DNA of 64,000 bases from Sphingopyxis sp. (GTDB taxonomy: Bacteria > Pseudomonadota > Alphaproteobacteria > Sphingomonadales > Sphingomonadaceae): positions 2,737,066 to 2,801,065 of the forward strand of contig NZ_CP051527.1 of the NCBI RefSeq assembly GCF_050916055.1, in the 5' to 3' direction. Of this stretch, positions 1 through 64,000 are shown in pieces; positions within the stretch are counted from its first letter, which is position 1, and each line of letters begins with the position of its first letter. A program made the position numbers and the translations under genes. The notes below the pieces were generated by a model, which ran no database searches, was not told where the DNA came from, and was given only the letters and a program-made list of their open reading frames with translations.

Positions 1-1
1 G

Positions 2-502
2 GCGCTGAACGCCGTGCATCCCTATGACTGGGCGAAATTCCTGCGCGAGCGGATGCAGACCGCGGGCCGCCCGGCGCCGACCGCGGGCATCGAGGCCGCA
101 GGCTATCGCCTCGTCTGGCGCGACACCCCCAACGCCTATGACCGCGACCGCATGGCGCAGGCGAAAAACACCGACCTCACCCATTCGCTCGGCATGGTGA
201 TCGACAAGGACGGCGTCGCAGGGTCCATCCTCTGGGACGGTCCGGCGTTCAAGGCCGATATCGTCAACGGGGCCAAAATCCTCGCGGTCGATGGCGCCAG
301 CTACAGCCGTGAGCGGATCGAGGCGGCAATCCGCGCCGCCGCCGACGGCAAGACCCCCGTGACCCTGCTCGTCGAGCGCGGCGGCCGTTATCGCACCGCC
401 GAAATCGATTACCGCGGCGGACTGCGCTGGCCGCACCTGGAAAAGGCGGGCACCGGCCCCGATGCCTTCGACGCACTGCTGGCGCCGAAACGGGCGCTTT
501 GA
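2..502 (+). CDS. C-terminal part of an M61-family (glycyl aminopeptidase-like) peptidase with PDZ domain; 5' end outside the window
   Basis: Frame is open from base 2 (ALNAVHPYDW...). PDZ-like segment SLGMVIDKDG...ILWDGPAFKADIVNGAKILAVDG, and a C-terminal LRWPHLE tail typical of M61 proteins. Confidence 0.7.
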   Translation, partial: ALNAVHPYDWAKFLRERMQTAGRPAPTAGIEAAGYRLVWRDTPNAYDRDRMAQAKNTDLTHSLGMVIDKDGVAGSILWDGPAFKADIVNGAKILAVDGASYSRERIEAAIRAAADGKTPVTLLVERGGRYRTAEIDYRGGLRWPHLEKAGTGPDAFDALLAPKRAL

Positions 503-548
503 GACAAGGGGCGGTCGTATCCGGCTCTAGGATGGCGAGCGGACATTG

Positions 549-683
549 CCGATCCTCCCCCGCAGGGGGAGGGGGGCCACCCGCAGGGTGGTGGAGGGGT
601 ACAGGCCCGCATACGCTGCGCTCGGCACCGCGTACCCCTCCACCACCTTCGGTGGTCCCCCTCCCCGTTCCGGGGAGGATCGG
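549..683. repeat. Intergenic nested palindromic element (alphaproteobacterial REP/CIR-like)
   Basis: 12-bp terminal inverted repeat CCGATCCTCCCC (549-560) / GGGGAGGATCGG (672-683). Inner 16-bp inverted repeat 587-602 / 632-647. Lies between convergent genes. Confidence 0.7.
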
Positions 684-719
684 TTACGGCGGTCGCCGGG
701 TGAAAGCCCCCGCGCCCTC

Positions 720-2006
720 CTAAGCCGCCGCAAACCGGATCGGCAGGCGCTTCAGCCCGCCGACGAACACCGATTCGACGCGCGCCGGATCGCCGGTGAG
801 CTCCAGGCTTTTCAGCCGCGGCAGCAATTCTTCCATCAATATCCGCATTTCCATCCGCGCCAGATGCTGGCCGAGGCAGACGTGGGCGCCGAAACCGAAG
901 GCGATCTGCTGGTTCTTCGGCCGGTCGGGGTCGAACGCGAACGGATCGTCGAATACCCCCTCATCGCGGTTGCCCGAGACGTAGTTCAGCATCAGCCAGT
1001 CGCCCGCGCGGACCAATTGCCCGCCAACCTCGACATCCTCCCGCGCGCTGCGCATGAAATGCTGCACCGGGGTGGTCCAGCGGATCGCTTCCTCGATCAG
1101 CCCCGCCTTGTCGCTCGCCGCGTCGCGGTAGCGGGCGAACAGCGCCGGATTTTTCGCCAGTTCCATGATCGCCCCCGCGGTCGACGCGCTCGTCGTGTCG
1201 TGCCCCGCGGTCGCGATGATCATGTAATAGCCGGCGAGTTCGCGGTCGGGGATCTGCCCGCCGTCGATTGTCGCATTGGCGATCACGGTCGCAATGTCCT
1301 GACGTGGGTTGGCGCGGCGATCGGCGGTCAGCGCGCCGAAATATTGTTCGAAATCGGCGATGACATAGTTGAGCATCGCGATCGCCTGTTCGGCGCTGGT
1401 GATCGCCTCGCGGCTGCGGTTGAGTTCGGGGTCGGTCGATCCGAACAATTGCTGCGTCAGCATGAGCATCCGCGGTTCGTCCTCGGGCGGCACGCCCAAG
1501 ATGTCCATGATCACACGCAGCGGATAATGCGAGGCGACGTCGCGCGCGAAATCGCATTCGGGACCGGCGGCGAGCATCGCATCGACGGTCTCGCGCGCCA
1601 GCGTGCGGATGCGCTCTTCGACGATCTTCAGATTCTTGGGCATGAACCAACTCTGGGTGAGCAGGCGGTATTTCATATGGTCGGGGGCGTCCATCTGGAC
1701 CAGTGAGCGGATAAGGTGGCCGTCATTGTTCGGGGTGGCGGCGCGCGCGATCGCCTCGCCGTCGCGGTTGGTCAGCACGGTCGGACGGGTGCCGCTCGCA
1801 AAGCGCTGCGGGTCGCGGCTGATCGCCATGATGTCGGCATGGCGGGTCACCAGCCAGAACGGATCGACCTCCGGATTTTCGGCGACCGCGAGCGGCGCAT
1901 GCGCACGCGCCCATGCCAGCTGTTCGTGAAGCGCGTCCCATTGCCCGTATGCGACGGGATCGACGACGGCGGCGGCTACCTCTCCAGGCAATATAGGTTT
2001 TGTCAT
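720..2006 (-). CDS. Cytochrome P450
   Basis: I-helix AGHDTT, ExxR (EEAIRW), heme motif FGFGAHVCLG. Start at 2006 or 2015; the ORF-track extension to 2111 overlaps the globin gene. Confidence 0.95.
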   Translation of the reverse strand: MTKPILPGEVAAAVVDPVAYGQWDALHEQLAWARAHAPLAVAENPEVDPFWLVTRHADIMAISRDPQRFASGTRPTVLTNRDGEAIARAATPNNDGHLIRSLVQMDAPDHMKYRLLTQSWFMPKNLKIVEERIRTLARETVDAMLAAGPECDFARDVASHYPLRVIMDILGVPPEDEPRMLMLTQQLFGSTDPELNRSREAITSAEQAIAMLNYVIADFEQYFGALTADRRANPRQDIATVIANATIDGGQIPDRELAGYYMIIATAGHDTTSASTAGAIMELAKNPALFARYRDAASDKAGLIEEAIRWTTPVQHFMRSAREDVEVGGQLVRAGDWLMLNYVSGNRDEGVFDDPFAFDPDRPKNQQIAFGFGAHVCLGQHLARMEMRILMEELLPRLKSLELTGDPARVESVFVGGLKRLPIRFAAA

Positions 2007-2073
2007 GAAACCCATGCTGCCGCGATTCGGCGGCGGAGTCGAGGGGGGAGGAGATGGAAATGCGACCGCCGCG

Positions 2074-2526
2074 TCACTCCGCCAACTGCGGCGCCCCGGC
2101 CGGCATCGCATCGGCCCAGTCGGCGCGCGCCTTGCGGATCATCGCCTTCAGCGCCTCGGCATTTTGCTGCCACGCAGCGGCGGCAGCAGCGGACCACGCA
2201 TCGCCCGCCGCAAGGCCCAGTTCGTTGACCGTCATGTCGATGAAGGCGTCATATTCGCCGATCGGCAACGCGCCATAGCTGCGGTGGGTGAACACAAGTT
2301 CAGCAACCAGCGGCCACACCCAGCTTTCGTCCTGCGCCAGCCCCAGCATCATCTGCAGCGTCTCGTCGGTCATCCGCCGCGACGCGGCATCGACCGAGAT
2401 GAAGCTCGGTCGCCGGTCGGGAAAGGCCGCGAAGAAACGCTCGAACAGCGGATGACGGATGTCGATGCCGGCGTCGGCGACGGCCACCAGGCTCGCCTCC
2501 ATCGCCGCGGCATCGGCGGCGCTCAC
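2074..2526 (-). CDS. Single-domain globin-like protein
   Basis: 150 aa, helical. [10 protein letters not shown]...SF (B/CD1 region), proximal-His motif FTHRSYG, H-helix AAAAWQQ. Overlaps the upstream stop by 4 nt. Confidence 0.7.
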
Positions 2527-4118
2527 TTGAACAGGCTGCCCAAAATCCCGCGCATCAGCTGACCGCCGAACTTGCCCGCGACCTGCCGCCCGATGCTCGT
2601 CGCTGCCGAGCGCGCTGCCGATTGCACCATCTTTTCGGTCATCGACGGCTTGGCAGCTTCGCGTGCCGCCACCTTTTCCAGCCGCAACCGTTCGCGCTCC
2701 TCGGCGGCCTTCACCTTCGCCGCTTCCTTCGCGGCGATCGCCGCCTGCTTGTCGGCCTCGACCTGCGCCTTGGCCTCGATTGCTGCCGCTTGCGCCTGTT
2801 CGGCCTTGGCGGCGAGCAATTCCTCGGCGCTCTCGCGATCGACCGCGGTGTCATATTTGCCCTCGACCGGCGAGATCGACCTGATAATCGCGCGCTCCTT
2901 GGCGTCGAGCGGGCCGGCGCGCGAACAGGGCGGCTTGATCAGCGTGCGTTCGACCGGCGACGGCGCGCCGTCGGGCATCAGCAGCGACACCAGCGCCTCG
3001 CCGACCTTCAGCTCGGTGATCTCGCGCGCGACATCGACCTTCGGATTGGGACGGAAGGTGTCGGCAGCGGCCTTCACCGCTTTCTGGTCGCGCGGGGTGA
3101 AGGCGCGCAGCGCGTGCTGGACGCGGTTGCCGAGCTGGCCGGCGACATCCTCGGGAATGTCGATCGGATTCTGGGTGACGAAATAGACCCCGACACCCTT
3201 CGATCGGATCAGGCGCACGACCTGCTCGATCTTGTCGGTCAGCGCCGGCGGCGCATCGTCGAACAGCAGGTGCGCCTCGTCGAAGAAAAAGACCAGCTTC
3301 GGCTTGTCGGGATCGCCGACTTCGGGAAGCGTCTCGAACATCTCGCTCAGCATCCAGAGCAGGAAGGTCGCATACAGCTTCGGGCTCGCCATCAACTTGT
3401 CGGCAGCGAGGATGTTGACATAGCCGCGCCCATTTTCGTCGCAGCGGATCATGTCGTGGATGTCGAGCGCCGGTTCGCCGAAGAAGTTCGCGCCGCCCTG
3501 GCTTTCGAGCGTCAGCAATTGCCGCTGGATCGTGCCGACCGTCGCCTTCGACACATTGCCATATTTGGTGGTGAGTTCATCATCGTTTTCGGCGCACCAG
3601 ACGAGCATCGCCTGCAGATCGCCCAGATCGAGCAGCAGCAGATTCTGTTCGTCGGCGACGCGGAACGCGATCGCGAGCACGCCCTCCTGCACCTCGTTGA
3701 GCCCCATCAGCCGCGCGAGCAGCAGCGGCCCCATTTCGGAAATCGTCGTGCGAACCGGATGACCCTGCTCGCCGAACAGGTCCCAGAAAATCACGGGATT
3801 GTCGCGATACGCCCATTCGGTATCGCCAATCTCGGCGGCACGTTTCGAAAAGGGCTCGTGGACCTTTGCCATCGGGCTGCCTGCCATCGCCATGCCGGCC
3901 AGGTCACCCTTCACGTCGGCGACGAACACCGGCACGCCGACGGCGGAGAAACCCTCGGCCAGTCCCTGCAGCGTCACCGTCTTGCCGGTGCCGGTCGCGC
4001 CGGCGATCAGCCCGTGGCGGTTGGCACGCTTGAGCACGAGCGACTGGCGCGGCCCGTCGGCGGCACCGCCGCCGCCAAGCCCGATATAGATTTCGCTGGC
4101 CGTGCTATCGTCGCTCAC
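2523..4118 (-). CDS. DUF853 / HerA-like helicase-domain ATPase (YjgR-like)
   Basis: [15 protein letters not shown] Walker [11 protein letters not shown] Walker [33 protein letters not shown]. Confidence 0.92.
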
Positions 4119-4297
4119 CCGTCATCCTCCGCTCGTTACCCTCTCAGCGGTCTAGAGCGGGGCGCAGGGTCAGGCAATCGGCAACCGCTGCCGCCCATAT
4201 TGATCGACATCATTGCCCCGTCTTTTCATCGCCGATACATGTTGCCCACCGCAACGATGGCACCGGCCGCCGTGCGGCGAACAACCGGGGAAATCAG

Positions 4298-5767
4298 ATG
4301 CGCCGAATTTCACATAAATCCGTCCTTGTCCTGTCGATGGCGGCGCTGATGCTCACCGGCTGCGGTGGCGGTGGCGGCGGTGGTGGTGGCAGCGCGCCGC
4401 CGGTCACCGTCACGCCGACCCCCTCGCCGACCCCCACCCCGACCGCAAGCTGCGGCCTGGCGGCGCGGCAAGGCTTTGCCAAGGCGGTCATCGACGAATG
4501 GTATCTGTTCCCCGGCGAGGTCGCCGGCGGCCTCACCCCGTCGGCGTACAGCAGCGTCCAATCCTATATCGACGCGCTGGTCGCGCCGGCGCGCGCCTCC
4601 GGCAAGGACCGTTTTTTCACCTACATCACCTCGATCGCCGAAGAGAATGCCTTTTTCTCCAGCGGGGCGAGCGCGGGATTCGGAGTCCGGCTGACCTATG
4701 ATGCGGGGACGCAGCGCGTCGTGATCGCCGAAGCCTATGAAGGCGCGCCGGCGCTGGCCGCGGGTATCGACCGTGGCACCCAGATCACCGCGATCGGGAC
4801 GAGCACGGCGAACCTGCGCAGCGTCGGCAATATCGTCGCGGCCGAAGGCACCGGCGGCATCACCGCGGCGCTGGGGCCAAGCGACCCCGGGGTGACCCGC
4901 GTGCTGCGCATCGTCGATGGCGGGACGACCCGCGACGTCACCGTGACCAAGGCCAATTTCGATATCGACCCGATATCCGATCGTTACGGCGCCAAGGTGA
5001 TTACCGAGGGCGGCCGGACCTACGGCTATCTGAACCTGCGCACCTTCATCTCGTCGGCGAACCCGCAGCTGCGCGCCGCCTTCCTGAATTTCCGCAACCA
5101 GGGCGTCACCGATATCGTCATCGATTTCCGCTACAATGGCGGCGGACTGGTCAGCACCGCCGAACTGATGGGCGACCTGCTGGGGCGCAACCGCAGCGCC
5201 AGCGAGGTATTTTCGCGCACCGATTTCCGGCCGTCGAAAGCGGCGGAGAACGAGCGGCATTTCTTCGCCAGCCAGCCCGAATCGATTGCGCCGACGCGCA
5301 TCGCCTTCATCGGCACCGGATCGACCGCATCGGCCAGCGAGCTGGTGATCAATTCGATGCTGCCCTATCTCGGCACCAACATGACGCTGGTCGGCAGCAA
5401 CACCTTCGGCAAGCCGGTCGGCCAGATCGCGCTCGACAAGGCCGAATGCGACGACCGGATGCGCGTCGTCGCCTTTGCGACGGGCAACGCCAGCGGCCAG
5501 AGCGACTATTATGGCGGCCTGGCGCCAAAGATCACCAACAGCTGCGCCGCCGACGACAATCTGTCGTTCCAGCTCGGCGATCCGAACGAGGCGTCGCTGC
5601 GCGCTGCGATCGATTTCCTCGCCGGCAACAGCTGCACGGCGCGCATCAGCCGGACCGACAGCCGCGTCGCGGCGAACGGCGCCGCGCCCGGCCTGGCGCC
5701 GGCACCCGCGATGCTGACCGCGACCGAACCGAGCGCCGCACAGCGCGAACTGCCCGGATTGTTCTAA
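4298..5767 (+). CDS. S41-family carboxyl-terminal peptidase, lipoprotein with PDZ domain
   Basis: Lipobox LTGC, Gly and Pro/Thr linker, DFRYNGGG, TASASE (catalytic Ser), GSNTFGKPVG. Confidence 0.92.
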   Translation: MRRISHKSVLVLSMAALMLTGCGGGGGGGGGSAPPVTVTPTPSPTPTPTASCGLAARQGFAKAVIDEWYLFPGEVAGGLTPSAYSSVQSYIDALVAPARASGKDRFFTYITSIAEENAFFSSGASAGFGVRLTYDAGTQRVVIAEAYEGAPALAAGIDRGTQITAIGTSTANLRSVGNIVAAEGTGGITAALGPSDPGVTRVLRIVDGGTTRDVTVTKANFDIDPISDRYGAKVITEGGRTYGYLNLRTFISSANPQLRAAFLNFRNQGVTDIVIDFRYNGGGLVSTAELMGDLLGRNRSASEVFSRTDFRPSKAAENERHFFASQPESIAPTRIAFIGTGSTASASELVINSMLPYLGTNMTLVGSNTFGKPVGQIALDKAECDDRMRVVAFATGNASGQSDYYGGLAPKITNSCAADDNLSFQLGDPNEASLRAAIDFLAGNSCTARISRTDSRVAANGAAPGLAPAPAMLTATEPSAAQRELPGLF

Positions 5768-5804
5768 CGCCGGAACCACTGCAGCGCGCTGATGATAGCA
5801 AACT

Positions 5805-5849
5805 TGGAGCGGGCGAAGGGATTCGAACCCTCGACCCCAACCTTGGCAA
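5805..5849 (-). tRNA. 3' fragment (45 bp) of tRNA-Gly(GCC) = island attachment-site duplicate; not a complete tRNA
   Basis: Minus strand reads TTGCCAAGGTTGGGGTCGAGGGTTCGAATCCCTTCGCCCGCTCCA: anticodon loop, T arm, acceptor 3' strand and CCA. The 5' anticodon stem, D arm and 5' acceptor strand are absent. Confidence 0.9.
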
Positions 5850-5968
5850 CTTGCCATTCCACCTTTCCCATCGCTTTCGATATTACTCTATCCTACTATT
5901 TTTGCTAGATTTGTTGAAAATCAGTTCCACCTGTCATATCCTATAGCTGTCCCCATTTTCAATGAATC

Positions 5969-6014
5969 TGGAGACACTTTGGAGACACGGGCGATTTTCA
6001 ATTCTGTGTCTCCA
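5969..6014. repeat. Three copies of TGGAGACAC (two direct, one inverted); candidate integrase arm-type sites
   Basis: Direct copies at 5969-5977 and 5980-5988; inverted copy at 6006-6014; between the att core and the integrase start. Confidence 0.6.
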
Positions 6015-6028
6015 ACGGGAGATGCGCA

Positions 6029-7306
6029 ATGCCGATAGCGAAGTTGACTAAGCGGGCCGTGGACGCCCTCGTTCCGCCGAAGGCCAAACAGGTCATTCTG
6101 TGGGATACCGAGGTAAAGGGCTTCGGCCTTCGGATCATGGCATCGGGGATCAAGACCTTTGTAGTCCAGTACCGCAACGCTGAAGGCGTAAAGCGTCGCA
6201 TGAACCTCGGACGCTTCGGCGTGCTGACTGTCGATCGAGCGCGAGATCTTGCGAAGCTGAAACTGGCTGAGGTGATTGTCGGAGAAGATCCCGCCGACAA
6301 AGTGCGGCAGGTCCGCAAAGGCATGACAGTGGCGGAAATGTGCGACTGGTATTTAACCGAGGCGCGCGCTGGCAATATTCTTGGCCGCGCAAACCGGCCG
6401 ATCAAATCGTCGTCGCTCAAGATGGACGAAAGTCGCATCCGCACGCACATCGCGCCCCTCCTGGGCAATCGGATCGTCAAGCATCTGACAATCGCGATCG
6501 TCGAGCAGATGCAGAGCGACGTGAAGAATGGCAAGACGGCGAAACCCCGAACGGGCGGTCGTGGCGGGATGGCAACTGGCGGCCCCGGCGTTGCAGGCCG
6601 CTGCGTCGGGACGCTGCAGGCGATCATTGGCCATGCCAAGCACAAGGGCCTGCTCGAAACGCATCCGACGCTCGGTGCCAAGAAGCTCGCTGGAAAGAAG
6701 AGAAGCCGGCGACTGAGCACCGCCGAAATCCAAACACTCGGAAAGGCGATGGCCTACGCCGAGGCGGGCGGCGAAAACCCGGTCGCTCTTGGCGTACTGC
6801 GCACCTTGCTTCTGACCGGCTATCGCCGTCAGGAAGGGCAGGCGATGCGTCGCAGCTGGCTGCACGCCGATCGTGGCTATGTCGTCTTTCCCGATACCAA
6901 GGGCGGCGCGCAGATCCGCGCCATCGGGCCCGCCGCGGTTCGTGTCCTCGAGGCGCAAGCGGAGATCGCCGGCAACCCGCACCTCTTCCCTTCGGCGGTC
7001 GGCGAGGGTCCCTATACTGCGGTGACCGATTGCCTGAAGCGCGTATGCGGCCTGGCTGGCATCGCGGGTGTGACGCCGCATACGCTCAGGCACACCTTCG
7101 GAAGCGTTGCCGGCGACCTCGGATTTTCCGAACTGACCATCCGCGCGATGCTGGGCCATGCCTCGCAGAATGTTACGCAGGACTATGTGCATATCGACGA
7201 GGCGCTGAAGCTCGCTGTCCAGCGCACTTCCGACGAGATCGAGCAGCTACTCGCCTCGGGCGCCGCAGCACAAAGGCAAATGGCACACCTTCCCTGGGGC
7301 GGTTAA
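6029..7306 (+). CDS. Tyrosine recombinase/integrase with N-terminal arm-DNA-binding domain
   Basis: N-terminal LWDTEVKGFGLRI...KTFVVQYR. Catalytic R (TGYRRQE), HTLRH, LGH and Y (TQDY) are all intact. Confidence 0.95.
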   Translation: MPIAKLTKRAVDALVPPKAKQVILWDTEVKGFGLRIMASGIKTFVVQYRNAEGVKRRMNLGRFGVLTVDRARDLAKLKLAEVIVGEDPADKVRQVRKGMTVAEMCDWYLTEARAGNILGRANRPIKSSSLKMDESRIRTHIAPLLGNRIVKHLTIAIVEQMQSDVKNGKTAKPRTGGRGGMATGGPGVAGRCVGTLQAIIGHAKHKGLLETHPTLGAKKLAGKKRSRRLSTAEIQTLGKAMAYAEAGGENPVALGVLRTLLLTGYRRQEGQAMRRSWLHADRGYVVFPDTKGGAQIRAIGPAAVRVLEAQAEIAGNPHLFPSAVGEGPYTAVTDCLKRVCGLAGIAGVTPHTLRHTFGSVAGDLGFSELTIRAMLGHASQNVTQDYVHIDEALKLAVQRTSDEIEQLLASGAAAQRQMAHLPWGG

Positions 7307-7376
7307 GCCTGACGGTTCACGTCAGCAAGACGGCGCAGCGATCCCAAAACCATTCTGCTGGGTGCCTTCCCGCTCG

Positions 7377-8054
7377 CTATCCTTCGATCAGCAACAGGCT
7401 CGCCTGCGTCTCCGCTTTGATCGTCAGGCAGGCTTCGTTCCGGATCGCCAGGCCATCGTGGCGCGTCATGCGATGGCTTTCGATGTTGATCGTGCCCGCC
7501 ATGACGACGAGATAGGCGAACTCGCTGGCCAGATGCAGATCAAGGGCCTGTCCGCCTGCCAGCTCCAGCCATTTGACCCGGGCGGACGTTCGCAGCCGGA
7601 CGTGCGCGACGTCATCGTCTTCGCCGCTGGCCAGCCAATCGCGCACAGCGGACAGCGCAACCGGCTCACGATAAACGGCCCGCTCGTCCGCATCACTGGA
7701 AAGGCCGATCGTGGTGAAGGATGCTGGCTTCGAAGACCGGTTGGCAATGCCGAACTCCGCTCCGGTGCCGGCGGCGATATAGGCGAAGCGGTTCTGCCCG
7801 ATCGCCATGTCGCGGCCTGAATGCCGCTTGATATAGATCTCGCCGTCCTCGACGATGACGAGCATTTCGGTTGCGAAGTGGGAGCTTGGTTGCAGTTCGG
7901 CGCCAGCGGCGAGACGGTCGTGATTGATGTAACGGGTCCGTCCCCATTCGAGGCGATCGACATCCTGGTAGCCGGCGAAGCAAAAATGGTGCCGCGCTTG
8001 GAGCCATGCGAGATCGGTCTCGCCGAGATCGGACGCGGCGCGATATTCGATCAC
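7377..8054 (-). CDS. Pirin-family (YhhW-like) bicupin with degenerate metal site
   Basis: WLQARHHFCFAGY...YINHDRL, AAGTG and C-terminal DGLAI...LLL match YhhW-like pirins. GTG start inferred. Confidence 0.75.
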   Translation of the reverse strand: MIEYRAASDLGETDLAWLQARHHFCFAGYQDVDRLEWGRTRYINHDRLAAGAELQPSSHFATEMLVIVEDGEIYIKRHSGRDMAIGQNRFAYIAAGTGAEFGIANRSSKPASFTTIGLSSDADERAVYREPVALSAVRDWLASGEDDDVAHVRLRTSARVKWLELAGGQALDLHLASEFAYLVVMAGTINIESHRMTRHDGLAIRNEACLTIKAETQASLLLIEG

Positions 8055-8313
8055 GGGCGCCCGCTTTCGTCTTGCGTCACGATCCATTGCAGTTCGAGCC
8101 GGGCGCCGCCCGCGGTCAACCGCACCGATTCTTCGGGCAAGTCCAGCGCGGCCGCGACCTTCGCGCGCAGGGCAGGATTTCCGCCGACGATGCGCAGCGC
8201 CAGATCGCGTCGCCGCGCGGCCCATGCCGCCGTCGCCACGGCCTTCCGGCCAGCGGCATCCAGCTCGTCGCCGTCGAAGGTCACCGCGGGCAGATCGAGA
8301 GCGGGCGGCACTA

Positions 8314-9162
8314 GGCCGCGTTGACAAAAGGGATTCCCAAACGGGTCGGGTTCTGATTCAGAGCTGCTTTTTGGGGAGCAGTCATGGGTCGCGGGGATTT
8401 GTCGGATGCGGAGTGGGCGCTGATCGGGCCGCTGTTGCCGTCTGAGCGGGGACGCTGGGCGCGTCCGGCGGGCGATAACCGACGATTCCTGAACGGGATG
8501 CTTCATGTGCTGCGGGTCGGCTGCCCGTGGCGCGACATGCACGAGCGCTATGGCAAGTGGAACTCGGTCTATGTCCGGTTCCGGCGCTGGGCCGAACAAG
8601 GGGTCTGGGATGCCCTGCTGCAAACGCTGGTCGATCTGGGGCTGACCGACGACTGGCAGCACATGATCGACAGCACCACGGTTCGCGGCCATGTCTCGGC
8701 TGTGGGCGGAAAAGGGGGGATGCTGCGAACGCTTTTGGTCGATCACGCGGCGGCTTTACGTGCAAGGTCCACGCCCGCTCGGACAATCAGGGACGCCCTC
8801 TCGGTTTCCTCCTGACCGGCGGCGAAGCATCGGATTACGCCGCCGCCGAACCGTTGATGAAAATCCCGGTCGCCAAGCCCAAGGCGCTGCTCGCCGATAA
8901 GGGCTATGACGGTGATCGCTTCCGCGAAAGCCTGCTGATCCAGGGCATCTTGCCGATCATCCCGCCGCGCTCGAACCGCAAGGCGCCCGATCATCCCGAC
9001 TATCGGCGCTACAGGGATCGCAACCGCATCGAGCGCATGTTCGGCAAGCTCAAGCAACAGCGCCGCATCGCCACCCGTTACGACAAATCCGTCCTGTCCT
9101 TCGAGAGCTTCCTCAACCTCGCCGCCGTCCGACTATGGTTGAAGTCTTTTGTCAACGCAGCC
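8314..9162 (+). mobile_element. IS5-family (IS427 group) insertion sequence, complete, 849 bp
   Basis: 17-bp TIRs GGCCGCGTTGACAAAAG / CTTTTGTCAACGCAGCC (16/17 match); TA duplication within a CTAG target. Confidence 0.93.
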
Positions 9163-9165
9163 TAG
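8384..9165 (+). CDS. IS5/IS427 transposase, two ORFs joined by a -1 frameshift
   Basis: OrfA 8384-8815 (GCPWRDMHERYGKWNSVY, IDST). OrfB frame (GRSRGG, LADKGYD, RNRIERMFGKLKQQRRIATRYDK). Slippery AAAAGGGGGG at 8710-8719. Confidence 0.9.
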
Positions 9166-9295
9166 GGCTGATTTCGTGGCGGAGGGCAACGCAGTCGGGC
9201 GTTTGGGTGAATCTCTGCAGATATGCATACGTCAGGGTTACCCTGTCGAGGAATTGGTAGCAGAGGACGCCGCTAATCGATTTGCTGCGCGCGCG

Positions 9296-9592
9296 ATGGC
9301 AAGCGGTTGGAGTCATGCCCTTATCGTCGAGGTTATCGACGCCGGTATTGAGGCAGAGCTTGCCTCCATGCCTTTCCCTGATCCCCTTTACGATCTACCT
9401 GCAGACGAACTTGTTGATCAGGCTGTCGGCTTGGCTGGTCAGGTTCGGAGCTATTGTCATGCTTTGTTCAGTCGTCGGCCCGGAGCGGTCACTGATCTTG
9501 AGAGCGGTGATCGGGAAGTTGATGCACGGCTGGCGCGCGCTCGCCGTGACGCTGCGGAGATCCTGGCCCAACAGCAGGCGTTGTCTCGATGA
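9296..9592 (+). CDS. Hypothetical protein (start uncertain)
   Basis: Longest open frame in the low-GC stretch between the two IS5 copies; no recognisable motif. Confidence 0.3.
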   Translation: MASGWSHALIVEVIDAGIEAELASMPFPDPLYDLPADELVDQAVGLAGQVRSYCHALFSRRPGAVTDLESGDREVDARLARARRDAAEILAQQQALSR

Positions 9593-9838
9593 TAACGCCG
9601 GACTGTCTACCTAGCGTAAGAACGAGCCGGCTGCTGATGATAGAGGAAGCATTCGTGTACAGCCTCCATGCGCCGTAGTTGCCCGGGGCCAGCATTGGCG
9701 GCGCGGGGGCGACCACTATCCTTGATTGACTTCCAAAAAGCGGTCAGCCCTCTGTGCAGCTTCCGTTACAGCTCGTGCTGCTTCATTCATGTAAGATCAA
9801 TGTCCCAAGATTGATTATGATAGGATCAGGAGGTTGCC

Positions 9839-10249
9839 GTGCTAGGTATTTTTATTGCCGCCACAGCTATGGCAGCCTCGCTTTGGTCGCTGCCTGTATC
9901 TGCTGAAGATGCCCCTCGTTGCTCATCCTCTGCTATTCCCGCAGCAGACAAGGCTCGCCTCAGTGCGCAATATAATCGGCGGCTTTTGACTGAAGGGAAA
10001 ACCAGCGCCGATGCTTGGGCTGCTGAGCAGGGTAGGCGCTATCGTGAAATGATGGAAAAGCAAGGGATATGCCCCCCACGCAAACCCGTGAATAATTCGG
10101 CCAATTCAACGCCTCCGCCTAGGGAGCAACCGACAAGCAACAACCGTAAAAAAGGCAAGTGTACCCGTACCGTCTGGCAAACTCGTCATATCGCGAGCCC
10201 GGGTGGAGGTCCCATGAATATAATTAGGGTGCCGGTCTGCGTAAACTAG
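9839..10249 (+). CDS. Hypothetical secreted protein
   Basis: AGGAGG RBS before a GTG start; signal peptide ending VSA-ED; 4 Cys. The stop TAG is part of the CTAG target of IS copy 2. Confidence 0.6.
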   Translation: MLGIFIAATAMAASLWSLPVSAEDAPRCSSSAIPAADKARLSAQYNRRLLTEGKTSADAWAAEQGRRYREMMEKQGICPPRKPVNNSANSTPPPREQPTSNNRKKGKCTRTVWQTRHIASPGGGPMNIIRVPVCVN

Positions 10250-10838
10250 GCTGTGTTGACAAAAGGGATTCCCAAATCGGCCTTGTTCTGATTCAAGACT
10301 GCTTTTTGAGGAGCAGTCATGGGTCGCGGGGATTTGTCGGATGCGGAGTGGGACCTGATCGGGCCGCTGCTGCCGCCAGAGCGCGGTCGTTGGGCGCGGC
10401 CGGCGGGCGATAACCGGCTTTTCCTCAATGGAATGCTTCACGTGCTGCGGGTCGGCTGTCCCTGGCGCGACATGCATGAGCGATACGGCAAGTGGAACTC
10501 CGTCTATGTGCGCTTCCGTCGCTGGGCCGAACAAGGTGTCTGGGATGCCCTGCTGCAAACACTGGTCGACCTGGGTCTGACCGACGACTGGCAACACATG
10601 ATCGACAGCACCAGCGTTCGCGGCCACGTCTCGGCAGCGGGCGGAAAAGGGGGGCTTGTGCGAACGCTCTTGGTCGATCACGCGGCGGCTTTACGAGCAA
10701 GATCCACGCCCGTTGCGACAATCAGGGACTGCCTGTCGGCTTCATCCTGACCGGCGGCGAGGCTTCCGACTACACCGCTGCCGAACCGCTGATGGCGATC
10801 CCCGTCGCCACACCCACGGCGCTGCTCGCGGACAAGGG
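10249..10838 (+). mobile_element. Second IS5/IS427-type copy, diverged and 3'-truncated
   Basis: Left TIR GGCTGTGTTGACAAAAG after CTA. OrfA 10319-10750 is near-identical in protein to copy 1. OrfB breaks after LLADKG. Confidence 0.9.
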
Positions 10839-11023
10839 TGTGGATCGGCGCTGGAACGGGCCCCTCCTACTTCACGATCTATCATTTTGAATTGCCGTAA
10901 AAAGTTGGTTTTGACCGGGGTCCCGATCGGCGCCGATCGGGACCCCGGCATGCGCCAGTATAAGGATAGAAATCAATGCATTACCTCCCGTCAGAGCGGG
11001 TCCCACTCCAACGCTGCTTCACA
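10839..11023. mobile_element. 185-bp non-coding IS21-like miniature element with central 34-bp palindrome
   Basis: Ends TGTGGATCGGCGCTGGAACGGGCCCC and (reverse complement) TGTGAAGCAGCGTTGGAGTGGGACCC match 19/26. Perfect palindrome at 10915-10948. Confidence 0.65.
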
Positions 11024-11290
11024 TTCAGGCACCGCTGGCGCAGCTGCGGGTTCCGTCGTTATGATCGCGCCGTAGGGAATGAACTCAAGCGCCTCACTGG
11101 CAATGGCTGCTGCCTGGCGGCGCGCCGACCGCCAATTTTAGATCAAGCTCACGGCAATCTCATAGCGCTCAGTGACCTGACGGACCGATACGCCGTCTGC
11201 ATCCGCCTCGGCGAGGATCGCCACCTTCTCGGCATCCGAAAACTTCCTGCGCCGTTCGGTGCGCGCGATGATCTCCACCCGATCCTTCAC
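11024..11290 (-). pseudogene. IS66-family TnpA (HTH) remnant with internal stop
   Basis: VEIIARTERRRKFSDAEKVAILAEADADGVSVRQVTERYEIAVSLI*NWR; in-frame TAA at 11138-11140; cut by the miniature element. Confidence 0.75.
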
Positions 11291-11492
11291 TTGGCCTCCT
11301 TCTGGAGTCCAGAAAGGGACTCATTAGCGGAGGTCCATCAGCGCCGAGCCTGAATGCCGCAACACGCGGGAGGCCGTACGCTTACGCTGAAGATAGCCGA
11401 TCGTGTCGCGGCATCGGCCCGGATCAAGGCCGCGGGCCGGACTTGATCGTGTTGATTGCCGTTATCCGGCGAAGAGATAGTGTGTTCACGCT

Positions 11493-12840
11493 TTGGACCG
11501 AGAACCGCTAGACCCTGCACCTATTCGACCGTTCACGCCGCCGCCCGAGGTTCAGGCGGCGATCGACGCCTATGCGGCCAGGCTGAATGCCTGCGATCCT
11601 ATGCAGTCCGGCTTCAAGATGACGCCGGTCGCGATGGTCGTCAGCGATCCGACGCTTCCCGATTGCCCGCCCATTTACGTCAACGCCGCCTTCGAGAAGC
11701 TGACCGGCTTCCCGGCCGTCGAGGTAGCGGGTCGCAACCGCCGTTTCATGCAGGGGCCGTTGACCGATCCCGACGACGTGGCTCGACTGAGGGATGCGAT
11801 CGAGCAGCGTGAGCCGGTCGAGCTGGATCTTCTCAATCATCGGCGTGACGGGACGCCTTTTTGGAACCGGCTGATGGTCGGGCCGGTGTTCTGTGAGAAC
11901 GGTAGCTTGCGTTATTTCGTCGCCTCGCAGATCGACGTGACGGTAGAGCGGCACCGCGTTCTGCAACTGGAACAGGACCGCGAGGCACTGGCGGCCGAGG
12001 TGGCGCAGCGGGATGCAGACCTGGCCTCGCACAATGCCCGGTTGCGCATGGCGTTGAAGTCCGGCGCACTTGCCACCTGGACGCTTGATCTGCCCGAGTG
12101 TTTGTTGACCGCGTCGTCGGGCTGCAAGCGGGTGTTCGGGCGACCGTTGGGCGAGCCGTTCACCTATCAGGAGCTGCTGGCGGCGATCCATCCCGAGGAC
12201 CTGCCCGCAATGTAGGCGGCGGTCGGACGTACGATCGAGCAACGAACCCTATCACATAGAATATCGCATCCTGACGCCCTCTGGTGTTTCAGTCCAGGGG
12301 GAGCTTCAGCACCGTGCAGACGGCACGCCGCTCGCCATGACGGGCTTTTCGACCGACATTTCGCAGCGTAAATTTGCCGAAGAACACCGCGCCGTTCTCG
12401 CGCGTGAGCTTACGCACCGGGTCAAGAACACGCTAGCGACCGTCAATGCCGTCGTCAGCCAGACCATCAGGCAGGCGACTTCACTGGATGACGCCGCGAT
12501 CACGGTGTCCGCTCGCATCCCCAATCTGGGAGCCGCGCAGGAGCTGTTGATCCAGGATGAGGTCGAAGGCGCGGCGATCGGTGATATCGTGGATAGAGCC
12601 CTGCTCCCGTTCAAGGACCGGGATGCCGATCGCTTCACGCCTCCGGTCCCCATGTAAGGCTCTCCCCGGAGATCACCTTGGCGCTGGCAATGGCGCTGCA
12701 CGAATTGGCGACCAACGCCATCAAATACGGGGCGCTGTCGGTGCCGGAAGGCAGGGTCGCGATCGAATGGTCGATCAAGCAGCGGCAGGGCAAGCGTCAC
12801 CTGTTCTTCTGTTGGGGCGAGCATGACGGTCCGACAGTGA
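11493..12840 (+). pseudogene. LOV-PAS-HWE histidine kinase pseudogene
   Basis: LOV domain (PPIYVNAAF...GRNRRFMQG...FWN), premature TAG at 12213-12215, frameshifts, H-box ELTHRVKNTLA, LHELATNAIKYGALS. C-terminus cut off. Confidence 0.9.
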
Positions 12841-13135
12841 CCCTGTCCCGGAAAATGCTTCCTGCGAGAATGAGAAGGATCTGGCAAAATCGAAGCTGAT
12901 TTAAGCTGGAGATGTCGTCGATGCCTATACCCGCGAGTGCCTGGCGATCCACGTCGATCAGGGGATCAAGGGTGAACAGGTGGTCGATGTCATGGACCGC
13001 CTGCTGTTCGAGCGCGGCAGTCCGCCTGCCAAGATCAGGGTGGATAATGGTCCGGAATTTATCTCGCGGGCGCTCGACCACTGGGCCTACTTCAACCGCG
13101 TCACGCCGGACTTCAGCAGGTCGGGAAAGCCGACC
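12838..13135 (+). mobile_element. IS3-family transposase (rve core) remnant
   Basis: VVDAYTRECLAI...IRVDNGPEFISRALDHWAY...SGKPT at 12914-13135; possible IS end starting TGACCCTGTCCC at 12838. Confidence 0.8.
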
Positions 13136-13304
13136 TACACGGATGTTGTAGAAAAGCCCTTTCAACCGGGCGCGGGCATTTTCTTTGAGCGGGAGCTGGC
13201 GCGATCAGGTCAATCCGGACATACGGACTGGGCTCGCAGTGGGCTTTGCTGCAGATCGACAGAGGCTTGTTGCAAGAACACCGAGGACGATCTCGCCTGG
13301 ACGA

Positions 13305-13925
13305 TTACACCGCAGCCGGCCATCGATCGAGTGCCATTTTGGCGATCGAGAGCAGTTCGTTAATCGTAGCGCCGTCGCGCGCTTGAACGGACATGCCTTC
13401 CATGACCGTATTGATGAATTTGCCTAGGACGGCCGGATCGGCATCGGCCGCAAGCTCGCCCTGCGCGGCGCCGCGATGCAGACGCTCGATCAGGAGGGCC
13501 TCCGCCGCGATACGCTTGTCGCGCAGCAGGCATTCGATGGCGGCGGACGCCGGCGACACGGCTGTCGCTGCCGAATACATGAAGCAGCCGGCCGGCGTTC
13601 CAGGCTCCGAGAACGATGACGCCGCTCGCTCCAGCAGGTCTTTGACGGCCTCGAAGGTGGACAACGCCGGGTCGTTGATGGGGGCATAGAGGTGGACGCT
13701 GAACGTCGCGGCATAGCGCTCGATCACCGCCGCGAACAGCCCCGCCTTGTTGCCAAACGCCGCATAGAGACTGGCGGCGGCGACGCCAGTCTCTGCCACC
13801 AGATCGGCCATCGAAGTCGCCTCGTAGCCGCGCTGCCAGAACAGCCGTACCGCCTTGTCGAGCGCTGCGTTAGTGTCGAACACGCGAGGGCGACCTGCGC
13901 CGCGACGTGCTTTCGTCTCTGTCAT
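13305..13925 (-). CDS. TetR/AcrR-family transcriptional regulator
   Basis: GRPRVFD...LFWQRGYEATS...SLYAAFGNKAGLF HTH; GCFM C-terminal motif. Confidence 0.95.
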   Translation of the reverse strand: MTETKARRGAGRPRVFDTNAALDKAVRLFWQRGYEATSMADLVAETGVAAASLYAAFGNKAGLFAAVIERYAATFSVHLYAPINDPALSTFEAVKDLLERAASSFSEPGTPAGCFMYSAATAVSPASAAIECLLRDKRIAAEALLIERLHRGAAQGELAADADPAVLGKFINTVMEGMSVQARDGATINELLSIAKMALDRWPAAV

Positions 13926-13937
13926 TTCTGGCGCCTG

Positions 13938-14008
13938 ATATGGAATGATCGATAAATAATAGCTTGAACCTCGTCGCTGACATCGATACAGAACGATCGC
14001 TCAATAAT
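13938..14008. promoter_or_regulatory. Two similar 23-bp boxes; probable TetR operators in the divergent promoter
   Basis: ATATGGAATGATCGATAAATAAT (13938-13960) vs ATACAGAACGATCGCTCAATAAT (13986-14008), 18/23 identical, each centred on GATC. Confidence 0.55.
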
Positions 14009-14021
14009 CAAGGAATGTCCC

Positions 14022-15011
14022 ATGAGCCGCATCGTTCGAATCCACGAATATGGCGACGCCAGTGTCCTCAAGATTGAAGATTTGGCAGTGCCCGCGCCCG
14101 CGGCCGACGAGGTGCAGATCGCGGTCAAGGCGATAGGCATAAACCGCGCCGAGGTGATGTTCCGCAACCATGCCTACCTTCAGGAAGCCGAGTTCCCGAG
14201 CCGCCTTGGCTATGAGGCTGCCGGCACCGTCCTTAAGGTCGGCGCGGACTTGACCGGGTTTGCGGAAGGCGAAGCCGTCAGCGTCATCCCCCCGCTCGAT
14301 ATCGCGCGCTGGGGCACCTATGGCGAGGTCGCCAACGTGCCCGCCCGCCTCGTCGTCAAGCATCCGGTGGCGCTGTCGTTCGAGGAAGCGGCGGCCGTGT
14401 GGATGCAGTATGTCACCGCTTGGGGCGCGCTGGTGGAGCAGGCGAAGCTCGGCCAGGGCGATTTCGTCATCGTCACCGCTGCTTCCAGCAGCGTCGGCCT
14501 TGCTGCCTTCCAGATTGCGCGGATGGTCGGCGCGACGGTAATCGCGACGACGCGTACCGGCGCCAAGCGCCAGGCCCTGCTTGATGCCGGTGCACATCAT
14601 GTCGTCGCGACCGAGGAAGAGGATCTGGTGGCGAGGGTGATGGAGATAACCGATGGTGCAGGTGCGCGCGTGGTGCTCGACCCGGTCGGAGGCCCGTCGT
14701 TCGAGCCGCTGACCGCGAGCATGGCGCGCGGCGGCATCCTGCTCGAATATGGCGCGCTCAGCGGCGAGCCGACGCCGTTCCCGTTGTTCTCCGTGCTGGG
14801 CAAGAGCCTCACGCTCAAGGGTTATCTCTACAGCGAGATCGTCTCGGACGACGCCGCCCTTGATCGCGCCAAGGCGTTCATCGTGGCGGGTCTGGAATCG
14901 GGCGCGCTCAAGCCGCGGATCGCGCGCACTTTCCCGCTCGACGCCATCCAGGACGCGCACCGCTTCCTCGAATCGAACGACCAGATCGGCAAGGTCGTCG
15001 TTACGGTCTGA
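14022..15011 (+). CDS. MDR-family NADPH:quinone reductase-like oxidoreductase
   Basis: AIGINRAE, RLGYEAAG, TAASSSVG, ESNDQIGKVVV. Confidence 0.92.
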   Translation: MSRIVRIHEYGDASVLKIEDLAVPAPAADEVQIAVKAIGINRAEVMFRNHAYLQEAEFPSRLGYEAAGTVLKVGADLTGFAEGEAVSVIPPLDIARWGTYGEVANVPARLVVKHPVALSFEEAAAVWMQYVTAWGALVEQAKLGQGDFVIVTAASSSVGLAAFQIARMVGATVIATTRTGAKRQALLDAGAHHVVATEEEDLVARVMEITDGAGARVVLDPVGGPSFEPLTASMARGGILLEYGALSGEPTPFPLFSVLGKSLTLKGYLYSEIVSDDAALDRAKAFIVAGLESGALKPRIARTFPLDAIQDAHRFLESNDQIGKVVVTV

Positions 15012-15297
15012 CCGGCAAACCTGGGGGAGCAAGCGATGGCTCCCCCTCCCAGACACAGGATCGGACCCAAAGCGCCCAGGCCGTCGTTGCTTGTGGCGCA
15101 GGCTTAAGAGCATGACCGCTCCTCCTCCGCGTGCCAGACCTGTCTCAGGGTAACATGGCGGCTATGCCTGCCCGATCGTGGGGCGAATTTGGAGATTGGC
15201 CGGGGAACTTCGCCTGATTACAGAAGCGCCAGTCTCTGGACAGGATTGAAACTCCCCCCCTGTATAGTATGCTGAAGCGATTTCTCGGGAAAGCGCG

Positions 15298-15588
15298 ATG
15301 CCACATTCATCAGAGGACAAGAAGCGAGCCATTACACGCTTGCGGCGTATTAAGGGCCAGGCGGACGCTTTGGAACGCGCGATCGAAGCCGGGGCCGATT
15401 GCACTCCCCTGCTGCAGCAGATTGTCGCCATGCGAGGCGCGACAAATGGACTGATGGCGGAAGTGATGGAGAGTCACCTTAGGGAAACATTCGGCGCCGG
15501 TGCAGATCCGGCCGTGAAAAGCGAGGGCAGCGATCACGAGGACGACGTGGAGGGCGTAATGAAGATTCTGCGTACATATCTTAAGTAA
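15298..15588 (+). CDS. frmR: Formaldehyde-responsive repressor (CsoR/RcnR family)
   Basis: MPH N-terminus (Pro2), Cys35 in ADCTPLLQQI, ESHLRE; upstream of frmA. Confidence 0.85.
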   Translation: MPHSSEDKKRAITRLRRIKGQADALERAIEAGADCTPLLQQIVAMRGATNGLMAEVMESHLRETFGAGADPAVKSEGSDHEDDVEGVMKILRTYLK

Positions 15589-16992
<1,404 letters not shown>

Positions 16993-17269
16993 CCCGCCGA
17001 TCCGAAGTGGCGCGAGGCGCTCGGATCGACAACTCGGCCGTCATCATGGGCCGACCCCGGCCATGATGACGCGCGCTCTGGCAAATGGGCAACGCGTCGC
17101 GATGCGGTAAAAGCGCCGTGCGGTCGTTACATGCCGATAGCGGCACGGACGAGGGCCGCCTGGCCCAGGTGCTTACCGGCGGAGTGTGTGTGGCCTCGTC
17201 GCGCGACCCCATGGGGAAAATGGTTTTGTCGCAACCTTTGTCTAATGCTGGAAAATATTTCAAAGGTGC

Positions 17270-17294
17270 CGAACATCAGGCCAGCCTGGCCGTT
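17270..17294 (+). promoter_or_regulatory. EcfG (general stress sigma)-like promoter upstream of the UvrA-like gene
   Basis: CGAAC-N16-CGTT. Confidence 0.5.
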
Positions 17295-17338
17295 GGATGT
17301 ATTGAGTAGAAAATGCATTCATCTTTTACCCGACCGTA

Positions 17339-20041
17339 ATGAACACGGGCCGCACGGGCGGATATGGCAGGAAGACTGAATTGAAGGACAAGGATATACA
17401 CGCGACGACGCCGGCCACCGATCATGGGCATGCGGGGCCGCCCGCCTGCGTGCAGGTTCGCGGCGCGCGCCAGAACAATCTCAAAAATGTCGACGTCGAT
17501 GTGCCGCGCGACGCCTTCGTGGTGTTCACCGGCATATCGGGCTCGGGCAAGTCATCGCTCGCGTTCGGCACCCTTTATGCCGAAGCCCAGCGGCGTTATC
17601 TGGAATCGGTTGCGCCTTATGCCCGTCGCCTGATCGACCAGGCCGGCGTGCCGGAGGTCGACGCGATCGACGGATTGCCGCCTGCGGTCGCGTTGCAGCA
17701 ACAGCGCGGCTCGGCTAACGCGCGATCCTCGGTCGGCAGCGTGACGACGCTCTCCAGTCTGGTGCGGATGCTCTATTCCCGCGTCGGCGAATATCCGCGC
17801 CATCAACCCATGCTCTATGCGGAGGATTTCTCCCCCAACACGGTCGCGGGGGCCTGCGCGACCTGCCACGGCATCGGCCGCGTCTATGACGCGACCGAAG
17901 AGACCATGGTTCCTGACGCCAGCCTCACCATTCGCGACCGGGCGATCGCCGCCTGGCCAACGGCGTGGCATGGGCAGAACCTGCGCGATATCCTCGTTTC
18001 GCTCGGCTATGACGTCGATACGCCGTGGCGCGAGCTGCCGAAAAAGGATCGCGACTGGATCCTTTTCACCGAAGAGGCGCCGACGGTGCCGGTCTATGCG
18101 GGCCTGACGCCCGAACAGACCCGGGCGGCGCTCAAGCGCCGCCTGGAGCCGAGCTACCAGGGCACCTTCACCGGCGCGCGCCGCTATGTGCTGGAAACCT
18201 TCGCCAACACGAAAAGCGCGCTGATGAAGAAGCGCGTCTCGCAATATATCATCGGCCGCGATTGCCCGACCTGCGACGGCAAGCGCCTGAAGCGCGAAGC
18301 CCTGTCCGTGAAGTTCGCGGGCCTCGACATCGCCGAGTTCGGCGACCTGACGGTGCTCAAGCTGAAGGACTTGCTCACGCCCGTCGCGCGTGGCGAATAT
18401 GGATCGACCTTCGCCGCCTCAAAGGGCCATGTTCTGGAAAAAGCGGCCCGCGATGCAGCGGTCGAACAACGGGTTGCCGCGGGCGGCTCTGCGCACAAGA
18501 GCGCGCCCGACGTGCGCCGCACGCCCAACCTCTCCGACGAAAAGCGGATCGCCGCCCAACGCCTTGCCTGCGAATTGATCGAGCGTCTCGAGCCGCTGAT
18601 CGATCTTGGCCTTGGCTACATTTCGCTCGACCGCAGCACGCCGACGCTCTCCTCCGGAGAGCTGCAGCGCTTGCGGCTTGCCACGCAATTGTCGTCACAG
18701 CTTTTCGGCGTGGTCTATGTGCTCGACGAGCCTTCGGCAGGGTTGCACCCGGCAGATGGCGAAGCCTTGCTCACCATCCTCGAGCGTCTCAAGGCGGCGG
18801 GCAACTCTCTGTTCGTCGTCGAACATGATCTCGACGTGATCCGCCGCGCGGAATGGCTCGTCGATGTCGGGCCAGGAGCCGGGGAAAAGGGCGGTGAAGT
18901 CCTCTACAGCGGGCCGATAGAGGGGCTCGCCGACGTCGAGACTTCGATCACCCGCCGCTACCTGTTCGCAGAGCCGCTCCGCAGTGAGCGCACACCGCGC
19001 GATCCCAAGGCATGGCTACGCCTTGAAGGGATCAGGCGGAACAATCTCCATGGTCTCGACGTCGAGTTTCCCATTGGTTGCTTCACTGCTGTCACCGGCG
19101 TTTCGGGATCGGGCAAATCCAGTCTCGTCAGTCAGGCGCTGCCCGAACTCGTCACGGAACACCTCGGCGGCTCCCCGGTCGCCGAGGAGCAGGATATCGA
19201 TCCGCTGCTCGATGTTGCTCAGAACGATACTGAAGGACGCATTGTCGCGGGCATGGACCATTTTCGCAGGCTGGTGCGGGTCGATCAGAAACCGATCGGC
19301 CGCACGCCGCGCTCGAACCTATCCACCTACAGCGGCATGTTCGACCATGTGCGAAGGATCTTCGCTGAGACGCCGCTCGCCCGCCGGCGACACTATAGCC
19401 CGGGCAGGTTCTCGTTCAACGTCGCGCAAGGCCGCTGCCCTGTTTGCGAAGGCGAGGGATACGTCATGGTGGAGCTGCTCTTCCTGCCGAGCGTTTTTGC
19501 GCCGTGCTCGACCTGTCATGGCTCTCGCTACAACCCGCAAACGCTCGAAGTCGAATGGAACGGGCGCAATATCGCCCAGGTGCTCGAACTGACGGTCGAC
19601 GATGCATGCGATTTCTTCGCTGGCGAGGCATCTGTGATGCGCTCCCTCGACGTGTTGCGGGAGATCGGGCTTGGCTATCTGAGGCTCGGTCAGCCGGCGA
19701 CCGAGCTGTCTGGCGGGGAGGCGCAGCGCATCAAGCTGGCGACTGAACTGCAACGCGCTCAACGTGGCAACACGATCTACATCCTCGACGAGCCAACTTC
19801 GGGGCTTCATCCCTCCGATAGCGACCGGCTGATGCAACACCTGCAGGGCCTAGTAGACGCCGGCAATACCGTCGTAGTCGTCGAACATGACATGCGCGCC
19901 GTCACGCAGGCGGACTGGATCATCGACCTGGGACCGGGGGCCGGGGAAGATGGGGGCCGTATCGTTGCCAGCGGCGTCCCTGGCGTGGTTGCGGAAGCGG
20001 AAGGCAGTCTCACCGCCCGCTATCTCAAGGCGGCGCTGTAG
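17339..20041 (+). CDS. UvrA-like protein (UvrA2/class II type)
   Basis: Two ABC modules ([17 protein letters not shown]; [20 protein letters not shown]) and zinc fingers. Appears to lack the UvrB-binding insert. Start may be TTG at 17381. Confidence 0.88.
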
Positions 20042-20298
20042 GTCGTAAATCTGGCCGAACGCACGTTCGATCAGGTGCATCTCAACCACACGCTGGAATG
20101 GGTCGAATCTGGAAGCGGGAGCCGGCGATGTGTCACCGCGGTTGACGCGGCTCAGGGTTTGAGTGCCCGTCAGATGCGCCCTGTTCGGGTGATACGCGGC
20201 GTGGCGGACGGCCAATCGCTGGCCATCCGCCACGCTCGCTTAGTGAGGACCTTCTCCAGGGAGAGGGCCCTCACATGGTTTCGTCGAGACGGCCCGCC

Positions 20299-20868
20299 TT
20301 AATTCCCTGCTGCGAGCGATGCGCCCGCACCTTCTGCGATTTCCTCGACGAGTTTGGCACAGAAGGCGGGCAAATCATTGGGATCGCGGCTGGTAACAAG
20401 GCCGTTGTCGACCACGACTTCCTCATTGGTCCATGTACCGCCGGCGTTCTCGATATCGACCTTCAGCGTCGGGTAGGACGTCAAGTTGCGACCCTCAAGC
20501 ACGCCCGCCTCGATCAATGTCCAAGGTGCATGGCATATGGCTGCAACGGGTTTCTTCTGATCGAAGAAAGCCCGGATGAAACCAATTGCCTCGGCGCTGC
20601 CGCGCAGCTTGTCGGCACCGACAGTCCCTCCGGGCACAACAAGTCCGTCGAAATCGTCGGCTTTGACCTCGGAAAACGTCTTGTCGATCGTATAGCTGCC
20701 GCCCTCGTCGAGATCGCTATTGACTGTGCGAGCCTTGCCCGGTTCGAAACTGACTACGGTCACTTTGCCACCCGCGTCCTCGACAGCTTGCCTGGGCTTC
20801 GAGAATTCTGGTTCTTCGGTCCCGCGGGGTGCGATCAGAATGGCGACTGATTTGCCTTCTAGGGTCAT
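20299..20868 (-). CDS. DJ-1/PfpI-family (type 1 glutamine amidotransferase-like) protein
   Basis: GTEEPE, VVPGGTVGAD, AICHAP nucleophile elbow, TSRDPNDLPAF. Confidence 0.93.
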   Translation of the reverse strand: MTLEGKSVAILIAPRGTEEPEFSKPRQAVEDAGGKVTVVSFEPGKARTVNSDLDEGGSYTIDKTFSEVKADDFDGLVVPGGTVGADKLRGSAEAIGFIRAFFDQKKPVAAICHAPWTLIEAGVLEGRNLTSYPTLKVDIENAGGTWTNEEVVVDNGLVTSRDPNDLPAFCAKLVEEIAEGAGASLAAGN

Positions 20869-20899
20869 AATTAATTTCCTATTCCGTCGAAGGCTAAGG

Positions 20900-22039
20900 T
20901 CAGGTGCCCGGCTTGAGCACAACCTTCGTCCAACCAGCATCGCGTTCGTCGAAATGCTTGTAGGCGTCTGGTGCCTGATCAAGCGGCAGTCGGTGCGAGA
21001 TGATTTGGGCAGGATTGGCCCGGTCTTGCTCGATAAGCTTCATCAACCGCCGGTTGTAGTGCTTTACATTGCACTGGCCGGTGCCGATCTTCTGGCCCTT
21101 GAACCAGAAGTTGCCGAAGTCGAACGCCATCTTGCCTTCCTTCTGGAGATCGTCGGGCGCGTTCGGGTCTTCCGGAATGAACACGCCGACGACGCCGATT
21201 CCGCCGGTGGCCTTCGTGCTCTTGACGAGGCAGTTCATCGTGTAATTGCTCCGCTCCTTGCCGTGGCGATCGCAACACTGGTATCCGACCGCCTCGACCC
21301 CCCGGTCGGTCCCGAGGCCGCCGGTCGCGTCAAGAATCTGCTGGGCGGGATCGCCCTTCCGCATGTCGATCGGAATGGCGCCCATCGCCTCGGCCAGTTT
21401 CAGGCGGTCATCGTGAGAATCGACCACGAAGATCTGTGAGGCACCGCGAATTTCGGCTGAGTGCGCGGCCATTAAACCGACCGGACCGGCGCCGTAGATC
21501 GCGATGCTTTCGCCAGGCATGAAGCCTGACAGTTCGACGCCATGCCAACCCGTCGGGAAGATGTCGGAGAGCATGACATAGTCATCCTCCTTCTCCTCGG
21601 CGTCCTCAGGCAGCTTCAGACAATTGAAGTCCGCATAAGGAACACGCATCAACTCGGCCTGGCCACCCTGCCACGGACCCATCTCGGCAAAGCCATACGC
21701 TGCGCCGGCGGTTCCAGGGTTGGTCGTGAGGCAGAAACCCGTCAAACCCCGTTCGCAATTTTCGCAGAAACCGCAACCGACGTTGAACGGCAAGCACACG
21801 CGATCGCCCTTCTTGATACGATCTACGGCAGAGCCGACTTCGACGACCTCGCCAAGGTTTTCGTGACCGAAGACCCTGCCCTTCTCGAAGCTGGTACGGC
21901 CCTCATACATGTGAAGGTCCGACCCGCAGATATTGGTCGTGGTCAGCCGGATGATAACATCGGTCTGCTTTTCGACCTTGGGATCATCGATAGTATCGAC
22001 AGAAACATCTTTGGGCCCGTTGTACACGACAGCTTTCAC
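20900..22039 (-). CDS. Glutathione-independent formaldehyde dehydrogenase-like zinc MDR
   Basis: NICGSDLHMY, GHEN, CGFCENC...C, GGQAELMRVPYADFN, LSDIFPTG. Confidence 0.88.
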   Translation of the reverse strand: MKAVVYNGPKDVSVDTIDDPKVEKQTDVIIRLTTTNICGSDLHMYEGRTSFEKGRVFGHENLGEVVEVGSAVDRIKKGDRVCLPFNVGCGFCENCERGLTGFCLTTNPGTAGAAYGFAEMGPWQGGQAELMRVPYADFNCLKLPEDAEEKEDDYVMLSDIFPTGWHGVELSGFMPGESIAIYGAGPVGLMAAHSAEIRGASQIFVVDSHDDRLKLAEAMGAIPIDMRKGDPAQQILDATGGLGTDRGVEAVGYQCCDRHGKERSNYTMNCLVKSTKATGGIGVVGVFIPEDPNAPDDLQKEGKMAFDFGNFWFKGQKIGTGQCNVKHYNRRLMKLIEQDRANPAQIISHRLPLDQAPDAYKHFDERDAGWTKVVLKPGT

Positions 22040-22157
22040 GGATCTCTTCCTTTCGCAACTCTTCTGAACGCGTCATCAAATCTAGAGCTTGGTGTTGATC
22101 CGGTCCATCGCAACGACGGAGGACATCGCACCCATTCCAAGTGATCTCAGTTTCCTG

Positions 22158-22182
22158 AACCTTCTGCTACCTGAGAGGTTCC
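22158..22182 (-). promoter_or_regulatory. EcfG-like promoter for the FDH-pfpI operon
   Basis: Minus strand GGAAC-N16-GGTT, about 120 bp upstream of the start. Confidence 0.5.
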
Positions 22183-22497
22183 TTCCCGGAGGGCCATTCT
22201 CGGATCGATTCACGGCTGTTTTCTGAAGACTGGGCCAGAACGGGCGAATAACGCGCCAAGTTGATGTGCCCAAGAATTTCCCGCGAACAAATCGTGCCGC
22301 TACATCGCGCCACGTCAACGGCGCTTGATCAGTAAATTCAGAGGTGTGATAAGCGCAAAAGACAAGGCCATCCACTATCGCGGATGGCCTGTCGTATTCA
22401 TTTACTCATTTCTCGGTTCGGCCGGGGCATCCATTCGGGATGGAGACACGAGCCTTACACTGCAGCCAAACGGCAGCTTAGGGTGCCGACCGCTCCG

Positions 22498-22791
22498 CTA
22501 TTTCGCGGCCAGCAGGGTGAACTTGTGAATCTGCGGCGGTTCGGAAAACAGTTCGTCTGCCTTGTCCATCAGTGCGGCGGCAACCTTGCCGTCAAGATGG
22601 GCCTGGCGATCATCCTCTGTGTCGAACGTATCGAAGATCGCGTACGCACCGGGACCTTCCTCGATCGCATACCAGGTCAGAGTGCCCGGCTCAGCTTGAA
22701 CGAGCGGCAATGCCGAGGTGAGGAAATCGGCGACATCGCGCTCTTTTCCGGGCTTGGCCTTCAGTGGTACATACAGGGCAAGTTTGGGCAT
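22498..22791 (-). CDS. Antibiotic biosynthesis monooxygenase (ABM) / putative quinol monooxygenase
   Basis: LKAKPGKE...EPGT...IFDTF...AHL pattern; GAGGAG RBS. Confidence 0.85.
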   Translation of the reverse strand: MPKLALYVPLKAKPGKERDVADFLTSALPLVQAEPGTLTWYAIEEGPGAYAIFDTFDTEDDRQAHLDGKVAAALMDKADELFSEPPQIHKFTLLAAK

Positions 22792-22835
22792 AAATGACTC
22801 CTCAAGTGAAACGGACAGATATTATTCGGCAAAGT

Positions 22836-22861
22836 AACGGACGAGCAGACCGGTACGTTCC
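22836..22861 (-). promoter_or_regulatory. EcfG-like promoter for the ABM gene
   Basis: Minus strand GGAAC-N17-CGTT (consensus-perfect). Confidence 0.65.
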
Positions 22862-22902
22862 CCATGAGGCGGAGCACACGCGGCCCCGCCTCCTCGTCGA
22901 AA

Positions 22903-23643
22903 TCAGAACTCCTGTGCGGTCGGCCGGATGACGATCGCGTTGACATCGACGTCATCAGGTTGTTCGACAGCGAACGCGATAGCACGCGCCACCGATGCCG
23001 CCGGGATGGCCTGCTTGTAGAAGTCCAGCACCGTCTCGGCAGCCGTGCCGGATGTCGTGAACTTCAGATTGCTTTCGACAGCTCCAGGCTCGATTGACGT
23101 GACCCGGACCTTTTCCCCCACTTCGTGGCGCAAGCCCTCGCTGATCGCGCTGACGGCAAACTTTGTGCCGGAGTAGACCGTGCCGCCCGGTGCGAAGACC
23201 TTGATGCCCGCAACCGAGCTCAGGTTGATGATGTGACCGCTGCCCTGCTCGAGAAAACCGGGAAGGGCCGCCGCGATGCCGTAGAGCGTACCCTTCAGAT
23301 TGACGTCGATCATCTGGTCCCACTCGTCGGTATTGACCTCGGCCATCGGACGGATCGGCATGAGCCCGGCGTTGTTGATCAGCACGTCGAGGCGGCCGAA
23401 GTCGGCGACGATCGCGGCGACGACAGACTGGACCGCCGACTTGTCGGTTACGTCGAGCGCGTAACTACGTGCCGTGCCGCCGCTTGCGGCGATGTCCGCG
23501 ACGACCTCGTCGAGCCTGTCCTTGCGCCGGGCGGCGATGGCCACCTTGGCGCCGCGTTCAGCGAGAAGCCGCGCGGTTTCTGCGCCGATACCGGTGCTGC
23601 CGCCGGTGATGAGAACAACCTTGCCTTCGATACCCTTGGTCAT
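22903..23643 (-). CDS. SDR-family oxidoreductase
   Basis: TGGSTGIG, NNAG, YSGTK. Confidence 0.95.
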   Translation of the reverse strand: MTKGIEGKVVLITGGSTGIGAETARLLAERGAKVAIAARRKDRLDEVVADIAASGGTARSYALDVTDKSAVQSVVAAIVADFGRLDVLINNAGLMPIRPMAEVNTDEWDQMIDVNLKGTLYGIAAALPGFLEQGSGHIINLSSVAGIKVFAPGGTVYSGTKFAVSAISEGLRHEVGEKVRVTSIEPGAVESNLKFTTSGTAAETVLDFYKQAIPAASVARAIAFAVEQPDDVDVNAIVIRPTAQEF

Positions 23644-23719
23644 GACTGTATTCCTTCAAGTCAGTTGTTGATTTTTCGCCGGATCGCGGCCCCGCGCGAG
23701 CCCGCCCGGCCTGATGGGG

Positions 23720-24871
23720 TCACTGCGAGCGCAACAGGACGGGACCGGCGCCCACCTTGATGCGGAGCAGTTCGTAGGGCTTGCGGCGCAAGTCCCGCCC
23801 GCCGTGGAAGCCTGGCTGGCGGTGAAGCTGGTTGGCGGTGAAGTAGAGGTAGCCGTCGGTGCCGATCGACAGCGTGTCGGGCCAGCTGATGCGCGGGTCG
23901 CTGACCACCGTCGTCCAGCTGCCCTGGTCGAGCACGCGGATCGCGTTGTTCTCGTAATCGCCGGCGAACACGCGGCCGTTGTCGTCCTCGGCAATCCCGT
24001 CCGAGGCGCCTTTGCGCCCCAGGTTGCGGACCGCGCGGCCCAACCCCTCCTCGGACACCGCGGCATCGCGCAGCAGCGCCGTGGGCACCGCGTGCAGCGT
24101 GCGACCCGACAGCGGTCCATAGTAGAGCAGGCTGCCGTCGGCGCTGAGCGCAATCGCGTCGCTGGCGATCGCGACCGGCGTCGCGGGGCCGTCGGCCGGG
24201 CGGTTCATGAGCACCGCGCCGTCGACGACCGGGGTGAAGCCGCGCTCGGGGTTGGTCGTCGCATGGTTCGACAGGCGCCGGATCGCACGCCCGCTGGCGA
24301 TATCGACGACGATGATGCCGCCGACACCGGCGTTGCTGCTGTCGGTGATGTAGGCGACGCCCTCGGCGCCCTGACGCAGATCGAAGCGCACGTCGTTGAG
24401 GTAGGTCGTGGGCAGCACCACGCTGGGCGGCAGAACGATCGTCTTCACCACCCGGTTGGTTGAAAGATCGATCGCCACCAGCTTTGCACCGCCGGCCTGG
24501 GGCTGGGAGAAATTGGGCGCCGCCGTGTCGAGCACCCAGAGGCGGTTGGCGCCATCGGCCACCACGCTCTGCACCGAGATGAAATGCCCCGCCGGGTCGG
24601 CCGGATCGGGCCGGTTGGTCGCGGCGTCGGGATAAGGCACCGCCTTGCCGTCGACCAACTCGGCCACCGTGAACGGCGCGTTGTCGCCCCATTGCGGGAA
24701 GTTGACAAAAATGCGCCCGTTGGGGGCGACGGTCACGCCAGTCGGCATCGCGCCATCGAAGGTCGCGACCTGTTCGATCTGGGGCGCGGATGCACTCTCG
24801 CGGGTCGTCGAGCAGGCGGCGAGCGTTAAAGCCGCGCCCGCGGCAAGAAGCAGTTTGACGGAGATTTTCAT
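23720..24871 (-). CDS. Major royal jelly protein / yellow-family (L-dopachrome tautomerase-related) beta-propeller lipoprotein
   Basis: Lipobox LAAC; PTGVTV, SVQSV, LWVLDT, YLNDVRFD, WPDT, NQLHR. Real start at 24871. Confidence 0.88.
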   Translation of the reverse strand: MKISVKLLLAAGAALTLAACSTTRESASAPQIEQVATFDGAMPTGVTVAPNGRIFVNFPQWGDNAPFTVAELVDGKAVPYPDAATNRPDPADPAGHFISVQSVVADGANRLWVLDTAAPNFSQPQAGGAKLVAIDLSTNRVVKTIVLPPSVVLPTTYLNDVRFDLRQGAEGVAYITDSSNAGVGGIIVVDIASGRAIRRLSNHATTNPERGFTPVVDGAVLMNRPADGPATPVAIASDAIALSADGSLLYYGPLSGRTLHAVPTALLRDAAVSEEGLGRAVRNLGRKGASDGIAEDDNGRVFAGDYENNAIRVLDQGSWTTVVSDPRISWPDTLSIGTDGYLYFTANQLHRQPGFHGGRDLRRKPYELLRIKVGAGPVLLRSQ

Positions 24872-25974
24872 GGGATCATTTCCTTGAGAATGCGGCCCGC
24901 TTCCTGGGGCTCGGACCGGAGATATTGCGGGGGCGCCTTGACCGATGCGCCAAGCGCGGCGGCGGCGTGCCAGGGCCAGCGCGGATCCCACAGCGCAGCG
25001 CGGGCTATCGCTATGGCGTCGGCATGCCGGTCTTCGAGGATGCGCTCCGCCTGATGCGGATCGGTGATCATTCCGACCGCCACGACAGGCATGGCGACCG
25101 CGTCCTTGACCGTCCGCGCCAGCGGCACCTGATAGCCGGGGCCGACAGGGATCTGCTGGCGCGGGTCGAGGCCGCCGCCGGAGACGTGGATTGCCGAACA
25201 ACCGCGCCGCTCCAGCTGCTGTGCAAACAATGCGGTTTCCTCCGCCGTCCAGCCGCCTTCAACCCAGTCGGTCCCGGAAACGCGGACGGTCACCGGGCGG
25301 TCGGCCGGAAATGCTTCGCGCACGGCATCGAACACTTCGAGCGGGAACCGCATCCGGTTGTCGAGGCTGCCGCCGTAGTCGTCGCCGCGCCGGTTGGAGA
25401 TCGGCGAAAGAAACTCGTGGAGCAGATAGCCATGCGCGGCGTGGATCTGGATGGCTTCGATGCCGAGCCTGCCGGCGCGCCGGGCGGCATCCGCGAACGC
25501 CTCCCGGATGCGGGCAAGCCCTGACTCGTCCAGTTCGACAGGGGGATGGTCGTCCGGAGCGAATGGGATGGCGCTGGGTGCCACGGTCTGCCAGCCATTC
25601 TCCGCATCGGGGGCGATCTGCGTTCCGCCGTGCCACGGCTTGGCGCAGCTCGCCTTGCGGCCGGCATGGGCCAGCTGGATGATAAGCGGCATGTCCGACC
25701 AACGGCGCACACTTTCGAGCACGCTTCGCATCGCCGCTTCGGTACGGTCATCGTACAGGCCGACGTCACCGTAGGTGATGCGCCCTTCCGGGCTGACCGC
25801 GGTCGCCTCTATCGTCAGCGCGCCCGCGCCCGAGAGCGCCAACTCTCCGAGATGCATCTGGTGCCAGTCGGTCATCGCGCCGTCGACTGCCGAATACTGG
25901 CACATCGGCGCGATAACGATGCGGTTGGCGAGCCGCAGCCCGCCAACCTCAATCGTTTCGAACAATTTCGCCAT
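24868..25974 (-). CDS. NADH:flavin oxidoreductase (Old Yellow Enzyme family)
   Basis: NRIVIAPMCQYSA, QLAHAGRKAS, HAAHGYLLHEFLSP, YGGSLDNRMRF, PGYQVPLA. Confidence 0.95.
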   Translation of the reverse strand: MAKLFETIEVGGLRLANRIVIAPMCQYSAVDGAMTDWHQMHLGELALSGAGALTIEATAVSPEGRITYGDVGLYDDRTEAAMRSVLESVRRWSDMPLIIQLAHAGRKASCAKPWHGGTQIAPDAENGWQTVAPSAIPFAPDDHPPVELDESGLARIREAFADAARRAGRLGIEAIQIHAAHGYLLHEFLSPISNRRGDDYGGSLDNRMRFPLEVFDAVREAFPADRPVTVRVSGTDWVEGGWTAEETALFAQQLERRGCSAIHVSGGGLDPRQQIPVGPGYQVPLARTVKDAVAMPVVAVGMITDPHQAERILEDRHADAIAIARAALWDPRWPWHAAAALGASVKAPPQYLRSEPQEAGRILKEMIP

Positions 25975-26429
25975 CACCATTCGCCCGTGTTGGGCATGGA
26001 GGCCCAGGGTTCGACCGGAGCCTTGTGTTCGCCCTGCTGCAGCAGTTCGATCGAGATCCCGTCCGGAGAGCGGACGAACGCCATGTGCCCGTCGCGCGGG
26101 GGGCGATTGATCGTCACGCCGCCCGCCTGCAGCCGCGCGCAGATTTCGTAGATGTCGTCGACCTGATAGGCGAGATGGCCGAAGTATCGGCCCCCCGTGT
26201 ATGTCTCGGCAGGGCTGCCGTCCTCGGGCGGCCAGTTGTACGTCAGCTCGACCTCGGCATCGCCCTGCTCGCCGTCGCCGCGGAAATCCTCGTCGGCGGC
26301 AAGGTAGATCAGCGTGTAACGCCCGGCCTGGTTCTCCATGCGCCGGGTCTCCTTGAGACCCAGCAGCGTGAAGAAACGGATCGACGACTCGGGATCGGCG
26401 ACGCGCAGCATGGTGTGGAGATAGCGCAT
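25974..26429 (-). CDS. gloA: Lactoylglutathione lyase (glyoxalase I)
   Basis: YLHTMLRV, ELTYNW, GHLAY, AFVRSPDGISIELL. Confidence 0.88.
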   Translation of the reverse strand: MRYLHTMLRVADPESSIRFFTLLGLKETRRMENQAGRYTLIYLAADEDFRGDGEQGDAEVELTYNWPPEDGSPAETYTGGRYFGHLAYQVDDIYEICARLQAGGVTINRPPRDGHMAFVRSPDGISIELLQQGEHKAPVEPWASMPNTGEW

Positions 26430-26431
26430 GA

Positions 26432-27241
26432 TCAGGCGACCTTTTCCTTGAGGGCTTCCATCACGAGTTCCGCGGTGCGCGCCGCGCTGGCGGGGTTCTG
26501 ACCGGTCACCAGATTGCCGTCGCGTAGGGCGAAGGGGGCAAAATCGGGGCCGCCCTCGTGCTTGCCCCCAAGTTCCTTGAGGCGCGTTTCGAGCAGGAAC
26601 GGCACCGCCTGATCGAGGCCGACCGCGCGCTCCTCGCTGTCGGTGAAGCCCGCGACACGGCGGCCAGCCACGAGGGGCGTGCCATCGGCCTTCTTCGCCG
26701 AGACCAGCCCTGCCGGTCCATGACAGACGGCGGCGACGATCTTGCCTTCGCGGTCGAAGCGTTCGACCAGGCGGGCCAGTTCGTCGCTGCCCGGGTAATC
26801 GAACATGGTGCCGTGGCCACCGGGCAGGAACAGCGCGTCGTAGCCGCCGGGATCGATGCTGGTGAACACCGGCGTGCCGACAACCTCGGCCTTCAGGGCC
26901 TCGTCCTTCAGATAGCGCTCGACCGAAGCGTCGTTCTCGCCGTCGGCATTGACGCTGCGCTGGTCGACGGGGATGGCGCCGCCCTTGATCGAGGCAAGCG
27001 TCACCTCGGCGCCCGCATCGCGGAAGGCATAATACGGGGTGGTAAGTTCCTCGAGCCAGACACCCGTCGGTTCGGTGCCAGGGGTCATGCGGTCGGCGGA
27101 GGTGGCCACCATCAGAATGCGGGTCATCGTCAATTGTCCTGTTCCATTGATGTCGGGGACACGAGCAAACGCACCCGGCGCAGCCGCACCCGCCACAAAG
27201 ACAGCTGTGAGAGCTTTCAGCAGTTGGCGGCGATTTTTCAT
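26432..27241 (-). CDS. DJ-1/PfpI (Hsp31/glyoxalase III-like) protein; possible Tat leader; alternative start at 27127
   Basis: TGVWLEEL, LPGGHG, AVCHGP, VTGQNPAS. The in-frame extension begins MKNRRQLLK. Confidence 0.88.
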   Translation of the reverse strand: MKNRRQLLKALTAVFVAGAAAPGAFARVPDINGTGQLTMTRILMVATSADRMTPGTEPTGVWLEELTTPYYAFRDAGAEVTLASIKGGAIPVDQRSVNADGENDASVERYLKDEALKAEVVGTPVFTSIDPGGYDALFLPGGHGTMFDYPGSDELARLVERFDREGKIVAAVCHGPAGLVSAKKADGTPLVAGRRVAGFTDSEERAVGLDQAVPFLLETRLKELGGKHEGGPDFAPFALRDGNLVTGQNPASAARTAELVMEALKEKVA

Positions 27242-27312
27242 TCGATCGTGCCTTTCGGCGGCTTAGATACGCCGGGAACGGCATCATGAAATCCAGCGGG
27301 AATGGCGGACGG

Positions 27313-27330
27313 CCATAAATCCGCTTATGG
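27313..27330. promoter_or_regulatory. Dyad CCATAA-N6-TTATGG; probable LysR binding site
   Basis: Lies between the divergent LysR and DJ-1 operon starts. Confidence 0.5.
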
Positions 27331-27337
27331 AACCGCA

Positions 27338-28216
27338 ATGTCCCTCCTGCAGTTGCGCACCTTCGTCGAAGTCTACCGCCGTCGTTCACTGAGCGAGGCG
27401 GCCCGGGCAATCGGCATTACCCAACCGGCTGCGTCGCAGCACATCGCATCGCTCGAGGCGCAATTGGGCCGTCCCTTGTTTGATCGCCATTCGCGGGGTG
27501 TTCGACCAACAGCGATTGCCGACGATCTGGCGGCTTCGATCGGAAGCAGCCTCGACACGGCGGAATCGGCACTGGCCAGCGCGCGGGCCCGATCGTCGCG
27601 CATCTCGGGCACGGTCCACATCGCCGCACCGTCGGACCTGCTGGGAGAGATGATCACGCCCCGACTGGCTCCGCTGCTGGAAGCAGGGCTGGACCTGCGC
27701 CTGCATATCGGCGGGCGCGAGGCGCTTTATGCCATGCTCCTCGAAGACAGGGTGCATCTGGCTGTCACCGCCTCGAAACCCGAAGATCCGCGGCTGGCCT
27801 TCCATGCGCTGGGCGAAGAGCACCTGCGCGCCGTAGCCTCTCCCGCCGTGGCCATGCGGATTGCCGAATTGCCGCTGGTCGAAGGGCTTAATCAAACAGC
27901 CCACCTCGCCTACGATCTTGACCGGCCGCTGCTGCGAACCTGGCTCCATGCAAACCAGATCGAGCTGACTAGCCAGCCCGCCTTGACCGCGCCCGATCTG
28001 AGGGTGCTACGGTCGGGATTGTACGCGGACCTCGGCTGGACGGTACTGCCCGGCTATCTCACCCGCAGCGAACGCGCTGCCTGCACGCTGATCGAGATAC
28101 CCGCGCCGATCATGGTGCCGCTCAACGCTTTCTACCTTGTGTGGGCACGCTCATCGCTGCGACACCCGCGCGTGGCCATGGCTCGGGACGCCCTGATTGC
28201 TGCACTCCAAATATAA
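27338..28216 (+). CDS. LysR-family transcriptional regulator
   Basis: QLRTFVEVYRRRSLSEAA...TQPAASQHIASLEAQLGRPLFDR. Confidence 0.95.
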   Translation: MSLLQLRTFVEVYRRRSLSEAARAIGITQPAASQHIASLEAQLGRPLFDRHSRGVRPTAIADDLAASIGSSLDTAESALASARARSSRISGTVHIAAPSDLLGEMITPRLAPLLEAGLDLRLHIGGREALYAMLLEDRVHLAVTASKPEDPRLAFHALGEEHLRAVASPAVAMRIAELPLVEGLNQTAHLAYDLDRPLLRTWLHANQIELTSQPALTAPDLRVLRSGLYADLGWTVLPGYLTRSERAACTLIEIPAPIMVPLNAFYLVWARSSLRHPRVAMARDALIAALQI

Positions 28217-28399
28217 TTGTGGCCACGCCTGCTGGGCCGTCAGCACAATTTCGGGTCTGAACCAGTTGAGCGCTGGCGAACGAACGGCGGCTTTCGGGAT
28301 CGTCGGCGACAAGGCCGAACGGCCGGATGTGGGCGCATAGCGGCCGTAAACGATGGCTTAGCCACCCAGTGATTATTTGATATTTAGTCCGACATGGTG

Positions 28400-30295
28400 T
28401 CAACCGCGCTTGCGCCGCCCGGCGCTCTCGCGAGTTGGCCGCGCGCCCCGCATGCAAACGGGTAGCAACCGGATTTCTACGGCATCTGGCAGATGGGCTG
28501 TCACCTTGGGTATCTGGTTTACAATATCGAACAAGATTTGGAGGCGCGTGGCGCTCGCGTATCGACTCGCATTCTCCCCACCAGTCTTTTGACCGAGGAG
28601 GTCCGACCGAAATTCTTCGAACGTCTGTAGCATCTTCAGTTCAGTGCTAACCATATGCCGGCCGCTGTGGACCGCCTGTCCCGGCTTAACGAGCGTCAGA
28701 CGTTGCTTAATGTGAAGCCATACATTCTTGAAAAAGACATCCCCCAGCGCACGCCCTGTGCGACCGGGCTGAATTTCTGGAAAGAGGTACTGCTCGCCAG
28801 CTTCGTTCATGGCTTGGACATAATGCAGGAAGCCCAAGCGACGCAGCTCGTCGCAAATAGGAATCTTACGGACGCTGGTCGCGTTCTTGACGCCGCCCGC
28901 GGACGTCTTCCTGATGTTGACAAAAAAGATACCGTCTTCTTCGCCGATATCGTCGACCAAAAGCTTACAAGCTTCCTCGCGTCGCATGCCTGAATACCAG
29001 ACCAGCGGCATGACCCAATAGGCTGCGTCGTGCCAAATCGAGCCTCCCGGCGTCACGGACAAACGCTGAGGCAAATCGACGCCCGTACCGCCGGTCCATA
29101 TGCCGAGACGAAACAATTCCTCGCCCTGCGCAATCGTATAGGGGTCGCGCTCGTTGCGCTCGTCCATGTCATCCTCCTCGAGGATGAAATCCGAGAAATC
29201 AAGCGGCGCCATGGGCGTCTTTGTCGCCAGCCACGAGCACAATCTCTTGAGGTTGGCGAAATGGCGGTTGATGGTGCCTACGTCGAGTCCGATCGTGATC
29301 GAAACTTCTTCACCTTGCTCCTCTGCTTCCGCAAGACGATCGAGCGCCTCGCTGCAAATGTCCTCCAATGACATCCCTTCATGACGGGGCGACTTATGAT
29401 GCGACGACGGTAACCGGTTCAACTGGTCGTAAAGCCGGTTGAGGTCTTCTTGGCTTGTTGCTGCCAGGGCCTTGCCATTGTTCGACTTGCCGAAAAGAAA
29501 GGGCGCGGCCTTGAATTGACGCTTCTGGCTGGCACCCCAGACTTTCGGCTGCGATTTGCGCCTTTTGGGGCTCGCACCCTCGTTCAACACCGGCGCGTCG
29601 TCCCGTCCACGGGCCTTTGGTTTCAGCTCCATATATTTTTCTACCGCCTGCATCGGGCTAAGGTCGGCATAATAGTTCTGCGAATCGCTGAATGTCGACG
29701 CTGGCGCAGGCACAATGGTGCTGGCGGTCCACGCGTTTGGAGGCGCGGGGGCGGAGATCGGGGGAGGCATCGAAGTCTGGGGAGGCGCTCGCCCGAGCGC
29801 GTTCATGAGCGCCAAGCTGTGTTCGATGGCGCGAACTTCGGGGCTGTCGTAGGTTGCCGCGGCCGTCAACCGTGCCCCACACATGATCTGCCGGGCAATT
29901 TCGATGCGGTCAGCCGCTGGCTCGATGTCGAGCCGCTCCAGCAATGCCTTTGCCTCATTCAGCAAATTGCCTGGAACATCGCCGGCTTGGGAAAGCATTG
30001 CATAAAGATTGGCACGGGCCTCGTCGTCCAGCGACGGAAAGCGCTTGTCGAATGACCCGATGTAATCGATGCCCATATAGTCGTCGAAGCCATTTGCGAT
30101 GAAATCGCCGTTAAACGCTGCATAGATCGAGAGCATCTGGTGGAAGCGAGCCGTGACATTGCCCTCACCGTCCTTCTCGATCACCGCCAACTGATGCGCC
30201 AGCATGTTGCGATACCGCACCATCTCCTCTCGAAAGAGATGGTTTACCTGCTCGCTGGTCAGTCCTTCCTGCTCGATCCGTTCGTATAAGCTCAT
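28400..30295 (-). CDS. Large tyrosine recombinase/integrase, possibly N-terminally truncated
   Basis: [20 protein letters not shown] catalytic set. The upstream frame runs into IS21 sequence at ~30319. Confidence 0.82.
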
Positions 30296-30318
30296 TCGCA
30301 CAACCTCGCTTCGGCTGG

Positions 30319-30813
30319 TTGGTGACACGCCTCGAAGAGGAGACCCGGATCGGCAAGGCCGGGACCCTGGCGGCGCAGCTGTCGCGGCTCGACCTGATCG
30401 TGCTCGACGAGCTTGGATATCTGCCGTTCGCACGCTCGGGAGGGCAGTTGCTGTTCCACCTCATCAGCAAGCTTTATGAGCGCACCAGCGTCATCATCAC
30501 CACGAACCTCGCGTTCGGCGAGTGGCCCACCGTCTTCGGCGATCCCAAGATGACCACGGCGCTGCTCGACCGCGTCACCCACCACTGCGATATCGTCGAG
30601 ACGGGCAACGATAGCTGGCGCTTCAAAAACCGCAGCTGACCGCCACCTTCGCCGCCTTCAAAAATCTATCTTGCGCTGCGTGCGCCTCCGGGCGGGCTAC
30701 GCCCGCCCTCCGCCGCACGCAGCGCAAGGCTCACCTCGACAAACCCCTATCATATCCGCAAGGGGGTCCTTCTTCGACGCCGATCGGGGGTCCCGTTTGA
30801 ACGCCGTTTGACA
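30319..30813 (+). mobile_element. istB: IS21-family remnant: 3' part of istB plus right end
   Basis: [14 protein letters not shown]...[13 protein letters not shown]...[10 protein letters not shown] (30319-30639). Tandem terminal repeats at 30762-30813 ending ...TTTGACA. Confidence 0.92.
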
Positions 30814-30938
30814 GCGTGAAGCTCTGCCGCCCCTCGGAAGAGGTGCTCGACCTTATCCCGGCGCGGCAGCGCGGCGCCTTCGCCAAGGAAGACGGCGAAC
30901 AGGTCGTCGACGACGCCGGCAACCGCCTGGGCGCCTGA
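30814..30938 (+). pseudogene. arsC: 3' remnant of arsenate reductase cut by IS21
   Basis: [15 protein letters not shown]...[13 protein letters not shown], the C-terminus of glutaredoxin-type ArsC, begins at the IS end. Confidence 0.8.
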
Positions 30939-30949
30939 GGAGAGATTCG

Positions 30950-32014
30950 ATGACGCAACCGAAGCGCGAGCGCCTGTCGTTCCTCGACCGCTTTCTGACC
31001 TTGTGGATCTTCCTCGCGATGGCGCTGGGCGTCCTGCTCGGCTCGACCTTCGCCGGGCTCCCCGCCGCGATCGACAGCCTCTCCTGGGGTTCGACCAACA
31101 TCCCGATCGCGATCGGCCTCATCCTGATGATGTATCCGCCGCTCGCGCGCGTCCGCTATGAAGAACTGCCGCGGGTGTTCGAGGACAAGCGCGTCCTTGC
31201 GATCTCGCTGATCCAGAACTGGATCATCGGCCCGGTGCTGATGTTCGCGCTCGCGGTGATCTTCCTGTCCGACAAACCCGAATATATGACCGGCCTGATC
31301 CTCATCGGCCTCGCGCGCTGCATCGCGATGGTGATCGTCTGGAACCAGCTTGCGAAGGGCGACAATCAATATGTCGCCGCGCTCGTCGCCTTCAACTCGA
31401 TCTTTCAGATTCTTTTCTTCAGCGTCTATGCCTGGTTTTTCCTGACCGTGCTGCCGCCACTCTTCGGGCTCGAAGGCAGCGTGATCGACGTCAGCTTCTG
31501 GACCGTCGCCGAAGCGGTGCTCATCTATCTCGGCATCCCTTTCTTGGCAGGCTTCCTCACCCGCAAGTTGCTCGCCGGCGCCAAGGGCAACGACTGGTAT
31601 GAGACTCGCTTCCTGCCGAAGATCGCGCCAATCACCCTCGTCGCGCTGCTCTTCACGATCGTCGCGATGTTCAGCCTCAAGGGGAGCGAGATCGTGACCA
31701 TTCCGGGCGACGTCGTGCGGATCGCGATCCCGCTCACCATCTATTTCGTCGTGCAGTTCGTCATCAGCTTCTGGATGGGCAAGCTCATCGAAGCCGATTA
31801 TCCGCGCACGACGGCGGTCGCCTTCACCGCGGCGGGCAATAATTTCGAACTGGCGATCGCCGTCGCGATTGCCGCCTTCGGCCTTGCCTCGCCGGTCGCT
31901 TTCGCAGCGGTCATTGGCCCGCTCGTCGAGGTGCCGGTGCTGATCCTGCTGGTGAGCGTCGTCTTCTGGTTCGGACGCCGCTGGTTTCCGGCCTCCACCC
32001 CCGCGAAAGACTGA
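30950..32014 (+). CDS. acr3: ACR3-family arsenite efflux transporter
   Basis: [51 protein letters not shown]. Confidence 0.96.
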
Positions 32015-32019
32015 TCAAC

Positions 32020-32775
32020 ATGTCCGCCATGACTTTCTCCCGGTTGCGCGCACTCGCCGACCCCGATCATCTTCCGGCGCTGAGCCCCCAATATATACGG
32101 TCGCAGCCCGGCCTCGGGCTTGGCCCGCTCGATCCGGCGCCGCGCATCCTGCTGCTCTACGGATCCTTACGCGAACGCTCCTATTCGCGGCTCGTCGTCG
32201 AGGAGACCGCACGCCTGCTCCAGCTGTTCGGCTGCGAAATGCGCGTCTTCGATCCCTCCGACCTGCCACTTCCCGACCTGATCGTCGACGACGATCATCC
32301 GGCGGTCGAGGAACTGCGCCAGCATTCGCTCTGGTCCGAAGGCCAGGTGTGGTGCAGCCCGGAGCGCCACGGCCAGATCACCGGCATCATGAGGGCGCAG
32401 GTCGATCACCTGCCGCTCGCCTACAAGGGGCTTCGCCCGACGCAGGGACGGACGCTCGCGGTGATGCAGGTGTCGGCGGGATCGCAGTCGTTCAACAGCG
32501 TCAACACGCTGCGCCTTCTCGGCCGCTGGATGCGAATGATCACGATCCCCAACCAGTCGAGCGTCGCGAAGGCCTATGCCGAGTTCGATGAAGCGGGCCG
32601 CATGCTTCCGTCGAGCTATTACGACCGCATCGTCGATGTTGCCGAGGAGCTGGTCCGGTTCACGGTGCTGACGCGCGGCCATGCCGACCAGCTTGTCGAT
32701 CGCTATTCGGAGCGCAAGGACCGCAACGAGCCTGTCATCACGCCGGCCGAGATGGCGGGTTTACCGGGGACATGA
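32020..32775 (+). CDS. arsH: Arsenical resistance flavoprotein
   Basis: [32 protein letters not shown]...PNQSSV, DRYSER. Confidence 0.96.
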
Positions 32776-32824
32776 TATTTTTTCCTTCGCCCGTTCAGCC
32801 GCTTGGAATTTCCCCGCACCAACC

Positions 32825-32834
32825 TGTATAGACG
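32825..32834. promoter_or_regulatory. Imperfect HutC-type box upstream of the hutC-like gene
   Basis: TGTATAGACG, 5 bp before the likely start codon. Confidence 0.4.
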
Positions 32835-32838
32835 GGTT

Positions 32839-33639
32839 ATGGATTTCAGCCCTCGCACAGCCGGAAGCGGTTCAAACAACTCAAAAGGTTCAGCCGGTTC
32901 CCGGCCAGGCGAAGCAGAGGTCAAGGACAGCCGCGCAGCGCCACGCTATGCGGCAATCAAGCAAAGCATTTGCGATGCCGTTCGGGACGGCCACTTGAAG
33001 CCTGGCGACCGTGTTCCTTCGGAAGCTGAACTGGTGCAGCAGTTCGACGTATCGCGCATGACCGCGAACCGAGCCCTCCGCGAGCTGCAGGCCGCGGGCA
33101 TATTGGTCCGCCGCGCCGGTAGCGGGTCGTTCATTGCGGAGCCGAAACCGATCGGCCAGATCATCGAAATCCGCAATATTGCGGAAGAAATACGCGAGCG
33201 CGGTCATGTTTATCGTGCCCGTGTCGTGCAGAATGACGAGATCCGGGCCAATGCCGAAATGGCTGCGCTTCTGGAAGTCCCGGTGGGGACAAAATTGTTC
33301 CACTCGATCATCGTCCATCACGAAGCGGAATTCCCGATCCAGCTCGAAGAGCGCTTTGTGCTTGCGTCGGCTGCCCCCGACTATGGAAAGATGGACTTCA
33401 CGCAGACGACGCCGAACGAATATCTGACACAAACCGCGCCGCTCGAACGGGTCGAGCACCGCATCCGCGCTGAGATGCCCGACGCGCGAACGCACGGCAT
33501 GCTTGGGCTGTCGGATGCCGAGCCGGTGCTGCGGATGACGCGCCGGACATGGAGCCACTCACGTCTCGTCAGCCACGCATGGCTGACGCATCCCGGCTCG
33601 CGCTTCGAACTCTCGGCCGCCTTCTCGATCGACGATTGA
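32839..33639 (+). CDS. hutC: Histidine utilization repressor-like GntR/UTRA regulator
   Basis: PGDRVPSEAEL...VSRMTANRALREL, GSGSFIA, EIRNIAEEI, IQLEERFV, TPNEYL, EHRI. Confidence 0.85.
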   Translation: MDFSPRTAGSGSNNSKGSAGSRPGEAEVKDSRAAPRYAAIKQSICDAVRDGHLKPGDRVPSEAELVQQFDVSRMTANRALRELQAAGILVRRAGSGSFIAEPKPIGQIIEIRNIAEEIRERGHVYRARVVQNDEIRANAEMAALLEVPVGTKLFHSIIVHHEAEFPIQLEERFVLASAAPDYGKMDFTQTTPNEYLTQTAPLERVEHRIRAEMPDARTHGMLGLSDAEPVLRMTRRTWSHSRLVSHAWLTHPGSRFELSAAFSIDD

Positions 33640-33649
33640 CGACCGATAG

Positions 33650-34384
33650 TCAGGCTGTGCTGCGGGTCACCACAGGCTTGCGGCGCCGGCGCAACCAGCG
33701 GAAATCGGCGCGGCTAAAGCTTTTGAAGAGCAGATAGAAGCCGGTCCCGGAAAGCCACAGCGCGCCGAAGGCCACGAAGATGATCAGCGGGTGATTGAAG
33801 CTCTTCCGGTTCACATAATCCATATTGTGGAGCATCCAGAAAAAGTCCCACGTCCGCCAAGTATCGCCGCGCATCACAAGGAAACGCGCGGTGTCGAGCG
33901 AGACATAGGCGCTGCTGTTCTCGGCGTCGGCAAAGTCGACGCGCCACATCGCACCGTCATGATCGCGCGCCTCGAGATTGGGCTTTGCCAATATGCTGAC
34001 CTTTTGGATCGGCGCCTCGTTCATCATCGACGCGACCTCGCGCGCCATGCCTTCATCGACGCGCATGTCCTTGCCGGTAGTGGCATCGACGAGGCGAGTG
34101 CCCTTCGGCGTGCGAAGCTCATAGACCGGCCGCGCGCCGAGATCGCGCAAGACCACGCCGGTGACAGGCTCGCCGCGCGGCAAGGCGGCAACGTCGAAAT
34201 ATTCGCCGGCGGGCAAAGGATGCGCATGCGACATCCCGCCGCCGTGTCCGCCGACCTTGTCCTTGTCGAGCAGCGCCATGACCGAGCCGCTCAAGGCCCA
34301 GAGGAGGAACTGGAGCCCGAGAATAAGCCCGACCCATTTGTGGATGCGGCGGAAAAAGAGCGGCGTCAGCCGAATGCGTTTCAT
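33650..34384 (-). CDS. PepSY-associated TM-helix domain protein
   Basis: RRIHKWVGLI, WDFFWMLHNMDY, FNHPL; overlaps the upstream stop by 4 nt. Confidence 0.85.
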   Translation of the reverse strand: MKRIRLTPLFFRRIHKWVGLILGLQFLLWALSGSVMALLDKDKVGGHGGGMSHAHPLPAGEYFDVAALPRGEPVTGVVLRDLGARPVYELRTPKGTRLVDATTGKDMRVDEGMAREVASMMNEAPIQKVSILAKPNLEARDHDGAMWRVDFADAENSSAYVSLDTARFLVMRGDTWRTWDFFWMLHNMDYVNRKSFNHPLIIFVAFGALWLSGTGFYLLFKSFSRADFRWLRRRRKPVVTRSTA

Positions 34385-35085
34385 GCCGTCTTCCTCTTGC
34401 GGCGCTTGAAGGACCAGATCAGCAGCCATGCGCCTGTCAGCGCCATGGCGAAGGCGCTCCAGGTCGCGACACGGAGCAGCGGGTTGTTGACGTCGGTCCG
34501 TTCGTCATAGTCCATGATGTGGAGCATCCAGGCGAAGTCGAAAACACGCCACAGCGCGTGGCGGCGCGAGATGAGCTCGCCCGTCTGCGGCGACAGATAA
34601 AGCGTCGGACGGTTCCAGCCTTCGAACTCGACCTGCCAATAGGGCGGCTTGCGCGCTTGCATCTCCTGTGGCGCCTTGGTGAGCAGGCGCACCGACACGA
34701 TCGCGCCGTCGCCGGTGTAGATGCGCCGCGCCTGCGACCGGACCTGGGACTCGGTCAGGGCAGGCAGCGGCGCACCCGAGCGGGCATCGAACAGCTTCGC
34801 GCCGTCGGGCGTCTCAGCGCGCCACACGGGCGACCCGAAGAATCGCTGCAGGCGGATTTCCGAAACCCCGGGTGCGGTGGCCACAATCCGCGACGGCGGC
34901 GCGAGCCCCGCCAGATCGAACGCTTCGGTCGCCGGCGCGCGCACCAGGTTATCGCCGTGGATGATGTCGATATGGACGACGACCATGTAGAGGCCGGTCA
35001 GCGTCCAGAGCAAAGCCTGGACGCCGACCACCAAGGCCAGCCATTTATGCGTTCGCCGAACAAGCAGCGGCCAACGAATTGCCAT
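34381..35085 (-). CDS. PepSY-associated TM-helix domain protein (paralog)
   Basis: RRTHKWLAL, WRVFDFAWMLHIMDY, NNPLL. Confidence 0.85.
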   Translation of the reverse strand: MAIRWPLLVRRTHKWLALVVGVQALLWTLTGLYMVVVHIDIIHGDNLVRAPATEAFDLAGLAPPSRIVATAPGVSEIRLQRFFGSPVWRAETPDGAKLFDARSGAPLPALTESQVRSQARRIYTGDGAIVSVRLLTKAPQEMQARKPPYWQVEFEGWNRPTLYLSPQTGELISRRHALWRVFDFAWMLHIMDYDERTDVNNPLLRVATWSAFAMALTGAWLLIWSFKRRKRKTA

Positions 35086-35095
35086 TGCGCTACCC

Positions 35096-37798
35096 TCAGA
35101 AAGCCGTCCGGAAGCCGACGTAGAATCGCCGTCCGAGCAGATCGTAGGTCATCGTGTCGGTGTTCGCATCGGTAAAGCTCTGGATATAGGGCGCCTTGCG
35201 ATCGAACAGATTGTCGACACCGACCTGGAAGCGGGTCTTGTCGTCGATCTCAAAAGCGACCTGGAGATTGTGATAGAAGACGTTGGGGGTGCTGTAGCCG
35301 ATGTCACCCGGCGCCGCGTTGAAGTCGGTCGCCTTGCCGATCCACTGGGTCGACCAGGTCGCACTGACGCCGTCCTTTTCGGCGGTCAGCACACCATAGC
35401 CGCGCCATTTCGGATAGCCGCCGTTGCCGCCGCCGATGAAGCCGTCGAAATCGATCGGTGCGCCGCCCGGGAAGGGCAGCACGACATATTTGTTGAGGTA
35501 GGTCAGGTTGACGTCGAACGAGACATTCACGCTGCCGATGTTGTTATTATAGACGAGGCCGAGGTCGAGCCCGTTCATTTCCTCGCGGCCGGTGTTGATC
35601 GGCTGGGCGGACAGGAAGGTGACCTCGCCTGTCAGCGGACTGCGCGTAAAATCCTCGCAGAAAGGATGCGACAGATTCTGGCTCGCGTAGCAGATGCCGA
35701 GTTTGGTCGATCCGGGAATGGCGCGGATCGCATCCTTGATCTTGATGTCGAACCAGTCGGCGGTGAGCGACAGGCCCGGGATGAGCCCCTTCGGCGAGAT
35801 CACGGTGCCGACGGTCCAGGTCGTCGAGCTTTCGGGCTTCAGATTCTCGTTGCCGCCCACTGTCGTCAGGATCGTCGTGCCCAGCTGGACATAGTTCGCT
35901 GGCACGCCCGATGCCTGACAATTGGCGATTAGCGTCGCATTGCCACTCGTCGCATAGCGCGAGCACGGATCGGTCGTGGTCAGATTGCCTTCGGACACGC
36001 CGCCGAACAGTTCGGGGACGTTGGGAATTCGGAAGCCGGTGCCATAGGTGCCGCGCAGGCGGAAGCTGTCGTTGATAACCCAGTCGAGGCTCGCCTTATA
36101 GTTCCAGTCGCTGCCGAACAGGTCATAGTCCGAATAGCGCACCGCGCCGCCCGCCGTCAGCGCTTGGAAGAAGGGCGCATCGGCAAGGATCGGCACCGAC
36201 AGTTCGAGATAGGCCTCCTTCGCGGTGCTCGTTCCGGAGATCGGGTCCTGCTGGTTGGTGTTGGCAATACCGAGCACCGTCAGCGGATCGGGATCGCGCC
36301 AGCCCTTTTCCTTGCGATAGACAACACCCGCCGCGAAGGAGACGGGCCCCGCAGGCAGCTTGAACAGATCGCCGTTGAGATCAGCCGTAACCGTCGCTAG
36401 CTCGTTGCCGCCGCGGTCGCGCGAGGTGAAGAGGATATAATCGAGAACCTCGGGCGTCAGATCGCCGAAGCCGAGATAATCGGCGCAGGGAATCGAAGCC
36501 CCGGCCGCCAAGCTACATTTGCTGGTGTCGAGCGTGTTGGCGACGCGCTCGAGATTGGCGATGTTGGTCGACCCATCGACCGCCGTATTGCGGCCGAAGC
36601 TGCCCGCGACTTCCCAGCCCCAGTCGTTCGACAGCTTGCCGCGGAGGCCAAAGGTGCCCTGCCAGGTATCGGTTTCCTGAAAGAACTGGCGCGCACCCGG
36701 TTCGGCGAGGCGCCGCTGGATGAGGACGATATTCTGGCCGGTCGGGTTGGTGGGGTTGCTCGCCGCGATCGACAGGTTGCGCAGCGTGCCGGGCGTCGCG
36801 ATCTGGTTCGACTTGCGGAACGTGTAGAGGAATTCGCCGAACGCCTCGATATTGTCGGTCAGGTCATAGTCGGCGAAGAAGGCGGTGCTGACGCGCTCGA
36901 CGGGGCTGACGGCGTTGAGGAACGGGGCAGAATTGAAATTATGCTTCGCCGCGCTGTAGGGTTCGAAGAAATTTCCGTTGCCGCCGAGCACCTGGTTGAA
37001 GTTGATCTGCTGGCCGTTCGGCAGCACCGCGCGTCCGCCGATCGTCGATGCGCTGTTGACGCAGCCAAGTGTGCCGGGGGTGGTTTCGGCCAGCGAACAG
37101 GGCGCGCGGGTCGCCATGTTTACGGCGCTGGTCTTCTGGTAGGTTACCGCGGCCATGAAACCGCCGCGGTCGTTGCGCATGCCCCAGATCAGGTCTGCGG
37201 TGAAATCCGAGCCATCACCCTTTTCGGTGATCCCCTGCCGCGCGCTGATCCCAAGACCTTCATAGTCGGTCCGGGTGACGAGGTTGACGACGCCCGCCAT
37301 CGCATCGGCGCCATAGATCGCCGACGCGCCGTCCTTGAGGACGTCGGTGCGCGCGAGCGCGACGACCGGGATCATGTTGAGGTCGGGCGACGAGTTCGCG
37401 CCCGTGCCGCCGGCGACGAGGCGGCGGCCGTTGAGCAGCACGAGGGTGCGCTTGATGCCGAGACCACGCAGATTGACCTGCGCGGTGCCGTAGCCGTTGC
37501 CAGTCCAGTAGGCCGAAGTCTGGTTGCCCGCGAAGCCCGCATTGGCGGGGAGGCGCTGCAGCACCGTCTCGATATTCACGACCCCGGTGTTCTCGATCTG
37601 CTCGGCCGAAACGACCGTCGCCGGCCCAACGCCCGCGAGATCCTGCCGGCGGATACGCGACCCGGTCACCACGATATCGCTGCCGCTGCTCGCGCTATCC
37701 GCTCCGGCCTCGGGTGCCGACTCGCTTTGAGCGAGGGCTGGCGCCGAAACGCCCGCAAAAACCGCAGCGCCGGCAAGCAAAACTGTCCTGAACTTCAT
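35096..37798 (-). CDS. TonB-dependent receptor
   Basis: Signal peptide, TonB box DIVVTGSR, plug DVLKDGASAIYGADAMAGVVN, C-terminal NLFD...YVGFRTAF. Confidence 0.96.
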   Translation of the reverse strand: MKFRTVLLAGAAVFAGVSAPALAQSESAPEAGADSASSGSDIVVTGSRIRRQDLAGVGPATVVSAEQIENTGVVNIETVLQRLPANAGFAGNQTSAYWTGNGYGTAQVNLRGLGIKRTLVLLNGRRLVAGGTGANSSPDLNMIPVVALARTDVLKDGASAIYGADAMAGVVNLVTRTDYEGLGISARQGITEKGDGSDFTADLIWGMRNDRGGFMAAVTYQKTSAVNMATRAPCSLAETTPGTLGCVNSASTIGGRAVLPNGQQINFNQVLGGNGNFFEPYSAAKHNFNSAPFLNAVSPVERVSTAFFADYDLTDNIEAFGEFLYTFRKSNQIATPGTLRNLSIAASNPTNPTGQNIVLIQRRLAEPGARQFFQETDTWQGTFGLRGKLSNDWGWEVAGSFGRNTAVDGSTNIANLERVANTLDTSKCSLAAGASIPCADYLGFGDLTPEVLDYILFTSRDRGGNELATVTADLNGDLFKLPAGPVSFAAGVVYRKEKGWRDPDPLTVLGIANTNQQDPISGTSTAKEAYLELSVPILADAPFFQALTAGGAVRYSDYDLFGSDWNYKASLDWVINDSFRLRGTYGTGFRIPNVPELFGGVSEGNLTTTDPCSRYATSGNATLIANCQASGVPANYVQLGTTILTTVGGNENLKPESSTTWTVGTVISPKGLIPGLSLTADWFDIKIKDAIRAIPGSTKLGICYASQNLSHPFCEDFTRSPLTGEVTFLSAQPINTGREEMNGLDLGLVYNNNIGSVNVSFDVNLTYLNKYVVLPFPGGAPIDFDGFIGGGNGGYPKWRGYGVLTAEKDGVSATWSTQWIGKATDFNAAPGDIGYSTPNVFYHNLQVAFEIDDKTRFQVGVDNLFDRKAPYIQSFTDANTDTMTYDLLGRRFYVGFRTAF

Positions 37799-37845
37799 GG
37801 CGAAACCCCCTTCTGGTTGCGTTATGCACCGGAGAGAGCATCAAA

Positions 37846-37855
37846 TGTATATACA
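37846..37855. promoter_or_regulatory. Perfect HutC-type operator TGTA-TA-TACA
   Basis: Palindrome 48 bp upstream of the TonB receptor start. Confidence 0.65.
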
Positions 37856-38007
37856 GGTCAACAGAAAATTGTCTTAAAGATCAATATCTTAGATGAAGAT
37901 ACACGACCCATAGCCGGTGAGTATAATACGCACCCGAAGCATCTACCCCTCACCGGAAAATGACTTTTTTTTGATGTCGCGCCTCGGCGCCCCAAATTGG
38001 CCCCGCC

Positions 38008-38526
38008 CTAAGCGGAAAAGATCGACGCCTTGCCCTGCATGTCGAACGCCATCACATCGAAAGCGTCCTGGCTCCCATCGGGCATTTCCATGCCCGGCGA
38101 GCCCCGCGGCATGCCGGGAACGGCGATCCCCCGGATGTTGCGCGGCTTGTCACGGAGCAGCTTTGCGACATGCGGCATCGGCACATGACCTTCGATCGCA
38201 TAGCCGGCAACGATCGCGGTGTGGCACGACGCCAGGTCGGGCGGAACGCCATAGCGTTCCTTCACTGCGGCCATGTCAGCGCGACTCTCGACAGTCACGT
38301 TATAGCCAGCCTTGCGTGCGATATCGGCCCACGCCTCGCAGCAGCCGCATTCGGGGTCGCGGTAAACGAGCATCGCCTGGCTCCCGCCGCTGCTTGCCGG
38401 CAAAGCGGCCCCCGCCGTATCCGTTCCGGCAGCAGGCCGCCGATCGCATCCAACAAGCGCGGCACCGCCTGCAACGGCGAACAAGCCAAGAAGGCTTCGC
38501 CGGCTGTAATTTGAGGTCGGCGTCAT
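38008..38526 (-). CDS. DUF411 metal-binding protein (CopG-like)
   Basis: SRRSLL leader with VGC, CGCCEAW, ASCHTA, IEGHVP, GIAVPGMP.GSPGME. Confidence 0.88.
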   Translation of the reverse strand: MTPTSNYSRRSLLGLFAVAGGAALVGCDRRPAAGTDTAGAALPASSGGSQAMLVYRDPECGCCEAWADIARKAGYNVTVESRADMAAVKERYGVPPDLASCHTAIVAGYAIEGHVPMPHVAKLLRDKPRNIRGIAVPGMPRGSPGMEMPDGSQDAFDVMAFDMQGKASIFSA

Positions 38527-38966
38527 TTTCGGTCCAATATTCGCTTCATCTGGTCGATCTCTGCCTTTTGGCCCGCAATGATGCCGCGGCACAATTCAAG
38601 CACCTCGGGGTCCGAGAGGCGGGCTTGCGCGCACATGAGGACAGCGCCCGAATGATGCGGGATCATCGACCGCAGGAAGGCCTGGTCGCCGATCGTGGTC
38701 TGCGTGCGAATGAGCCCGAAGCTGCCAAAGAAGGCGAGCGCCGCTCCGCCCAAAAGGAGGATGTTTCGGCGCTTGTCAGGAAACATGTCGGGCATGGCGA
38801 TGATCATCAGGACGACCATCGGCGCCACCATCATGAGCGTCATATAGGCCATGTTGAGATTGTTGTAGAAGCTCGACAGACGATCAATCATCACGAACAT
38901 GACGAGATACATGATAACGGCGCCGACGAGCGTTTGCCAGGCGAGGCTTCGATAAGCTGACTTCAC
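38523..38966 (-). CDS. DUF305 (CopM-like) protein with TM helices
   Basis: FLRSMIPHHSGAVLMC, II.GQ..EI..M; AGGAGA RBS before GTG. Confidence 0.8.
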   Translation of the reverse strand: MKSAYRSLAWQTLVGAVIMYLVMFVMIDRLSSFYNNLNMAYMTLMMVAPMVVLMIIAMPDMFPDKRRNILLLGGAALAFFGSFGLIRTQTTIGDQAFLRSMIPHHSGAVLMCAQARLSDPEVLELCRGIIAGQKAEIDQMKRILDRK

Positions 38967-38998
38967 GGCAATTCTCCTATCTGTTGCCCCGCCGCGAG

Positions 38999-40201
38999 TT
39001 AGAACCAGACCCGCACCCCTGCGACCAGGCTGACGCTGCTTGGGTCTTCCCCTGCGGCCCGCGTGAAACGGGCCGTATCGCCGACCTTGCGTTCCCATTC
39101 GACTCCGACATAGGGGGCGAATTCCTTGACGATTTCGTAACGCAGGCGCAGCCCGAGCTCCACGTCGGACAAGCCGGACCCGACCCCGATTTCGGGAACA
39201 TCTTGTAACGCGAAATTCAGCTCGGCTATCGGCTGGAGGATCAGTTTCTGGGTGATGCGCTGGTCATAATAGCCTTCAAGCCGGCCGTGCAGATCGCCCT
39301 TGTTCGACAAGAACAGGGCGCCCTCGACCTCGAACCAATAGGGCGCGAGCCCCTCGAAGCCCACTGTCGCATAGGTGCGATCGGGACCGGGTCCGAGATC
39401 CTGCCGAATGCCGGCCTGGGCGTTGAAATAGGGGCCGACGGCACGGCTGTAGAGCAATTGCGTCTCGGTGCCTTCGATGCCCTCGCCAAAAACCCCCTCG
39501 CCTTCGCTTTTGACGGTGAGCCGATTGATATCGCCACCATACCAGGCTTCGCCGTCCCAGCGAAAGCCGTCATGCCCTTTGCGCGCCTGATATTCGGCGA
39601 GGTTGAAACTGATGAAGGCGATTTTCTGCGCGCCATTTTCTTCCATCATCGCATGGCGCGAATGCTCCATTTCGGCCTTGGGATAGATGCGGTCGGCATA
39701 CCAGTCGCTGGGCGGCGCCGGCGCGGCGGCATCGCCCGGAGGCAAGTCGGTGCCGCTCGCCCCGCCCATTCCGGCCATGCCTTCCATCAGTTCCATCGTT
39801 GCGTCCTTCGGCATGCAATGGCCCATCTTGGCATGTTCGGGCGGACAGTCGGGATCGGCCGGGGCCACCGTGCCTTGGTCCATCGCGCCCATGTCCGGCA
39901 TTTCCGCGCTCGAGCCGCTGTCCGAAGACTTTGCCTCGGGCGTGCAATGGCCCATCGCCGCATGCTCGGGCGCGCAACTTGCGTCCTTGGGTTTCATATC
40001 CATGCCGCCATGATCCATCTCGGGCATCGGCGCGGGTTCGGATTGCGGCGGCGGAGCCGGCTGCGGCTTGGCAGCTGGCTTCTTCGGCTCGGCCGGCATG
40101 GTCATGCCCGGCATCGACGAATGATCCATCGACTGCGCGGTGGCGGGAACGGCGAAAGCGAGCGCGGCGGTGCCGGCGAGGAAAAGCGAAGCGCGGGTCA
40201 C
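38999..40201 (-). CDS. copB: Copper resistance protein B
   Basis: Met/His-rich N-terminus, WYGGDINRL, GLAPYWFE, GLRLRYEI..EFAPYVG, C-terminal RVWF. Confidence 0.96.
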   Translation of the reverse strand: MTRASLFLAGTAALAFAVPATAQSMDHSSMPGMTMPAEPKKPAAKPQPAPPPQSEPAPMPEMDHGGMDMKPKDASCAPEHAAMGHCTPEAKSSDSGSSAEMPDMGAMDQGTVAPADPDCPPEHAKMGHCMPKDATMELMEGMAGMGGASGTDLPPGDAAAPAPPSDWYADRIYPKAEMEHSRHAMMEENGAQKIAFISFNLAEYQARKGHDGFRWDGEAWYGGDINRLTVKSEGEGVFGEGIEGTETQLLYSRAVGPYFNAQAGIRQDLGPGPDRTYATVGFEGLAPYWFEVEGALFLSNKGDLHGRLEGYYDQRITQKLILQPIAELNFALQDVPEIGVGSGLSDVELGLRLRYEIVKEFAPYVGVEWERKVGDTARFTRAAGEDPSSVSLVAGVRVWF

Positions 40202-42048
40202 TCTGCGTCTCCCTTCGGACGGACGCTGACGACGCGCATCATCCCGGCGTGCATATGGTAGAGCATATGACAGTGGAACGCCCAGTCACCGAGCGCGTCG
40301 GCGGTGAAATCGAAGCTGGCGGTGCCTCCGGGCTGAACGAGAACCGTATGCTTGCGCGGCGAGCGATCGCCCTTGCCCGTGACCAGTTCGAAGAAATGGC
40401 CATGGAGGTGGATGGGATGGCTCATCATCGAATCGTTGATGAGGTTGATCCGCACCCGCTCACCCTCGATGAAGGGGATCGGCTCATGATGGTCGGACAT
40501 CTTGACGCCATCGAACGACCACATGAACCGCTCCATATTGCCGGTCAGATGAATGTCGAGCGAGCGTTCGGCGGCGCGCACATCGGGATTGCGCTCGAGC
40601 GCCACCAGATCATGATAGGTGAGCACCTTGTGCCCGACATTTTCGAGCCCCTGCCCCGGCTCGCCCATGCGATCGACCGGCATCGGCGAGATGGTCTGGA
40701 CACTCGGGTCGCGTTTGACCTGCGGGGCGACGTCGAAATCGCGCATGCTGTGCTGCATTCCGCCACCCGATCCATGATCCATCCCCGCCATCGCGCCGCC
40801 TTCGGCCGCGGGCGTGCAATGGCCCATCTTGGCATGTTCGGGCGAGCAGGCAGGATCGCTTGCGGGCATTGGCATGGCCCCCGTGGCGCCACCGCCCGAA
40901 TGGTCCATTCCCGCCATGGAACCGCCTGACATGTCCATGTCGCCCATCCCCATGTCCTTCATGGTCGCGAGCGGGCGTTCGCGCAGCGGCGGGACGTCGG
41001 CGGCCATGCCGGCGCGCGGCGCAAGCGTCGCACGCCCCATGCCCGAGCGGTCGTTGGCTTCGGCGACAAGCGTATAGGCGCGGTCCTCGACCGGCGTGAC
41101 AATGACATCGTAAGTTTCCGCAACGGCGATCTGGAACTCGTCGATTTCGGTTGGGACGACGTTGAGCCCGTCGGCCTGCACGACGGTCAGCCTGAGGCCC
41201 GGAATGCGCACGTTGAAGATCGTCATCGCCGAGGCGTTGATGATCCGCAGCCGCACCCGCTCGCCGGGATTGAAGAGCGCGGTCCAATTGTCGCGCGGGC
41301 CATGGCCGTTGACGAGGAAGCTATAGGTCGATCCGTTGACATCGGCGACGTCGGTCGGATCCATGCGCATCTTGCCCCATTCGATGCGTTCCTTCAGTGA
41401 TTGGTCCTTGCCGGCCAGGAGACCGGAAAGCGTCTGTCGCTGCATGTTGAAATGGCCGGGGTTGACCTTCAACTTGCGGAAGATCGCCTCGGGAGACAAT
41501 TGGCTGTGGTCGGACAGGACGACGACATGCTCGCGGTCAAAGCCGATCGGATCGGGACCTGCGGGATCGATGACGATCGGGCCATAATGGCCAAGCTGCT
41601 CCTGCAGTCCCGAATGGCTGTGATACCAATAGGTCCCCGACTGGACGACGGGGAATTCGTAAACGAAGTTTGAGCGCGGCTTGATGCCGGGGAAGCTGAC
41701 GCCCGGGACGCCATCCATCTGGAACGGCAGGATTAGGCCATGCCAATGGATCGAGCTGTCCTCGTCGAGATCGTTGACGACCGTGAGGCGCGCGGTCTGG
41801 CCTTCCTTCAGGCGAACGAGCGGCGCGGGCACCGTCCCGTTGATCCCGATCGCTCGGCTGACCTTGCCGTCGATCCGCATCGTCTGGCGCGCGATACGAA
41901 GGGTGATGTCATTGCCCGACACCGTCGGCAGCGGCGCGACGATGCCTGGCGACACCGATTGGGCCCACGCCGGAAACCAGGGCGCCAGCGCGGCCACTGT
42001 CCCGCCGCCCAATGCACCCGTCACGAAACGACGCCTGTCTATCTGCAT
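40198..42048 (-). CDS. copA: CopA-family multicopper oxidase
   Basis: Tat leader DRRRF; HWHG, YWYHSH, HPIHLHGH, HCHMLYHMHAGM. Confidence 0.97.
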   Translation of the reverse strand: MQIDRRRFVTGALGGGTVAALAPWFPAWAQSVSPGIVAPLPTVSGNDITLRIARQTMRIDGKVSRAIGINGTVPAPLVRLKEGQTARLTVVNDLDEDSSIHWHGLILPFQMDGVPGVSFPGIKPRSNFVYEFPVVQSGTYWYHSHSGLQEQLGHYGPIVIDPAGPDPIGFDREHVVVLSDHSQLSPEAIFRKLKVNPGHFNMQRQTLSGLLAGKDQSLKERIEWGKMRMDPTDVADVNGSTYSFLVNGHGPRDNWTALFNPGERVRLRIINASAMTIFNVRIPGLRLTVVQADGLNVVPTEIDEFQIAVAETYDVIVTPVEDRAYTLVAEANDRSGMGRATLAPRAGMAADVPPLRERPLATMKDMGMGDMDMSGGSMAGMDHSGGGATGAMPMPASDPACSPEHAKMGHCTPAAEGGAMAGMDHGSGGGMQHSMRDFDVAPQVKRDPSVQTISPMPVDRMGEPGQGLENVGHKVLTYHDLVALERNPDVRAAERSLDIHLTGNMERFMWSFDGVKMSDHHEPIPFIEGERVRINLINDSMMSHPIHLHGHFFELVTGKGDRSPRKHTVLVQPGGTASFDFTADALGDWAFHCHMLYHMHAGMMRVVSVRPKGDAE

Positions 42049-42079
42049 AAAATTCCCGGATGTTGCCTTGTCTCTTTAG

Positions 42080-42108
42080 TCATACGCGGCACGATCGTCC
42101 GCCCCTCA
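42080..42108 (-). promoter_or_regulatory. ECF (CnrH-type) promoter of copAB
   Basis: TGAGGGG-N15-CGTATGA. Confidence 0.8.
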
Positions 42109-42147
42109 CCCTCGCAGGCGAAAATCGCCAAATGTCCCGCGATGCGT

Positions 42148-42732
42148 TTACTCCGCCGCGTGGGTGGTCGTTTCGCCCAGCAGAGCCTTCAATTTCGCAC
42201 GGGCCCGGTGAAGCCGCGTCTCCACGGTCTTTTCGCTGACTTGCAGCAGCTCGGCGGTTTCCGACTGGCTTAGATCCTCAACGCCGCGAAGGATGAGGAC
42301 CTCGCGCAGATTGGGCGCTAGGCGGGACATGGCGGCGCGAACGCGCTCGAGTTCGGTGCGGTCTGCCGCCTCGGCGTCGGGCCCGGGGCCTTCACTCGCG
42401 ACATCGTGCGCGCTTTCGAGGGGCAGGGCGCGAGAGAAAAAAGACCGAACCGCACGCCGCCGCGCCCAGTCGCGGCATTTGTTGAGCGCGATACGGGATA
42501 TCCAGACCTGGAAGGGCCGGTCGGCGTCATAGCGGCCAAGCGCCCCAAAGCCCGCAACAAAGCTTTCCTGCGTCAGGTCCATCGCCTCGTCGGGATCGCC
42601 GATATTGTTGCGAATCAGGCGAAACACGGGCGCCTTGTAGCGACTGAGAAATTCCCGATAGGCCTGCTGCTGTCCGGCCCGGGCAAGTGCGGCGAGCTCG
42701 CGATCGCTACATTGCGCGAGATCGAGGCTCAC
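42148..42732 (-). CDS. ECF sigma factor, CnrH/NccH-like
   Basis: DLTQESF, WISRIALNKCRDWARRRAVR, TVETRLHRAR; third gene of a Y-X-H-like triad. Confidence 0.9.
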   Translation of the reverse strand: MSLDLAQCSDRELAALARAGQQQAYREFLSRYKAPVFRLIRNNIGDPDEAMDLTQESFVAGFGALGRYDADRPFQVWISRIALNKCRDWARRRAVRSFFSRALPLESAHDVASEGPGPDAEAADRTELERVRAAMSRLAPNLREVLILRGVEDLSQSETAELLQVSEKTVETRLHRARAKLKALLGETTTHAAE

Positions 42733-43172
42733 CGCGCATCGGCGGTCAGCGCCTTGACCACGCTCTTGTCGAACATCGCGGCCTGGTCGCGATCAAGAAC
42801 GACGCGCATCGCGAACAGATGCTGGAGCGTTTCCTTCTGCAATTCGCCCATCACGCGGTGGGTCTCGTCGATCGCCTCGGTGACGCGGGGTCCATAGCCA
42901 TGCTCGGCTTCGATCGCCTGCGCGAGCCGGATATTGGCGGCGCGCATATCGAGCTCGAGCGCATCGCGCCGCTCGGCGAATTTCGCCTCGATCCGGTCGA
43001 TCTTTACCTGCTGCGCGGACGAGAGCTTCAGCTCGCGATGCAGCAAAGCGTGCAATTCGGTCTCGCTTGCGCGCGGTGTCTCGACGATGAGCCGCCCGGC
43101 GAGCACGCCGGCGAGCGCGGCGATGAAAGCGACCAGACCGAAAAGCAGCAAACGGCGCGACGACGTCATCAA
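42729..43172 (-). CDS. Periplasmic heavy-metal sensor, CnrX/NccX-like
   Basis: One TM anchor; LHALLH, E at +17, QHLFAM (H at +56 from that E, M at +4): same spacing as the CnrX metal ligands. Confidence 0.88.
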   Translation of the reverse strand: MMTSSRRLLLFGLVAFIAALAGVLAGRLIVETPRASETELHALLHRELKLSSAQQVKIDRIEAKFAERRDALELDMRAANIRLAQAIEAEHGYGPRVTEAIDETHRVMGELQKETLQHLFAMRVVLDRDQAAMFDKSVVKALTADAR

Positions 43173-43432
43173 CGCGAATCCAGGAGGGTCGAGGGGGCCA
43201 GCGGGCTGGCCGGAATGAGCGGCGTGATCGGGCTCGCGGCCACGGCCGGCGGAACGATGGCGCTGCCGACGAAGAACCCGCCGCCGAGCGACACGAAAGC
43301 GGCGAGCGCCATCATGCGCCGCATCGCCGACGCCTCGCGGAGCCGTGCCGACAGCGCGACGAGGACACGCTCGTCGAGCGTGTCCAGTGCGCTCGGCACC
43401 TTCGGTTCATTCAAAATCCGGAGTTCGTCCAT
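43169..43432 (-). CDS. CnrY/NccY-like anti-sigma factor
   Basis: 87 aa, single TM helix, C-terminal PLAPSTLL; first gene of the triad. Confidence 0.75.
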   Translation of the reverse strand: MDELRILNEPKVPSALDTLDERVLVALSARLREASAMRRMMALAAFVSLGGGFFVGSAIVPPAVAASPITPLIPASPLAPSTLLDSR

Positions 43433-43460
43433 CGGCCTTTCCTGCCAGTCCATCCATAGA

Positions 43461-43489
43461 TCATACGCGCATGATCCCATCACCCCTCA
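43461..43489 (-). promoter_or_regulatory. ECF promoter of the cnrYXH-like operon (autoregulation)
   Basis: TGAGGGG-N15-CGTATGA, both boxes identical to those of the copA promoter. Confidence 0.8.
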
Positions 43490-43520
43490 GAAATAATCCA
43501 ACAAGGCGAAACCAATTTTG

Positions 43521-43549
43521 TGAGGGCCGCGCGGCTGGTTTGCGTATTA
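43521..43549 (+). promoter_or_regulatory. ECF promoter of copCD
   Basis: TGAGGGC-N15-CGTATTA. Confidence 0.75.
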
Positions 43550-43578
43550 GCAGGACAGACCCGCAATTGGAGGTTTTT

Positions 43579-43962
43579 ATGTTCAAGTCGTTTCTCCCCT
43601 CTGTCACCGCGGCCGTAGCGCTGCTTCTCGTGCCGGGCGTCGCAAGCGCCCACACCAAGCTCGTCGGCTCGACGCCGGCCGCGAATTCAACGGTTTCGAA
43701 GGTGACTTCGGTCAATTTGCAGTTCAACGAGAAGGTTATCGCCTCGACGGTGAAGGCCGAACTGGTGATGACCGGGATGCCCGGCATGGCCAATCACGCT
43801 CCGATGAAGATCCCCACCACCTCCATGATGGGCAAGGGCGGCAAATCGATGATGCTGATGGTGAAGCGCGCGCTCGTTCCCGGCACCTATAAGGTCAAAT
43901 GGTCGGCTGCGGGCGCCGACACGCACCGTATGGGTAGCGAATTCAGCTTCACCGTGAAGTAA
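43579..43962 (+). CDS. copC: Periplasmic copper-binding protein
   Basis: Signal peptide, mature N-terminal His (ASA-HTKLVGSTP), Met-rich loop, ADTHR. Confidence 0.93.
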   Translation: MFKSFLPSVTAAVALLLVPGVASAHTKLVGSTPAANSTVSKVTSVNLQFNEKVIASTVKAELVMTGMPGMANHAPMKIPTTSMMGKGGKSMMLMVKRALVPGTYKVKWSAAGADTHRMGSEFSFTVK

Positions 43963-43969
43963 AAAGAAG

Positions 43970-44911
43970 GTGGCAGATCTCCTGCTGATGGGTGTCAGGT
44001 TCGCGCTGTTCGCGAACCTGATGCTTATTGCGGGGCTTGCCGCTTTCTCACTTTATGCGCTCGGACCCGACGAACGGACGTCAGGCGTCGGAGCGCTCTT
44101 CGGGCGCCCGCAGTTTGGGCTCTGCGTCTCGGGCCTGATCCTGTCTTTTGCCGGCATGGCGGTGTTGACCGCGAGCATGCAGGGCGTCGGGGTCTTCGCT
44201 ATCGACCCCGAGATGTTTCTGACGATGGTCCGGGAGACCGACGTCGGCACCGCATGGCTTGTGCGCATGTTCGCGCTGCTGGTCGCCGGGGCGGCGAGCT
44301 TCTGGCTTGGCCGCAATCCCGTCGCTGCGGCATCGGTCCTGAGCGTCGCCGGCTCGGCCGGGCTGGCAACATTGGTCTGGTCGGGCCACGCCGGCGCGTC
44401 CGAAGGTATCGTCGGCACCGTGCATCGCGCCAATGACGCGATCCATATGATTGCCGCGGCCGTCTGGTTCGGTGCGATTGCCGCCTTTCTGCTGCTCCTT
44501 CGCCCCGGCGACCCACCTGGGACGGAAAGGGTCGCGCTTGCCGCGCGAAGCCTCGACCAGTTCGCGCGCGTCGGGACGCTGTGCGTGCTCGTGATCGCCG
44601 CGACCGGACTGGTGAACAGCCAGATTATCATCGGAGTCGAGAATGTCGGGCGATCGATCGTCTCGCCTTATGGTCAGCTTCTCGTCGCCAAGCTCATCCT
44701 TTTCGCCGCGATGCTCGCCCTCGCCGGGGTCAACCGCTGGCGACTTACGCCGGCGTTGCAGGCATCGATCGCCAGCCCCGACGAAATAGGCGCCGATTCG
44801 AGTCTCGCCGTGTCGGCGATGCGCCGCAGCCTCGTGCTCGAAGCGTCCGCGGGACTTGCCATTCTCGCGCTGGTCGCATGGTTCGGAACATTGGAACCCT
44901 TTGCCGATTGA
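43970..44911 (+). CDS. copD: Copper resistance inner-membrane protein
   Basis: WSGHAG, HMIAAAVWFG, YGQLLVAKL, NRWRL, GTLEP. Confidence 0.9.
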   Translation: MADLLLMGVRFALFANLMLIAGLAAFSLYALGPDERTSGVGALFGRPQFGLCVSGLILSFAGMAVLTASMQGVGVFAIDPEMFLTMVRETDVGTAWLVRMFALLVAGAASFWLGRNPVAAASVLSVAGSAGLATLVWSGHAGASEGIVGTVHRANDAIHMIAAAVWFGAIAAFLLLLRPGDPPGTERVALAARSLDQFARVGTLCVLVIAATGLVNSQIIIGVENVGRSIVSPYGQLLVAKLILFAAMLALAGVNRWRLTPALQASIASPDEIGADSSLAVSAMRRSLVLEASAGLAILALVAWFGTLEPFAD

Positions 44912-44944
44912 CGGGGTCCGGGTGGCAGGAGGAAAGCACGAGCG

Positions 44945-45622
44945 ATGTCAGATTTGCAGGACAGGAACCCAAGATTTACGCCTGCGGCCGGCTATCATTT
45001 CCTCACGCCTTTCTACGACGCCGGCGTCGCGATCACGACGCGCGAGCGCCGGTGGCGCGGCCGGCTGGTCGAGCTTATGGCGCCGGCGCCCGACGACATC
45101 ATTCTCGATGTGGGTTCGGGCACCGGCAATCTCGCGTTGGCGATCGCGCGGCGCGGCGGAGGCGCGCGCTATCTCGGGATCGATCCAGACGATGCTGCCA
45201 CCCGAATCGCACGAGATAAGACAGCCCGGCTCTCGCCCCAGCCGGACTTTCGCGTCGGATTCTTCACGGCCGCGAGCATCGCCGCCTGGCCGATGCCGAC
45301 TAAAGTCACAATCTGCCTCGTTCTTCATCAGGTCGGCCTCGCCGAAAAGGCCCGCCTGCTCCGCGAGGCCTGGCTTTGCCTCGCACCTGGCGGGCAACTT
45401 TATATCGCGGATTATGGCGAGCAGCGCAGCCGCCTGATGCGGATCCTGTTCCGGCTGACGATCCAGCAGCTGGACGGCGTGGCCGATACCCAACCCAACG
45501 CCGATGGCTGTCTACCGGCGCTCATCGGCGAAGCGGGATTTGAGACTTTATGCGAGGAGCCGGCGTTGAAGACGGTGACGGGCGCAATTTCGATCATGTC
45601 TGCGCGCAAACCCATGGCCTGA
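44945..45622 (+). CDS. Class I SAM-dependent methyltransferase
   Basis: ILDVGSGTG, LVLHQ, LAPGG...ADYG. Confidence 0.9.
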   Translation: MSDLQDRNPRFTPAAGYHFLTPFYDAGVAITTRERRWRGRLVELMAPAPDDIILDVGSGTGNLALAIARRGGGARYLGIDPDDAATRIARDKTARLSPQPDFRVGFFTAASIAAWPMPTKVTICLVLHQVGLAEKARLLREAWLCLAPGGQLYIADYGEQRSRLMRILFRLTIQQLDGVADTQPNADGCLPALIGEAGFETLCEEPALKTVTGAISIMSARKPMA

Positions 45623-45640
45623 GGCGTATGAGCAAAAGCG

Positions 45641-45669
45641 CGAGGGCCTGGCCTGCTGGCTGCGTATCA
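45641..45669 (+). promoter_or_regulatory. ECF promoter of the Cu-ATPase
   Basis: CGAGGGC-N15-CGTATCA. Confidence 0.72.
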
Positions 45670-45777
45670 GAGGTAGCGGCCCGATTCTTCCGCCGCGATC
45701 CGCGCGGTTCACCGTCGGGCAAATCCGCGGTGCCCGTTGCCGGGGTCCGGCACGAATGAGCGACAGGAGACGAAGCC

Positions 45778-48099
45778 ATGCAGGAAGATCATCACGCGGC
45801 GGTCGAGGATAACGCAACGGTCGATCCGGTTTGCGGCATGACGGTGGATCCCGCAACAACGTCGCATCGCGCGACCCATGCGGGCTTGGACCATTATTTC
45901 TGCAGTGCGGGCTGCCTTGCCAAATTCGAGGCCGACCCCGAGCGCTACGCGGCAACGCGGGAAGCGGCACCGGCGATTGCCGCCGAGGGCGCGATCTGGA
46001 CCTGCCCGATGCACCCGGAGATCCGGCGCTCCGGCCCCGGAAGCTGCCCGATCTGCGGCATGGCGCTCGAACGCGTCATGCCCGAAGCGGTCGCGGGGCC
46101 GAGCGAAGAATATCGCGACATGCGACGTCGTTTCTGGATCGGGCTCCTGCTCGCCCTTCCGGTGCTCGCGCTCGAGATGGGCGGCCATCTGACCGGCCTT
46201 CATCAATATGTAGACCGCTCGACGAGCAACTGGATTCAGATGTTGCTCGCGACGCCCGTCGTTCTGTGGGCGGGCTGGCCCTTCTTCGAGCGGGCATGGC
46301 TCTCGGTCCGAAACAAGAGCCTCAACATGTTCACCCTCATCGCGATGGGGACGGGCGTCGCCTGGGCCTACAGCATGGTCGCGGCCCTCCTGCCCGGGAT
46401 ATTCCCCGGTGCGTTTCGCGCCGCCGACGGTTCGGTCGCGGTCTATTTCGAAGCGGCAGCCGTTATCACGGTGCTTGTCCTGCTGGGACAGGTGCTCGAG
46501 CTCAGGGCGCGCGAGACGACAAGCGGCGCAATCCGCGCACTTCTCGACTTGACGCCCAAGCTTGCGAGGCGGGTGCGCGGCGACGGGAGCGACGAGGAAG
46601 TCGCACTTGAGGATGTCGCGGTCGGTGATGTGCTGCGCATCCGTCCGGGCGAGAAGGTCCCGGTCGACGGCATCGTGGTCGAAGGCCGCGGCACGGTCGA
46701 TGAGTCGCTGGTCACGGGCGAATCGATGCCCGTCACAAAGGAGGCCGGCGCCGCGCTGATCGGGGGAACGATCAATCAGACGGGCGGGCTGCTGATGCGC
46801 AGCGAGAAGGTCGGCCGCGACACGATGCTCGCCCGCATCGTGCAAATGGTTGCCGACGCGCAGCGCAGCCGGGCGCCGATCCAGCGCCTCGCCGACACCG
46901 TTTCTGGCTGGTTCGTTCCCGGCGTCATCGCCGTTGCTGTTGCTGCGTTTATCGTCTGGTCGATTCTCGGACCGGCGCCCGCGATGGCCTATGGCCTGAT
47001 TGCGGCCGTCTCGGTGCTGATCATCGCCTGTCCCTGTGCGCTCGGCCTCGCAACGCCGATGTCGATCATGGTTGGCGTCGGACGCGGCGCCGAAGCCGGG
47101 GTGCTGATCAAGAATGCCGAAGCGCTCGAACGAATGGAAAAGGTCGATACGCTCGTCGTCGACAAGACGGGGACCCTTACCGAGGGCAAGCCCTCGGTCG
47201 TTGCCATCGAAGTCGCAGATGGGTTCGACGAAAATGACCTGCTCGCGATCGCAGCCAGCCTCGAGCGCAGCAGCGAGCATCCTCTTGCGCTCGCGATCGT
47301 CAAGGCGGCCGAGGAGCGGGGTCTCGCGCTCGTCGAGCCTTCAGGGGTCGATCAGCCGGTGGGCAAAGGGATCGTCGGCTCGGTCGAAGAGAAGGCGATT
47401 GTCCTCGGCAATGCTGCCTTTCTTGAAGAATATGACGTTGACCTCGCGGGGCTTGCCGCGGCGGCCGACCGTCTTCGCGCCGAGGGCGCGACCGCGATCT
47501 ATATCGCCGTCAACGGCCAAGCGGCCGGCGTCATCGCGATTGCCGATCCCGTCAAGGCAACGACAAGCGAAGCCCTCTCTGCCCTGCGCGACGCGGGCAT
47601 AAGGGTCATCATGCTGACCGGCGACAATCGCGTCACCGCCGAGGCGATCGCGCGGCGCCTCGGTATTGCCGACGTCGAGGCCGATGTCCTGCCGGACCAG
47701 AAGAGCGCCGTCGTCCAGCGGCTCCGCGCAGAAGGCCGGATCGTCGCCATGGCGGGGGACGGGGTCAACGACGCGCCCGCGCTCGCCGCCGCCGATGTCG
47801 GCATTGCGATGGGCTCGGGAACCGACGTCGCGATCGAAAGCGCGGGCGTCACCTTGCTGCGCGGCGATCTTCTCGGCATCGTTCGGGCGCGGCACCTCAG
47901 CCATGCGACGATGTCGAATATCCGGCAGAACCTCTTCTTTGCCTTCGCCTATAATGTTGCGGGCATCCCGATCGCAGCGGGCGCGCTCTACCCGCTGTTC
48001 GGACTTCTTCTATCGCCGATCATCGCCGCTGCCGCGATGGCGCTCTCCTCGGTCAGCGTCATCGCCAATTCGCTGCGGCTGCGATTCGTGAAAATCTGA
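45778..48099 (+). CDS. P1B-type copper-translocating ATPase with YHS and TCPMHP domains
   Basis: DPVCGM...YFCSAGC, WTCPMHP, CPICGM, TGES, CPC, DKTGT, GDGVND, YN and MALSS. Confidence 0.96.
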
Positions 48100-48151
48100 G
48101 AGAAGCATCGCCGCGGCCTTGGACGTCGGCCGGCACGCAAATGGGAGAAGA

Positions 48152-48613
48152 ATGATGAGAGGTTTCAAGCAGGCGGCGATCGGGCTCGCTTTGGTCCTGG
48201 CCGTTCCCGCGCACGCGGCGGCAGCCCCGGATTATCAGGCCGCGAGCGCGACGCTGGCGCAATATAAGCAGGCGATCGAGAGCCGCGACCTGGCGGGCGT
48301 CGAAGCACTGTTCGCGCCCGACGCCCAGATTTTCGAGTCCGGCGGCGTCGAGGGAAATTTCGTCCATTATCGCGACCATCACCTCTCGCCTGAACTGAAA
48401 GCGTTCAAGTCCTTCGCCTTTCAGAACTACAAGCTGTCGGTGCGGGGCGAAGGCGATGTGGCCATCGCGACCGAGACCTATTCCTACACGATCGTGCTCT
48501 TGAACGGCGAAATGGTCAAACGCGATGGTGTGGCGACGAGCGTCCTCAAATGGACCGACGGCAAGTGGCGGATCCTCAGCCTGCACAGCTCCTCGCGCAA
48601 GCCCAAGGCGTAA
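48152..48613 (+). CDS. Secreted NTF2-like / DUF4440 protein
   Basis: Signal peptide, IFESGG, HYRDHHL, WRI..LHSSS. Confidence 0.75.
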   Translation: MMRGFKQAAIGLALVLAVPAHAAAAPDYQAASATLAQYKQAIESRDLAGVEALFAPDAQIFESGGVEGNFVHYRDHHLSPELKAFKSFAFQNYKLSVRGEGDVAIATETYSYTIVLLNGEMVKRDGVATSVLKWTDGKWRILSLHSSSRKPKA

Positions 48614-48649
48614 GGGGGCCTGAAAACGGTGCAGCTCAGCCCGAACCGA

Positions 48650-49048
48650 TTAGACCTGCTCGAAGGCCGAAATGATCGGGCAGTGGACCGTATCGGCGGC
48701 GGCGCATTGGCGCGACAGGCCGACAAGCGCGCGCCGCGCCGCATCGAGTTCGGCAATCGTTTTCTCGATGGCGGTGATGCGCGCGTCGGCAAGCGCGCGC
48801 GCGCGGGTCCGATCGGTGGAGGAATCGAGCTCGAGCAGTTCGCCGATCTCGGCGAGCGTAAATCCTGCCGCCTGCGCCGACTTGATGAAACGCAGGCGCC
48901 CGAACACGGCCTCATCATAGCGGCGCACGCTTCCTTGCATGCCGCCTCCTTCACGCCGGCCGGGAACCGGAAGGAGGCCCTTGCGCTGGTAGAAGCGAAT
49001 GGTCTCGACATTCACGCTCGCGCGTTTTGCAAGCTGTCCGATGGTCAT
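48650..49048 (-). CDS. MerR-family regulator (two C-terminal Cys)
   Basis: MTIGQLA...VETIRFYQRKGLL, RLRFIKSAQAAGFTL.EI, QCAAADTVHCPII. Confidence 0.92.
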   Translation of the reverse strand: MTIGQLAKRASVNVETIRFYQRKGLLPVPGRREGGGMQGSVRRYDEAVFGRLRFIKSAQAAGFTLAEIGELLELDSSTDRTRARALADARITAIEKTIAELDAARRALVGLSRQCAAADTVHCPIISAFEQV

Positions 49049-49061
49049 GTCACGCAAGGCC

Positions 49062-49092
49062 TTGACTCCGTACTATGGTACGCAACCTATAT
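49062..49092 (+). promoter_or_regulatory. MerR-type promoter/operator resembling merOP
   Basis: TTGACT-19 bp-CTATAT with dyad CGTAC-TATG-GTACG. Confidence 0.85.
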
Positions 49093-49128
49093 GAGAGGGA
49101 GCATAAGGGAATCAAGAAAGGTAGAATC

Positions 49129-49947
49129 ATGAATACCCAGCTCCAAGACGCTCGAAGCAGGCAATCCGCGCCCGGCGCACAGGCGGTCGGACGGCCTCGC
49201 GCGACGATCTACCGCATGGTGATGGAGCATCATATCTGTCCCTATGGCTTGAAGGCCCTACATCTCTTGCGCAGCCGGGGCTATGAGGTCGAAGACGTCT
49301 GGCTGAGGACGCGCGAGGAAACCGATGCCTTTAAGGCGAAGCATGGCGTCGCGACGACGCCGCAGACTTTCATCGAAGGCGAGCGCATCGGCGGTCACGA
49401 CGATTTGCGGCGCCATTTGGGTCTAAAGGTTCGAGATCCCAAGGCGCTCACCTACACGCCGATCATCGCGCTATTTTCGATCACCGCCCTGATGGCGCTG
49501 GCAGCGAGCCAGGCTGTGGCGGGCACGCCGTTTACCGTCCGCGCCGCCGAGTGGTTCATCGGCTTCAGCATGGCGCTGCTGGCCTTTCTGAAGCTGCGCG
49601 ACATCGAGAGCTTCTCGAGCATGTTTCTGAACTATGACCTTCTCGCAAAGCGCTGGGTTCCCTATGCCACCATCTATCCCTTCGCCGAGGCCCTTGCCGG
49701 CATCTTGATGATTTCGGGCGCGCTCAGCTGGATTTCGATCCCGGTCGCGCTCTTCATCGGGACCATCGGCGCCGTTTCGGTGTTCAAGGCGGTCTATATC
49801 GACAAGCGCGAGCTCAAATGCGCGTGCGTCGGCGGCGACAGCAACGTTCCGCTCGGCTTCATATCGCTGACCGAGAATCTGATGATGATCGCGATGGCCG
49901 TGTGGATGCTGCTCGCGCCCGCCGCCATGGTGATGGGGCAGCGGTAG
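49129..49947 (+). CDS. Glutaredoxin-MauE/DoxX fusion membrane protein
   Basis: CPYG, TTPQTFI.GERIGG.DDL, then MauE-like TM region with YPFAE and CACVGG. Confidence 0.85.
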   Translation: MNTQLQDARSRQSAPGAQAVGRPRATIYRMVMEHHICPYGLKALHLLRSRGYEVEDVWLRTREETDAFKAKHGVATTPQTFIEGERIGGHDDLRRHLGLKVRDPKALTYTPIIALFSITALMALAASQAVAGTPFTVRAAEWFIGFSMALLAFLKLRDIESFSSMFLNYDLLAKRWVPYATIYPFAEALAGILMISGALSWISIPVALFIGTIGAVSVFKAVYIDKRELKCACVGGDSNVPLGFISLTENLMMIAMAVWMLLAPAAMVMGQR

Positions 49948-50041
49948 GCCGGTTCGGGTGTAACCGGGGCGGGGCTGCCGGCGAATTGCAGTGCAGCTCC
50001 GCCTCCCCAATTTCGAATTGACGCGGCTTTCGACTAGGATC

Positions 50042-50419
50042 ATGCATCGACCCGTGAAACGCTGGCTTTCCTTCCTGCTCCTGTTCGGAGCCATGCTGGG
50101 CCTTCTCGCTCAGGAAGTCGCGTTCGCGTCGGCGCCTGCCATTGCCATGGCCGACACCGTGATCGCGGCGCCCGCCATGAGCGACGAATGCGCGGAAATG
50201 ATGAGGGTCGACAAATCCGACCCCGACAAACCGTGTCAGGGCCTGACACTCGACTGCATCGCGAAGATGGGCTGCGCCCTGCCGCTTGCGGTGGCCACGC
50301 CGGCGGCGTCGATCGCGACGTTCGACCACCGAGCGGGACCGGTCGACCAGCTCCCGATCACGCGACTTTTTGGTCGCACCCTCGGTCCCGAGCCCGAACC
50401 GCCTCTATTCCCCGGCTGA
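50042..50419 (+). CDS. Hypothetical Cys/Met-containing membrane-anchored protein (DUF2946-like)
   Basis: N-terminal TM, CAEMM...PCQG..LDCIAKMGC, C-terminal PEPEPP; leads the RND operon. Confidence 0.65.
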   Translation: MHRPVKRWLSFLLLFGAMLGLLAQEVAFASAPAIAMADTVIAAPAMSDECAEMMRVDKSDPDKPCQGLTLDCIAKMGCALPLAVATPAASIATFDHRAGPVDQLPITRLFGRTLGPEPEPPLFPG

Positions 50420-50485
50420 AACGCGCGATGCGCGGCGACTGGTTTCGCCGCCCATCCTCCTGCATTTCAACCGAGGATATTCACC

Positions 50486-50752
50486 ATGAAGATGATATTT
50501 GCGACGGCCGCAGCGCTTGCGGCTATCACCACGGCCCCGTCCTTCGCCCAGGAGGCGGCAGGCGGCCATTATGAATGGCAGTTCCGTCAGGTTCCTGGCC
50601 CGAACAAGTCGGGCATCGCGCCGCGCGAGCGCGTCTGGGTCAAAGACAAGACCGCACAGATGGCCAATTGCGACTGCGACATGATGAAGGCCGACGCGGC
50701 CGACTGCATGAAGGCCATGCACGGACTGCATTCATCACCCGCCAAGGGCTGA
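50486..50752 (+). CDS. Small secreted Cys/Met/His-rich protein
   Basis: GAGG RBS, signal peptide ending SFA, MANCDCDMMK..ADCMKAMH. Confidence 0.7.
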   Translation: MKMIFATAAALAAITTAPSFAQEAAGGHYEWQFRQVPGPNKSGIAPRERVWVKDKTAQMANCDCDMMKADAADCMKAMHGLHSSPAKG

Positions 50753-50761
50753 CGGTCCCGT

Positions 50762-50783
50762 CCCCCGGCCTGCGGGCCGGGGG
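50762..50783. other. Intercistronic GC hairpin (9-bp stem, TGCG loop)
   Basis: CCCCCGGCC-TGCG-GGCCGGGGG; no U tract, so not called a terminator. Confidence 0.45.
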
Positions 50784-50814
50784 GCATAAGCTCATCATCT
50801 CTCGAGGGGGACAT

Positions 50815-52044
50815 ATGCGCATATTCCTAGCAGCAGCGATGCTGATCCCGATATCGTCCGCGCTCCATGCCGAGCCGATGACGCTCGACGCCGCGGTCCG
50901 CCTGGCGGAGACGCAGGCGCCGGAACTGCGGGGACGCGAAGCGGGGATCGACGCGGCCGAGTCTTCGGCGATCGCGGCCGACCGGCTGCCCGATCCGAAA
51001 CTCGACCTTGCGATCAAGGATTTCCCGGTCACCGGTCCCGACGCGGGGCGATTCAATCGCGACGATTTCACGATGCAGGTCATCGGCATCAGTCAGGACT
51101 TTCCCAATCCCGCCAAGCGCCGGGCGCGCGCAACGCGCGCGCAAGCCGACATCGGGATTGCGCGGGCCGATGAAGCGGTCACCGCGCAGGACGTCCGGCT
51201 GGCGACCGCGCTCGCCTGGGTCGACCTCTTCTATGCGAAGAAGCGCCTGAAAGAACTCGACCTGCTCGATGCCGGTCTTGAAGATTTGCAAGCAACAGTC
51301 ACCGCGCGCCTTGCGAGCGGCGCGGCGCGTCCGGCGCAGGCGCTCGAACCCGAACAGCTGCGCGCCGCGGTCAGCGACCGCCGCAGCACCCTCGCCGCCG
51401 AGATCGCCCGCGCCCGCGCGCAGCTTGGGCGCTACACCGGCGACCGGGCCGCTGATACCGCGGGTGACCCGCCGCCGCCCATGGTCGATGCATCGCTTCT
51501 GCGCGCGCGCATCGACAGCTTGCCGCGGCTCCGCGCGCTCGACGCCCGCGCCCTCGCGGCCGATGCCGAGACCGGCCTCGCCCGTGCCGACAAGCGGCCC
51601 GACTGGAGCGTCAATGCGGCCTATGGGCGGCGCGAGCCCAATTATGGCGATCTTGTCACGCTCGGCGTCACCATCGACCTCCCCTTCTTCTCGAAGAAGC
51701 GGCAGGACCCCAAGATCGCGGCCCGCGCCAGCGAAGCGACGCGCGCGCGTCTCGACCGCGAGGCGGCCAAGCGCGACATCGCGGCGGCACTCGACGCTGA
51801 TCTGGCCGATCATCGCATGCATCACGAGCAGCTGGGCAATGCGCGGTCGCGGCTGGTGCCGCTCGCGAAGAAGCGCGCCGAACTCGACCTCGCGAGTTAC
51901 GCCGCCGGAAAACTCGATCTCGGAGCCGCGCTGCTGTCGACGCTCGCGTTGGCGGAAGCCGAAGTCGATGCGCTGGCGCGCGAAGCCGAGGTGGCGCGCG
52001 ACGCGATCCGGATCAATTATATCTATGGGGAGACGGGGCAATGA
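50815..52044 (+). CDS. TolC-family outer-membrane efflux protein (CusC-like)
   Basis: Signal peptide, LPDPKL, ISQDFP, TIDLPFF; first gene of the RND trio. Confidence 0.9.
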   Translation: MRIFLAAAMLIPISSALHAEPMTLDAAVRLAETQAPELRGREAGIDAAESSAIAADRLPDPKLDLAIKDFPVTGPDAGRFNRDDFTMQVIGISQDFPNPAKRRARATRAQADIGIARADEAVTAQDVRLATALAWVDLFYAKKRLKELDLLDAGLEDLQATVTARLASGAARPAQALEPEQLRAAVSDRRSTLAAEIARARAQLGRYTGDRAADTAGDPPPPMVDASLLRARIDSLPRLRALDARALAADAETGLARADKRPDWSVNAAYGRREPNYGDLVTLGVTIDLPFFSKKRQDPKIAARASEATRARLDREAAKRDIAAALDADLADHRMHHEQLGNARSRLVPLAKKRAELDLASYAAGKLDLGAALLSTLALAEAEVDALAREAEVARDAIRINYIYGETGQ

Positions 52045-53270
52045 CCGATGCAACTTCAGCGGCGCGGTGGCGCACCGGGATTTTGGCGGCTGTGCTGATT
52101 GCGGGCGGCGGCGGCTATTGGATCGGGCAGCGCGGCCAGGGCGAAGCGCCGACCGGAGCGACGAGCAACGCGCGCAAGATCCTCTATTACTACGACCCGA
52201 TGTTTCCGAACCAGAAGTTCGACAAGCCCGGCAAGTCGCCTTTCATGGATATGCAGCTCGAGCCCAAATATGCCGATGAAGGCGGCGGCGCCACGGCCCC
52301 CGGCATATCGGTCGACCCCGCGGCGCGGCAAAGCCTCGGAATAAGGGTGGTCGCGGCTGAAATGGGCAGTCTCGCTGCAACCTTCGACGTAAATGGCACG
52401 GTGGATTTCAACCAGCGTGACGTCGCGATCGTCCAGGCGCGCTCGGGCGGTTTCGTCGAACGCGTCTACCGGCTCGCGCCGGGCGACGTGATCCGCGCCG
52501 GTGCGCCGATCGCGGACCTGCAATTGCCCGAATGGGGCAGCGCGCAGACCGAATATCTGAGCGTCAAACGGCTCGGCAGACCCGACCTCACCGCTGCCGC
52601 CCGGCAGCGCCTTCGCCTGATGGGGATGCCCGAAGCGGTAATCGCGCAGGTCGATCGCAGCGGACGCACCAGCGGCACGGTGACGGTGCGCGCGCCGATC
52701 GGTGGCGTCGTCCAAACGCTGGGTGCGCGCGCCGGCGTGACCTTGGCCGAAGGCCAAACCCTCGCCGAAATCTCGGGCCTCGGAACGGTCTGGCTGAATG
52801 CCGCGCTCCCCGAAGCACAATCGGGCGCGGTGCAGGTCGGCCAGCGCGCGACCGCCAAGCTCACCGCCTTTCCGGGCGAGGCTTTCGGCGGCCGCGTCGT
52901 GGCCATTCTGCCAACGGCGGCAGCGGACAGCCGGACGCTGACCGTGCGCGTCGAGCTTGCCAACCGCGGCGGGCGCCTGCGCCCGGGCATGTTCGCGAGC
53001 GTCGCACTGGGCGGCGATGCGAGCCCCGCGCTGCTTGTGCCGAGCGAAGCGGTCATCCGCACCGGCACGCGCAGCATCGTCATGCTCGAGACGGGCGACG
53101 GGCGCTATCATCCTGCCGAAGTCCAGACCGGGCGCGAGGGCGGCGGCAAGACCGAGATATTGCGCGGCCTTGTCGCGGGCGAGAAGGTCGTTGCCTCGGG
53201 TCAGTTCCTCCTCGATTCCGAAGCGAGCCTGACCGGCATCGCCGTCCGGCCGCTGGAGGATGCGAAATGA
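52041..53270 (+). CDS. cusB: RND periplasmic adaptor subunit
   Basis: YYDPMFP...[28 protein letters not shown]. Confidence 0.92.
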
Positions 53271-56200
53271 TCGAACGGATCATTCGCGCATCGGTGGCCG
53301 CGCGCGGGCTGGTCGTCGCGGCGGCGCTGATCCTGACGCTGATCGGGATCGCTGCCGTCCGCACCACGCCGGTCGACGCCCTCCCCGATCTTTCCGACGT
53401 CCAGGTCATCATCCGCACCACCTATCCCGGCCAGGCGCCGCGCATCGTCGAGGACCAGGTCACCTATCCGATCACGACGACGATGCTTTCGGTTCCCGGC
53501 GCACGCGTCGTGCGCGGCTACAGCTTCGTCGGCGACAGCTTCGTCTATGTCCTCTTCGAGGACGGCACCGACCTCTATTGGGCGCGCAGCCGGGTACTCG
53601 AATATCTGAGCCAGGTGCAGAGCCGCCTTCCCGAAGGGGCGAAGGCGTCGCTTGGCCCTGACGCCACCGGCGTCGGCTGGATCTATGAATATGCGCTTGT
53701 CGACAAGAGCGGGCGCCACGATCTCGCCGAGCTGCGCAGCCTGCAGGACTGGTTCCTGCGCTTCGAGCTCAAGGCGGTGCCCGGCGTCGCCGAGGTCGCG
53801 AGCATCGGCGGCATGGTGCGGCAATATCAGATCCTCGTCGAACCGCAGAAGCTCGCCGCGTTCGGGGTCACCGCGCAGGATGTGACCGACGCGCTCAAGC
53901 GCGCCAATCAGGAGAGCGGCGGCGGGACGGTCGAAATGGCCGAAGCGGAATATATCGTTCGCGCCGGCGGCTACCTCAAAAGTCTCGACGATTTTCGCGC
54001 CGTGCCGCTCCGCACCACAGCGGGCGGCATTCCGGTGACGATCGGTGATGTCGCGATCGTCCAGATCGGCCCCGACATGCGGCGCGGGATCGCCGAACTC
54101 AATGGCGAAGGCGAAGTCTCAGGCGGCGTGATCGTGATGCGGCAGGGCCAGAATGCCCGCGAGGTGATCGAGGGGGTGCGCGCCAAGCTCGCCGAGCTGA
54201 AGCGCGGCCTGCCGCCAGGTGTGGAGATCGTCACCACCTATGACCGGTCGGGCCTGATCGACCGCGCGGTCGACAACCTCACCTCGAAGCTCGTCGAGGA
54301 ATTCATCATCGTCGCGGTCGTCTGCGCACTGTTCCTGTGGCACGCGCGCTCGGCGCTGGTTGCGATCCTCACGCTGCCGCTCGGCATATTGATCGCCTTC
54401 ATCGTCATGCGATTCCAAGGTCTCAACGCCAACATCCTGTCGCTCGGCGGCATCGCGATCGCGGTCGGGGCGATGGTCGACGCGGCGGTCGTGATGATCG
54501 AAAATGCCCACAAGCATATCGAACATTGGGAAAGGGATCATCCCGGCGAGCAGCTCGCCGGGCAGGAGCGTTGGCGTGTCATCACCGACGCCGCCGCCGA
54601 GGTCGGGCCGGCTCTGTTCCTGAGCCTCCTCATCATCACCTTTTCCTTCCTGCCAATCTTCACGCTGCAGGGTCAGGAAGGGAAACTCTTCGGGCCGCTC
54701 GCCTTCACCAAGACCTATGCCATGGCGGCGGCGGCGATCCTGTCGATCACGCTCGTCCCGGTTCTCATGGGCTGGCTCATCCGCGGACGGATACCCAGCG
54801 AACAGGCCAATCCCGTCAATCGCTGGCTGACGCACGCCTATCGACCCGCGCTCGACTGGGTTCTCCGTCGTCCCGGAAGGGCGCTGGCCATCGCGGGACT
54901 GATCTTCGCGAGCAGCCTGTGGCCGCTGACCCAGCTCGGTGGCGAATTTATGCCGCAGCTCGACGAGGGCGATCTCCTCTACATGCCCTCGGCGCTTCCC
55001 GGCATCTCGGCCGCCAAGGCGTCGAGCCTGCTCCAGCAGACCGACCGACTCATCAAGACCGTGCCCGAGGTCGAGAGCGTCTTCGGCAAGGCCGGACGCG
55101 CGGACACCGCGACCGATCCCGCCCCGCTCGAGATGTTCGAGACGACGATCCGCTTCAAGCCGCGCGATCAATGGCGCCCGGGCATGACGCCCGACAAGCT
55201 GGTCGCCGAGCTGGATGCGCGCGTGAAGGTCCCCGGCCTCGCCAATTTCTGGATCCCGCCGATCCGCAACCGCATCGACATGCTGGCGACCGGGATCAAG
55301 AGCCCGGTCGGCATCAAGGTCGCGGGATCGGACGTCGCCGAGATCGACCGCACCGCGAAGCGGATCGAGGAGGTCGTCCGCAAGGTCCCGGGCGTCGCCT
55401 CGGCGCTCGCCGAGCGGCTGACCGGCGGGCGCTATATCGACGTCGACATCGATCGCGCCGCCGCCGCGCGTTACGGTCTCAATGTCGCCGATGTGCAATC
55501 CATCGTCGGCGGCGTCATCGGCGGCGAGACGATCGGGCAGACCGTCGAGGGGCTTGCGCGCTATCCGATCAGCGTGCGCTATCCGCGCGAGCTCCGCGAC
55601 AGCCTCGGCAAGCTGGAGACTCTTCCCATACTCACGCCATCGCGCCAGCAGATCACCCTCGGCACCGTGGCAAGAGTGCGGATCAGCGACGGCCCTCCGA
55701 TGCTTCGCAGCGAGAATGCGCGGCCAGTGACCTGGATCTATGTCGATGGCCGCGACCGCGACCTCCAGACATTGGTGCGCGATATCCAGCAGGCGGTCGC
55801 GCGCGATGTCGAATTGCCGCCGGGCATCAGCATCTCCTACACGGGCCAGTTCGAATTCCTCGTCCGTGCGACCGAGCGGATGAAGATCGTCATACCCGTC
55901 ACGCTCGCGATCATCCTCGTCCTGCTTTACCTGACCTTCCGGCGCTGGGACGAGGCGCTGCTTATCATGGCGACCCTGCCCTTCGCGCTCACCGGCGGCC
56001 TCTGGCTGCTCTATCTGCTCGGCTACAACCAGTCGGTCGCGAGCGCAGTCGGGTTCATCGCGCTCGCGGGGGTTGCCGCCGAGTTCGGCGTCGTGATGCT
56101 CATCTATCTGAAGCAGGCGCTCGCGGCGCGCGGCGACGGTTCGATCGAGGCGGCGGTCCGCGACGGAGCCTTGCTCCGGGTCCGCCCCAAGGCGATGACC

Positions 56201-56401
56201 GTCGCGGTCATCCTGGCGGGGCTGTTCCCGATCCTCGTTGGAACGGGCACCGGATCCGAAGTGATGAGCCGGATCGCCGCACCGATGATCGGCGGGATGA
56301 TCACCGCGCCGCTGCTCTCGATGTTCATCATCCCCGCCGCCTATCTGTTGATGCGCCGGCGCTGGCCCGATCCACAACCGTTGGAAACCCCGAAGACGTG
56401 A
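53267..56401 (+). CDS. cusA: CusA/CzcA-family heavy-metal RND permease (Cu/Ag type)
   Basis: [63 protein letters not shown]. Real start at 53267. Confidence 0.96.
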
Positions 56402-56402
56402 C

Positions 56403-56786
56403 ATGAAAACAAGGAGAATGAATATGAAATCGATGCGCATTTTGACTGGCAGCATGGTGCTACTGATCGCCGTTTCGGCCTGTAGCCCCGAGGCCGACAA
56501 GCAGACCACCACCGCTCCCAAGGAAGCGGCCGGTGACACAGCACCTTCCGAAGTGCAGCATGGCAAAGGCGAAGGCAAGATCACCGCGATCGACGAAGCC
56601 AAGGGCACAGTCACGCTCGATCATGGCGAAATCGCTGCCCTGAAATGGCCGCCGATGACAATGGGGTTCGAAGCTTCGGCGGATTTGCTCAAAGGCCTGA
56701 AGGTCGGCGACCGGGTCGCATTCGACCTCGACTGGGACGGGGCTAAGGGCCGCATCACGCGGATCGAAGCGCTTCCTGCCTCCTGA
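56403..56786 (+). CDS. cusF: CusF-like periplasmic copper-binding protein (lipoprotein)
   Basis: VTLDHGEI..LKWPPMTMGF; lipobox SAC. Start at 56403 or 56424. Confidence 0.88.
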   Translation: MKTRRMNMKSMRILTGSMVLLIAVSACSPEADKQTTTAPKEAAGDTAPSEVQHGKGEGKITAIDEAKGTVTLDHGEIAALKWPPMTMGFEASADLLKGLKVGDRVAFDLDWDGAKGRITRIEALPAS

Positions 56787-56818
56787 TCGCGGTTGCGGCC
56801 CGGGCTTCGCGTAGCGCG

Positions 56819-57226
56819 TCAGCCTCGCGCTGCGCTGCGCATCGGCTCGAGGGTTTGAATGATCTTGCAGTCGCCGACCTTTCCCAAGCGGCAGCCGCCG
56901 ATGACGCGCGCAAGTTCGTCGCGCATCTGGGAGAGGTCGGCGATCTTGCGCTCGATCGTCGCGAGATGGCTGCTAGCGACCGCATCGACGGCGCCGCAGG
57001 GCTGGTCGCGGTCATCGGCGAGCGCGAGAAGCTCACGAACCTCGTCCAATGAAAAACCGAGGTCGCGCGCGCGCCGGATGAAGGACAGCCGCAACAGCTC
57101 GTCGGTTCCATAGGAGCGATAATTGCCGTCCGTCCGTGCCGGCGGCGCCAGCAGGCCCGCTCCCTCATAATATCGGATGGTCTCGACCTTCGTGTCGGTC
57201 GCACGCGCCAGTTCGCCGATTTTCAT
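56819..57226 (-). CDS. MerR-family regulator, CadR/PbrR-like (three Cys)
   Basis: MKIGELA...ETIRYYE, QPCGAV, GGCRLG..GDCKII. Confidence 0.92.
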   Translation of the reverse strand: MKIGELARATDTKVETIRYYEGAGLLAPPARTDGNYRSYGTDELLRLSFIRRARDLGFSLDEVRELLALADDRDQPCGAVDAVASSHLATIERKIADLSQMRDELARVIGGCRLGKVGDCKIIQTLEPMRSAARG

Positions 57227-57229
57227 CGC

Positions 57230-57260
57230 TTGACCCTATAGTTGCTAGAGGGTGCATATA
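57230..57260 (+). promoter_or_regulatory. MerR-type promoter/operator for the CDF transporter
   Basis: TTGACC-19 bp-CATATA with dyad ACCCT...AGGGT. Confidence 0.8.
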
Positions 57261-57294
57261 GCTGTCCGACTCGCAACGGCAAAGGACGGACGAC

Positions 57295-57933
57295 ATGAGC
57301 GATTGTGGCTGCGAAGCCGACGAAAAGCGCGCGGGCGTCGATCCCGCCTACCGGCGCGCGCTCTGGATCGTCGTCATCCTCAACCTCGGCTTCGGCGTCA
57401 TCGAACTAGCGGGCGGCTTCCTCGCGCGGTCGCAGGCACTCAAGGCCGACTCGCTCGATTTCATCGGCGACGGGTCGATCACTCTCATCGGGCTGATCGC
57501 GCTCGGTTGGACAGCGGTGGCGCGCAGCCGAACGGCGCTCGTCCAGGGTTGTTTTCTCGCACTTCTCGGCCTCGGCGTTATTGCATCAGCGATCTGGCGG
57601 TCTTTCCACGCCATCCCCCCCGAGGCGGACCTCATGGGCGGCATTGGTGTGGTCGCGTTGCTCGTCAACATCTCGGCGGCGCTGGTGCTCAGCCGCTTCC
57701 GCAACGAAGGCGATGCGACCGCGCGCGCGATCTGGCTGTTTTCAAGAAACGATGCCCTCGCCAATGTTGCGGTTATTGTCGCCGCGGGTCTCGTTGCCGT
57801 GACGGGCGAAGCCTGGCCTGACCTTCTGGTCGCCGGTGTCATCGCGCTGCTCTTCCTCCATTCGGCCTATGATATCATCCGGGACGCGCTTGGTGAGATT
57901 TCTTCGCACAAGCCGGGACAGACCGCACAGTAG
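57295..57933 (+). CDS. CDF-family cation transporter (Co/Zn/Cd type)
   Basis: N-terminal CGC, ALKADSLDF.GD, SRNDALAN, WPDLLVA. Confidence 0.9.
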   Translation: MSDCGCEADEKRAGVDPAYRRALWIVVILNLGFGVIELAGGFLARSQALKADSLDFIGDGSITLIGLIALGWTAVARSRTALVQGCFLALLGLGVIASAIWRSFHAIPPEADLMGGIGVVALLVNISAALVLSRFRNEGDATARAIWLFSRNDALANVAVIVAAGLVAVTGEAWPDLLVAGVIALLFLHSAYDIIRDALGEISSHKPGQTAQ

Positions 57934-57994
57934 CGGAGGACGGAAACCCGCCCTTTTCCATGCCTGCAATCACGCGGTTTCTTGCGGGGCGCCG

Positions 57995-59917
57995 CTAGGC
58001 CGCGTGCGGCGCCCTCGCCCGGTTGAACCAGAAACCCGCGGCCAGGACGATCGCGGCCGCCAATTGTGCGAGAAGCGTCTGAACCGTCGGGTACACCCCC
58101 AGTAGCGGGAATCGCGGAAACTCTGCCAGCGGCGTGACGCCGAGCAGGCCCGCTTCCTGCAGCCCGCCGATGCCCTTGCCGGCCAGGACGATCGCCAGCA
58201 CTGCGATCAGGGCCGCACTCCATGAGAAGAATTGCGTGATCGGCAAGCGCGCGCTGAAGCGCAGCATGGCCCACGCAATCAAGCCCAGCAGAATGGCCGC
58301 CGTCGCCGCTCCTGCGAGCATGGCACCGCCATTTCCCTGCGCCCATATGGCGGCGTAAAAGAGGATGGTCTCGAAGACCTCGCGATAGACAACGAGGAAG
58401 GTTAGACCGAAGAGGAACCACGCCGACCGGCGCGACAGGGCAGCGGAGATCTTCTCCTTGATATAACGCTGCCAGGCCTCGGCATTGCTTTTGCCGTGCA
58501 TCCAGATACCGACCGAGATCAGGATGATCGCGGCGAAGAGCGAGCCAAAGCCTTCGGTGAGTTCGCGCGATGCCCCGCTGATTCCGATGAAATAGGTGGC
58601 GACGAACCAGGTCGCCGCGCCCGCTGCAAGCGCCGACACCCAGCCGCCATGGACATAGCCCATCACGTCGGTTCGCCCGGTTTTGCGAAGAAAAGCCATC
58701 ATGGCGATGACGATCAGCAGCGCCTCAAGGCCTTCGCGTAGCAGGACTCCGAATGCGCCGAGAAAGCTCGACGAGGCGCTTGCCTGTTCGGGCGCGAGGG
58801 CCGCCTCGGCTTCGACGAACAGGCGGGCCACTTCGGCATTCGCCGCCTTCACCTCCGCGAGCGTGCGACCCTTTCCTATCGCCGAGCGCAAATTCCCCAT
58901 CGCCATCTCGATCTTCGCCATGAGGTCAGGATCGCGGGCCGCAAGCACCGGCTCGACGGGCTCGAAACCATCGAGATAGGCGGATAGTGCCAAGTCGGAC
59001 GCGGCGCCACGGTCGCCGGCCGCATAGGCTTTGAGGCTCGCGTCGAGGCGCTGGCGCGAGAGCATCAGCGAGCCGGCCGGTTTCGCAACGACGGCTTCGG
59101 GCTGGCGGCGCAGATATGAAGTCAGCGGCCCGGCCTTGCCGTCGCCCAGTTCACGGGCGATATCCGCGGGAGTCTTGCCGACGAGAGTCGCAAGATCGGG
59201 GATGGCGGCACGAACGCGCGCGTCCTTTTCCCACGTCTGTCGGCCCTGCGATTGCGACGATTCCGGAAACGCGAGGCTTCCGACGTAAAAGGACAGGGCC
59301 CAGCGGTCGCTGTCGGGGAGGGCTTCGAAGCTCGCCATCGACGTCCCCTCGAGCCCCTGCGAAATCACCTGATAGAGCGCGAACAGGCTGCGTTCGCGTG
59401 CGCGCGCCGCGTCGGTGAAGGCGATCGGGGGCGGATCGAGACCCGCGGCGCCCGGGCCGTTTCCGGCGCCGGTCGCGCCGTGACACATGGCGCAGTTTTC
59501 CGCATAGAGCTTCGCGCCGCGCGCCAGGTCGGGAGCCGAGCGCGGCGCGAGCGGAACGGGATAGCTTGCAAGCAAGGCCCCGGCGAGCTGCCGCGACTGC
59601 ACCTCGATGGTCGCCGGTGCGGATTTCGCTGCGATCGATTGGCGCAAGGTTGCGGCTTGGGCCACCAAATTTGGCTTGGCGGTCTTCTGCGGCAGGCGTT
59701 TCAAGCGCGTTTCGACCTGCGCTGCGAATTCGGTCATCTCGGCATATTCCGCCGGACTGACGACCTTGCCGCCGGACACCGCACCCGGATAATCCACCGC
59801 GACATAGTCAAGCAGCCGCCAAATGGTCTGAACCTCTGGCTCGCTCGCGCGCGCTGGCTGGAGAGCGACCAGCGTCATCAGCAGGAAAGCAAGCGCCCCC
59901 CTGCCCAGGGCACGCAT
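57995..59917 (-). CDS. Cytochrome c / FTR1 iron permease fusion (PbrT-like)
   Basis: LLDYVAVDY, CAMCHG heme motif, LLREGLEALL and YREVFETILF RExxE motifs. Start inferred. Confidence 0.92.
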   Translation of the reverse strand: MRALGRGALAFLLMTLVALQPARASEPEVQTIWRLLDYVAVDYPGAVSGGKVVSPAEYAEMTEFAAQVETRLKRLPQKTAKPNLVAQAATLRQSIAAKSAPATIEVQSRQLAGALLASYPVPLAPRSAPDLARGAKLYAENCAMCHGATGAGNGPGAAGLDPPPIAFTDAARARERSLFALYQVISQGLEGTSMASFEALPDSDRWALSFYVGSLAFPESSQSQGRQTWEKDARVRAAIPDLATLVGKTPADIARELGDGKAGPLTSYLRRQPEAVVAKPAGSLMLSRQRLDASLKAYAAGDRGAASDLALSAYLDGFEPVEPVLAARDPDLMAKIEMAMGNLRSAIGKGRTLAEVKAANAEVARLFVEAEAALAPEQASASSSFLGAFGVLLREGLEALLIVIAMMAFLRKTGRTDVMGYVHGGWVSALAAGAATWFVATYFIGISGASRELTEGFGSLFAAIILISVGIWMHGKSNAEAWQRYIKEKISAALSRRSAWFLFGLTFLVVYREVFETILFYAAIWAQGNGGAMLAGAATAAILLGLIAWAMLRFSARLPITQFFSWSAALIAVLAIVLAGKGIGGLQEAGLLGVTPLAEFPRFPLLGVYPTVQTLLAQLAAAIVLAAGFWFNRARAPHAA

Positions 59918-59966
59918 CAACGCGAAGGAAACGCTTTTGGAGAAAATCGCCACGCCAGCTGCCTTT

Positions 59967-59985
59967 ATTGAGAATGACTTGCATT
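59967..59985. promoter_or_regulatory. Fur-like box upstream of the FTR1 gene
   Basis: ATTGAGAATGACTTGCATT, 19 bp, resembles alphaproteobacterial Fur sites. Confidence 0.6.
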
Positions 59986-60053
59986 GACCGATCGGAGCGT
60001 GGCTATCAACCGGAAATCGGCGCTTGGCAATCGGCAAGCTGCCATCGACAGTC

Positions 60054-60278
60054 TCACCCGCAGCAGGTTTTGTCGCCGCTCTCCTGAATCGGCGGGCAAG
60101 GGATATCGCCGTAGGAACAATAGACGCAGCAGTCGCCAGGCTTGGGCTTGAGAACCGCACCGCAGCCGCGGCAATCGTAGAAATATTGGCACGCGTTGGT
60201 CGGCATGGTCTCGGTCGACTGGTGACCGCATTTCGGACAAGTCAGGGTCGAAAGCAGTTGGATCGCCGCGTCAGACAT
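60054..60278 (-). CDS. GDCCVxC-domain protein (11 Cys in 74 aa)
   Basis: TCPKCGH...MPTNAC..FYDC..CG..LKPKPGDCCVYCSYG..PCPP.Q. Confidence 0.92.
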   Translation of the reverse strand: MSDAAIQLLSTLTCPKCGHQSTETMPTNACQYFYDCRGCGAVLKPKPGDCCVYCSYGDIPCPPIQESGDKTCCG

Positions 60279-60630
60279 AGGTGTAACCCGCCCAAAGCAG
60301 CGCCGCGCCGAGAAGCAGGCCAAAAAATGTGAGAATGCGCATCCAGCGCGGCGTGCACAGGCCGCCGGGGCCGCAGCGCGCGGCAATTAGCTGCTGCCGC
60401 GTCAGCAACATGGCACCGACAATGAGGCACAAGGCGCCGATGACGAGCAAGGGCGTTCGATATGGAGCCGCCACGATGGCCACGCCGCCAAGCCACGCCG
60501 CACCGATGCCGACCGACGCGAAGAGAAAAGGCAGCGCGCAACAGGCAGCTACGCCGAACGCGGCGGCGAGACCCGCCAGAGTTACGGTGGCGGTAGCGAT
60601 CCCCTTGGGCTGATTTGGCGGGTCGATCAT
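60271..60630 (-). CDS. MerT-family transporter
   Basis: AACCALP, PYR, CGPGGLC; three TM helices. Confidence 0.85.
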   Translation of the reverse strand: MIDPPNQPKGIATATVTLAGLAAAFGVAACCALPFLFASVGIGAAWLGGVAIVAAPYRTPLLVIGALCLIVGAMLLTRQQLIAARCGPGGLCTPRWMRILTFFGLLLGAALLWAGYTYV

Positions 60631-60659
60631 GGGAGACTCCTTGCGAGGGGCATCGGAGC

Positions 60660-60690
60660 GCTCTACCATCTGTAGTAACTATAGATTCAA
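60660..60690 (-). promoter_or_regulatory. MerR-type promoter/operator for merT-like + GDCCVxC
   Basis: Minus strand TTGAAT-19 bp-TAGAGC with dyad ATCTATAGT-TA-CTACAGAT. Confidence 0.78.
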
Positions 60691-60704
60691 GAGGTATTTT
60701 TGCG

Positions 60705-61130
60705 ATGGCGGCGAGCGGCGCGATCCAGATCGGCGAACTCTCGCGCCGCACCGGCTGCAACATCGAGACGATCCGCTATTATGAGCGAATTGGCCTCTTG
60801 CCGACGCCCTCTCGTCGGGGCCGTTTTCGCAGCTACGCACGCGAAGATGTTGCTCGCCTCGGCTTCGTGCGACGCGCGCGGGAACTGGGCTTCACCTTGG
60901 ACGAAGTGCGCGCGCTGCTCGGACTCGCAAATGGCGGCGAGAGCCGCTGTGCCGACGTCCGCGACCTCGCGGCGTCGCATCTGAAGGACGTGCGCGAACG
61001 GATCGCGGACCTTGAGAGAATGGAACGCGTGCTGGCGGATTCGGTGCGTGCCTGCGACGCCGGTTTGGAGCCGGGATGCCCGCTGCTCGACGCGCTTGGC
61101 GCAGGATCGCGGGACGCAGAAGCCGCGTAG
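60705..61130 (+). CDS. MerR-family regulator (three Cys)
   Basis: IGELSRRTGCNIETIRYYERIGLL, SRCADV, RACDA...GCPLL. Confidence 0.92.
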   Translation: MAASGAIQIGELSRRTGCNIETIRYYERIGLLPTPSRRGRFRSYAREDVARLGFVRRARELGFTLDEVRALLGLANGGESRCADVRDLAASHLKDVRERIADLERMERVLADSVRACDAGLEPGCPLLDALGAGSRDAEAA

Positions 61131-61239
61131 CCACCGCGCGCGCATCCGCTGCAATGAATGAAGAAATGAGGTAGGAACGACGGGGTTGACGGGCGACGGC
61201 TTGTTGCATTCACCGGGCGGCAAAGGATTACAAACAGGC

Positions 61240-61662
61240 ATGGGGCGCGCAAATGAAGCTACGATCGCGATGCGGATCGTCATCGATCGGCCCGTCGTTG
61301 GCGTGACACACAGCCTTCAAACGAAGGATAATCAACCGATCGATGCAAAATGTTCGGCCGCCGGCGAATCCCTGTCGTTCGATTTTCCAGTCCGCATCGC
61401 CCCTGGACCGAAATTCCTTGGCGAGCATGTACGACGCGAAGGTGCCGAAAGACGGTTTGTCTATATCTGCATCGGACAATCGGCCGGGGACGAAGCCTCC
61501 CCTTGGACGCGCCGGATGAAGATCGACATCCATGACATGGAGCAGGAGCTTCTGGATCGTGCGCTACGGGGCGGTATCATCGAAATAACGGTCAGTGGAA
61601 CGGGCAAAGATGGCACACCTGCCTGCGCCACGACCCGGCCGATCGGATGGCGGATCGCCTGA
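61240..61662 (+). CDS. DUF5990-like protein
   Basis: FLGEHV...RRFVYICIG..AG...SPWTRRMKI; recalled family pattern. Confidence 0.6.
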   Translation: MGRANEATIAMRIVIDRPVVGVTHSLQTKDNQPIDAKCSAAGESLSFDFPVRIAPGPKFLGEHVRREGAERRFVYICIGQSAGDEASPWTRRMKIDIHDMEQELLDRALRGGIIEITVSGTGKDGTPACATTRPIGWRIA

Positions 61663-61669
61663 TCAAAAC

Positions 61670-62335
61670 TTAGCCCTTGCGCCCTTCATAAATCGAAATC
61701 GACCCGCTCGGGGTTTGAATGACCTTTGCCTCGGTCACGCCGGCGAACCCCGCCGCTTCGAAGATGCCGGGCATGCAGCCCTTGGCGTTGGGCTCGGTCA
61801 TGTCGAAGCCATCGAGCAACTGCACCTGCCGGAATAATGTCCGCATGAGCAGGTTTCGCTGCAGGCCATAGTCGGCGACCAGCATCAGGCCGCCCGGGGT
61901 AAGGGCCCGATACATGGCGTGCGCAATCGCTTGCTTGGTTTCGATGGCGCATTGGTGGAAGACGAGGCTCGAGACGATGACGTCGCAGCTTCCCACTATA
62001 GCATCGGCCCGGTCGCCCATCGCCTGTTCCCATTGCACCGCGACCCCGGCCGCCTCGGCCTTGCCGCGGGCGAGGTCGAGCGCCGGAGGGTCGGGGTCGA
62101 TCCCGATGACTTCGGCGTCGGGGAAGGCCTGCTTGATGGCGATAGCGAGCGTGCCTGTTCCGCAACCAATATCGACGATCCGCGCATCGCTTGTCGGCGG
62201 GACGCGGCGTATGAGTTCCGAGCGCCAACGCTTTTCGCGTGTCATGAGGGCGATCGCCCGATCATATTGGTCGGTGAGTTCGTGTCGTCCGAGCGGCGGG
62301 ACATAGTCCTGCTCTTGCGCATTGGTCTGGGTCAT
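61670..62335 (-). CDS. Class I SAM-dependent methyltransferase (paralog of 44945-45622)
   Basis: IVDIGCGTG, LVFHQ, LTPGG...ADYG. Confidence 0.9.
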   Translation of the reverse strand: MTQTNAQEQDYVPPLGRHELTDQYDRAIALMTREKRWRSELIRRVPPTSDARIVDIGCGTGTLAIAIKQAFPDAEVIGIDPDPPALDLARGKAEAAGVAVQWEQAMGDRADAIVGSCDVIVSSLVFHQCAIETKQAIAHAMYRALTPGGLMLVADYGLQRNLLMRTLFRQVQLLDGFDMTEPNAKGCMPGIFEAAGFAGVTEAKVIQTPSGSISIYEGRKG

Positions 62336-62412
62336 GCCGACACGCTAGCGCGCACGCGGCGGACGGGCTTGAACGAAGCGGCTACGTCGCGCTAATTGCT
62401 GAGACGCCAGGC

Positions 62413-63099
62413 CTAGGCCGCGAACAGCTGGCTCGCATTGACGCCGAACATATGTTTGATCGTTCGCGCAAAATGCGCAGCGTCAGAAAAGCCGCCGCCG
62501 TGCGCCGCCTCTGTCACATTCTCCCCGGCCGCAAGCCGCTGTGCCGCAAGGCGCATCCTGCGCCAGAGAATATAACGGCGAAGCGGGATGCCAAGCTGCT
62601 CGACGAAGAGATGCCGGAAGCGATCGGGCGAAAGGCCTGCGGCGCCGGCGAGCGCTGCGAGACGAACAGGACCAGTCTCGAGCTGACTGTCGAGCAGCCA
62701 CATGGCATCGATCAGCCGGCGATCGCGCGGCGCCGGCTCTTCCTTCGCCAGCCAGCCCTCCCAGAAGGCGATACCCGAAGGTTGCGAAACGAGCCGATAG
62801 GGCCCGGCCGAAATCGCTGCAACGAGCTCGGGAAGCACCGCGTGCCTTGTCGGTTCGACGAAATAGAGGTCCGCCAGGGCGCAGGGGCCAAGGCGATGCG
62901 GAACATTGGGTTCGATCAGGAGGGCCGGCGTTTCGACGACGGTGCCCGCATGCTCGACACTGGCCGATGGCGCAGCGAAGACGGCCTGTGCGGCGAAATG
63001 ACTATGGGTCACCGAATCGCCAACCGCACCACGCCAGCGAGCCGAAAATTCGCCGATCTCGAGAGTGCCGGGCCAATTGCGCGCGTCCGTCACCGCCAT
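62413..63099 (-). CDS. AraC-family transcriptional regulator
   Basis: HSHF cupin motif; LSPDRFRHLF..QLG..LRRYILWRR, AAHGGGFSDAAHFART. Confidence 0.93.
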   Translation of the reverse strand: MAVTDARNWPGTLEIGEFSARWRGAVGDSVTHSHFAAQAVFAAPSASVEHAGTVVETPALLIEPNVPHRLGPCALADLYFVEPTRHAVLPELVAAISAGPYRLVSQPSGIAFWEGWLAKEEPAPRDRRLIDAMWLLDSQLETGPVRLAALAGAAGLSPDRFRHLFVEQLGIPLRRYILWRRMRLAAQRLAAGENVTEAAHGGGFSDAAHFARTIKHMFGVNASQLFAA

Positions 63100-63115
63100 G
63101 TCCCTTCCGATCAGT

Positions 63116-63763
63116 TTAGCGTTTGCTCGCTTCTACTTCGGCACGGACCTGTGCGTAGAGCGGCTCGGGACCGAATTCTGCCAAGGGCTTCCCGTTGACG
63201 AAGAAGGTGGGCGTTCCCTTGATGCGGAGCGTGTTCGCGTCGGCGATATCGGCCTCCATATTCGCGCGTGCAATATCGGTTGGCATCGCCTTCGCTTTCT
63301 CGACATCGAGGCCGGCCGCCTTTGCAGCCGCCCAGGCGCCGTCCATCTGGCCATCGTGCCATGACGGCTGGGCCTTGAGAACCGCCTCCATCACGGGCTC
63401 CAAAACCCCCTGCTGGCGCGCCGCCTCAAGAATGACGATCGCTTCCGCCGATCCGGGATGAAGCGGGAGGTAACGCATGACAAGGCGGACATCCTTCGGA
63501 TAGGTGGCGAGGATCTGCTTCACCGCGGGATAGAATGCGCGGCACGCTTCACATGACGGATCGAAGAATTCGACGATCGTGACGGGCGCCTTCTTGGGTC
63601 CGATCACGGGCGAGTGAGGCCGGACAAAGGTCTCGGCGGGCAAGGCTGCCGCCACAATCGGCGCCGGCTCGCCTGCGACTGACGCGCTGTATAAAGTGAC
63701 GCCGACCGCGAACGCCCCGGCGGCGATCAGGCCCATCAGGACGACAGCGGATTGTCTTTTCAT
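63116..63763 (-). CDS. DsbA-family thiol-disulfide oxidoreductase
   Basis: IVEFFDPSCEAC, GTPTFFVNG; N-terminal anchor. Confidence 0.9.
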   Translation of the reverse strand: MKRQSAVVLMGLIAAGAFAVGVTLYSASVAGEPAPIVAAALPAETFVRPHSPVIGPKKAPVTIVEFFDPSCEACRAFYPAVKQILATYPKDVRLVMRYLPLHPGSAEAIVILEAARQQGVLEPVMEAVLKAQPSWHDGQMDGAWAAAKAAGLDVEKAKAMPTDIARANMEADIADANTLRIKGTPTFFVNGKPLAEFGPEPLYAQVRAEVEASKR

Positions 63764-63999
63764 GATTTCGAGTTCCGATAGCAAAACATGAGGAAAAGGA
63801 TGATGGCGGTGAAGGCGCCGAGCGACAGCAGCGGTATGGGAAGGCTGCCAAAGAGAGACATGGCGCCCTCGGCGCACGATGGTCCGGCGCCGCAGGGCTG
63901 TAGCGCTTGAGACACGACGCCGAGATAGAGGAGAAGATGGTATAAGGCGACGACCCAGCCGATCGCAGCGAGCGGCGCGGCATAAGCGATAACGCCTCG
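63760..63999 (-). CDS. DsbB/BdbC-family disulfide formation protein, C-terminal part
   Basis: YAAPLAAIGW..ALYH...PCGAGPSCA...IPLLSL.AF; the stop overlaps the dsbA start. Not in the ORF track because the 5' end is outside the window. Confidence 0.8.
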   Translation of the reverse strand, partial: RGVIAYAAPLAAIGWVVALYHLLLYLGVVSQALQPCGAGPSCAEGAMSLFGSLPIPLLSLGAFTAIILFLMFCYRNSKS

Positions 64000-64000
64000 G

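Follow-up and report, generated by a model that had tools for sequence, protein, structure and literature searches.

This analysis centres on a 64-kb window, the whole stretch of Sphingopyxis sp. DNA that was analysed, in which a single long plus-strand open reading frame (17339–20041, GC3 0.77) encodes a UvrA-family double ABC ATPase. We assign the start of this gene, uvrA2, to a TTG at position 17381, giving a protein of 886 aa (17381–20041). The TTG is conserved across copies of the locus and is preceded by an AGGAAG ribosome-binding site at 17369–17374, whereas other copies do not keep an in-frame ATG corresponding to position 17339, to which the window ORF reaches. The Walker A, Walker B, signature and Zn motifs (CxxC pairs) are intact in the translation, GISGSGKSS and ILDEPT among them.

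The original prediction held that this protein is a UvrA2-like ATPase and not UvrA1, and our comparisons agree. The closest solved structure is that of Deinococcus radiodurans UvrA2 (2vf7), at 1234 bits, whereas canonical class I UvrA structures score ~700 bits, the best of them 703 bits. When the protein is aligned to canonical UvrA, ~150 residues are skipped, and these are the UvrB-binding domain: residues 137–148 of UvrA2 span residues 139–292 of the M. tuberculosis UvrA chain and residues 137–285 of G. stearothermophilus UvrA, and the NCBIfam alignment picks up again at profile position 267. UvrA2 passes the older cut-off of TIGR00630, with 861 bits, hence the RefSeq name “excinuclease ABC subunit UvrA”. 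It does not reach the canonical UvrA equivalog NF001503 (884 bits; cut-off 1147), and this score, together with the missing UvrB-binding domain, rules out a canonical class I UvrA. Comparison with 26 island copies gave dN/dS values of 0.08–0.17, about 0.1, indicating purifying selection. uvrA2 is also covered by contigs assembled from RNA runs of related variants; these contigs ignore strand and possibly include DNA, and they make expression visible but do not resolve transcript ends. uvrA2 is a real, intact class II UvrA gene that is transcribed and under purifying selection.

Immediately upstream of uvrA2 on the same strand, as originally described, is frmA (15883–16992), encoding an S-(hydroxymethyl)glutathione dehydrogenase (TIGR02818, 727 bits; cut-off 544). 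What the earlier reading missed is frmR (15298–15588, plus strand) and its operators. FrmR is a repressor of the formaldehyde-sensor type, with Pro2, Cys35 and His60, and its top family match is to NF008464 FrmR, at 117 bits (cut-off 133). A σ70-like promoter before frmR (15246–15273) overlaps a C7-tract site. On the plus strand 5ʹ of frmA there are two perfect FrmR-type operators, ATACT-N7-AGTAT, at 15766–15782 and 15790–15806. Operators of this type are AT-rich inverted repeats with a G/C-rich spacer; by our own base-count arithmetic, about 0.1 such zero-mismatch sites would be expected.

No FrmR-type operator precedes uvrA2 itself, at up to two mismatches to ATACT-N7-AGTAT between 16993 and 17380. 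Hence, control of the window gene by FrmR is possible only by read-through from frmA. Two stable hairpins lie 3ʹ of frmA (16995–17075, plus strand; RNA fold −58.7 kcal/mol, z = −2.5). They have no U-tract and were not called as an intrinsic terminator, but could represent an attenuator or terminator. The lack of an operator and the presence of these hairpins speak against an aldehyde-related role for uvrA2 in the window. Known RNA families have no matches in the spacer or in the rest of the window. The spacer also contains an indel-prone junction segment (17097–17310) that includes the EcfG-like motif discussed below. This segment is absent from some island copies (L007, L023, L024, L025 and L042) and from RNA runs X3 and X4, and further junctions lie at 17287–17302. 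One RNA contig, from a variant without the promoter segment, spans the 3ʹ end of frmA and the 5ʹ end of uvrA2; like the other contigs it is strand-blind and may include DNA.

The whole region is a horizontally mobile island, a fact overlooked in the original prediction. Megablast comparison of the window with fetched loci delimits a modular accessory island for aldehyde and electrophile detoxification (13217–28345). It is ~15 kb long (about 13.3–28.3 kb), with recurrent boundaries at 13217/13301 and 28343–28347, and occurs at ~94% nucleotide identity in >40 alphaproteobacterial species from many genera. There are 66 matching plasmid records, and on pStJH the island is flanked by two IS6100 copies. 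We rejected insertion at a tRNA gene because the window has none. A TetR-family regulator (13305–13925, minus strand; Pfam TetR_N and TetR_C_13), kept in island copies, marks the left end, and next to it is a quinone-oxidoreductase-type Zn-ADH family protein (14022–15011, plus strand; TIGR02824 at 216 bits, under the cut-off; Pfam ADH_N and ADH_zinc_N).

As originally described, uvrA2 converges on a two-gene minus-strand unit (20299–22039). The second gene of this unit encodes a PfpI/DJ-1 protein of the deglycase or glyoxalase III type (20299–20868; TIGR01382, 156 bits against a cut-off of 139; Pfam DJ-1_PfpI), and the other encodes a PFDH-like Zn-dependent dehydrogenase (20900–22039). The claim that uvrA2 sits between two formaldehyde dehydrogenases holds for frmA, but the second enzyme is only FDH-like: it scores 357 bits with TIGR02819, below the cut-off of 637, and is 37% identical to fdhA of the sister module described below. 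Its RefSeq relatives are annotated as glutathione-independent FDH. The minus-strand genes beyond this unit encode an ABM (antibiotic-biosynthesis-monooxygenase-like) small protein (22498–22791; RefSeq annotation of the L081 orthologue), kept in island copies and followed by an intrinsic terminator (22365–22390, an 11-bp stem and then a T-tract); an SDR oxidoreductase (22903–23643; Pfam adh_short); a secreted MRJP/L-dopachrome-tautomerase-related protein (23720–24871; RefSeq annotation of an orthologue, no NCBIfam match); an old-yellow-enzyme (OYE) NADH:flavin oxidoreductase (24868–25980; Pfam Oxidored_FMN, 201 bits); a VOC/glyoxalase-I-like protein (25974–26432; TIGR00068, 104 bits against a cut-off of 120); and a second DJ-1/HchA-like type 1 glutamine amidotransferase protein (26432–27127; weak NF003168 and TIGR01382 matches). 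A LysR-family regulator (27302–28216, plus strand) marks the right end.

FrmA lies upstream of uvrA2 in 25 of the 30 island copies that could be assessed for it, and in 28 of 32 PfpI lies downstream. The pairing can be broken, which counts against an aldehyde role: uvrA2 is missing from some island copies (L090, L091 and L100), and frmA is missing beside some copies of uvrA2 (L015, L019 and L052). The original prediction proposed co-occurrence of this UvrA clade with aldehyde genes as a check, and such linkage recurs in two alphaproteobacterial architectures, IncHI2/IncN plasmids, a Methylobacterium plasmid and two MAGs, but not on chromosomes. The second alphaproteobacterial architecture, a sister module, has the order frmR-lysR-fdhA-frmA-VOC-fghA-FADOR-DUF3422-uvrB-uvrA2. 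An IncHI2A plasmid carries frmR-frmA-VOC-fghA-…-uvrA2, with a UvrA2 that is 65% identical to that of the window, and its uvrA2 converges on the gene for an FDH-like enzyme that shares 74% identity with the window’s dehydrogenase. At least 120 enterobacterial plasmids, including IncHI2 and IncN plasmids of clinical isolates, hold 80% or more of the IncHI2A module. The Methylobacterium plasmid pMRAD01 has the order AKR-uvrA2-DJ-1. In the Afipia and Rhodospirillaceae MAGs (L041 and L047), frmR is divergent from uvrA2, and each genome has two copies of ATACT-N7-AGTAT 5ʹ of uvrA2; relatives of the MAG FrmR head frmR-frmA-fghA operons.

A UvrB homologue is absent from the 64-kb window by tblastn, and the window has no UvrC-like ORF, in keeping with the original observation that neither gene is nearby. 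We doubt the accompanying suggestion of UvrB-independent action. In the sister module, 22 bp separate uvrA2 from the end of a full-length uvrB paralogue, whose clade is itself embedded in frm operons; in another locus (L160), uvrB falls within the frm operon, in the order frmR-frmA-VOC-uvrB-DUF3422-fghA-…-uvrA2. These paralogues, which we refer to as UvrBʹ, form a distinct clade that is ~50–55% identical to canonical UvrB. At each of the 20 proteobacterial loci whose UvrB paralogue reaches at least 69% identity, genes of the frm module lie no more than 8 kb away. This genomic pairing of uvrA2 with uvrBʹ argues that some cooperation exists between the two proteins. The 40 bp immediately before the window uvrA2 align too weakly with the uvrB 3ʹ end for us to call a remnant there; such a remnant is clear only in a Rhizobium locus (L045).

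What is the function of a class II UvrA in this setting? We propose that uvrA2 serves as the DNA-level arm of a mobile formaldehyde/aldehyde defence cassette, and assign this reading a probability of roughly 0.55. The aldehyde-defence interpretation appears well supported by comparative genomics, in that linkage to detoxification genes is conserved well beyond the window, but this linkage is restricted to mobile modules. UvrA2, which lacks the UvrB-docking domain and is carried as cargo of the cassette, would be a dimer that uses ATP to sense DNA lesions. Its partners, namely FrmR, FrmA, the PFDH-like dehydrogenase, PfpI/DJ-1, the OYE reductase and the glyoxalase-like protein, are predicted to sense or detoxify formaldehyde, reactive carbonyls and electrophiles. 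The enzymes would lower the aldehyde level, and UvrA2 would boost the capacity to find aldehyde-derived lesions, candidates being DNA-peptide and DNA-protein crosslinks, interstrand crosslinks and guanine adducts, which would then enter excision repair. We suggest that in the older form uvrA2 is immediately preceded by a gene for the module’s own UvrB paralogue, and that this gene was lost from the window variant. Hence, the window UvrA2 would use the UvrB and UvrC of the host, or form mixed dimers with UvrA1. The known docking domain for UvrB is missing from UvrA2, which leaves a hand-off to UvrB without a mechanistic explanation and counts against this reading. Expression of the window gene is probably driven by an EcfG-type general-stress promoter, possibly with read-through from FrmR-controlled frmA. 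More broadly, class II UvrA and the dedicated UvrB paralogue clade may constitute a mobile branch of excision repair that shares its regulation with formaldehyde detoxification and specialises in aldehyde-derived DNA-peptide, DNA-protein and interstrand crosslinks. We regard this extension as tentative, with the odds against it.

An alternative explanation is that UvrA2 is a general-stress booster of DNA repair that belongs to an EcfG-type general stress regulon, responsive to desiccation and to oxidative, UV and osmotic stress, and acts on many lesion types, its aldehyde-related neighbours reflecting a shared regulon and no aldehyde-specific function. The motif cGAAC-N16-CGTT (17270–17294, plus strand), 87 nt 5ʹ of the TTG at 17381, is an 8/9 match to GGAAC-N16/17-CGTT. 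Two neighbouring transcription units have stronger EcfG-type promoters, with conservation specific to the motif. The promoter of the FDH-like/PfpI operon, GGAAC-N16-GGTT (22158–22182, minus strand), has hexamers that are more conserved than their flanks among the 20 distinct copies compared, and the consensus promoter before the ABM gene, GGAAC-N17-CGTT (22835–22860, minus strand), has two (nearly) invariant blocks separated by a variable spacer. PfpI, ABM and SDR are typical general-stress proteins of alphaproteobacterial regulons, and stress genes also lie near other uvrA2 orthologues: DUF892 and AhpC in Haloferula, Hva1_TUDOR in Bradyrhizobium, and Dyp-encapsulin-PRC in the sister module. 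The EcfG-like promoter motif of the original prediction is present in the sequence, with one mismatch to the consensus. There are two matches to GAAC-N16/17-CGTT in the window against 3.8 expected, so the motif count alone is not significant, and we reject enrichment. Moreover, roughly one third of the island copies lack the uvrA2 motif or carry it in mutated form (among the island loci, it is intact in ~22, mutated in ~6, and deleted or replaced in ~11), yet selection on uvrA2 is not relaxed. The motif was found before none of the non-island alphaproteobacterial orthologues examined, and uvrA2 in the two MAGs is preceded by FrmR-type operators, not EcfG boxes. The same frm linkage occurs in Gammaproteobacteria, which are not known to have EcfG. 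We consider this general-stress alternative unlikely.

It is also conceivable, but rather improbable, that UvrA2 is a hitchhiker, or that it benefits the mobile element itself, for example by protecting plasmid or ICE DNA, and is near frm genes only through a common ancestral cassette. The three module lineages share a gene order that fits a single ancestor followed by deletions, and FADOR and FrmR-family remnants persist upstream of the enterobacterial uvrA2. The lineages probably descend from one ancestral cassette, and hence the linkage observations are not fully independent. UvrA2-like genes are present on 590 plasmids, many without adjacent frm genes, such as IncN plasmids with mucAB and SprT-like genes, and plasmids of Acinetobacter and Pantoea. 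The frm-uvrA2 linkage is confined to mobile modules. We found no aldehyde genes near 28 chromosomal orthologues at 67–71% identity, near the orthologues of Gemmatimonas, Bradyrhizobium and Haloferula, or near chromosomal orthologues at 67–88% identity, and no frm-uvrA2 linkage in the chromosomal orthologues of Pseudomonas, Achromobacter and Bradyrhizobium. Clustering of ORFs within 7 kb at 35 loci revealed no neighbour shared across genera among orthologues at 67–86% identity, only genus-level synteny. Against mere hitchhiking, the linkage has outlasted divergence to 65% amino-acid identity, rearrangements, and IS and intron insertions, while intervening genes were lost. Furthermore, the divergent frmR-uvrA2 arrangement with operators in two MAGs is a regulatory, not merely physical, connection, and uvrBʹ lies inside the frm operon in L160. 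A further proposal, that UvrA2 resembles DrrC and Ecm16 in the ATP-driven, UvrB/UvrC-independent removal of non-covalent DNA-binding toxins such as intercalators, would fit a window without uvrB or uvrC. It would also fit the NER-independent resistance to echinomycin provided by Ecm16 and other class II or related UvrA-like proteins (PMC9328131). We consider it very improbable: Ecm16 (7sh1), at 458 bits, is far more distant from the window protein than is D. radiodurans UvrA2, at 1234 bits; uvrA2 is adjoined by detoxification enzymes and not by a biosynthetic cluster or drug-efflux genes; sister modules pair uvrA2 with uvrB; and dislodging would not work on aldehyde lesions, which are covalent.

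A role for uvrA2 as the DNA-level arm of aldehyde defence would be significant for several reasons. Class II UvrA proteins are widespread and one structure has been solved, but none has an accepted function. The recurrent tie to formaldehyde sensing and detoxification, which is regulatory in two genomes, provides a concrete hypothesis for this class that is cheap to test; if it is true, a mobile branch of repair would be the long-missing physiological function of class II UvrA. Plasmid “formaldehyde resistance” modules, including those of clinical IncHI2 and IncN plasmids, would then combine detoxification with lesion repair. Plasmid-borne formaldehyde tolerance is already a practical concern in the context of methenamine prophylaxis and aldehyde disinfectants, and if UvrA2 and UvrBʹ contribute, this tolerance would rest on DNA repair as well as detoxification. 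The island also exemplifies a ready-made stress cassette that moves among drinking-water and environmental Alphaproteobacteria.

Several known systems resemble the locus in part. The frmRAB operon of E. coli and plasmid-borne formaldehyde resistance systems (adhC of pVU3695, and IncN and IncFIB plasmids in methenamine users) share with the locus an FrmR-type sensor with Pro2 and Cys35, FrmA and carriage on mobile elements, and with our sister modules also FghA (FrmB) (PMC13029678). They differ in having been described as purely enzymatic, and the accompanying uvrA2/uvrBʹ genes are undiscussed in those papers. Variable region 4 of ICEPni1 from Pseudomonas nitroreducens HBP-1 combines FrmA, FrmB, FdhA, a Dyp peroxidase and “excinuclease components UvrA and UvrB” (PMC7466150), and by the gene list of that paper it matches the sister module, although it is a gammaproteobacterial ICE and not an alphaproteobacterial island. 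The region was regarded as a mosaic of unrelated functional categories, with no functional link proposed (PMC7466150). UvrA and UvrB have also been named beside FDH on Acinetobacter GR13 plasmids, the pairing being left uninterpreted (PMC9455709). Thus, the pairing had been co-listed before, contrary to the original suggestion that it is undescribed, but the literature we searched offers no interpretation: what it contains on links between UvrA2 and formaldehyde, between PhyR/EcfG and uvrA, or between uvrB and fghA is limited to annotation-level mentions.

The closest relative with a solved structure is D. radiodurans UvrA2 (2VF7/2VF8), whose function is still termed elusive (bioRxiv 10.64898/2026.06.04.729788). 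The two proteins are colinear, with ~75% identity over residues 22–337 and 383–886 of the 886 aa. They share two ABC modules, Zn modules and the UvrA DNA-binding (insertion) domain, as well as the absence of the UvrB-binding domain. The window protein differs in having ~45 extra residues (338–382) where the D. radiodurans protein has a ~12-residue gap, and its gene is island- or plasmid-borne beside aldehyde detoxification genes. The self-resistance proteins DrrC and Ecm16 are also UvrA-family ATPases that lack the UvrB-binding domain and provide accessory DNA protection, but their genes belong to biosynthetic clusters, their ligands are non-covalent and they lack a UvrB partner. Finally, the lesion class and the downstream steps that we propose for the module would be those of canonical UvrABC repair, which in E. 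coli removes crosslinked proteins smaller than about 12–14 kDa, including small formaldehyde-type DNA-protein crosslinks (reviewed in PMC6945406). Canonical UvrA docks UvrB through the domain that is missing from the window protein, whereas the module form of UvrA2 pairs with a separate clade of UvrB paralogues.

The protein encoded by uvrA2 is, on sequence grounds, a class II UvrA. In a window with a G+C content of ~63%, a single long open reading frame (17339-20041, + strand, GC3 0.77) encodes a UvrA-family tandem ABC ATPase, the translation of which includes both sets of Walker A, Walker B and signature motifs and the zinc-module cysteine pairs. Its top solved-structure match is D. radiodurans UvrA2 (2vf7; 1234 bits), as against ~670-703 bits for canonical UvrA structures and 458 bits for the echinomycin resistance protein Ecm16. 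Residue-level alignment gives ~75% identity to D. radiodurans UvrA2, and the two proteins are colinear throughout except for ~45 extra charged, alanine-rich residues (338-382 in the 886-aa numbering; window 18392-18526) between the N-terminal ABC insertion region and signature domain I. This insertion is shared by enterobacterial and Acinetobacter plasmid proteins. Residues 137-148 cover chain residues 139-292 of M. tuberculosis UvrA and 137-285 of G. stearothermophilus UvrA in the alignments; the missing block of ~150 residues is the UvrB-binding domain of canonical UvrA. Furthermore, the protein scores 884 bits against the NCBIfam class I equivalog NF001503, short of the cut-off of 1147. Together, the structure ranking, the missing domain and the NF001503 score argue for class II, as originally predicted. 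RefSeq names the protein “excinuclease ABC subunit UvrA” because it passes the cut-off of the older model TIGR00630. The ATG at 17339 is thrown out of frame by a 1-nt indel in other copies; the conserved start is a TTG at 17381, preceded by AGGAAG (17369-17374), which yields 886 aa, the same length as database relatives.

The immediate neighbourhood is largely as the original prediction described it. uvrA2 directly follows frmA (15883-16992, same strand; TIGR02818, 727 bits, cut-off 544) and is convergent on a two-gene unit (20299-22039) of a PfpI/DJ-1 gene (20299-20868) and a zinc-dependent dehydrogenase gene (20900-22039). The description of two flanking formaldehyde dehydrogenases holds for FrmA, but the second enzyme is only similar to the P. 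putida-type formaldehyde dehydrogenase (FDH-like; 357 bits, cut-off 637). As predicted, there is no uvrB or uvrC nearby: tblastn detected no UvrB homologue in the 64-kb window, and there is no UvrC-like product among the window ORFs. A gene absent from the first account, frmR (15298-15588), lies upstream of frmA. Among protein families, its product matches FrmR best (117 bits, cut-off 133); the sensing residues, Pro2 and Cys35, are present, as is His60. Just upstream of frmA, ATACT-N7-AGTAT occurs twice as a perfect inverted repeat around a G/C-rich spacer (15766-15782 and 15790-15806); on the model of the CsoR/RcnR/FrmR family, we take these to be putative FrmR-type operators.

How is uvrA2 transcribed? 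In contigs assembled from RNA libraries the gene is covered, though less deeply than frmA; since such depth measures expression poorly, we take the contigs only as a sign of transcription. The EcfG-like promoter proposed for uvrA2 is present as a motif, cGAAC-N16-CGTT (17270-17294), with one mismatch to GGAAC-N16/17-CGTT, 87 nt before the conserved start. There are two matches to GAAC-N16/17-CGTT in the window against 3.8 expected, and their number therefore carries no weight, but both are at promoter positions inside the mobile aldehyde-detoxification island that carries uvrA2. A perfect GGAAC-N17-CGTT lies 45 nt before the ABM start, and the FDH-like/PfpI operon has GGAAC-N16-GGTT upstream. 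When 20-25 distinct copies are aligned, the blocks of these two motifs are conserved and their spacers and flanks more variable; the uvrA2 motif lies within a uniformly conserved stretch, which makes the same comparison uninformative there. The 214 bp at 17097-17310, between frmA and uvrA2, are a deletion and junction hot spot among island copies: they are deleted in five loci and two RNA-run variants, a short repeat, GTCG, is common to the deletion ends, and further junctions fall at 17287-17302. Six copies have point changes in the EcfG-like boxes, and the non-island orthologues examined have no such motif upstream. Copies without the motif nonetheless keep uvrA2 under purifying selection. 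Hence, an EcfG-type promoter is plausible for the window variant, where it would match the other promoters of the island, but it is dispensable for uvrA2. Read-through from frmA is possible. The two strong hairpins directly 3ʹ of frmA are without a U-tract, and no FrmR operator was found in the frmA-uvrA2 spacer. Set beside both the motif and its loss from some copies, a role for UvrA2 as a general-stress repair booster seems to us unlikely.

The island itself is widespread. UvrA2 copies with 95-97% protein identity occur in single-representative genomes across many genera, including Alteraurantiacibacter, Devosia, Sphingopyxis, Roseomonas, Brevundimonas, Qipengyuania, Novosphingobium, Sphingomonas, Sphingobium, Acetobacter and Paracoccus. 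The common block has ~94% nucleotide identity, recurrent boundaries (13217/13301 and 28343-28347) and modular indels inside, and it matches 66 plasmid records; in Sphingopyxis terrae pStJH it is flanked by two IS6100 copies. Its order is TetR (reverse), a quinone-oxidoreductase-like gene, FrmR, FrmA and UvrA2, followed on the reverse strand by PfpI, the FDH-like dehydrogenase, ABM, SDR, an MRJP-like gene, OYE reductase, a VOC/glyoxalase-I-like gene and a second DJ-1/HchA-like gene, with LysR at the right end. The cassette is modular, since Sphingomonas and Bosea variants (L090, L091 and L100) keep TetR, the quinone oxidoreductase, FrmR, FrmA and ABM-SDR without uvrA2, PfpI or the FDH-like gene. 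Metal-working fluids, bathroom tap water and a gentamicin working solution are among the sources of island-bearing plasmids (H15, H17 and H22); that these settings are biocide-exposed is an anecdotal observation.

The island sits in a mobile-element-rich part of the window. After chromosomal-looking genes (P450, HerA-like helicase, S41 peptidase) comes a P4-type tyrosine integrase with Arm-DNA-binding and Phage_integrase domains (6029-7306). Within 8310-10838, two IS5-family segments (8310-8609 and 10245-10544) lie 1.9 kb apart as a direct repeat with 88% identity, representing either two copies or one IS5 split by another element; related plasmids have IS110 inserted in IS5. A PAS/LOV-like ORF (11493-12215), with NRRFMQG at the position of the LOV photoactive-cysteine motif, adjoins the left end and may be a sensor-kinase fragment. 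Immediately to the right are a reverse-strand ORF of 677 aa with no Pfam match at E ≤ 1e-5 (28400-30433) and an IS21 IstB-like fragment (30319-30639). Farther on, a copper/metal-resistance cluster (33000-57000; TonB receptor, multicopper oxidase with CopB, P-type ATPase, RND pump) shares ~82% identity with a plasmid of Sphingopyxis indica, suggestive of a sphingomonad host or plasmid. There is no tRNA gene anywhere in the window. Pairwise dN/dS values between the window uvrA2 and 26 island copies are 0.08-0.17, which indicates purifying selection. We regard it as improbable that UvrA2 is a hitchhiker or serves the mobile element itself.

Co-occurrence with aldehyde genes extends to several other contexts. 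Among island copies, FrmA is directly upstream of uvrA2 in 25 of 30 assessable cases, and PfpI and the FDH-like gene lie downstream in 28/32 and 24/32; all are copies of one island and therefore count as one observation. A sister module on alphaproteobacterial plasmids and contigs encodes a UvrA2 with 92% protein identity, in the one-strand order frmR, lysR, fdhA, frmA, VOC, fghA, FAD oxidoreductase, DUF3422, uvrB and uvrA2, then a Dyp peroxidase, encapsulin and a PRC-barrel protein. The Enterobacter hormaechei IncHI2A plasmid (L140) has frmR, frmA (90% identical), VOC, fghA, a group II intron, an FAD-oxidoreductase remnant and uvrA2 (65%), convergent on an FDH-like gene 74% identical to that of the window; this mirrors the window layout, with uvrA2 between two dehydrogenases. 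At least 120 plasmids carry 80% or more of this module. On K. pneumoniae IncN plasmid 9 (L137), the identical UvrA2 (WP_012561117) is preceded by a truncated FrmR-family gene and the same FAD-oxidoreductase remnant, with SprT-like and mucAB genes nearby. WP_012561117 is found on clinical enterobacterial plasmids. In Methylobacterium radiotolerans pMRAD01, an aldo-keto reductase gene, uvrA2 (67% identical) and DJ-1 lie side by side.

Two metagenome-assembled genomes, of Afipia and Rhodospirillaceae (L041 and L047), encode UvrA2 proteins 81-83% identical to ours beside a divergent frmR-type gene with Pro2 and Cys35, with no dehydrogenase near the pair. Upstream of each uvrA2 are two ATACT-N7-AGTAT sites (e.g. 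ATACTCCTACCCAGTAT) of the type found before the window frmA; no other uvrA2 upstream region searched has any, against a background of 0.06 sites per kb. Relatives of these FrmR proteins head frmR-frmA-fghA operons. The linkage is not general: there are no aldehyde genes near 28 chromosomal orthologues with 67-71% identity (Pseudomonas, Achromobacter, Variovorax and others), nor near uvrA2 of Hyphomicrobium, Paracoccus, Gemmatimonas, Bradyrhizobium, Haloferula or one Pantoea plasmid, and no neighbour is common across genera among these. Enough of the gene order is common to the three module lineages for them to stem from one cassette, and the linkage is therefore best read as long persistence through divergence and rearrangement, plus one apparent regulatory connection, rather than as many independent origins.

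The sister-module uvrB (13395-15371 in L082) ends 22 bp before uvrA2 and encodes a full-length UvrB (874 bits, equivalog cut-off 743). It belongs to a paralogue clade, uvrB' (L142-L166), with 63-100% identity, to which canonical UvrBs are ~50% identical, and which spans Alpha-, Beta- and Gammaproteobacteria, Bacteroidota and Vibrio. Each of the 20 proteobacterial uvrB' loci with ≥69% identity has frm-module genes no farther than 8 kb away; the order in a betaproteobacterial metagenome-assembled genome (L160) is frmR, frmA, VOC, uvrB, DUF3422, fghA, then uvrA2. Proteobacterial uvrB' is almost always inside formaldehyde-detoxification modules, sometimes without uvrA2. Only the last uvrB codons remain upstream of uvrA2 in Rhizobium sp. 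(L045, 9900-10000), and only 43 uvrA2 codons after uvrB' in Shinella (L145, 10000-10116); hence, the pair has been broken repeatedly. The proposal that UvrA2 acts without UvrB, like DrrC, draws on the lack of uvrB in the window but is weakened by the uvrB'-uvrA2 pairs and by uvrB' inside frm operons. We consider a DrrC-like ligand-release protein very improbable.

The reading with most support gives UvrA2 the lesion-sensing role in a repair function that is packaged with aldehyde detoxification. UvrA2 would sense DNA lesions while the island enzymes detoxify aldehydes; with no uvrB' in the window, the partners of UvrA2, which is without the docking domain, would need to be UvrB and UvrC of the host, or UvrA1. 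This logic fits established knowledge: DNA-protein and interstrand crosslinks are among the lesions that formaldehyde causes, and in E. coli small crosslinked proteins are removed by UvrABC (PMC6945406). The observations behind the original prediction were largely right. Its interpretation is partly supported and can be made more precise: uvrA2 is part of a mobile aldehyde-defence cassette, the older form of which probably had both uvrB' and uvrA2.

The prediction also presented the pairing as one for which no description was known. We found no analysis of it in the literature searched, which largely excluded subscription journals, but the genes have been listed together, and left uninterpreted, in variable region 4 of ICEPni1 (FrmA, FrmB, FdhA, Dyp, UvrA and UvrB; PMC7466150) and in Acinetobacter GR13 plasmids (FDH and a UvrA-like gene; PMC9455709). 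That plasmids can carry formaldehyde resistance is known from pVU3695 adhC and from IncN and IncFIB plasmids, and the papers found on it make no mention of uvrA. A 2026 preprint still calls the function of D. radiodurans UvrA2 elusive. The association described here is at the level of the system: it links two known kinds, frm operons and nucleotide excision repair, and suggests a function for class II UvrA that can be tested.

Follow-up and report, generated by a model that had tools for sequence, protein, structure and literature searches.

Gene content of the module

The window, i.e., the whole 64-kb stretch of Sphingopyxis sp. DNA that was analyzed, contains a four-gene module at positions 32839–37798. 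A hutC-like gene (32839–33639, forward strand) is convergent with three reverse-strand genes, which encode a TonB-dependent receptor, or TBDR (35096–37798; 900 aa, plug and barrel), and two half-size PepSY_TM proteins with two TM helices each, PepSY-A (34381–35085; 234 aa) and PepSY-B (33650–34384; 244 aa). The module is flanked on one side by acr3 (30950–32014) and arsH (32020–32775), and on the other by a DUF411 gene (38008–38592), copB (38999–40201), and copA (40198–42048). Domain profiles and coordinates place the HutC regulator, the receptor, and both PepSY genes where the original prediction had put them, and the annotation of the neighbors bears out its picture of an operon converging on hutC between ars and cop genes. 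Its claim that no histidine catabolism genes are nearby also holds for the four genes queried, as tblastn with HutU, HutH, HutG, and HutF detected no hutU, hutH, hutG, or hutF within the 64-kb window.

As for the regulator, the 266-aa hutC product is a GntR/UTRA repressor of the canonical HutC clade (type 1), with profile scores of 69 bits for GntR (PF00392) and 106 bits for UTRA (PF07702). It scores 283 bits against the HutC equivalog TIGR02018 (cut-off 220), a profile passed by both of the distinct HutC clades used by module loci, and among solved structures it comes closest to 2PKH, a HutC effector domain (E 1e-31). It is 42–50% identical to hut-linked HutCs from Xanthomonas, Klebsiella, and Rhizobium, and retains every column that does not vary within the hut-linked set. 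Histidine catabolic genes, not detected at the window locus, are linked in six orthologous loci (L028, L034, L035, L037, L091, and L007).

The PepSY-A and PepSY-B genes are translationally coupled, their start and stop codons overlapping as ATGA. Their products score only marginally against PF03929 (29.5 and 31.5 bits, with a cut-off of 28.8), while fused relatives reach 44–72 bits. Both contain the HKW and WMLHxMDY motifs that had been noticed at the outset, and the motif histidines are invariant in 75–77 orthologues. These residues, H13 and H189 in PepSY-A and H15 and H186 in PepSY-B, sit at the predicted cytoplasmic and periplasmic membrane boundaries. The AF2 model of PepSY-A consists of TM1, a β-rich periplasmic domain, an amphipathic helix, and TM2, and PepSY-B exhibits a His/Met-rich periplasmic loop, GGHGGGMSHAHP, after TM1. 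Neither protein has four TM helices in a single polypeptide, but the A+B pair does add up to four, as in P0241, a natural A-B fusion whose N-terminal half resembles PepSY-A (58% identity) and whose C-terminal half resembles PepSY-B (54%). Many of the 150 representatives listed are likewise ~470 aa long with two matched stretches. Judging from sequence, PepSY-A and PepSY-B are the halves of one unit.

Some relatives of these proteins bear a C-terminal 2Fe-2S/FAD/NAD reductase tail (Fer2, FAD_binding_6, and NAD_binding_1). The fused gene adjoins the receptor in Xanthomonas, Massilia, and Indioceanicola, and in Glaciecola it occurs with no receptor. The window PepSY proteins have no such cytoplasmic tail; in Brevundimonas, a ferredoxin-reductase-type gene follows hutC. 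The fused relatives lend comparative support to the original proposal that the system may combine uptake with reduction. In the PDB, the window PepSY proteins have no sequence match to FoxB, and a fold search returned weak matches to PepSY-like domains only, FoxB not being among them.

The receptor has a signal peptide and a TonB box (DIVVTG) and is devoid of an N-terminal signalling extension. Its PDB matches (phmmer, E ≤ 10) are plug-level hits to BtuB, CirA, PirA, FepA, and FecA, plus one weak barrel-region match to BtuB1. Neither OprC nor a CrtA chain is among them, the presence of CrtA in the searched PDB copy being unconfirmed. The receptor leader in the window includes a 17-codon ORF that, as read from the alignment, is not conserved in orthologous leaders, and no conserved CruR-like upstream ORF could be read in the aligned leaders.

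Operator and promoter elements

The perfect palindrome TGTATATACA, a predicted HutC operator, is located at 37846–37855, 48 nt from the receptor ATG, which confirms the position originally given for this box. It is the sole TGTA-N2-TACA in the 64 kb, where 0.03 would be expected by chance. Sphingomonadales and Caulobacterales conserve the same sequence ~50 nt ahead of the receptor start codon, and it takes the form TGTATAGACA in Rhodospirillales (Indioceanicola) and in Massilia plasmid loci. Altogether, the receptor operator is conserved in ~50 loci from three alphaproteobacterial orders and one betaproteobacterial plasmid, and boxes of this type also stand ahead of hutF in hut-linked loci and ahead of hutU/hutC in a hut locus from Klebsiella. 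The conservation of the operator argues for the predicted control of the operon by HutC. A putative −35 element of a proximal housekeeping-type promoter, TTGACC (37856–37861, reverse strand), abuts the operator, which would thus fall in the promoter spacer. We assign this promoter tentatively because a scan with the E. coli consensus finds none upstream of the receptor operon; TTGACCTGTATATACA-nTTGATGCT is nevertheless conserved among sphingomonad loci.

Upstream of hutC, a putative promoter (32803–32832, forward strand) consists of TTGGAA (32803–32808), an 18-nt spacer, and TATAGA (32827–32832). Since the hutC ATG lies 6 nt past TATAGA, the transcript may be leaderless. The pattern TTGGAA-N18-TATAGAC-GGGTnATG is kept upstream of type-1 hutC genes although their upstream neighbors vary between loci. 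The weaker box that had been reported here is indeed present, as the degenerate HutC box TGTATAGACG (32825–32834, forward strand; TGTATAGAC at 32825–32833, 6 nt before the hutC ATG), which overlaps the −10 element. On its own, TGTATAGAC is not significant in the window, yet its position is fixed across loci, and ACCTGTATAkAC is common to the degenerate box and the receptor operator. The box is a candidate site for autoregulation, its conservation being inseparable from that of the −10 element.

A second signal in the receptor upstream region is an ECF-type motif, GAGGG-N14-16-GCGTAT, which occurs at five sites in the window compared with 0.11 expected. The copy upstream of the receptor operon, TGAGGGGT-N-GCGTAT (37926–37952, reverse strand), has a −10 that ends ~70 nt upstream of the HutC box, which puts the box inside the leader. 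The other four copies are found 34 nt before the copA ATG (42082–42107, reverse strand), before an operon consisting of a small ORF, a Metal_resist sensor, and an ECF sigma factor (43463–43488, reverse strand; suggestive of autoregulation), before copC-copD (43522–43547, forward strand), and before a Cu P-type ATPase gene at 45778–48099 (45642–45667, forward strand). All five sites are at the 5′ ends of cop-related operons or of the receptor operon. In the relatives, the motif is upstream of the receptor in 48 of the 66 loci scanned, three of which have too little upstream sequence to be scored, with conserved hexamers and a variable spacer. It precedes copA in 17 of 32 distinct loci.

The sensor (42729–43172) and sigma factor (42148–42732) genes, both assigned by Pfam, form with the small membrane ORF and the common motif a CnrYXH-like layout. 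As in the CnrYXH-type ECF systems of Cupriavidus (PMC6851896), the order is small membrane protein, periplasmic Metal_resist sensor, and ECF sigma factor, and a shared −35/−10 motif fronts both the system's own operon and its target operons. However, CnrYXH responds to Ni/Co; in the window, the system would act on cop genes plus the receptor-PepSY operon, which makes copper the presumed signal. The distal receptor promoter, which has the same motif as copA, copCD, the Cu-ATPase gene, and the sigma operon, should be driven by this presumably copper-sensing sigma system, an assignment that follows motif logic.

Conservation in relatives and likeness to known systems

Linkage to cop clusters proved recurrent. 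Among 68 species-level loci with adequate flanks, copA/copB are within 10 kb in 23 of the 51 that contain the receptor and in 13 of the 17 that do not. Of the 51 receptor-containing loci, 46 have an adjacent HutC-family gene, and 22 lack both cop and hut genes over the same distance. The PepSY pair accompanies copAB or copCD without receptor or HutC in alpha-, beta-, and gammaproteobacteria. In some loci, copA-copB-PepA-PepB follow each other with little or no gap, and the order in Glaciecola is cusCBA-like genes, PepA, PepB-reductase, copC, and copD. HutC boxes are absent from the receptor-less copAB-PepAB loci; HutC control therefore goes with the receptor, and the link to copper with the reductase. 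The originally suspected link to metals is thus supported for copper, by copA/copB synteny and by the motif in common with cop operons, but not for nickel, the association being with cop genes.

The receptor-PepSY module directly adjoins hutU/hutH/hutF in seven loci (L028, L034, L035, L037, L057, L091, and L007), three of which (L028, L035, and L037) nevertheless retain the cop-regulon motif upstream of the receptor. On a Xanthomonas copper-resistance plasmid, the module is beside hutCUHG and thus linked to both cop and hut genes, and one MAG has two copies, one cop-linked (L014) and one hut-linked (L037). These arrangements do not support the notion of a repurposed HutC; the module seems instead to be a regular Hut regulon member that has also been recruited to cop islands. 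In Sphingopyxis bauzanensis, a polar-amino-acid ABC transporter is located upstream.

Nor is the system undescribed, as had been supposed. An in silico reconstruction of the HutC regulon in three genomes (Leyn et al. 2016, PMC5343134) predicted a HutC-regulated TonB transporter, annotated as possibly transporting histidine, together with a "hypothetical component" (Caul_2357) in Caulobacterales and Sphingomonadales, which are very probably the same as the receptor and its partner in the window. That work did not recognize the PepSY_TM/reductase nature of the component, the linkage to copper islands, or the second, ECF-type promoter.

In addition, copper systems composed of a receptor and a PepSY_TM protein were published between 2022 and 2026. 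In Bordetella pertussis, CrtA and CrpH (PMC12914433, PMC13038864, PMC9426467) are likewise encoded in one operon, receptor first. The PepSY_TM protein has essential heme-type histidines and a proposed role as a cupric reductase, and the proposed cargo is chelated rather than free copper. In contrast to CrtA/CrpH, however, the window receptor shows no sequence similarity to copper receptors of solved structure, the PepSY_TM unit is divided into two 2-TM genes, and the operon has a HutC box and an ECF-type promoter motif instead of a CruR upstream ORF. The context also differs, with copper-resistance and histidine-catabolism genes in place of respiratory oxidase assembly, and the taxa are mainly Alphaproteobacteria. 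The ferrisiderophore reductases FoxB and FpvG share with the window proteins PF03929, a PepSY-like domain in the periplasm, and pairing with a receptor; they also have histidines at both membrane faces, where those of the window proteins are predicted to lie. Yet FoxB has all four TM helices in one chain, and the window encodes two half-proteins side by side; the genomic partners here are copper rather than iron genes; and some module relatives, unlike FoxB and FpvG, have their own Fer2/FAD/NAD electron-input module.

A possible role in copper-histidine uptake and reduction

The copper-resistance island, together with promoter signals for histidine breakdown and for copper stress, suggests that a copper-histidine-type complex is probably imported and reduced. 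Our main reading, to which we give a probability of about one half, is that the module encodes a receptor and a di-heme cupric reductase that act on a chelate of the Cu(II)-histidine type, the presumed substrate, with HutC as the repressor and a copper-responsive sigma factor raising expression. The TBDR would carry a small chelate over the outer membrane, most likely Cu(II) with histidine or a related imidazole ligand. PepSY-A and PepSY-B would form a four-helix heterodimer. Two of its histidines, H13 of PepSY-A and H15 of PepSY-B, would lie on the cytoplasmic side, and two others, H189 of PepSY-A and H186 of PepSY-B, on the periplasmic side; the four would hold a pair of b-type hemes, as they do in PepSY_TM reductases made of a single chain. 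The complex would then move electrons outward and reduce Cu(II) to Cu(I), thereby releasing the ligand. The neighboring Cop proteins would handle Cu(I), and the freed histidine would be available for uptake and catabolism. As for regulation, HutC would sit on TGTATATACA, beside the proximal promoter and within the leader of the distal one, and would leave the operator when levels of urocanate, which is formed in the first step of histidine breakdown, rise. The operon would be fully on only during histidine catabolism, and most strongly when copper is high as well. The sequence comparisons establish the gene identities, the split and fused forms of the PepSY unit, the reductase fusions, the conservation of both DNA motifs, and the synteny with cop and hut genes. 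From these we infer that heme is bound, that electrons flow outward, that the metal reduced is copper and its ligand histidine, and that urocanate induces the operon while copper provides the ECF signal.

Consistent with this reading, the PepSY_TM proteins known so far act as periplasmic reductases that depend on heme, and one of them, CrpH, supports the use of copper (PMC13038864). Moreover, copper stress represses the whole histidine degradation pathway of Caulobacter in peptone medium, and copper was suggested to titrate histidine away from its importer (PMC8224329). The lack of detectable similarity between the receptor and OprC or CrtA counts against this reading, as do the 22 receptor-containing loci with no cop or hut neighbors, the marginal PF03929 scores, the missing FoxB match and weak fold hits, the absence of a reductase tail from the window proteins, and the negative scan for an E. 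coli-type promoter. Copper import from within a resistance island is also counter-intuitive; speculatively, the system might retrieve histidine from its copper complexes or strip copper from histidine before inner-membrane uptake.

The module could instead simply serve the Hut regulon in taking up histidine (or His-peptides), a scheme in which the receptor imports the free amino acid, the PepSY proteins are accessories without metal chemistry, and proximity to cop genes reflects hitch-hiking within the island. This fits the HutC boxes ahead of both the receptor and hutF, the existence of hut-linked relatives, and the ABC transporter of S. bauzanensis. We nevertheless find it unlikely, given the PepSY pairs that accompany copAB/copCD even without receptor or HutC, a Fer2/FAD/NAD reductase fusion that would be purposeless for importing free histidine, the cop-regulon motif kept at hut-linked loci, and the fact that free amino acids normally pass through porins.

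We regard as quite improbable that the system acquires chelated copper for cuproenzymes (e.g., the CopA multicopper oxidase or heme-copper oxidases), with histidine as a mere regulatory cue. While the linkage to cop genes and the CrtA/CrpH architecture (PMC12914433, PMC13038864) would suit such a role, the receptor resembles no solved copper receptor in sequence, the leaders contain no conserved CruR-like ORF, and a motif shared with resistance/efflux genes is expected to respond to copper excess rather than starvation; the hutU/H/G/F genes embedded with the module would also be left unexplained.

Least probable of all is the reductive uptake of a ferric (or other metal) chelate, e.g., an Fe(III) complex with a histidine-derived ligand needed when copper stress causes iron starvation. 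In its favor, every PepSY_TM member with characterized biochemistry is a ferrisiderophore reductase (PMC13038864), the label "uncharacterized iron-regulated membrane protein" occurs among the source annotations, and a Caulobacter iron receptor is linked to copper resistance (PMC12004943). Against it, genes for making siderophores or transporting iron are missing from the annotated neighborhoods, where CopA, CopB, CopC, CopD, DUF411, and Cus-like pumps are the partners that recur, and the conserved cis-elements recognized are the HutC box and the cop-type ECF motif.

Returning to the copper-histidine reading, we tentatively put forward a more far-reaching version, which we hold with less confidence than the reading itself. 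Histidine would be a natural copper carrier, the receptor would import Cu(II)-histidine, and the split di-heme PepSY_TM cupric reductase would separate the complex in the periplasm. The copper-sensing ECF promoter would be read through a HutC roadblock, a near-AND logic that combines "copper present" with "histidine being catabolized." If true, TonB-dependent uptake would gain a new class of substrate, and copper resistance would be tied mechanistically to the catabolism of an amino acid, in a module that travels on plasmids, among them those of crop pathogens exposed to copper sprays.

Gene content and genomic neighbourhood of the module

The module occupies 32.8–37.9 kb of the window and, as described in the original prediction, whose domains and coordinates proved accurate, it consists of a hutC-like gene, a TonB-dependent receptor (TBDR) gene and two PepSY genes. 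The regulator (32839–33639, + strand), a 266-residue protein with GntR and UTRA domains, scores 283 bits against the HutC equivalog model TIGR02018, whose cut-off is 220. On the opposite strand, a three-gene operon encodes the 900-residue receptor (35096–37798, −), PepSY-A (34381–35085, −; 234 residues) and PepSY-B (33650–34384, −; 244 residues). The PepSY pair barely passes PF03929 (29.5 and 31.5 bits for a cut-off of 28.8), both proteins containing the HKW and WMLHxMDY motifs that had been claimed for them. Their genes overlap by ATGA, which indicates translational coupling. The receptor operon converges on hutC, with a gap of 10 nt between stop codons (33637–33652), so that hutC and the operon that it targets could, when transcribed convergently, overlap in antisense or interfere with each other. 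A terminator hairpin is absent between the two stops.

The module is preceded by acr3-arsH and followed by DUF411-copB-copA, then by an ECF sigma operon, copCD, a methyltransferase gene and a Cu P-type ATPase gene. Just upstream of the ars genes lies a 677-residue ORF (28400–30433, −) with a weak phage-integrase match, which is consistent with a genomic island. Another 900-residue ORF (17339–20041, +), considered as a second receptor paralogue, encodes a UvrA-like ABC ATPase instead. When HutU, HutH, HutG and HutF were searched by tblastn, no match was found anywhere in the 64 kb window, which bears out the claimed lack of histidine catabolism genes.

Comparison loci came from a WMLHIMD motif scan in which each species was represented by a single genome, the best 80 of at least 599 matches being kept, and from plasmid and contig look-ups (∼90 loci in total). 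Synteny was counted in 68 species-level loci with adequate flanks, cop linkage being scored as copA/copB within 10 kb. The receptor is present in 51 of these loci, with an adjacent HutC-family gene in 46. Synteny with cop clusters, which the original prediction had proposed to check, was found in 23 of the 51 receptor-containing loci; hut enzymes are encoded in 6, and both cop and hut genes are lacking in 22. Among the 17 receptor-less loci, 13 are cop-linked, often as copA-copB-PepA-PepB (PepA and PepB being the PepSY-A and PepSY-B orthologues), a HutC gene being present in just 3. This shows that HutC control tracks the receptor, while copper linkage tracks the reductase. Nickel, zinc or iron readings were rejected, because cnr, czc, nik and siderophore genes do not recur in the annotated neighbourhoods, whereas cop and cus genes do. 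The nickel part of the original prediction is thus not upheld.

Several loci combine these features. A single MAG has two copies of the module, one linked to cop (L014) and the other to hut (L037). In Indioceanicola, TBDR-PepA-PepB::reductase-hutC-hutF-hutU-hutH are on a single strand. The Massilia locus, copA-copB-TBDR-PepA-PepB::reductase, contains a HutC box and no hutC gene, and the order in Glaciecola is Cus-like pump, PepA, PepB::reductase, copC, copD. In the Xanthomonas perforans copper-resistance plasmid pLH3.1 (L007, 4017–14904), the receptor and PepSY genes diverge from hutC-hutU-hutH-hutG, the whole set lying within a cop island. Its homologous receptor is accompanied by PepSY-A and by a form of PepSY-B fused to Fer2-FAD-NAD; an ECF sigma/FecR pair and another receptor come after them. 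The host of pLH3.1 is a crop pathogen. A PepSY gene was found on eight Xanthomonas plasmids, and the module is carried on conjugative sphingomonad megaplasmids and Xanthomonas copper-resistance plasmids. As a separate observation, a Klebsiella pneumoniae IncF plasmid (L008, 1–16696) has a full hut cluster (hutF, hutC, hutD, ammonia-lyase, ABC transporter, hutU) ∼4.5 kb from pcoRS, without receptor or PepSY genes, and a hutC homologue occurs on 224 Klebsiella plasmids. On this plasmid, hut and copper genes may be neighbours by coincidence.

The PepSY pair as a putative split reductase

We identified 1400 relatives of PepSY-A among 1.8 billion cluster representatives; in the matches listed, many are ∼470 residues long with two matched stretches. 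For example, P0241 is a direct A-B fusion, residues 5–230 and 239–473 of which are 58% identical to PepSY-A and 54% to PepSY-B, respectively. Other relatives have an added C-terminal module with 2Fe-2S ferredoxin, FAD-binding and NAD-binding parts, which is borne on the PepSY-B half in Xanthomonas, Massilia, Indioceanicola and Glaciecola. As “Rosetta-stone” evidence, these A-B fusions and reductase-tailed relatives point strongly to one four-helix transmembrane electron conduit, which the pair would form and which would receive its input from cytoplasmic NAD(P)H. In Brevundimonas diminuta (L072, 2755–6027 and 12293–13576), the gene directly after hutC encodes a ferredoxin-reductase-type flavoprotein, possibly a separate electron donor for the pair; the other flank holds a divergent gene for a large PD40/amidohydrolase protein.

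Two histidines are invariant in each PepSY half, one where TM1 begins, on the predicted cytoplasmic side, and one in the WMLHxMDY helix that immediately precedes TM2, on the predicted periplasmic side, so that a PepSY-A/B heterodimer would have two per membrane face. This predicted arrangement is like that described for FoxB, a single-chain PepSY_TM ferrisiderophore reductase, and modelled for the Bordetella PepSY_TM protein CrpH (PMC13038864). Just outside TM1, PepSY-B has a His/Met-rich loop (residues 44–57; GGHGGGMSHAHP; VGGHGGGMSHAHPLP), which is kept in receptor-linked sphingomonad and Xanthomonas versions and missing from most receptor-less and Caulobacterales ones. This loop could be a copper-binding site, its composition being suggestive rather than proof. 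In sequence searches for FoxB-like solved structures, neither PepSY-A by itself nor a profile of 32 sequences gave a significant match. With an AF2 model of PepSY-A (pLDDT 76), Foldseek matches in the PDB were weak (E about 0.006–0.03) and corresponded to PepSY-like domains (YpmB, vibriolysin propeptide); FoxB was absent from them, a lone half-protein being a poor probe. In a Sphingomonas sp. FARSPH plasmid (L093, 3032–7717), copA-copB-cytochrome c is followed by a single half-size PepSY gene, without a second half, receptor or HutC. This hints at a homodimeric form, maybe taking electrons from a periplasmic cytochrome.

HutC boxes and a putative copper ECF regulon

The perfect HutC box claimed upstream of the receptor operon, TGTATATACA at 37846–37855, is the sole TGTA-N2-TACA in the window (chance expectation 0.03). 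This 10-mer, or a one-mismatch form, is found upstream of the receptor, at a nearly constant distance, in almost every Sphingomonadales/Caulobacterales locus, while the receptor-operon box is TGTATAGACA in Indioceanicola (Rhodospirillales) and Massilia (Betaproteobacteria). The same box type is also present ahead of hutF in hut-linked module loci, and before both hutC and hutU in a Klebsiella hut locus. A conserved TTGACC immediately precedes the box in sphingomonads, while in Caulobacterales the box immediately precedes TTGAC; both positions would suit a repressor. The proximal promoter itself is putative and defined by the conserved TTGACC and a downstream GATGCT, an E. coli-consensus promoter scan having found no match at this position. 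The weaker box predicted before hutC, TGTATAGAC, is present, although on its own it is not significant in the window. It belongs to a conserved TTGGAA-N18-TATAGAC-GGGTnATG block upstream of window-type hutC genes, regardless of farther-upstream neighbours. Since it overlaps the likely hutC −10 element, box conservation is inseparable from promoter conservation, and autoregulation of hutC is plausible.

Two HutC clades, both passing TIGR02018, serve module loci. In the canonical clade, to which the window protein belongs, the gene is convergent with the receptor operon. In sphingomonads, genes of a divergent alphaproteobacterial clade (∼30% identity) are placed as hutF-hutC-TBDR-PepA-PepB; in Caulobacterales, they lie downstream of PepB. 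The nearest non-module relatives of the window HutC (∼50%, Rhizobium) adjoin histidine ammonia-lyase and ABC transporter genes, and all columns invariant among hut-linked HutCs are retained in it.

An ECF-type motif, TGAGGGGT-N-GCGTAT (37926–37952, −), is located ∼70 nt upstream of the HutC box. GAGGG-N14-16-GCGTAT occurs at five window sites for 0.11 expected, a number reached by 0 of 100 shuffles. The four others precede copA of copA-copB (42082–42107, −; 34 nt from its ATG), the sigma operon (43463–43488, −), copC of copCD (43522–43547, +) and the Cu ATPase gene (45642–45667, +). Together, they define a putative copper ECF regulon, and we infer that the receptor operon would belong to the same copper-stress regulon as the cop genes. 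The motif is upstream of the receptor in 48 of the 66 loci scanned, with conserved hexamers and a variable spacer, including the hut-linked L028, L035 and L037, and ahead of copA in 17 of 32 distinct loci. The sigma operon encodes a small membrane ORF (about 43170–43434, −), a Metal_resist periplasmic sensor (42729–43172, −) and the ECF sigma factor (42148–42732, −), an order matching the CnrY-CnrX-CnrH paradigm (PMC6851896). Its location in a cop cluster suggests a copper-sensing version. Since the HutC box is inside the leader of the ECF-type promoter, bound HutC would block that promoter too.

Between the two elements is a conserved AT-rich stretch (37879–37892, +), also found in orthologous leaders, which reads TAAG-N4-TTGAnA on the operon strand and GATCAATATCTTAG on the + strand; it is one mismatch from the IHF consensus, WATCAANNNNTTR. 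Only 6–20% of the words sampled were present in RNA-type runs, where they belonged to low-depth contigs from related organisms; neither a transcription start nor a growth condition was readable from these.

Relation to known systems and proposed mechanism

The original prediction considered the system undescribed. However, a link between HutC, a receptor and a “hypothetical component” (Caul_2357) was predicted in 2016 from three genomes and labelled possible histidine transport (PMC5343134), and receptor plus PepSY_TM copper systems are known in Bordetella. The module shares this architecture with CrtA/CrpH, the Bordetella copper transporter and its PepSY_TM protein. In contrast to CrtA/CrpH, it is found in resistance rather than acquisition contexts and has no conserved ORF like CruR, the CrtA-associated upstream ORF, a 17-codon ORF in the window leader not being conserved in orthologous leaders. 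The receptor has no detectable relation to the solved copper receptors that were searchable. In the open-access literature, we found no TonB-dependent copper-histidine uptake system and no mention of the module in connection with both a “histidine utilization repressor” and copper. Our searches of this literature likewise found no account of PepSY_TM as a split pair, of relatives of this pair with a reductase tail, of dual synteny with cop and hut, or of the tandem ECF/HutC promoter.

We infer the substrate, hemes, inducers and physiological benefit of the module as follows. The receptor would take in a Cu(II)-histidine-type chelate, which a di-heme PepSY-A/B heterodimer would reduce to Cu(I), freeing the ligand, and the copper would then be handled by Cop proteins. 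Expression would be set jointly by HutC, presumably responsive to urocanate, and by a copper-responsive ECF sigma factor. Such a mechanism would account for the coupling of the receptor to HutC and of the reductase to cop, for the loci with both, and for the copper promoter kept in hut-linked copies. In Caulobacter grown in peptone medium, histidine catabolism is repressed by copper stress, perhaps, the authors of that report guessed, because copper-bound histidine escapes the normal importer (PMC8224329). The proposed mechanism would fit this repression, and the module may explain a published puzzle, the shutdown of histidine catabolism by copper stress in rich medium.

To our knowledge, little has been established about how copper passes the outer membrane of Gram-negative bacteria or about the chemical form in which it does so. 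It was reportedly only in 2022–2026 that a receptor plus PepSY_TM copper system was first characterised, its physiological ligand reportedly not having been found. For the module, the identity of the regulator and the repeated fusion with hut operons point to histidine as a candidate ligand, and its simple two-signal promoter is open to testing. The split, fused and reductase-tailed PepSY_TM forms are a natural series for studying electron input into a poorly understood family. Through its spread on megaplasmids and Xanthomonas plasmids, the module may influence how bacteria deal with copper, both in polluted soils and on crops treated with the metal.

Follow-up and report, generated by a model that had tools for sequence, protein, structure and literature searches.

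In the prevailing view, the N-terminal tails of CopB/PcoB proteins, like the Met-rich inserts within CopA-type oxidases, are fuzzy copper sponges that lack Cys and show little conservation. Copper-binding beads rich in Met, His, and Asp (the MDHSxMxGM type of CopA/PcoA and CopB/PcoB, comparable to the Met-rich segment of CueO) occur in these regions, and proline-led DPHAGHxM beads are found in the tails of E. coli PcoB and of CopB from Caulobacteraceae and Sandarakinorhabdus. In CueO, PcoA, and CopA, additional copper binds to the Met-rich segment close to the type-1 site (PMC3847284, PMC8456105). A report on the homologous Caulobacter PcoB tail (PMC12509749) describes its His and Met residues as needed for copper efflux, and tails of the PcoB type as "poorly conserved."

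The copAB locus of Sphingopyxis sp. lies in a 64-kb window (the whole stretch of DNA analysed) and carries an 11-residue motif with the consensus C-x-P-E-H-A-x-M-G-H-C, once in CopA and twice in CopB. The features concerned are the following:

40198-42048, minus strand: copA, periplasmic copper-resistance multicopper oxidase, 616 aa (TIGR01480 and three Pfam domains)
40744-40965, minus strand: Met/His-rich insert of CopA, approximately residues 362-435, between cupredoxin domains 2 and 3 (homologue alignments)
40816-40848, minus strand: CopA copy of the motif, C401-SPEHAKMGH-C411 (six-frame translation, pattern scan)
38999-40201, minus strand: copB, outer-membrane beta-barrel copper resistance protein B, 400 aa (PF05275, 7PGE match, AF2)
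39707-40132, minus strand: mature N-terminal tail of CopB, approximately residues 24-165 (sequence, AF2)
39944-39976, minus strand: CopB motif 1, C76-APEHAAMGH-C86 (six-frame translation, pattern scan)
39815-39847, minus strand: CopB motif 2, C119-PPEHAKMGH-C129, the copy closest to the barrel (six-frame translation, pattern scan)
38523-39098, minus strand: DUF305/CopM-like protein, directly downstream of copB (PF03713, 47 bits)
38008-38592, minus strand: DUF411 (CopG-like) protein with a CGCC motif, in the same-strand cluster (PF04214, 85.6 bits)

Six-frame translation places the one CopA and two CopB copies at exactly the bases given in the original prediction, and detects no further copy of the 11-mer elsewhere in the 64 kb; a degenerate DNA pattern for the motif matches three times in the window against 0.00 matches expected (100 shuffles).

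Both host proteins are readily assigned. CopA matches TIGR01480 over its full length with 810.5 bits (cut-off 478.95), as expected of the CopA/PcoA family, contains all three cupredoxin domains (PF07732, PF00394, and PF07731), and is 100% identical to CopA of Sphingopyxis sp. L1A2A. It begins with a twin-arginine leader (MQIDRRRFVTG in the translation), and its stop codon overlaps the copB start in the tetranucleotide GTGA (40198-40201). CopB has a Sec signal peptide, read from the sequence as MTRASLFLAGTAALAFAVPATA/QS, and a C-terminal barrel typical of CopB/PcoB: residues 195-400 match PF05275 (297.4 bits), residues 200-400 match the PcoB barrel of PDB 7PGE (E=2.8e-52), and the AlphaFold2 (AF2) model of this part consists of strands only (pLDDT 80-91). 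From the leader sequences, CopB is Sec-exported and the CopA insert and CopB tail are both periplasmic. The product of the gene next to copB scores 47 bits against the CopM model NF049983, below the cut-off of 90; the CopG family, to which the DUF411 protein is related, comprises known Cys-based periplasmic copper proteins (PMC8456105). A comparison of neighbouring genes between motif-positive and motif-negative loci brought out no partner gene, with only eight controls and hence little power.

The motif shares with the MDHSxMxGM-type beads its host proteins and its positions within them, its nature as a short repeat common to the oxidase and the outer-membrane protein, and a [D/E]-H-x-x-M core (here E-H-A-x-M), and in the window CopA and CopB both kinds of unit occur together. 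It departs from the Cys-free composition of the classical beads by two invariant Cys ten residues apart in each unit, and adds an invariant Pro, Gly, and second His; it is far stricter in sequence, locally ordered in AF2, and, among the matches listed, mainly limited to some Sphingomonadales and a few Gammaproteobacteria. DPHAGHxM beads are likewise proline-led His-Ala...Gly-His repeats of the same tail, and both types are present together at one locus (L042), but these beads lack Cys, are shorter (P-H-A-G-H versus P-E-H-A-A-M-G-H), and carry Met after the second His, whereas the Cys motif has Met between the two His.

A scan of species-representative genomes for the motif returned at least 118 loci, and the motif is not a private duplication. 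Among the matches listed it spans about a hundred species in two proteobacterial classes (approximately 89 Sphingomonadales, plus Lysobacteraceae, Arenicella, and Thiolinea), and almost all copies reside in the Met-rich insert of CopA (one to five copies) or the N-terminal tail of CopB (one to six). It also occurs in small secreted proteins (L033 ORF/P0269 and L059) and in one 450-aa protein of no assigned family (P0276), and the motif is in this sense portable, as had been proposed. Single copies were counted in 51 CopA and 40 CopB ORFs and triple copies in 14 CopB ORFs (matches listed); the frequency of odd numbers implies that each unit is self-contained. Where both genes could be read, the motif is in both proteins at 38 of 76 listed loci, in CopB alone at 25, and in CopA alone at 13.

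Other searches were less suited to counting. A full-library HMMER search gave 39 cluster representatives at E<=0.001, which do not amount to a census because a single motif copy scores below threshold, and a word-indexed protein search with a 66-aa two-motif segment gave seven fragments and was of no use for this purpose. Pfam-A and NCBIfam (E up to 10) yielded no significant match to the CopB tail or the small motif proteins, a PDB sequence search with the motif segment yielded no match, nor did tblastn of the small L059 protein against plasmids, and literature searches on the motif strings and on CopB tail Cys turned up no relevant work. No model in Pfam or NCBIfam, and none of the papers found, covers the motif.

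Among the matches listed, 320 instances show C, E, H, M, G, H, and C essentially invariant, flanked by Ala/Pro-rich linkers, and the codons vary freely (Gly: GGC 145, GGG 109, GGT 36, GGA 28; Glu: GAA 179, GAG 137), which indicates selection on the peptide. The Cys are strictly paired: 282 cores have both, 26 have none, and none has one. The Cys form co-varies with Glu and Pro and the Cys-free form with Asp; a Cys-free sister unit, D-H-A-A-M-G-H-G, is present in the same inserts as the Cys motif. Among 120 CopB homologues, almost every one has exactly two Cys in total for each motif copy, and around CopB motif 2 these homologues conserve D116, P117, C119, P121-A124, M126-C129, and P131 at 90% or more. 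The premise that the host regions usually lack Cys was borne out in 66 mature CopB/PcoB tails, sampled through a barrel DNA pattern for ELGLRLRYEI: 65 have no Cys, and the sole exception bears the Cys motif. The CopA insert is hypervariable, although the remainder of the compared CopA proteins is 85-95% identical in close-homologue alignments. Besides classical GMDHS beads it contains the Cys motif in approximately 100 of 120 close homologues and a Cys-free MPGMEMPG cassette at the identical place in approximately 17, so the motif is not essential for the system.

The CopB tail is rich in Pro, Ala, Met, and His, carries MDHS/MDHG beads beside the two Cys motifs, and, as described for the His/Met-rich domain that follows the CopB/PcoB signal peptide (PMC12509749), is disordered (linker pLDDT 34-50 in AF2). 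Both motifs are predicted as ordered islands with one-turn helices between these linkers: residues 81-90 at motif 1 (pLDDT 81, helix 78-82) and residues 121-130 at motif 2 (pLDDT 84, helix 121-125). In the CopA insert the sole predicted helix (residues 403-407) also falls on the motif, a weak signal in a model of mean pLDDT 36 built with 42 close homologues.

At the DNA level, the 30-nt identity between copA and copB that had been noted was verified, and a second exact repeat links copA with the other CopB copy:

39814-39843: copB arm of the 30-nt exact direct repeat (partner 40815-40844)
40815-40844: copA arm of the 30-nt exact direct repeat (partner 39814-39843)
40809-40828: 20-nt exact repeat in copA (partner 39937-39956, the flank of copB motif 1)

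The 30-nt repeat is flanked immediately by mismatches at both ends; over a wider 48-nt repeat, copA and copB motif 2 are 90% identical and the two copB motifs 71%. The 20-nt repeat overlaps the 30-nt one, which makes the copA copy a mosaic of both copB copies. From observed codon frequencies, the chance of identical codons over PEHAKMGHC is approximately 0.4%. Motif copies are more alike within genomes than between them (0.729 versus 0.696; permutation p<1e-4), and the copy in CopA is similar to CopB motif 2 in the clade of the window but to CopB motif 1 in other clades. Some exchange between copA and copB copies is thus likely from the sequence comparisons, but spread by recent duplication or conversion, as first suggested, is too narrow an account of a motif that is old, widespread, and selected as a peptide. 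Recombination across the 30-nt repeats would, by computation, yield an in-frame CopA(1-411)::CopB(130-400) fusion; the risk of deletion is only theoretical. This fusion was not seen in the available runs, which consist of contigs and do not reveal rare variants.

The paired Cys, the invariant Glu, His, Met, and His, and the local order in AF2 fit either a metal site or a disulfide-closed loop, and to this extent the interpretation in the original prediction is partly supported. Our tentative preference, drawn from sequence patterns and structural models, is for a Cys-bracketed derivative of the [D/E]-H-x-x-M bead that forms a disulfide-closed loop and feeds copper; we infer the copper binding, the disulfide, and the feeding role alike. 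The motif would be a lineage-restricted version of the bead, in which a Pro and two Cys ten residues apart have been added to the core. DsbA pairs consecutive Cys in Sec-exported periplasmic proteins, and in the oxidising periplasm the two Cys would most likely join as an intramotif disulfide, closing an 11-residue loop composed of a one-turn helix (P-E-H-A-A) and an M-G-H turn. Such a loop would hold Glu3, His4, Met7, and His9 in place for copper, as a compact, pre-organised site at the end of a flexible tether; its part in CopA may be to concentrate Cu(I) beside the substrate and type-1 site for oxidation, and in CopB to catch copper close to where the barrel opens into the periplasm. Each of the two proteins carries the motif independently of the other, which gives no support to an obligatory matched hand-off. 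The possible metal hand-off between the oxidase and the outer-membrane protein in the original prediction is not required either, with the motif in one protein only at 38 of the 76 listed loci.

The main competitor to the disulfide-closed loop, possible though on balance unlikely, is that the Cys, either left reduced or shielded by copper, serve as thiolate ligands in a high-affinity Cu(I) site (Cys2 plus His/Met), an in-built periplasmic chaperone that could load the catalytic coppers of CopA itself or keep Cu(I) firmly bound until it is oxidised or exported. Strict pairing of Cys suits bidentate ligation as well as it suits a disulfide, and CopA, with its Tat leader, folds in the cytoplasm under reducing conditions; its Cys pair could be exported in reduced form with copper already bound, which argues against the disulfide. 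The spacing C-x3-H-x2-M falls within the range of type-1 ligand loops (C-x(2-4)-H-x(2-4)-M), and seven of the nine positions of pseudoazurin C78-TPHYAMGM-86 (PDB 1PAZ) are matched, with one inserted Glu. Like the loops of pseudoazurin, amicyanin (CTPHPFM), and plastocyanin (CSPHQGAGM), the motif combines C-[ST]-P...H...M with small residues and Gly (amicyanin and azurin loops are given in PMC6115626); it differs from pseudoazurin in the Glu between Pro and His, in His at the position of the Met ligand, and in its second Cys. It also sits in disordered linkers beyond the Pfam cupredoxin domains, not at the C-terminal end of a Greek-key beta-sandwich that supplies an upstream His as the fourth ligand, and the likeness may be convergent or coincidental. 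Periplasmic CutF requires C-x-x-H-C for maturing the multicopper oxidase CutO, and CopG/DUF411, whose gene here lies two genes downstream of copB, uses Cys-bridged copper (PMC8456105). These proteins resemble the motif in being periplasmic, in joining a Cys pair to an adjacent His (C-x-C-C in CopG), and in their tie to a periplasmic copper oxidase, but they are separate folded or small proteins with other Cys spacings, whereas the motif forms part of CopA and CopB. By analogy, the C-T-P-H-Y-A-M-G-M loop and the CutF and CopG precedents would favour thiolate ligation over the disulfide. Against this, exposed dithiols oxidise readily where the periplasm is aerobic and rich in copper, the genes adjoining copAB include no evident dedicated reductase, Cu(I) held in a thiolate sink would be less easily passed on to the pore or the Met/His substrate site, and a Cys-free bead of identical core exists alongside the Cys motif. 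An extension of thiolate ligation that seems very improbable is an autonomous copper-thiolate centre, either a scaffold-free type-1-like loop or a binuclear Cu2S2 site, which, strung along the flexible tethers, might hold copper in a redox-active state and relay copper or electrons between channel and oxidase. The ligand set of CuA (two Cys, two His, one Met, and one Glu) equals the conserved residues of the motif.

Disulfide pairing of Cys between motifs, in hairpins like those of the mitochondrial twin Cx9C protein Cox17 that would compact the CopB tail or tether CopA covalently to CopB, is a far-fetched arrangement to our mind, although the spacing is exactly Cx9C, a link to copper is shared, two copies are frequent in CopB, and half of the listed loci have the motif in both proteins; the other half have it in just one. 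Cox17-like (CHCH) proteins are eukaryotic, with two motifs in antiparallel helices and structural inter-helix Cys. Single and triple copies of the bacterial motif are common and follow no even-number rule, and we reject the twin Cx9C fold; the modelled helix of five residues, Pro at position 2, and invariant Gly at position 8 would also be unfit for a continuous 11-residue helix. It is improbable, but less so, that the motif holds no metal and serves as a docking epitope (for CopC, a protease, a chaperone, or the CopB barrel) or as a knot that shields disordered regions from proteases: short, invariant, locally ordered islands in disorder are typical of linear interaction motifs, and the Caulobacter PcoB tail is also reported to affect protein homeostasis (PMC12509749). 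Nevertheless, the invariant residues are classical copper ligands (Cys, His, Met, and Glu), and the motif takes the place of known copper beads, and stands among them, in two different proteins encoded by a copper-resistance operon. The 30-nt repeat in the window might suggest a chance likeness, or a DNA-level repeat from a very recent duplication, that is under no selection. We give this almost no credence, and it is refuted by the zero expected matches, by hundreds of instances at no fewer than 118 loci, and by invariant residues encoded with free synonymous variation.

Regions supposed to be copper sponges contain a sharply defined, locally ordered, Cys-bracketed unit that is conserved in approximately 100 species and swapped like a cassette. 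It is small enough to be made as a synthetic peptide (for example Ac-DPDCPPEHAKMGHCTPK), with which one could ask how such tethers capture and release copper, and it may furnish a compact copper-binding tag if binding is confirmed. Were the copper-thiolate centre to prove correct, the motif would rank as the smallest cupredoxin-type site in nature and define a new class of short linear metal motifs. For annotation the motif serves as a marker of one copAB subgroup, and its presence raises the question of periplasmic thiol/disulfide chemistry in the copper resistance of aerobic soil and water bacteria.

The copA and copB genes of the window lie in a copper/heavy-metal island of Sphingopyxis, and both encode an 11-residue motif (C-x-P-E-H-A-x-M-G-H-C), present once in CopA, a periplasmic copper-resistance multicopper oxidase, and twice in the disordered N-terminal tail of CopB, an outer-membrane barrel protein. 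The features concerned are as follows (window coordinates).

40198-42048, minus strand: copA (TIGR01480, 810.5 bits, cut-off 479; three multicopper-oxidase Pfam domains)
38999-40201, minus strand: copB (PF05275, 297 bits, residues 195-400)
40816-40848: CopA motif copy, C401-C411
39944-39976: CopB motif 1, C76-C86
39815-39847: CopB motif 2, C119-C129
45778-48099: P1B ATPase (copper)
49075-49947, plus strand: glutaredoxin-MauE fusion
50575-56401 and 57995-60160: CusC/CusB/CusA-type efflux system and cytochrome c-FTR1 permease fusion

The copA stop codon overlaps the copB GTG start (GTGA at 40198-40201), which suggests translational coupling. An ECF sigma factor and a Metal_resist protein are encoded upstream of copA, DUF305/CopM-like and DUF411/CopG-like genes lie downstream of copB, and copC and copD are on the opposite strand. 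The glutaredoxin-MauE fusion is encoded a short distance downstream of the P1B copper ATPase. It is a possible membrane thiol-disulfide component of the island, and it may be relevant to how oxidized the motif cysteines are. The island, a large one for metal homeostasis, is completed by the Cus-type system (including an OEP and an HMBD-containing HlyD_D23 protein) and by the cytochrome c-FTR1 permease fusion. The CopA sequence matches that of Sphingopyxis sp. L1A2A at 100% identity, and sphingomonad plasmids also bear related copAB clusters. Elsewhere in the window, four exact direct repeats (22-43 nt, 1935 nt apart; 8320-8760 and 10255-10695) indicate two paralogous segments, and neither of the ORFs that overlap them (8051-8746 and 10106-10681, both minus strand) has a Pfam match.

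Six-frame translation located the three motif copies and no fourth in the 64-kb window, and shuffles gave 0.00 chance matches expected for the degenerate DNA pattern. With the exact 30-nt repeat between 39814-39843 and 40815-40844 also confirmed, the original prediction had described the copies and their identity correctly to the base. Overlapping the 30-nt repeat is a second exact repeat, of 20 nt, between the copA copy and sequence flanking copB motif 1; the copA copy therefore combines parts of both copB copies as a mosaic. If the two arms of the 30-nt repeat recombined, the product would be an in-frame fusion, CopA(1-411)::CopB(130-400).

Scanning the genomes of 185,579 species, one for each, with the motif DNA pattern revealed at least 118 loci. 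By record title, the loci listed comprise about 89 from Sphingomonadales, 10 from Lysobacteraceae (Luteimonas, Pseudoxanthomonas, and others), four from Arenicella, one each from Thiolinea, Cypionkella, and an unclassified gammaproteobacterium, and 12 from unclassified proteobacterial MAGs. Among the matches listed, 155 of 156 motif-bearing reading frames are CopA or CopB by BLAST, with one to four strict copies in CopA and one to six in CopB; short motif ORFs are mostly CopB tails cut at 8-kb chunk edges. Sandarakinorhabdus and Sandaracinobacter (L016, L020, L023, L041, L072, L079, L085, L087, and L111) reverse the usual distribution, with two to five tandem copies about 25 residues apart in CopA and a short, motif-free tail in the adjoining CopB.

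A few carriers are neither CopA nor CopB. At locus L033 (minus strand), a small secreted ORF of about 103 residues lies between copA and copB; like its cluster relative P0269 (107 residues), it comprises a signal peptide, TMDHSQH, a Lys/Pro/Ala-rich linker, and one motif (SDPSCPPEHAAMGHCTPKP), resembling a CopB tail without the barrel. A Sphingobium MAG encodes a 116-residue secreted protein (L059:656-1190, plus strand) with one motif, His-rich ends, and a tail of three CC pairs (CC-x9-CC-x9-CC; DCCKKDAKGKMACCEKARATGKDCC), for which no family match, and no homologue among plasmids, was found. A metagenome contig encodes a 450-residue secreted protein (P0276; L226:388-1740) with two N-terminal motifs (DPSCPPEHAAMGHCTPK and DPSCPKEHADMGHCVPK); its remaining 380 or so residues have no Pfam, PDB, CopA, or CopB similarity, and it represents a third motif-bearing family. 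Because such carriers exist, the unit is portable, yet it belongs overwhelmingly to CopA and CopB.

The original prediction of a recent duplication or conversion stands only in part: the motif itself, with its at least 118 loci, is old, whereas occasional conversion or cassette transfer between copA and copB is likely, including once in this lineage. Motif copies are slightly but significantly more alike in nucleotide sequence within a genome than between genomes (0.729 versus 0.696; permutation p<1e-4). In the window's clade the CopA copy has the flanks and variable residues of CopB motif 2 (DPxC.PEHAKMGHCTP); in the L010, L064, L078, L026, and L035 lineages it resembles motif 1. Observed codon frequencies give a chance of about 0.4% for identical codons over PEHAKMGHC, and in the closest relatives the corresponding copA/copB pair shows about four synonymous differences.

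CopB/PcoB tails are normally free of cysteine, as had been claimed. In a background sample drawn by the barrel motif ELGLRLRYEI, blind to the tail, 65 of 66 tails with a recognizable signal peptide (including E. coli-type PcoB, Pseudomonas, Caulobacter, and about 19 Sphingomonadales) have none; the exception, Sphingomonas sp. Leaf34, has four, constituting two motif copies. Other tails carry short Met/His beads (MDHSxMxGM, DPHAGHxM, or MPGMDM), and the Cys motif is a further bead type, found in a handful of gammaproteobacteria and a minority of sphingomonad systems. The (A)DPHAGHxM bead, whose P-H-A-G-H core is similar to P-E-H-A-A-M-G-H of the motif, is repeated up to eight times in several lineages (L143, L189, L208, L216, the E. 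coli-type PcoB loci L147/L209/L223, and L042, where it accompanies the Cys motif).

The consensus is [D/A]-[P/A]-x-C-[P/T/S/A/L]-P-E-H-A-[A>K]-M-G-H-C-[T>K]-[P>L>M], flanked by Ala/Pro-rich linkers. C, E, H, M, G, H, and C are essentially invariant in 320 instances, each encoded by several synonymous codons, and selection therefore acts on the peptide rather than the DNA. Among [D/E]-H-x-x-[M/L]-G-H cores of CopA and CopB, 282 have both cysteines, 26 neither, and none a single one; Glu and its preceding Pro accompany the Cys form and Asp the Cys-free form (DHAAMGHG). In 120 CopB homologues the cysteine count is, almost without exception, twice the motif count. The CopA motif is part of a hypervariable insert (40744-40965), where proteins that agree at 88-93% over the remainder have either the Cys motif or a Cys-free MPGMEMPG cassette. 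A MPGMEMPG/MAGMDH cassette without Cys replaces the motif in CopA proteins with 87-93% identity to that of the window (P0102, P0108, P0112-P0117, P0122-P0126; locus L063); the insert is swapped as a block around a nearly constant enzyme core. In an AF2 model of CopB (120 homologues) the barrel is confidently predicted and the tail disordered (linker pLDDT 34-50), but the two motifs coincide exactly with tail islands of pLDDT 81 and 84, each with a one-turn helix P-E-H-A-A/K.

In CueO, PcoA, and CopA, additional copper is bound next to the type-1 site by the Met-rich segments (PMC3847284; PMC8456105), and His and Met residues of the disordered Caulobacter PcoB tail are required for copper efflux (PMC12509749). 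The motif core is one of these CopA/CopB copper beads, and because it also occurs Cys-free, E/H/M/H would be the working ligands and the Cys pair, Pro, and Gly additions that fix conformation. Consecutive cysteines in a Sec-exported tail are expected to oxidize in the aerobic periplasm. Closed by the resulting disulfide, the loop would pre-organize a putative His/Met/His(/Glu) site for copper on a flexible tether, which is our best reading, though at somewhat less than even chances; the CopA loop would feed the substrate site and the CopB loop the pore.

The main rival, direct thiolate ligation of Cu(I), seems to us less likely. In its favour, the motif includes C-x3-H-x2-M and agrees with the type-1 loop of pseudoazurin (CTPHYAMGM) at seven of nine positions, periplasmic CutF requires C-x-x-H-C to mature a multicopper oxidase, CopG has Cys-bridged copper (PMC8456105), and CopA is exported already folded by the Tat pathway. 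An autonomous copper-thiolate mini-site, type-1-like or CuA-like, is improbable. Twin-Cx9C pairing or a covalent CopA-CopB tether is unlikely, as copy numbers are often odd, and the proposed metal hand-off, if it demands matched motifs, is unsupported: among the loci listed, 38 have the motif in both proteins, 25 in CopB only, and 13 in CopA only.

No Pfam-A model, NCBIfam model, or PDB sequence covers the motif, and full-text literature searches yielded no match for its strings or for cysteines in CopB tails. A copper-thiolate mini-site would be exciting if true. The motif is well defined and easily testable, and it is a novel variety of the known CopA/CopB copper-binding bead, a putative binder rather than a new system.

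Follow-up and report, generated by a model that had tools for sequence, protein, structure and literature searches.

Regulation of cop, cus and copA-ATPase genes is usually exerted by the CopRS and CusRS two-component systems and by CueR, a member of the MerR family; CopS and CusS detect copper in the periplasm. The nickel-cobalt-cadmium resistance system NccYXH controls the nccCBA RND pump. Its relative CnrYXH of Cupriavidus metallidurans CH34 (plasmid pMOL28; group ECF291, formerly ECF20) is a Ni/Co switch with the RND pump cnrCBA and cnrT as output. The textbook copper-responsive ECF sigma factor is CorE of Myxococcus xanthus (ECF44/ECF238), which induces a multicopper oxidase and P1B ATPases (PMC6851896, PMC3107203). 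CorE works without an anti-sigma factor: a cysteine-rich extension at its C-terminus binds copper directly in the cytoplasm.

The window analyzed here, a 64-kb stretch of Sphingopyxis DNA, carries a membrane sensor/anti-sigma/sigma module that is related to CnrYXH and located within a copper-resistance island. Three minus-strand genes, Y (43432..43169), X (43169..42729) and H (42732..42148), are found immediately 5' of copAB and are translationally coupled, with overlapping stop and start codons between Y and X (TGATG) and between X and H (GTGA); this is the coupled Y-X-H order, directly upstream of copAB, that an earlier note on this DNA had described, and it is also the order of the coupled cnrYXH genes. 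H encodes a minimal ECF sigma factor of 194 aa (Sigma70_r2 and r4_2 domains), homologous to CnrH, with two scattered Cys and no C-terminal extension. Its best match among solved structures is CnrH (4cxf_A; E 1.2e-34, 123 bits), followed by SigW (68 bits). With CorE it shares its class and the kind of targets it is predicted to have (a multicopper oxidase and a P1B ATPase), but, unlike CorE, it is paired with a periplasmic sensor. X is a membrane-anchored periplasmic metal sensor of the CnrX/NccX family (PF13801, E 1.6e-14); its best match among solved structures is NccX (4clv, E 7e-17), and it also matches CnrX (E 2e-15), with ~30-35% identity.

The start of Y was placed at the ATG at 43432, which is preceded by a GGAAAGG ribosome-binding site, as the GTG of the mechanically called open reading frame (43483) sits 5' of the predicted −10 element. 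The resulting 87-aa single-pass membrane protein has some 37 residues in the cytoplasm, a single transmembrane helix and a tail in the periplasm that, in the family alignment, terminates in a conserved SP..P...LAPSTLL. No similarity of Y to CnrY was detectable: in a profile comparison its hhalign score against CnrY equaled that of shuffles, and the NCBIfam CnrY/NccY model NF033790 returned nothing, while the control CnrY scored 139 bits. The description of the system as CnrYXH-type holds for the homology of X and H, whereas Y is CnrY-like in position, size and topology only, the features that suggest it is the anti-sigma factor.

All five metal ligands of CnrX (H42, H46, E63, H119 and M123) align with identical residues in X (H41, H45, E62, H118 and M122), these positions are invariant in 87/87 sequences, and NccX shares them. 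The HxxM (H105/M108) and further His (H91) previously reported beside this ligand set are also present and, together with M76, are specific to the clade: M76, H91, H105 and M108 correspond to L, P, E and A in CnrX, and the alignment shows that NccX likewise does without the extra His/Met residues, which are conserved in cop-linked sensors. The HxxM itself is common in the wider protein family, to which CnrX and NccX are the exceptions. A crystal of copper-bound CnrX was reportedly described by Pompidor and colleagues in 2008, so that the CnrX site is able to hold copper and the ligands do not reveal metal specificity; as X retains every Ni/Co ligand of CnrX, the counterpart of Met123 among them, its specificity is not readable from sequence. 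We infer from the target genes that copper is the inducing signal, in place of the Ni/Co of CnrYXH.

A 99-bp gap separates H from copA (42048..40198, minus strand), which encodes a periplasmic multicopper oxidase with three Cu-oxidase domains (TIGR01480, 810 bits; cut-off 479) and an N-terminal RRRF that we read as a twin-arginine signal. On the same strand follow copB (40201..38999; outer-membrane copper resistance protein B, PF05275, E 7e-89) and, 3' of it, a DUF305 gene (ORF 38523..39098; PF03713) and a DUF411 gene (within ORF 38008..38592; PF04214), the start codons of both being uncertain. Divergent from the module, on the plus strand, are copC (43579..43962; PF04234), copD (43970..44911; PF05425), a class I SAM-dependent methyltransferase gene with Pfam methyltransferase domains (44945..45622), and a P1B-type copper-exporting ATPase gene (45778..48099; TIGR01511, 594 bits; cut-off 397) with N-terminal YHS and HMBD domains. 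Like copA, the ATPase passes a copper-specific NCBIfam model, and its translation includes CPC, YN and MALSS, which we take to be the Cu(I)/Ag(I) P1B-1 signature. Further along the minus strand lies a TonB-dependent receptor gene (37798..35096; plug and beta-barrel domains), predicted to head a fifth transcription unit of the regulon; the receptor's PDB matches covered the generic N-terminal plug region only, and neither OprC nor any other substrate-specific relative was among them. The receptor gene is followed, in the same direction, by two genes for PepSY_TM membrane proteins (34381..35085 and 33650..34429; PF03929), an arrangement shared by a related locus (L001) and by many of the 80 compared below.

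A bipartite motif, GAGGG-N16-CGTAT, has five exact matches in the window; in 100 dinucleotide shuffles of the window the mean was 0.11 and the maximum 1, none reaching five. The four sites quoted in the earlier note are exact, with 15 bp between the heptamers in each: a predicted autoregulatory promoter of YXH (43461..43489, minus strand; TGAGGGG-N15-CGTATGA), a predicted copAB promoter inside the H-copA gap (42080..42108, minus; TGAGGGG-N15-CGTATGA), the CGTAT core of which ends 34 nt ahead of the copA ATG, a predicted copCD promoter divergent from that of Y (43521..43549, plus; TGAGGGC-N15-CGTATTA), and a weaker predicted promoter 111 nt ahead of the ATPase ATG (45641..45669, plus; CGAGGGC-N15-CGTATCA). 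The total of four was too low, as a fifth site (37924..37952, minus; TGAGGGG-N15-CGTATTA) is located 128 nt 5' of the TonB-dependent receptor gene and is kept in L001, and relatives have more targets still. When the window was scored with a position-weight matrix built on homologous sites from other genomes, only these five sites reached the threshold of ≥12 (27.8, 25.3, 23.9, 23.7 and 18.1), the receptor-operon site scoring highest and the ATPase site lowest; shuffled sequence reached at most 17.4 in 20 trials, which makes the ATPase site, taken alone, a marginal one.

Like cnr, the locus has a promoter motif 5' of Y and a second directly after the sigma gene, of the same (G/A)AGGG...CGTAT form. 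The likeness to the cnr promoters drawn in the earlier note is borne out for this form; the spacer is 1 bp shorter (N16) than the N17 of the experimentally mapped CnrH promoters as read on pMOL28, cnrYp (AAGGG-N17-CGTAT) and cnrCp (GAGGG-N17-CGTAT). Reverse-complemented, the motif is also the consensus that PMC13492112 gives for ECF291. Taken as a whole, the sequence evidence leads us to infer that the motif is the promoter recognized by H.

Conservation was assessed in the 80 best-matching loci of a species-representative genome collection, all from Sphingomonadales. Y was found 5' of X in 66/80 loci by tblastn, and the motif is present 5' of Y/X in 75/80, of copA in 65/80 (median distance 62 nt), of copC in 53 of the 74 loci that bear copC, and of the receptor gene in 11 of the 26 that have it. 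Altogether, 214/228 motif matches fall within 450 nt 5' of Y/X, copA, copC, the ATPase or methyltransferase gene, the receptor or DUF305, and for Y, copA and copC the median position is about 62-65 nt ahead of the point where the homology match begins. The consensus, TGAGGGgt-N13-tGCGTAT, extends to bases left free in the search (T in 88% at −1, G in 99% just before CGTA and T in 90% just after it), while the spacers have diverged and their positions carry no information. The methyltransferase has a homologue in 23/80 loci and lies directly 5' of the ATPase gene in SnoaL-type loci. Sphingopyxis indica pMC4 keeps all five sites, again with diverged spacers; in Sphingomonas NIC1 the targets include DUF4396, a four-helix-bundle copper-binding protein and DUF305, and on Asticcacaulis and Caulobacter plasmids copper-binding proteins, copA and the ATPase gene are among them, i.e., the same copper linkage in Caulobacterales. 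The layout recurs in hundreds of sphingomonad genomes, with at least 356 relatives of the cop-linked form in species-representative genomes, and about 70 sphingomonad and Caulobacterales plasmids stand against 9 cnr/ncc plasmids of Cupriavidus/Ralstonia. To call the system "rewired" is accordingly misleading: what is seen is a large conserved clade of the cop-linked form, not a local rewiring.

We consider it well supported by homology and comparative genomics that the three genes form a transmembrane ECF module of CnrX/CnrH type and that its promoter motif marks out a copper regulon, and probable that the module is an alphaproteobacterial, copper-dedicated relative of the CnrYXH signaling module. 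A literature check for precedents, suggested previously, found no experimental precedent and no paper on such a system. In the mechanism we propose, the conserved periplasmic tail of Y would touch X, a membrane-anchored protein of CnrX fold, and surplus periplasmic copper would be bound by X at the CnrX-type His3/Glu/Met site, possibly aided by the clade-specific M76/H105/M108 (and H91). A conformational shift of the X-Y complex would then release H, which would guide RNA polymerase to TGAGGG-N16-GCGTAT promoters and so drive five units: its own operon (positive feedback), copAB-DUF305-DUF411, copCD-methyltransferase, the Cu(I) P-type ATPase gene, and the TonB-dependent receptor/PepSY operon. 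Such a system would do the same job as CopRS, CusRS and CueR, copper-dependent induction of copABCD and a Cu(I) ATPase, but through sigma release instead of a phosphorelay or DNA distortion. It counts against this reading that the CusCBA-like RND operon of the same island bears no motif.

The same architecture and regulon could also serve a signal other than copper specifically, such as Ni, Co or Zn, several metals, or damage that copper does to the envelope or to protein folding; X would then, if damage is the cue, behave more like the chaperone-type relatives that share its fold (CpxP, Spy, ZraP), and induction of the cop genes would be indirect. The invariant CnrX ligands, the copper-bound CnrX crystal from what is described as a Ni/Co system, and the RND, CDF and MerR-type determinants for other metals in the island all fit this reading. 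We nevertheless regard it as unlikely, since the genes headed by the motif, in the window as in each related locus inspected, are all copper-related, and the motif is absent from the RND and CDF genes; further, the extra His/Met residues of cop-linked sensors are typical of copper sites. That the motif is no promoter at all, being repeated by chance or serving as operator for some unrelated DNA-binding protein, is very improbable: the ATPase site does barely exceed shuffled background, but five matches were found where 0.11 were expected, position and orientation are conserved in 80 genomes around free spacers, the bipartite form has ECF-type spacing and matches mapped CnrH promoters, and the sigma operon has a copy of its own on its 5' side, as an autoregulated ECF should.

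Alternatively, the sigma-H promoters might give basal or condition-dependent expression (growth phase, general stress), with copper sensed by MerR/CueR-type regulators or by systems encoded elsewhere, as our view covers 64 kb of the genome. Two MerR-family genes are present in the island (48650..49057 and 56819..57226, both minus strand), and many relatives carry cueR 3' of the ATPase gene. This reading is quite doubtful, given that, in each locus, the sigma gene is translationally coupled to a gene for a dedicated periplasmic metal-sensor homologue, and that both MerR genes fall below the NCBIfam CueR cut-off and are paired with other genes, one with a glutaredoxin/MauE gene and one with a CDF gene. 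As the earlier note had stated for CopRS/CusRS, no OmpR-type regulator/kinase pair occurs among the window ORFs scanned, and no CopRS/CusRS is annotated in the plasmid loci of relatives.

Because many relatives also have cueR, the ECF system, which we favor as the copper-responsive switch of this locus, is not the sole copper regulator in the clade. The two kinds of control tend to alternate at the ATPase gene, which has an ECF-type promoter in relatives without cueR 3' of it and mostly lacks one where cueR is present, with two partial exceptions (L086 and L087). In 21 related loci without a downstream cueR, the CC(G/A)AGGG...TTGCGTATC element of the window is likewise kept 5' of the ATPase gene.

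Metal-resistance genes occupy ~33.6 to 60.7 kb of the window and form the core of an island. They appear to lie in a mosaic integrated element: mobile-element parts include a tyrosine-integrase gene with an Arm DNA-binding domain (6029..7306, +), an IS4/5 transposase fragment (10319..10750, +), a large ORF with a weak integrase match (28400..30433, −), and a truncated IstB gene (30319..30639, +). No tRNA gene was found within the window. Three coupled minus-strand genes encode a small membrane protein (Y, 43432..43169), a CnrX-type sensor (X, 43169..42729), and a CnrH-type ECF sigma factor (H, 42732..42148). The start of X overlaps the stop of Y (TGATG) and the start of H overlaps the stop of X (GTGA), which establishes the order and coupling of the three genes. 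We placed the start of Y at the ATG at 43432, which is preceded by GGAAAGG; the mechanical ORF start, a GTG at 43483, lies upstream of the predicted −10 element. A crude GC3-based gene caller chose an antisense ORF over X and Y (42687..43496, +; 269 aa), which we rejected since both significant family matches and conserved synteny back the minus-strand products. The GC3 of this ORF is as high as that of real genes, showing that ORF length and GC3 alone are misleading in this 63.6% G+C sequence.

The surrounding genes supply a full CopABCD set. Separated from H by a gap of 99 bp are copA (42048..40198, −; TIGR01480, 810 bits vs a cut-off of 479), encoding the multicopper oxidase, and copB (40201..38999, −; PF05275), encoding the outer-membrane protein, with a DUF305 gene and a DUF411 gene downstream on the same strand. 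Divergent from Y-X-H are copC (43579..43962, +; PF04234) and copD (43970..44911, +; PF05425), for the periplasmic and inner-membrane proteins, followed by a class I SAM-methyltransferase gene (44945..45622, +) and a P1B-type ATPase gene (45778..48099, +). The ATPase has N-terminal YHS and HMBD domains, and its translation contains CPC, YN, and MALSS, which we take to be a Cu(I)/Ag(I) signature. A TonB-dependent receptor gene (37798..35096, −) is accompanied by two PepSY_TM genes; a role for this receptor as an OprC-like copper importer was unsupported, as its matches are generic and confined to the plug domain.

The earlier note had described one motif before copA, the triad, copC, and the ATPase gene, and all four copies are present exactly as it wrote them. 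Expressed as GAGGG-N16-CGTAT (N15 when counted between the heptamers), the motif occurs without mismatch five times in the 64-kb window, where chance predicts 0.11 occurrences, and none of 100 dinucleotide shuffles reached even two. The fifth site, TGAGGGG-N15-CGTATTA (37952..37924, −), lies 128 nt upstream of the receptor gene. When homologous sites from other genomes were made into a position-weight matrix and this was applied at a threshold of ≥12, it picked only these five sites (receptor, 27.8; Y, 25.3; copC, 23.9; copA, 23.7; ATPase, 18.1). As the shuffle maximum was 17.4, the ATPase site on its own is marginal. The distance from the end of the CGTAT core to the start codon is 31-34 nt for Y, copA, and copC, and 111-128 nt for the ATPase and receptor genes. 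The motifs before Y and in the gap between H and copA give the layout of a predicted autoregulatory promoter plus a predicted second promoter, as on plasmid pMOL28 of Cupriavidus metallidurans CH34, which carries the Ni/Co system CnrYXH. No motif was found at the CusCBA-like RND operon (50575..56401, +) or at other island genes, either with one mismatch allowed or with the matrix at spacer offsets of −1, 0, and +1 bp. The single one-mismatch match, at 15550 between two alcohol-dehydrogenase genes, is inside chance expectation.

We also looked for the regulators under which cop genes are usually found. Pseudomonas and Cupriavidus cop clusters have an adjacent CopRS; among the ORFs scanned across the window there was no response-regulator/kinase pair, and hence no CopRS or CusRS, in agreement with the earlier note. 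The only kinase-like pieces, at 11.5-12.7 kb, are a PAS-domain ORF (11493..12215, +) followed in tandem by a separate HWE histidine-kinase (HWE_HK) fragment (12337..12657, +); the two resemble a sensor kinase gene that has been split or frameshifted. Nor could a CueR be established, both MerR-family genes in the window falling under every NCBIfam equivalog cut-off. The first (48650..49057, −), located 550 bp downstream of the ATPase gene, is closest to the mercury MerR model (115 bits, below its cut-off) and has a C-x7-C-P motif near its C-terminus. The second (56819..57226, −) is closest to CueR, at 122 bits vs a cut-off of 147. Each is divergent from a neighbor: the first from a glutaredoxin-MauE/DoxX fusion gene (49075..49947, +), and the second from a CDF cation-efflux gene (57295..57933, +), with which it follows the RND operon. 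On a Blastomonas plasmid (6473..7691 of that locus), a MauE and MerR pair directly adjoins the Y-X-H genes, and such a pair may be a recurring companion module.

The distribution of the module was examined by a sensor-alignment scan using one genome per species, which confirmed at least 356 relatives. The best 80 of these loci are all from Sphingomonadales, with 54-95% sensor identity, and within 10 kb either side they contain H (79 loci), copA (74), copC (74), copD (71), copB (70), the ATPase gene (40), and the receptor gene (26). Also within these loci, which total 1.4 Mb, GAGGG-N16-CGTA occurs 228 times, vs ~17 expected from base composition, and 214 of the 228 matches precede a module gene by no more than 450 nt: Y/X (75), copA (65), copC (53), the receptor gene (11), the ATPase or methyltransferase gene (8), and DUF305 (2). 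The other 14 are mostly at contig ends or before genes missed by tblastn. Positions left free in the search are conserved nonetheless (T before GAGGG, 88%; G before CGTA, 99%; T after CGTA, 90%), while the 13 central spacer positions are essentially random, giving a consensus of TGAGGGgt-N13-tGCGTAT. A syntenic locus on Sphingopyxis indica plasmid pMC4, with ~81% DNA identity, keeps all five motifs with spacer sequences that differ. The excess, placement, and conservation of the motif are in these respects established.

Conservation also rescues the weak ATPase site of the window. In the window and in 21 other loci, the ATPase gene has a SnoaL/NTF2 gene and no cueR after it, and a conserved CC(G/A)AGGG-N...-TTGCGTATC element upstream; ATPase genes that have cueR after them usually lie directly after copD and lack a CC(G/A)AGGG-type element. 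Two Sphingomonas loci have both cueR and the element, at lower scores, and in one further locus (L041) the motif precedes the methyltransferase gene and not the ATPase gene. At the ATPase gene, the ECF-type promoter and cueR are thus nearly complementary among relatives, a pattern suggesting that control of this gene has been exchanged between CueR and an ECF sigma factor within the clade.

Beyond the 80 loci, copper linkage was seen at every alphaproteobacterial locus opened. Plasmids of Asticcacaulis and Caulobacter carry copies of the motif before genes for copper-binding proteins, copA, and the ATPase gene, the Caulobacter copies being N17 variants. A plasmid collection yielded ~70 sphingomonad and Caulobacterales records, vs nine cnr/ncc records from Cupriavidus/Ralstonia. 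A plasmid of Sphingomonas sp. NIC1 (3161..13852 of the locus) has about nine motif copies in 16 kb, most of them before annotated copper genes (Y, copC, the copA position, the ATPase gene, DUF4396, a gene for a four-helix-bundle copper-binding (Csp-like) protein, and DUF305). Judged by predicted sites, the regulon in some species is larger than that in the window.

The motif was also compared with the cnr promoters. On pMOL28, the sequence upstream of cnrY is AAGGG-N17-CGTAT(A) and that upstream of cnrC is GAGGG-N17-CGTAT(A). CnrH was placed in ECF291 in the ECF reclassification, and the ECF Hub consensus for this group, quoted in a 2026 C. metallidurans study (PMC13492112), is ATACGC / CCCTCA, the reverse complement of TGAGGG...GCGTAT. 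The elements (G/A)AGGG and CGTAT are thus the same here and in cnr, but the spacing is N16 at the window sites and the 228 related sites and N17 at both cnr promoters, a spacer 1 bp longer. Like cnr, the locus has a Y-X-H operon with overlapping stops and starts, and motifs before Y and before resistance genes. The cnr system controls an HME-RND pump and responds to Ni/Co; the predicted targets here are instead the cop genes together with genes for a Cu-ATPase and a TonB receptor.

H belongs to the CnrH type. It is a minimal ECF sigma factor with only the sigma-2 (Pfam r2) and sigma-4 (r4_2) domains, and its top PDB match is CnrH (4cxf_A; E 1.2e-34, 123 bits, residues 8-186), the next-best ECF in the PDB being 55 bits lower, at 68 bits. 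The CorE family (ECF44/ECF238) differs in having a C-terminal cysteine-rich extension, a CxC motif, and no anti-sigma factor; H, at 194 residues, stops immediately behind region 4, has just two isolated cysteines (C8 and C86), and is coupled to X and Y.

X likewise is homologous to its counterpart, giving end-to-end matches to NccX, the sensor of the NccYXH system (E 7e-17), and to CnrX (E 2e-15), with a PF13801 score of 54.5 bits vs a cut-off of 29.2 and a hydrophobic N-terminal membrane anchor at residues 8-30. The alignment bears out the claim that X keeps the CnrX ligands at their spacing and adds an HxxM and another His: H42, H46, E63, H119, and M123 of CnrX correspond to H41, H45, E62, H118, and M122 of X, and all five are invariant in 87/87 sequences compared. 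The cop-linked sensors, those encoded beside copper genes, share four further residues, namely M76 (78/87; L in CnrX), H91 (85/87; P in CnrX), H105 (86/87; E in CnrX), and M108 (86/87; A in CnrX). They also differ in methionine content, with three against one in the CnrX sensor domain, whose sole methionine, Met123, has been stressed (PMC6851896). The HxxM pair (105/108) lies on the third helix of X and is common across the wider PF13801 family. An exhaustive sensor search over 1.8 billion cluster representatives gave 464 matches at E≤0.001; among the full-length sequences in the best 150 of these, H105 and M108 are common down to ~30% identity, whereas H91 varies. The only two members studied structurally, CnrX and NccX, do not have the HxxM pair and are thus unusual in the sensor family, so that the studied Ni/Co sensors may be atypical of it. 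Periplasmic copper sites are typically His/Met clusters, for example in CusF, CopC, and PcoC, and we put forward a second copper site built from the extra His/Met residues of X as a hypothesis only. The CnrX-type site is fully retained, and CnrX crystals reportedly can hold bound copper; the ligands consequently do not give the metal specificity.

Y is a different case. The earlier note had implied a CnrY-family protein. Y agrees with CnrY only in position, in length (87 aa, against 95 aa for CnrY), and in having one transmembrane segment: its cytoplasmic part, of ~37 residues, includes two conserved amphipathic segments and leads into a single transmembrane helix, after which comes a periplasmic tail that terminates in the strongly conserved SP..P...LAPSTLL. 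However, the window Y and two relatives gave no match at E≤10 to the NCBIfam CnrY/NccY model NF033790, which scores CnrY itself at 139 bits; a 68-sequence Y alignment scored 10.7 against CnrY in hhalign, inside the 6-15 span of 30 shuffles; and phmmer of Y against the PDB, which contains CnrY in 4cxf, returned nothing. On these results, we rejected CnrY/NccY homology at the level of sequence. We therefore treat Y as a putative positional and topological analogue of CnrY and not as a member of its family; it possibly represents a new anti-sigma family.

We propose that Y would keep H at the membrane, that X, docked on the periplasmic tail of Y, would bind periplasmic copper, and that H, once freed, would transcribe its own operon and four other units, namely copAB-DUF305-DUF411, copCD-methyltransferase, the ATPase gene, and the receptor-PepSY operon. 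Here we infer that the motif is the promoter, Y the anti-sigma factor, and copper the inducer, the last from two observations: at all loci the targets are copper-specific, and the RND, CDF, and MerR-linked genes of the island lack the motif. The earlier interpretation, a CnrYXH-type system running a copper regulon, was right in substance, but "rewired" does not describe what is a conserved and widely distributed branch of the CnrXH signalling family, copper-linked and as yet uncharacterised, marked by a distinct anti-sigma candidate, a spacer 1 bp shorter, and a larger His/Met complement in the sensor. The predicted copper sensing by X-Y-H is probably a general mode. We are evenly divided on the broader proposal that it constitutes a third copper-sensing paradigm, beside two-component systems and cytoplasmic sensors of the MerR/CsoR type, in which a CnrX-fold sensor with an added His/Met site detects periplasmic copper, a new mini anti-sigma family passes the signal to an ECF sigma factor, and in most Sphingomonadales and a part of the Caulobacterales the entire cop regulon is under that factor, CnrX being a derived branch of an ancestrally copper-linked family.

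Among the metal-responsive ECF sigma factors reviewed in 2019, CnrH stands for Ni/Co, and CorE-type sigmas and CarQ stand for copper, copper resistance being mostly under one- and two-component control (PMC6851896). In a 2023 survey of copper signalling systems, CorE is the only ECF considered (PMC10141476); current reviews are silent on CnrX/CnrH-type copper sensing. A full-text literature search, with subscription journals outside its scope, found no study of a CnrX/CnrH-type copper regulator, and a Sphingobium genome paper merely names "periplasmic heavy metal sensor" genes (PMC7355620). Public annotation calls Y, X, and H "hypothetical protein", "periplasmic heavy metal sensor", and "RNA polymerase sigma factor". 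If confirmed, the system would be the main copper switch of sphingomonads, a large and environmentally important order that includes pollutant degraders, in which the module is often plasmid-borne alongside catabolic genes; it would also define a new anti-sigma family. With the same five ligands and added His/Met residues, X offers a natural comparison for the tuning of metal specificity in the CnrX fold. The compact sigma/promoter pair, with its predictable regulon, is a candidate part for copper biosensors, and copper regulons could be annotated from sequence alone in hundreds of genomes.

Several other genes of the window merit mention. In many related loci, a methyltransferase gene takes the same position between copD and the ATPase gene, and the window has a second class I SAM-dependent methyltransferase gene (61670..62335, −), with a domain profile similar to that of the gene at 44945..45622. 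The adaptor protein of the CusCBA-like RND operon carries an HMBD domain. At the island edge are a gene for a 721-aa FTR1-type permease fused to cytochrome c domains (57995..60160, −) and a small ORF (60271..60669, −) with a weak, sub-threshold MerT-like match, both further metal-transport candidates. Among dehydrogenase genes, 17339..20041 (+) encodes a 900-aa UvrA-like ABC ATPase with UvrA DNA-binding and ABC domains, which appears to be a paralogue of UvrA rather than the canonical repair gene.
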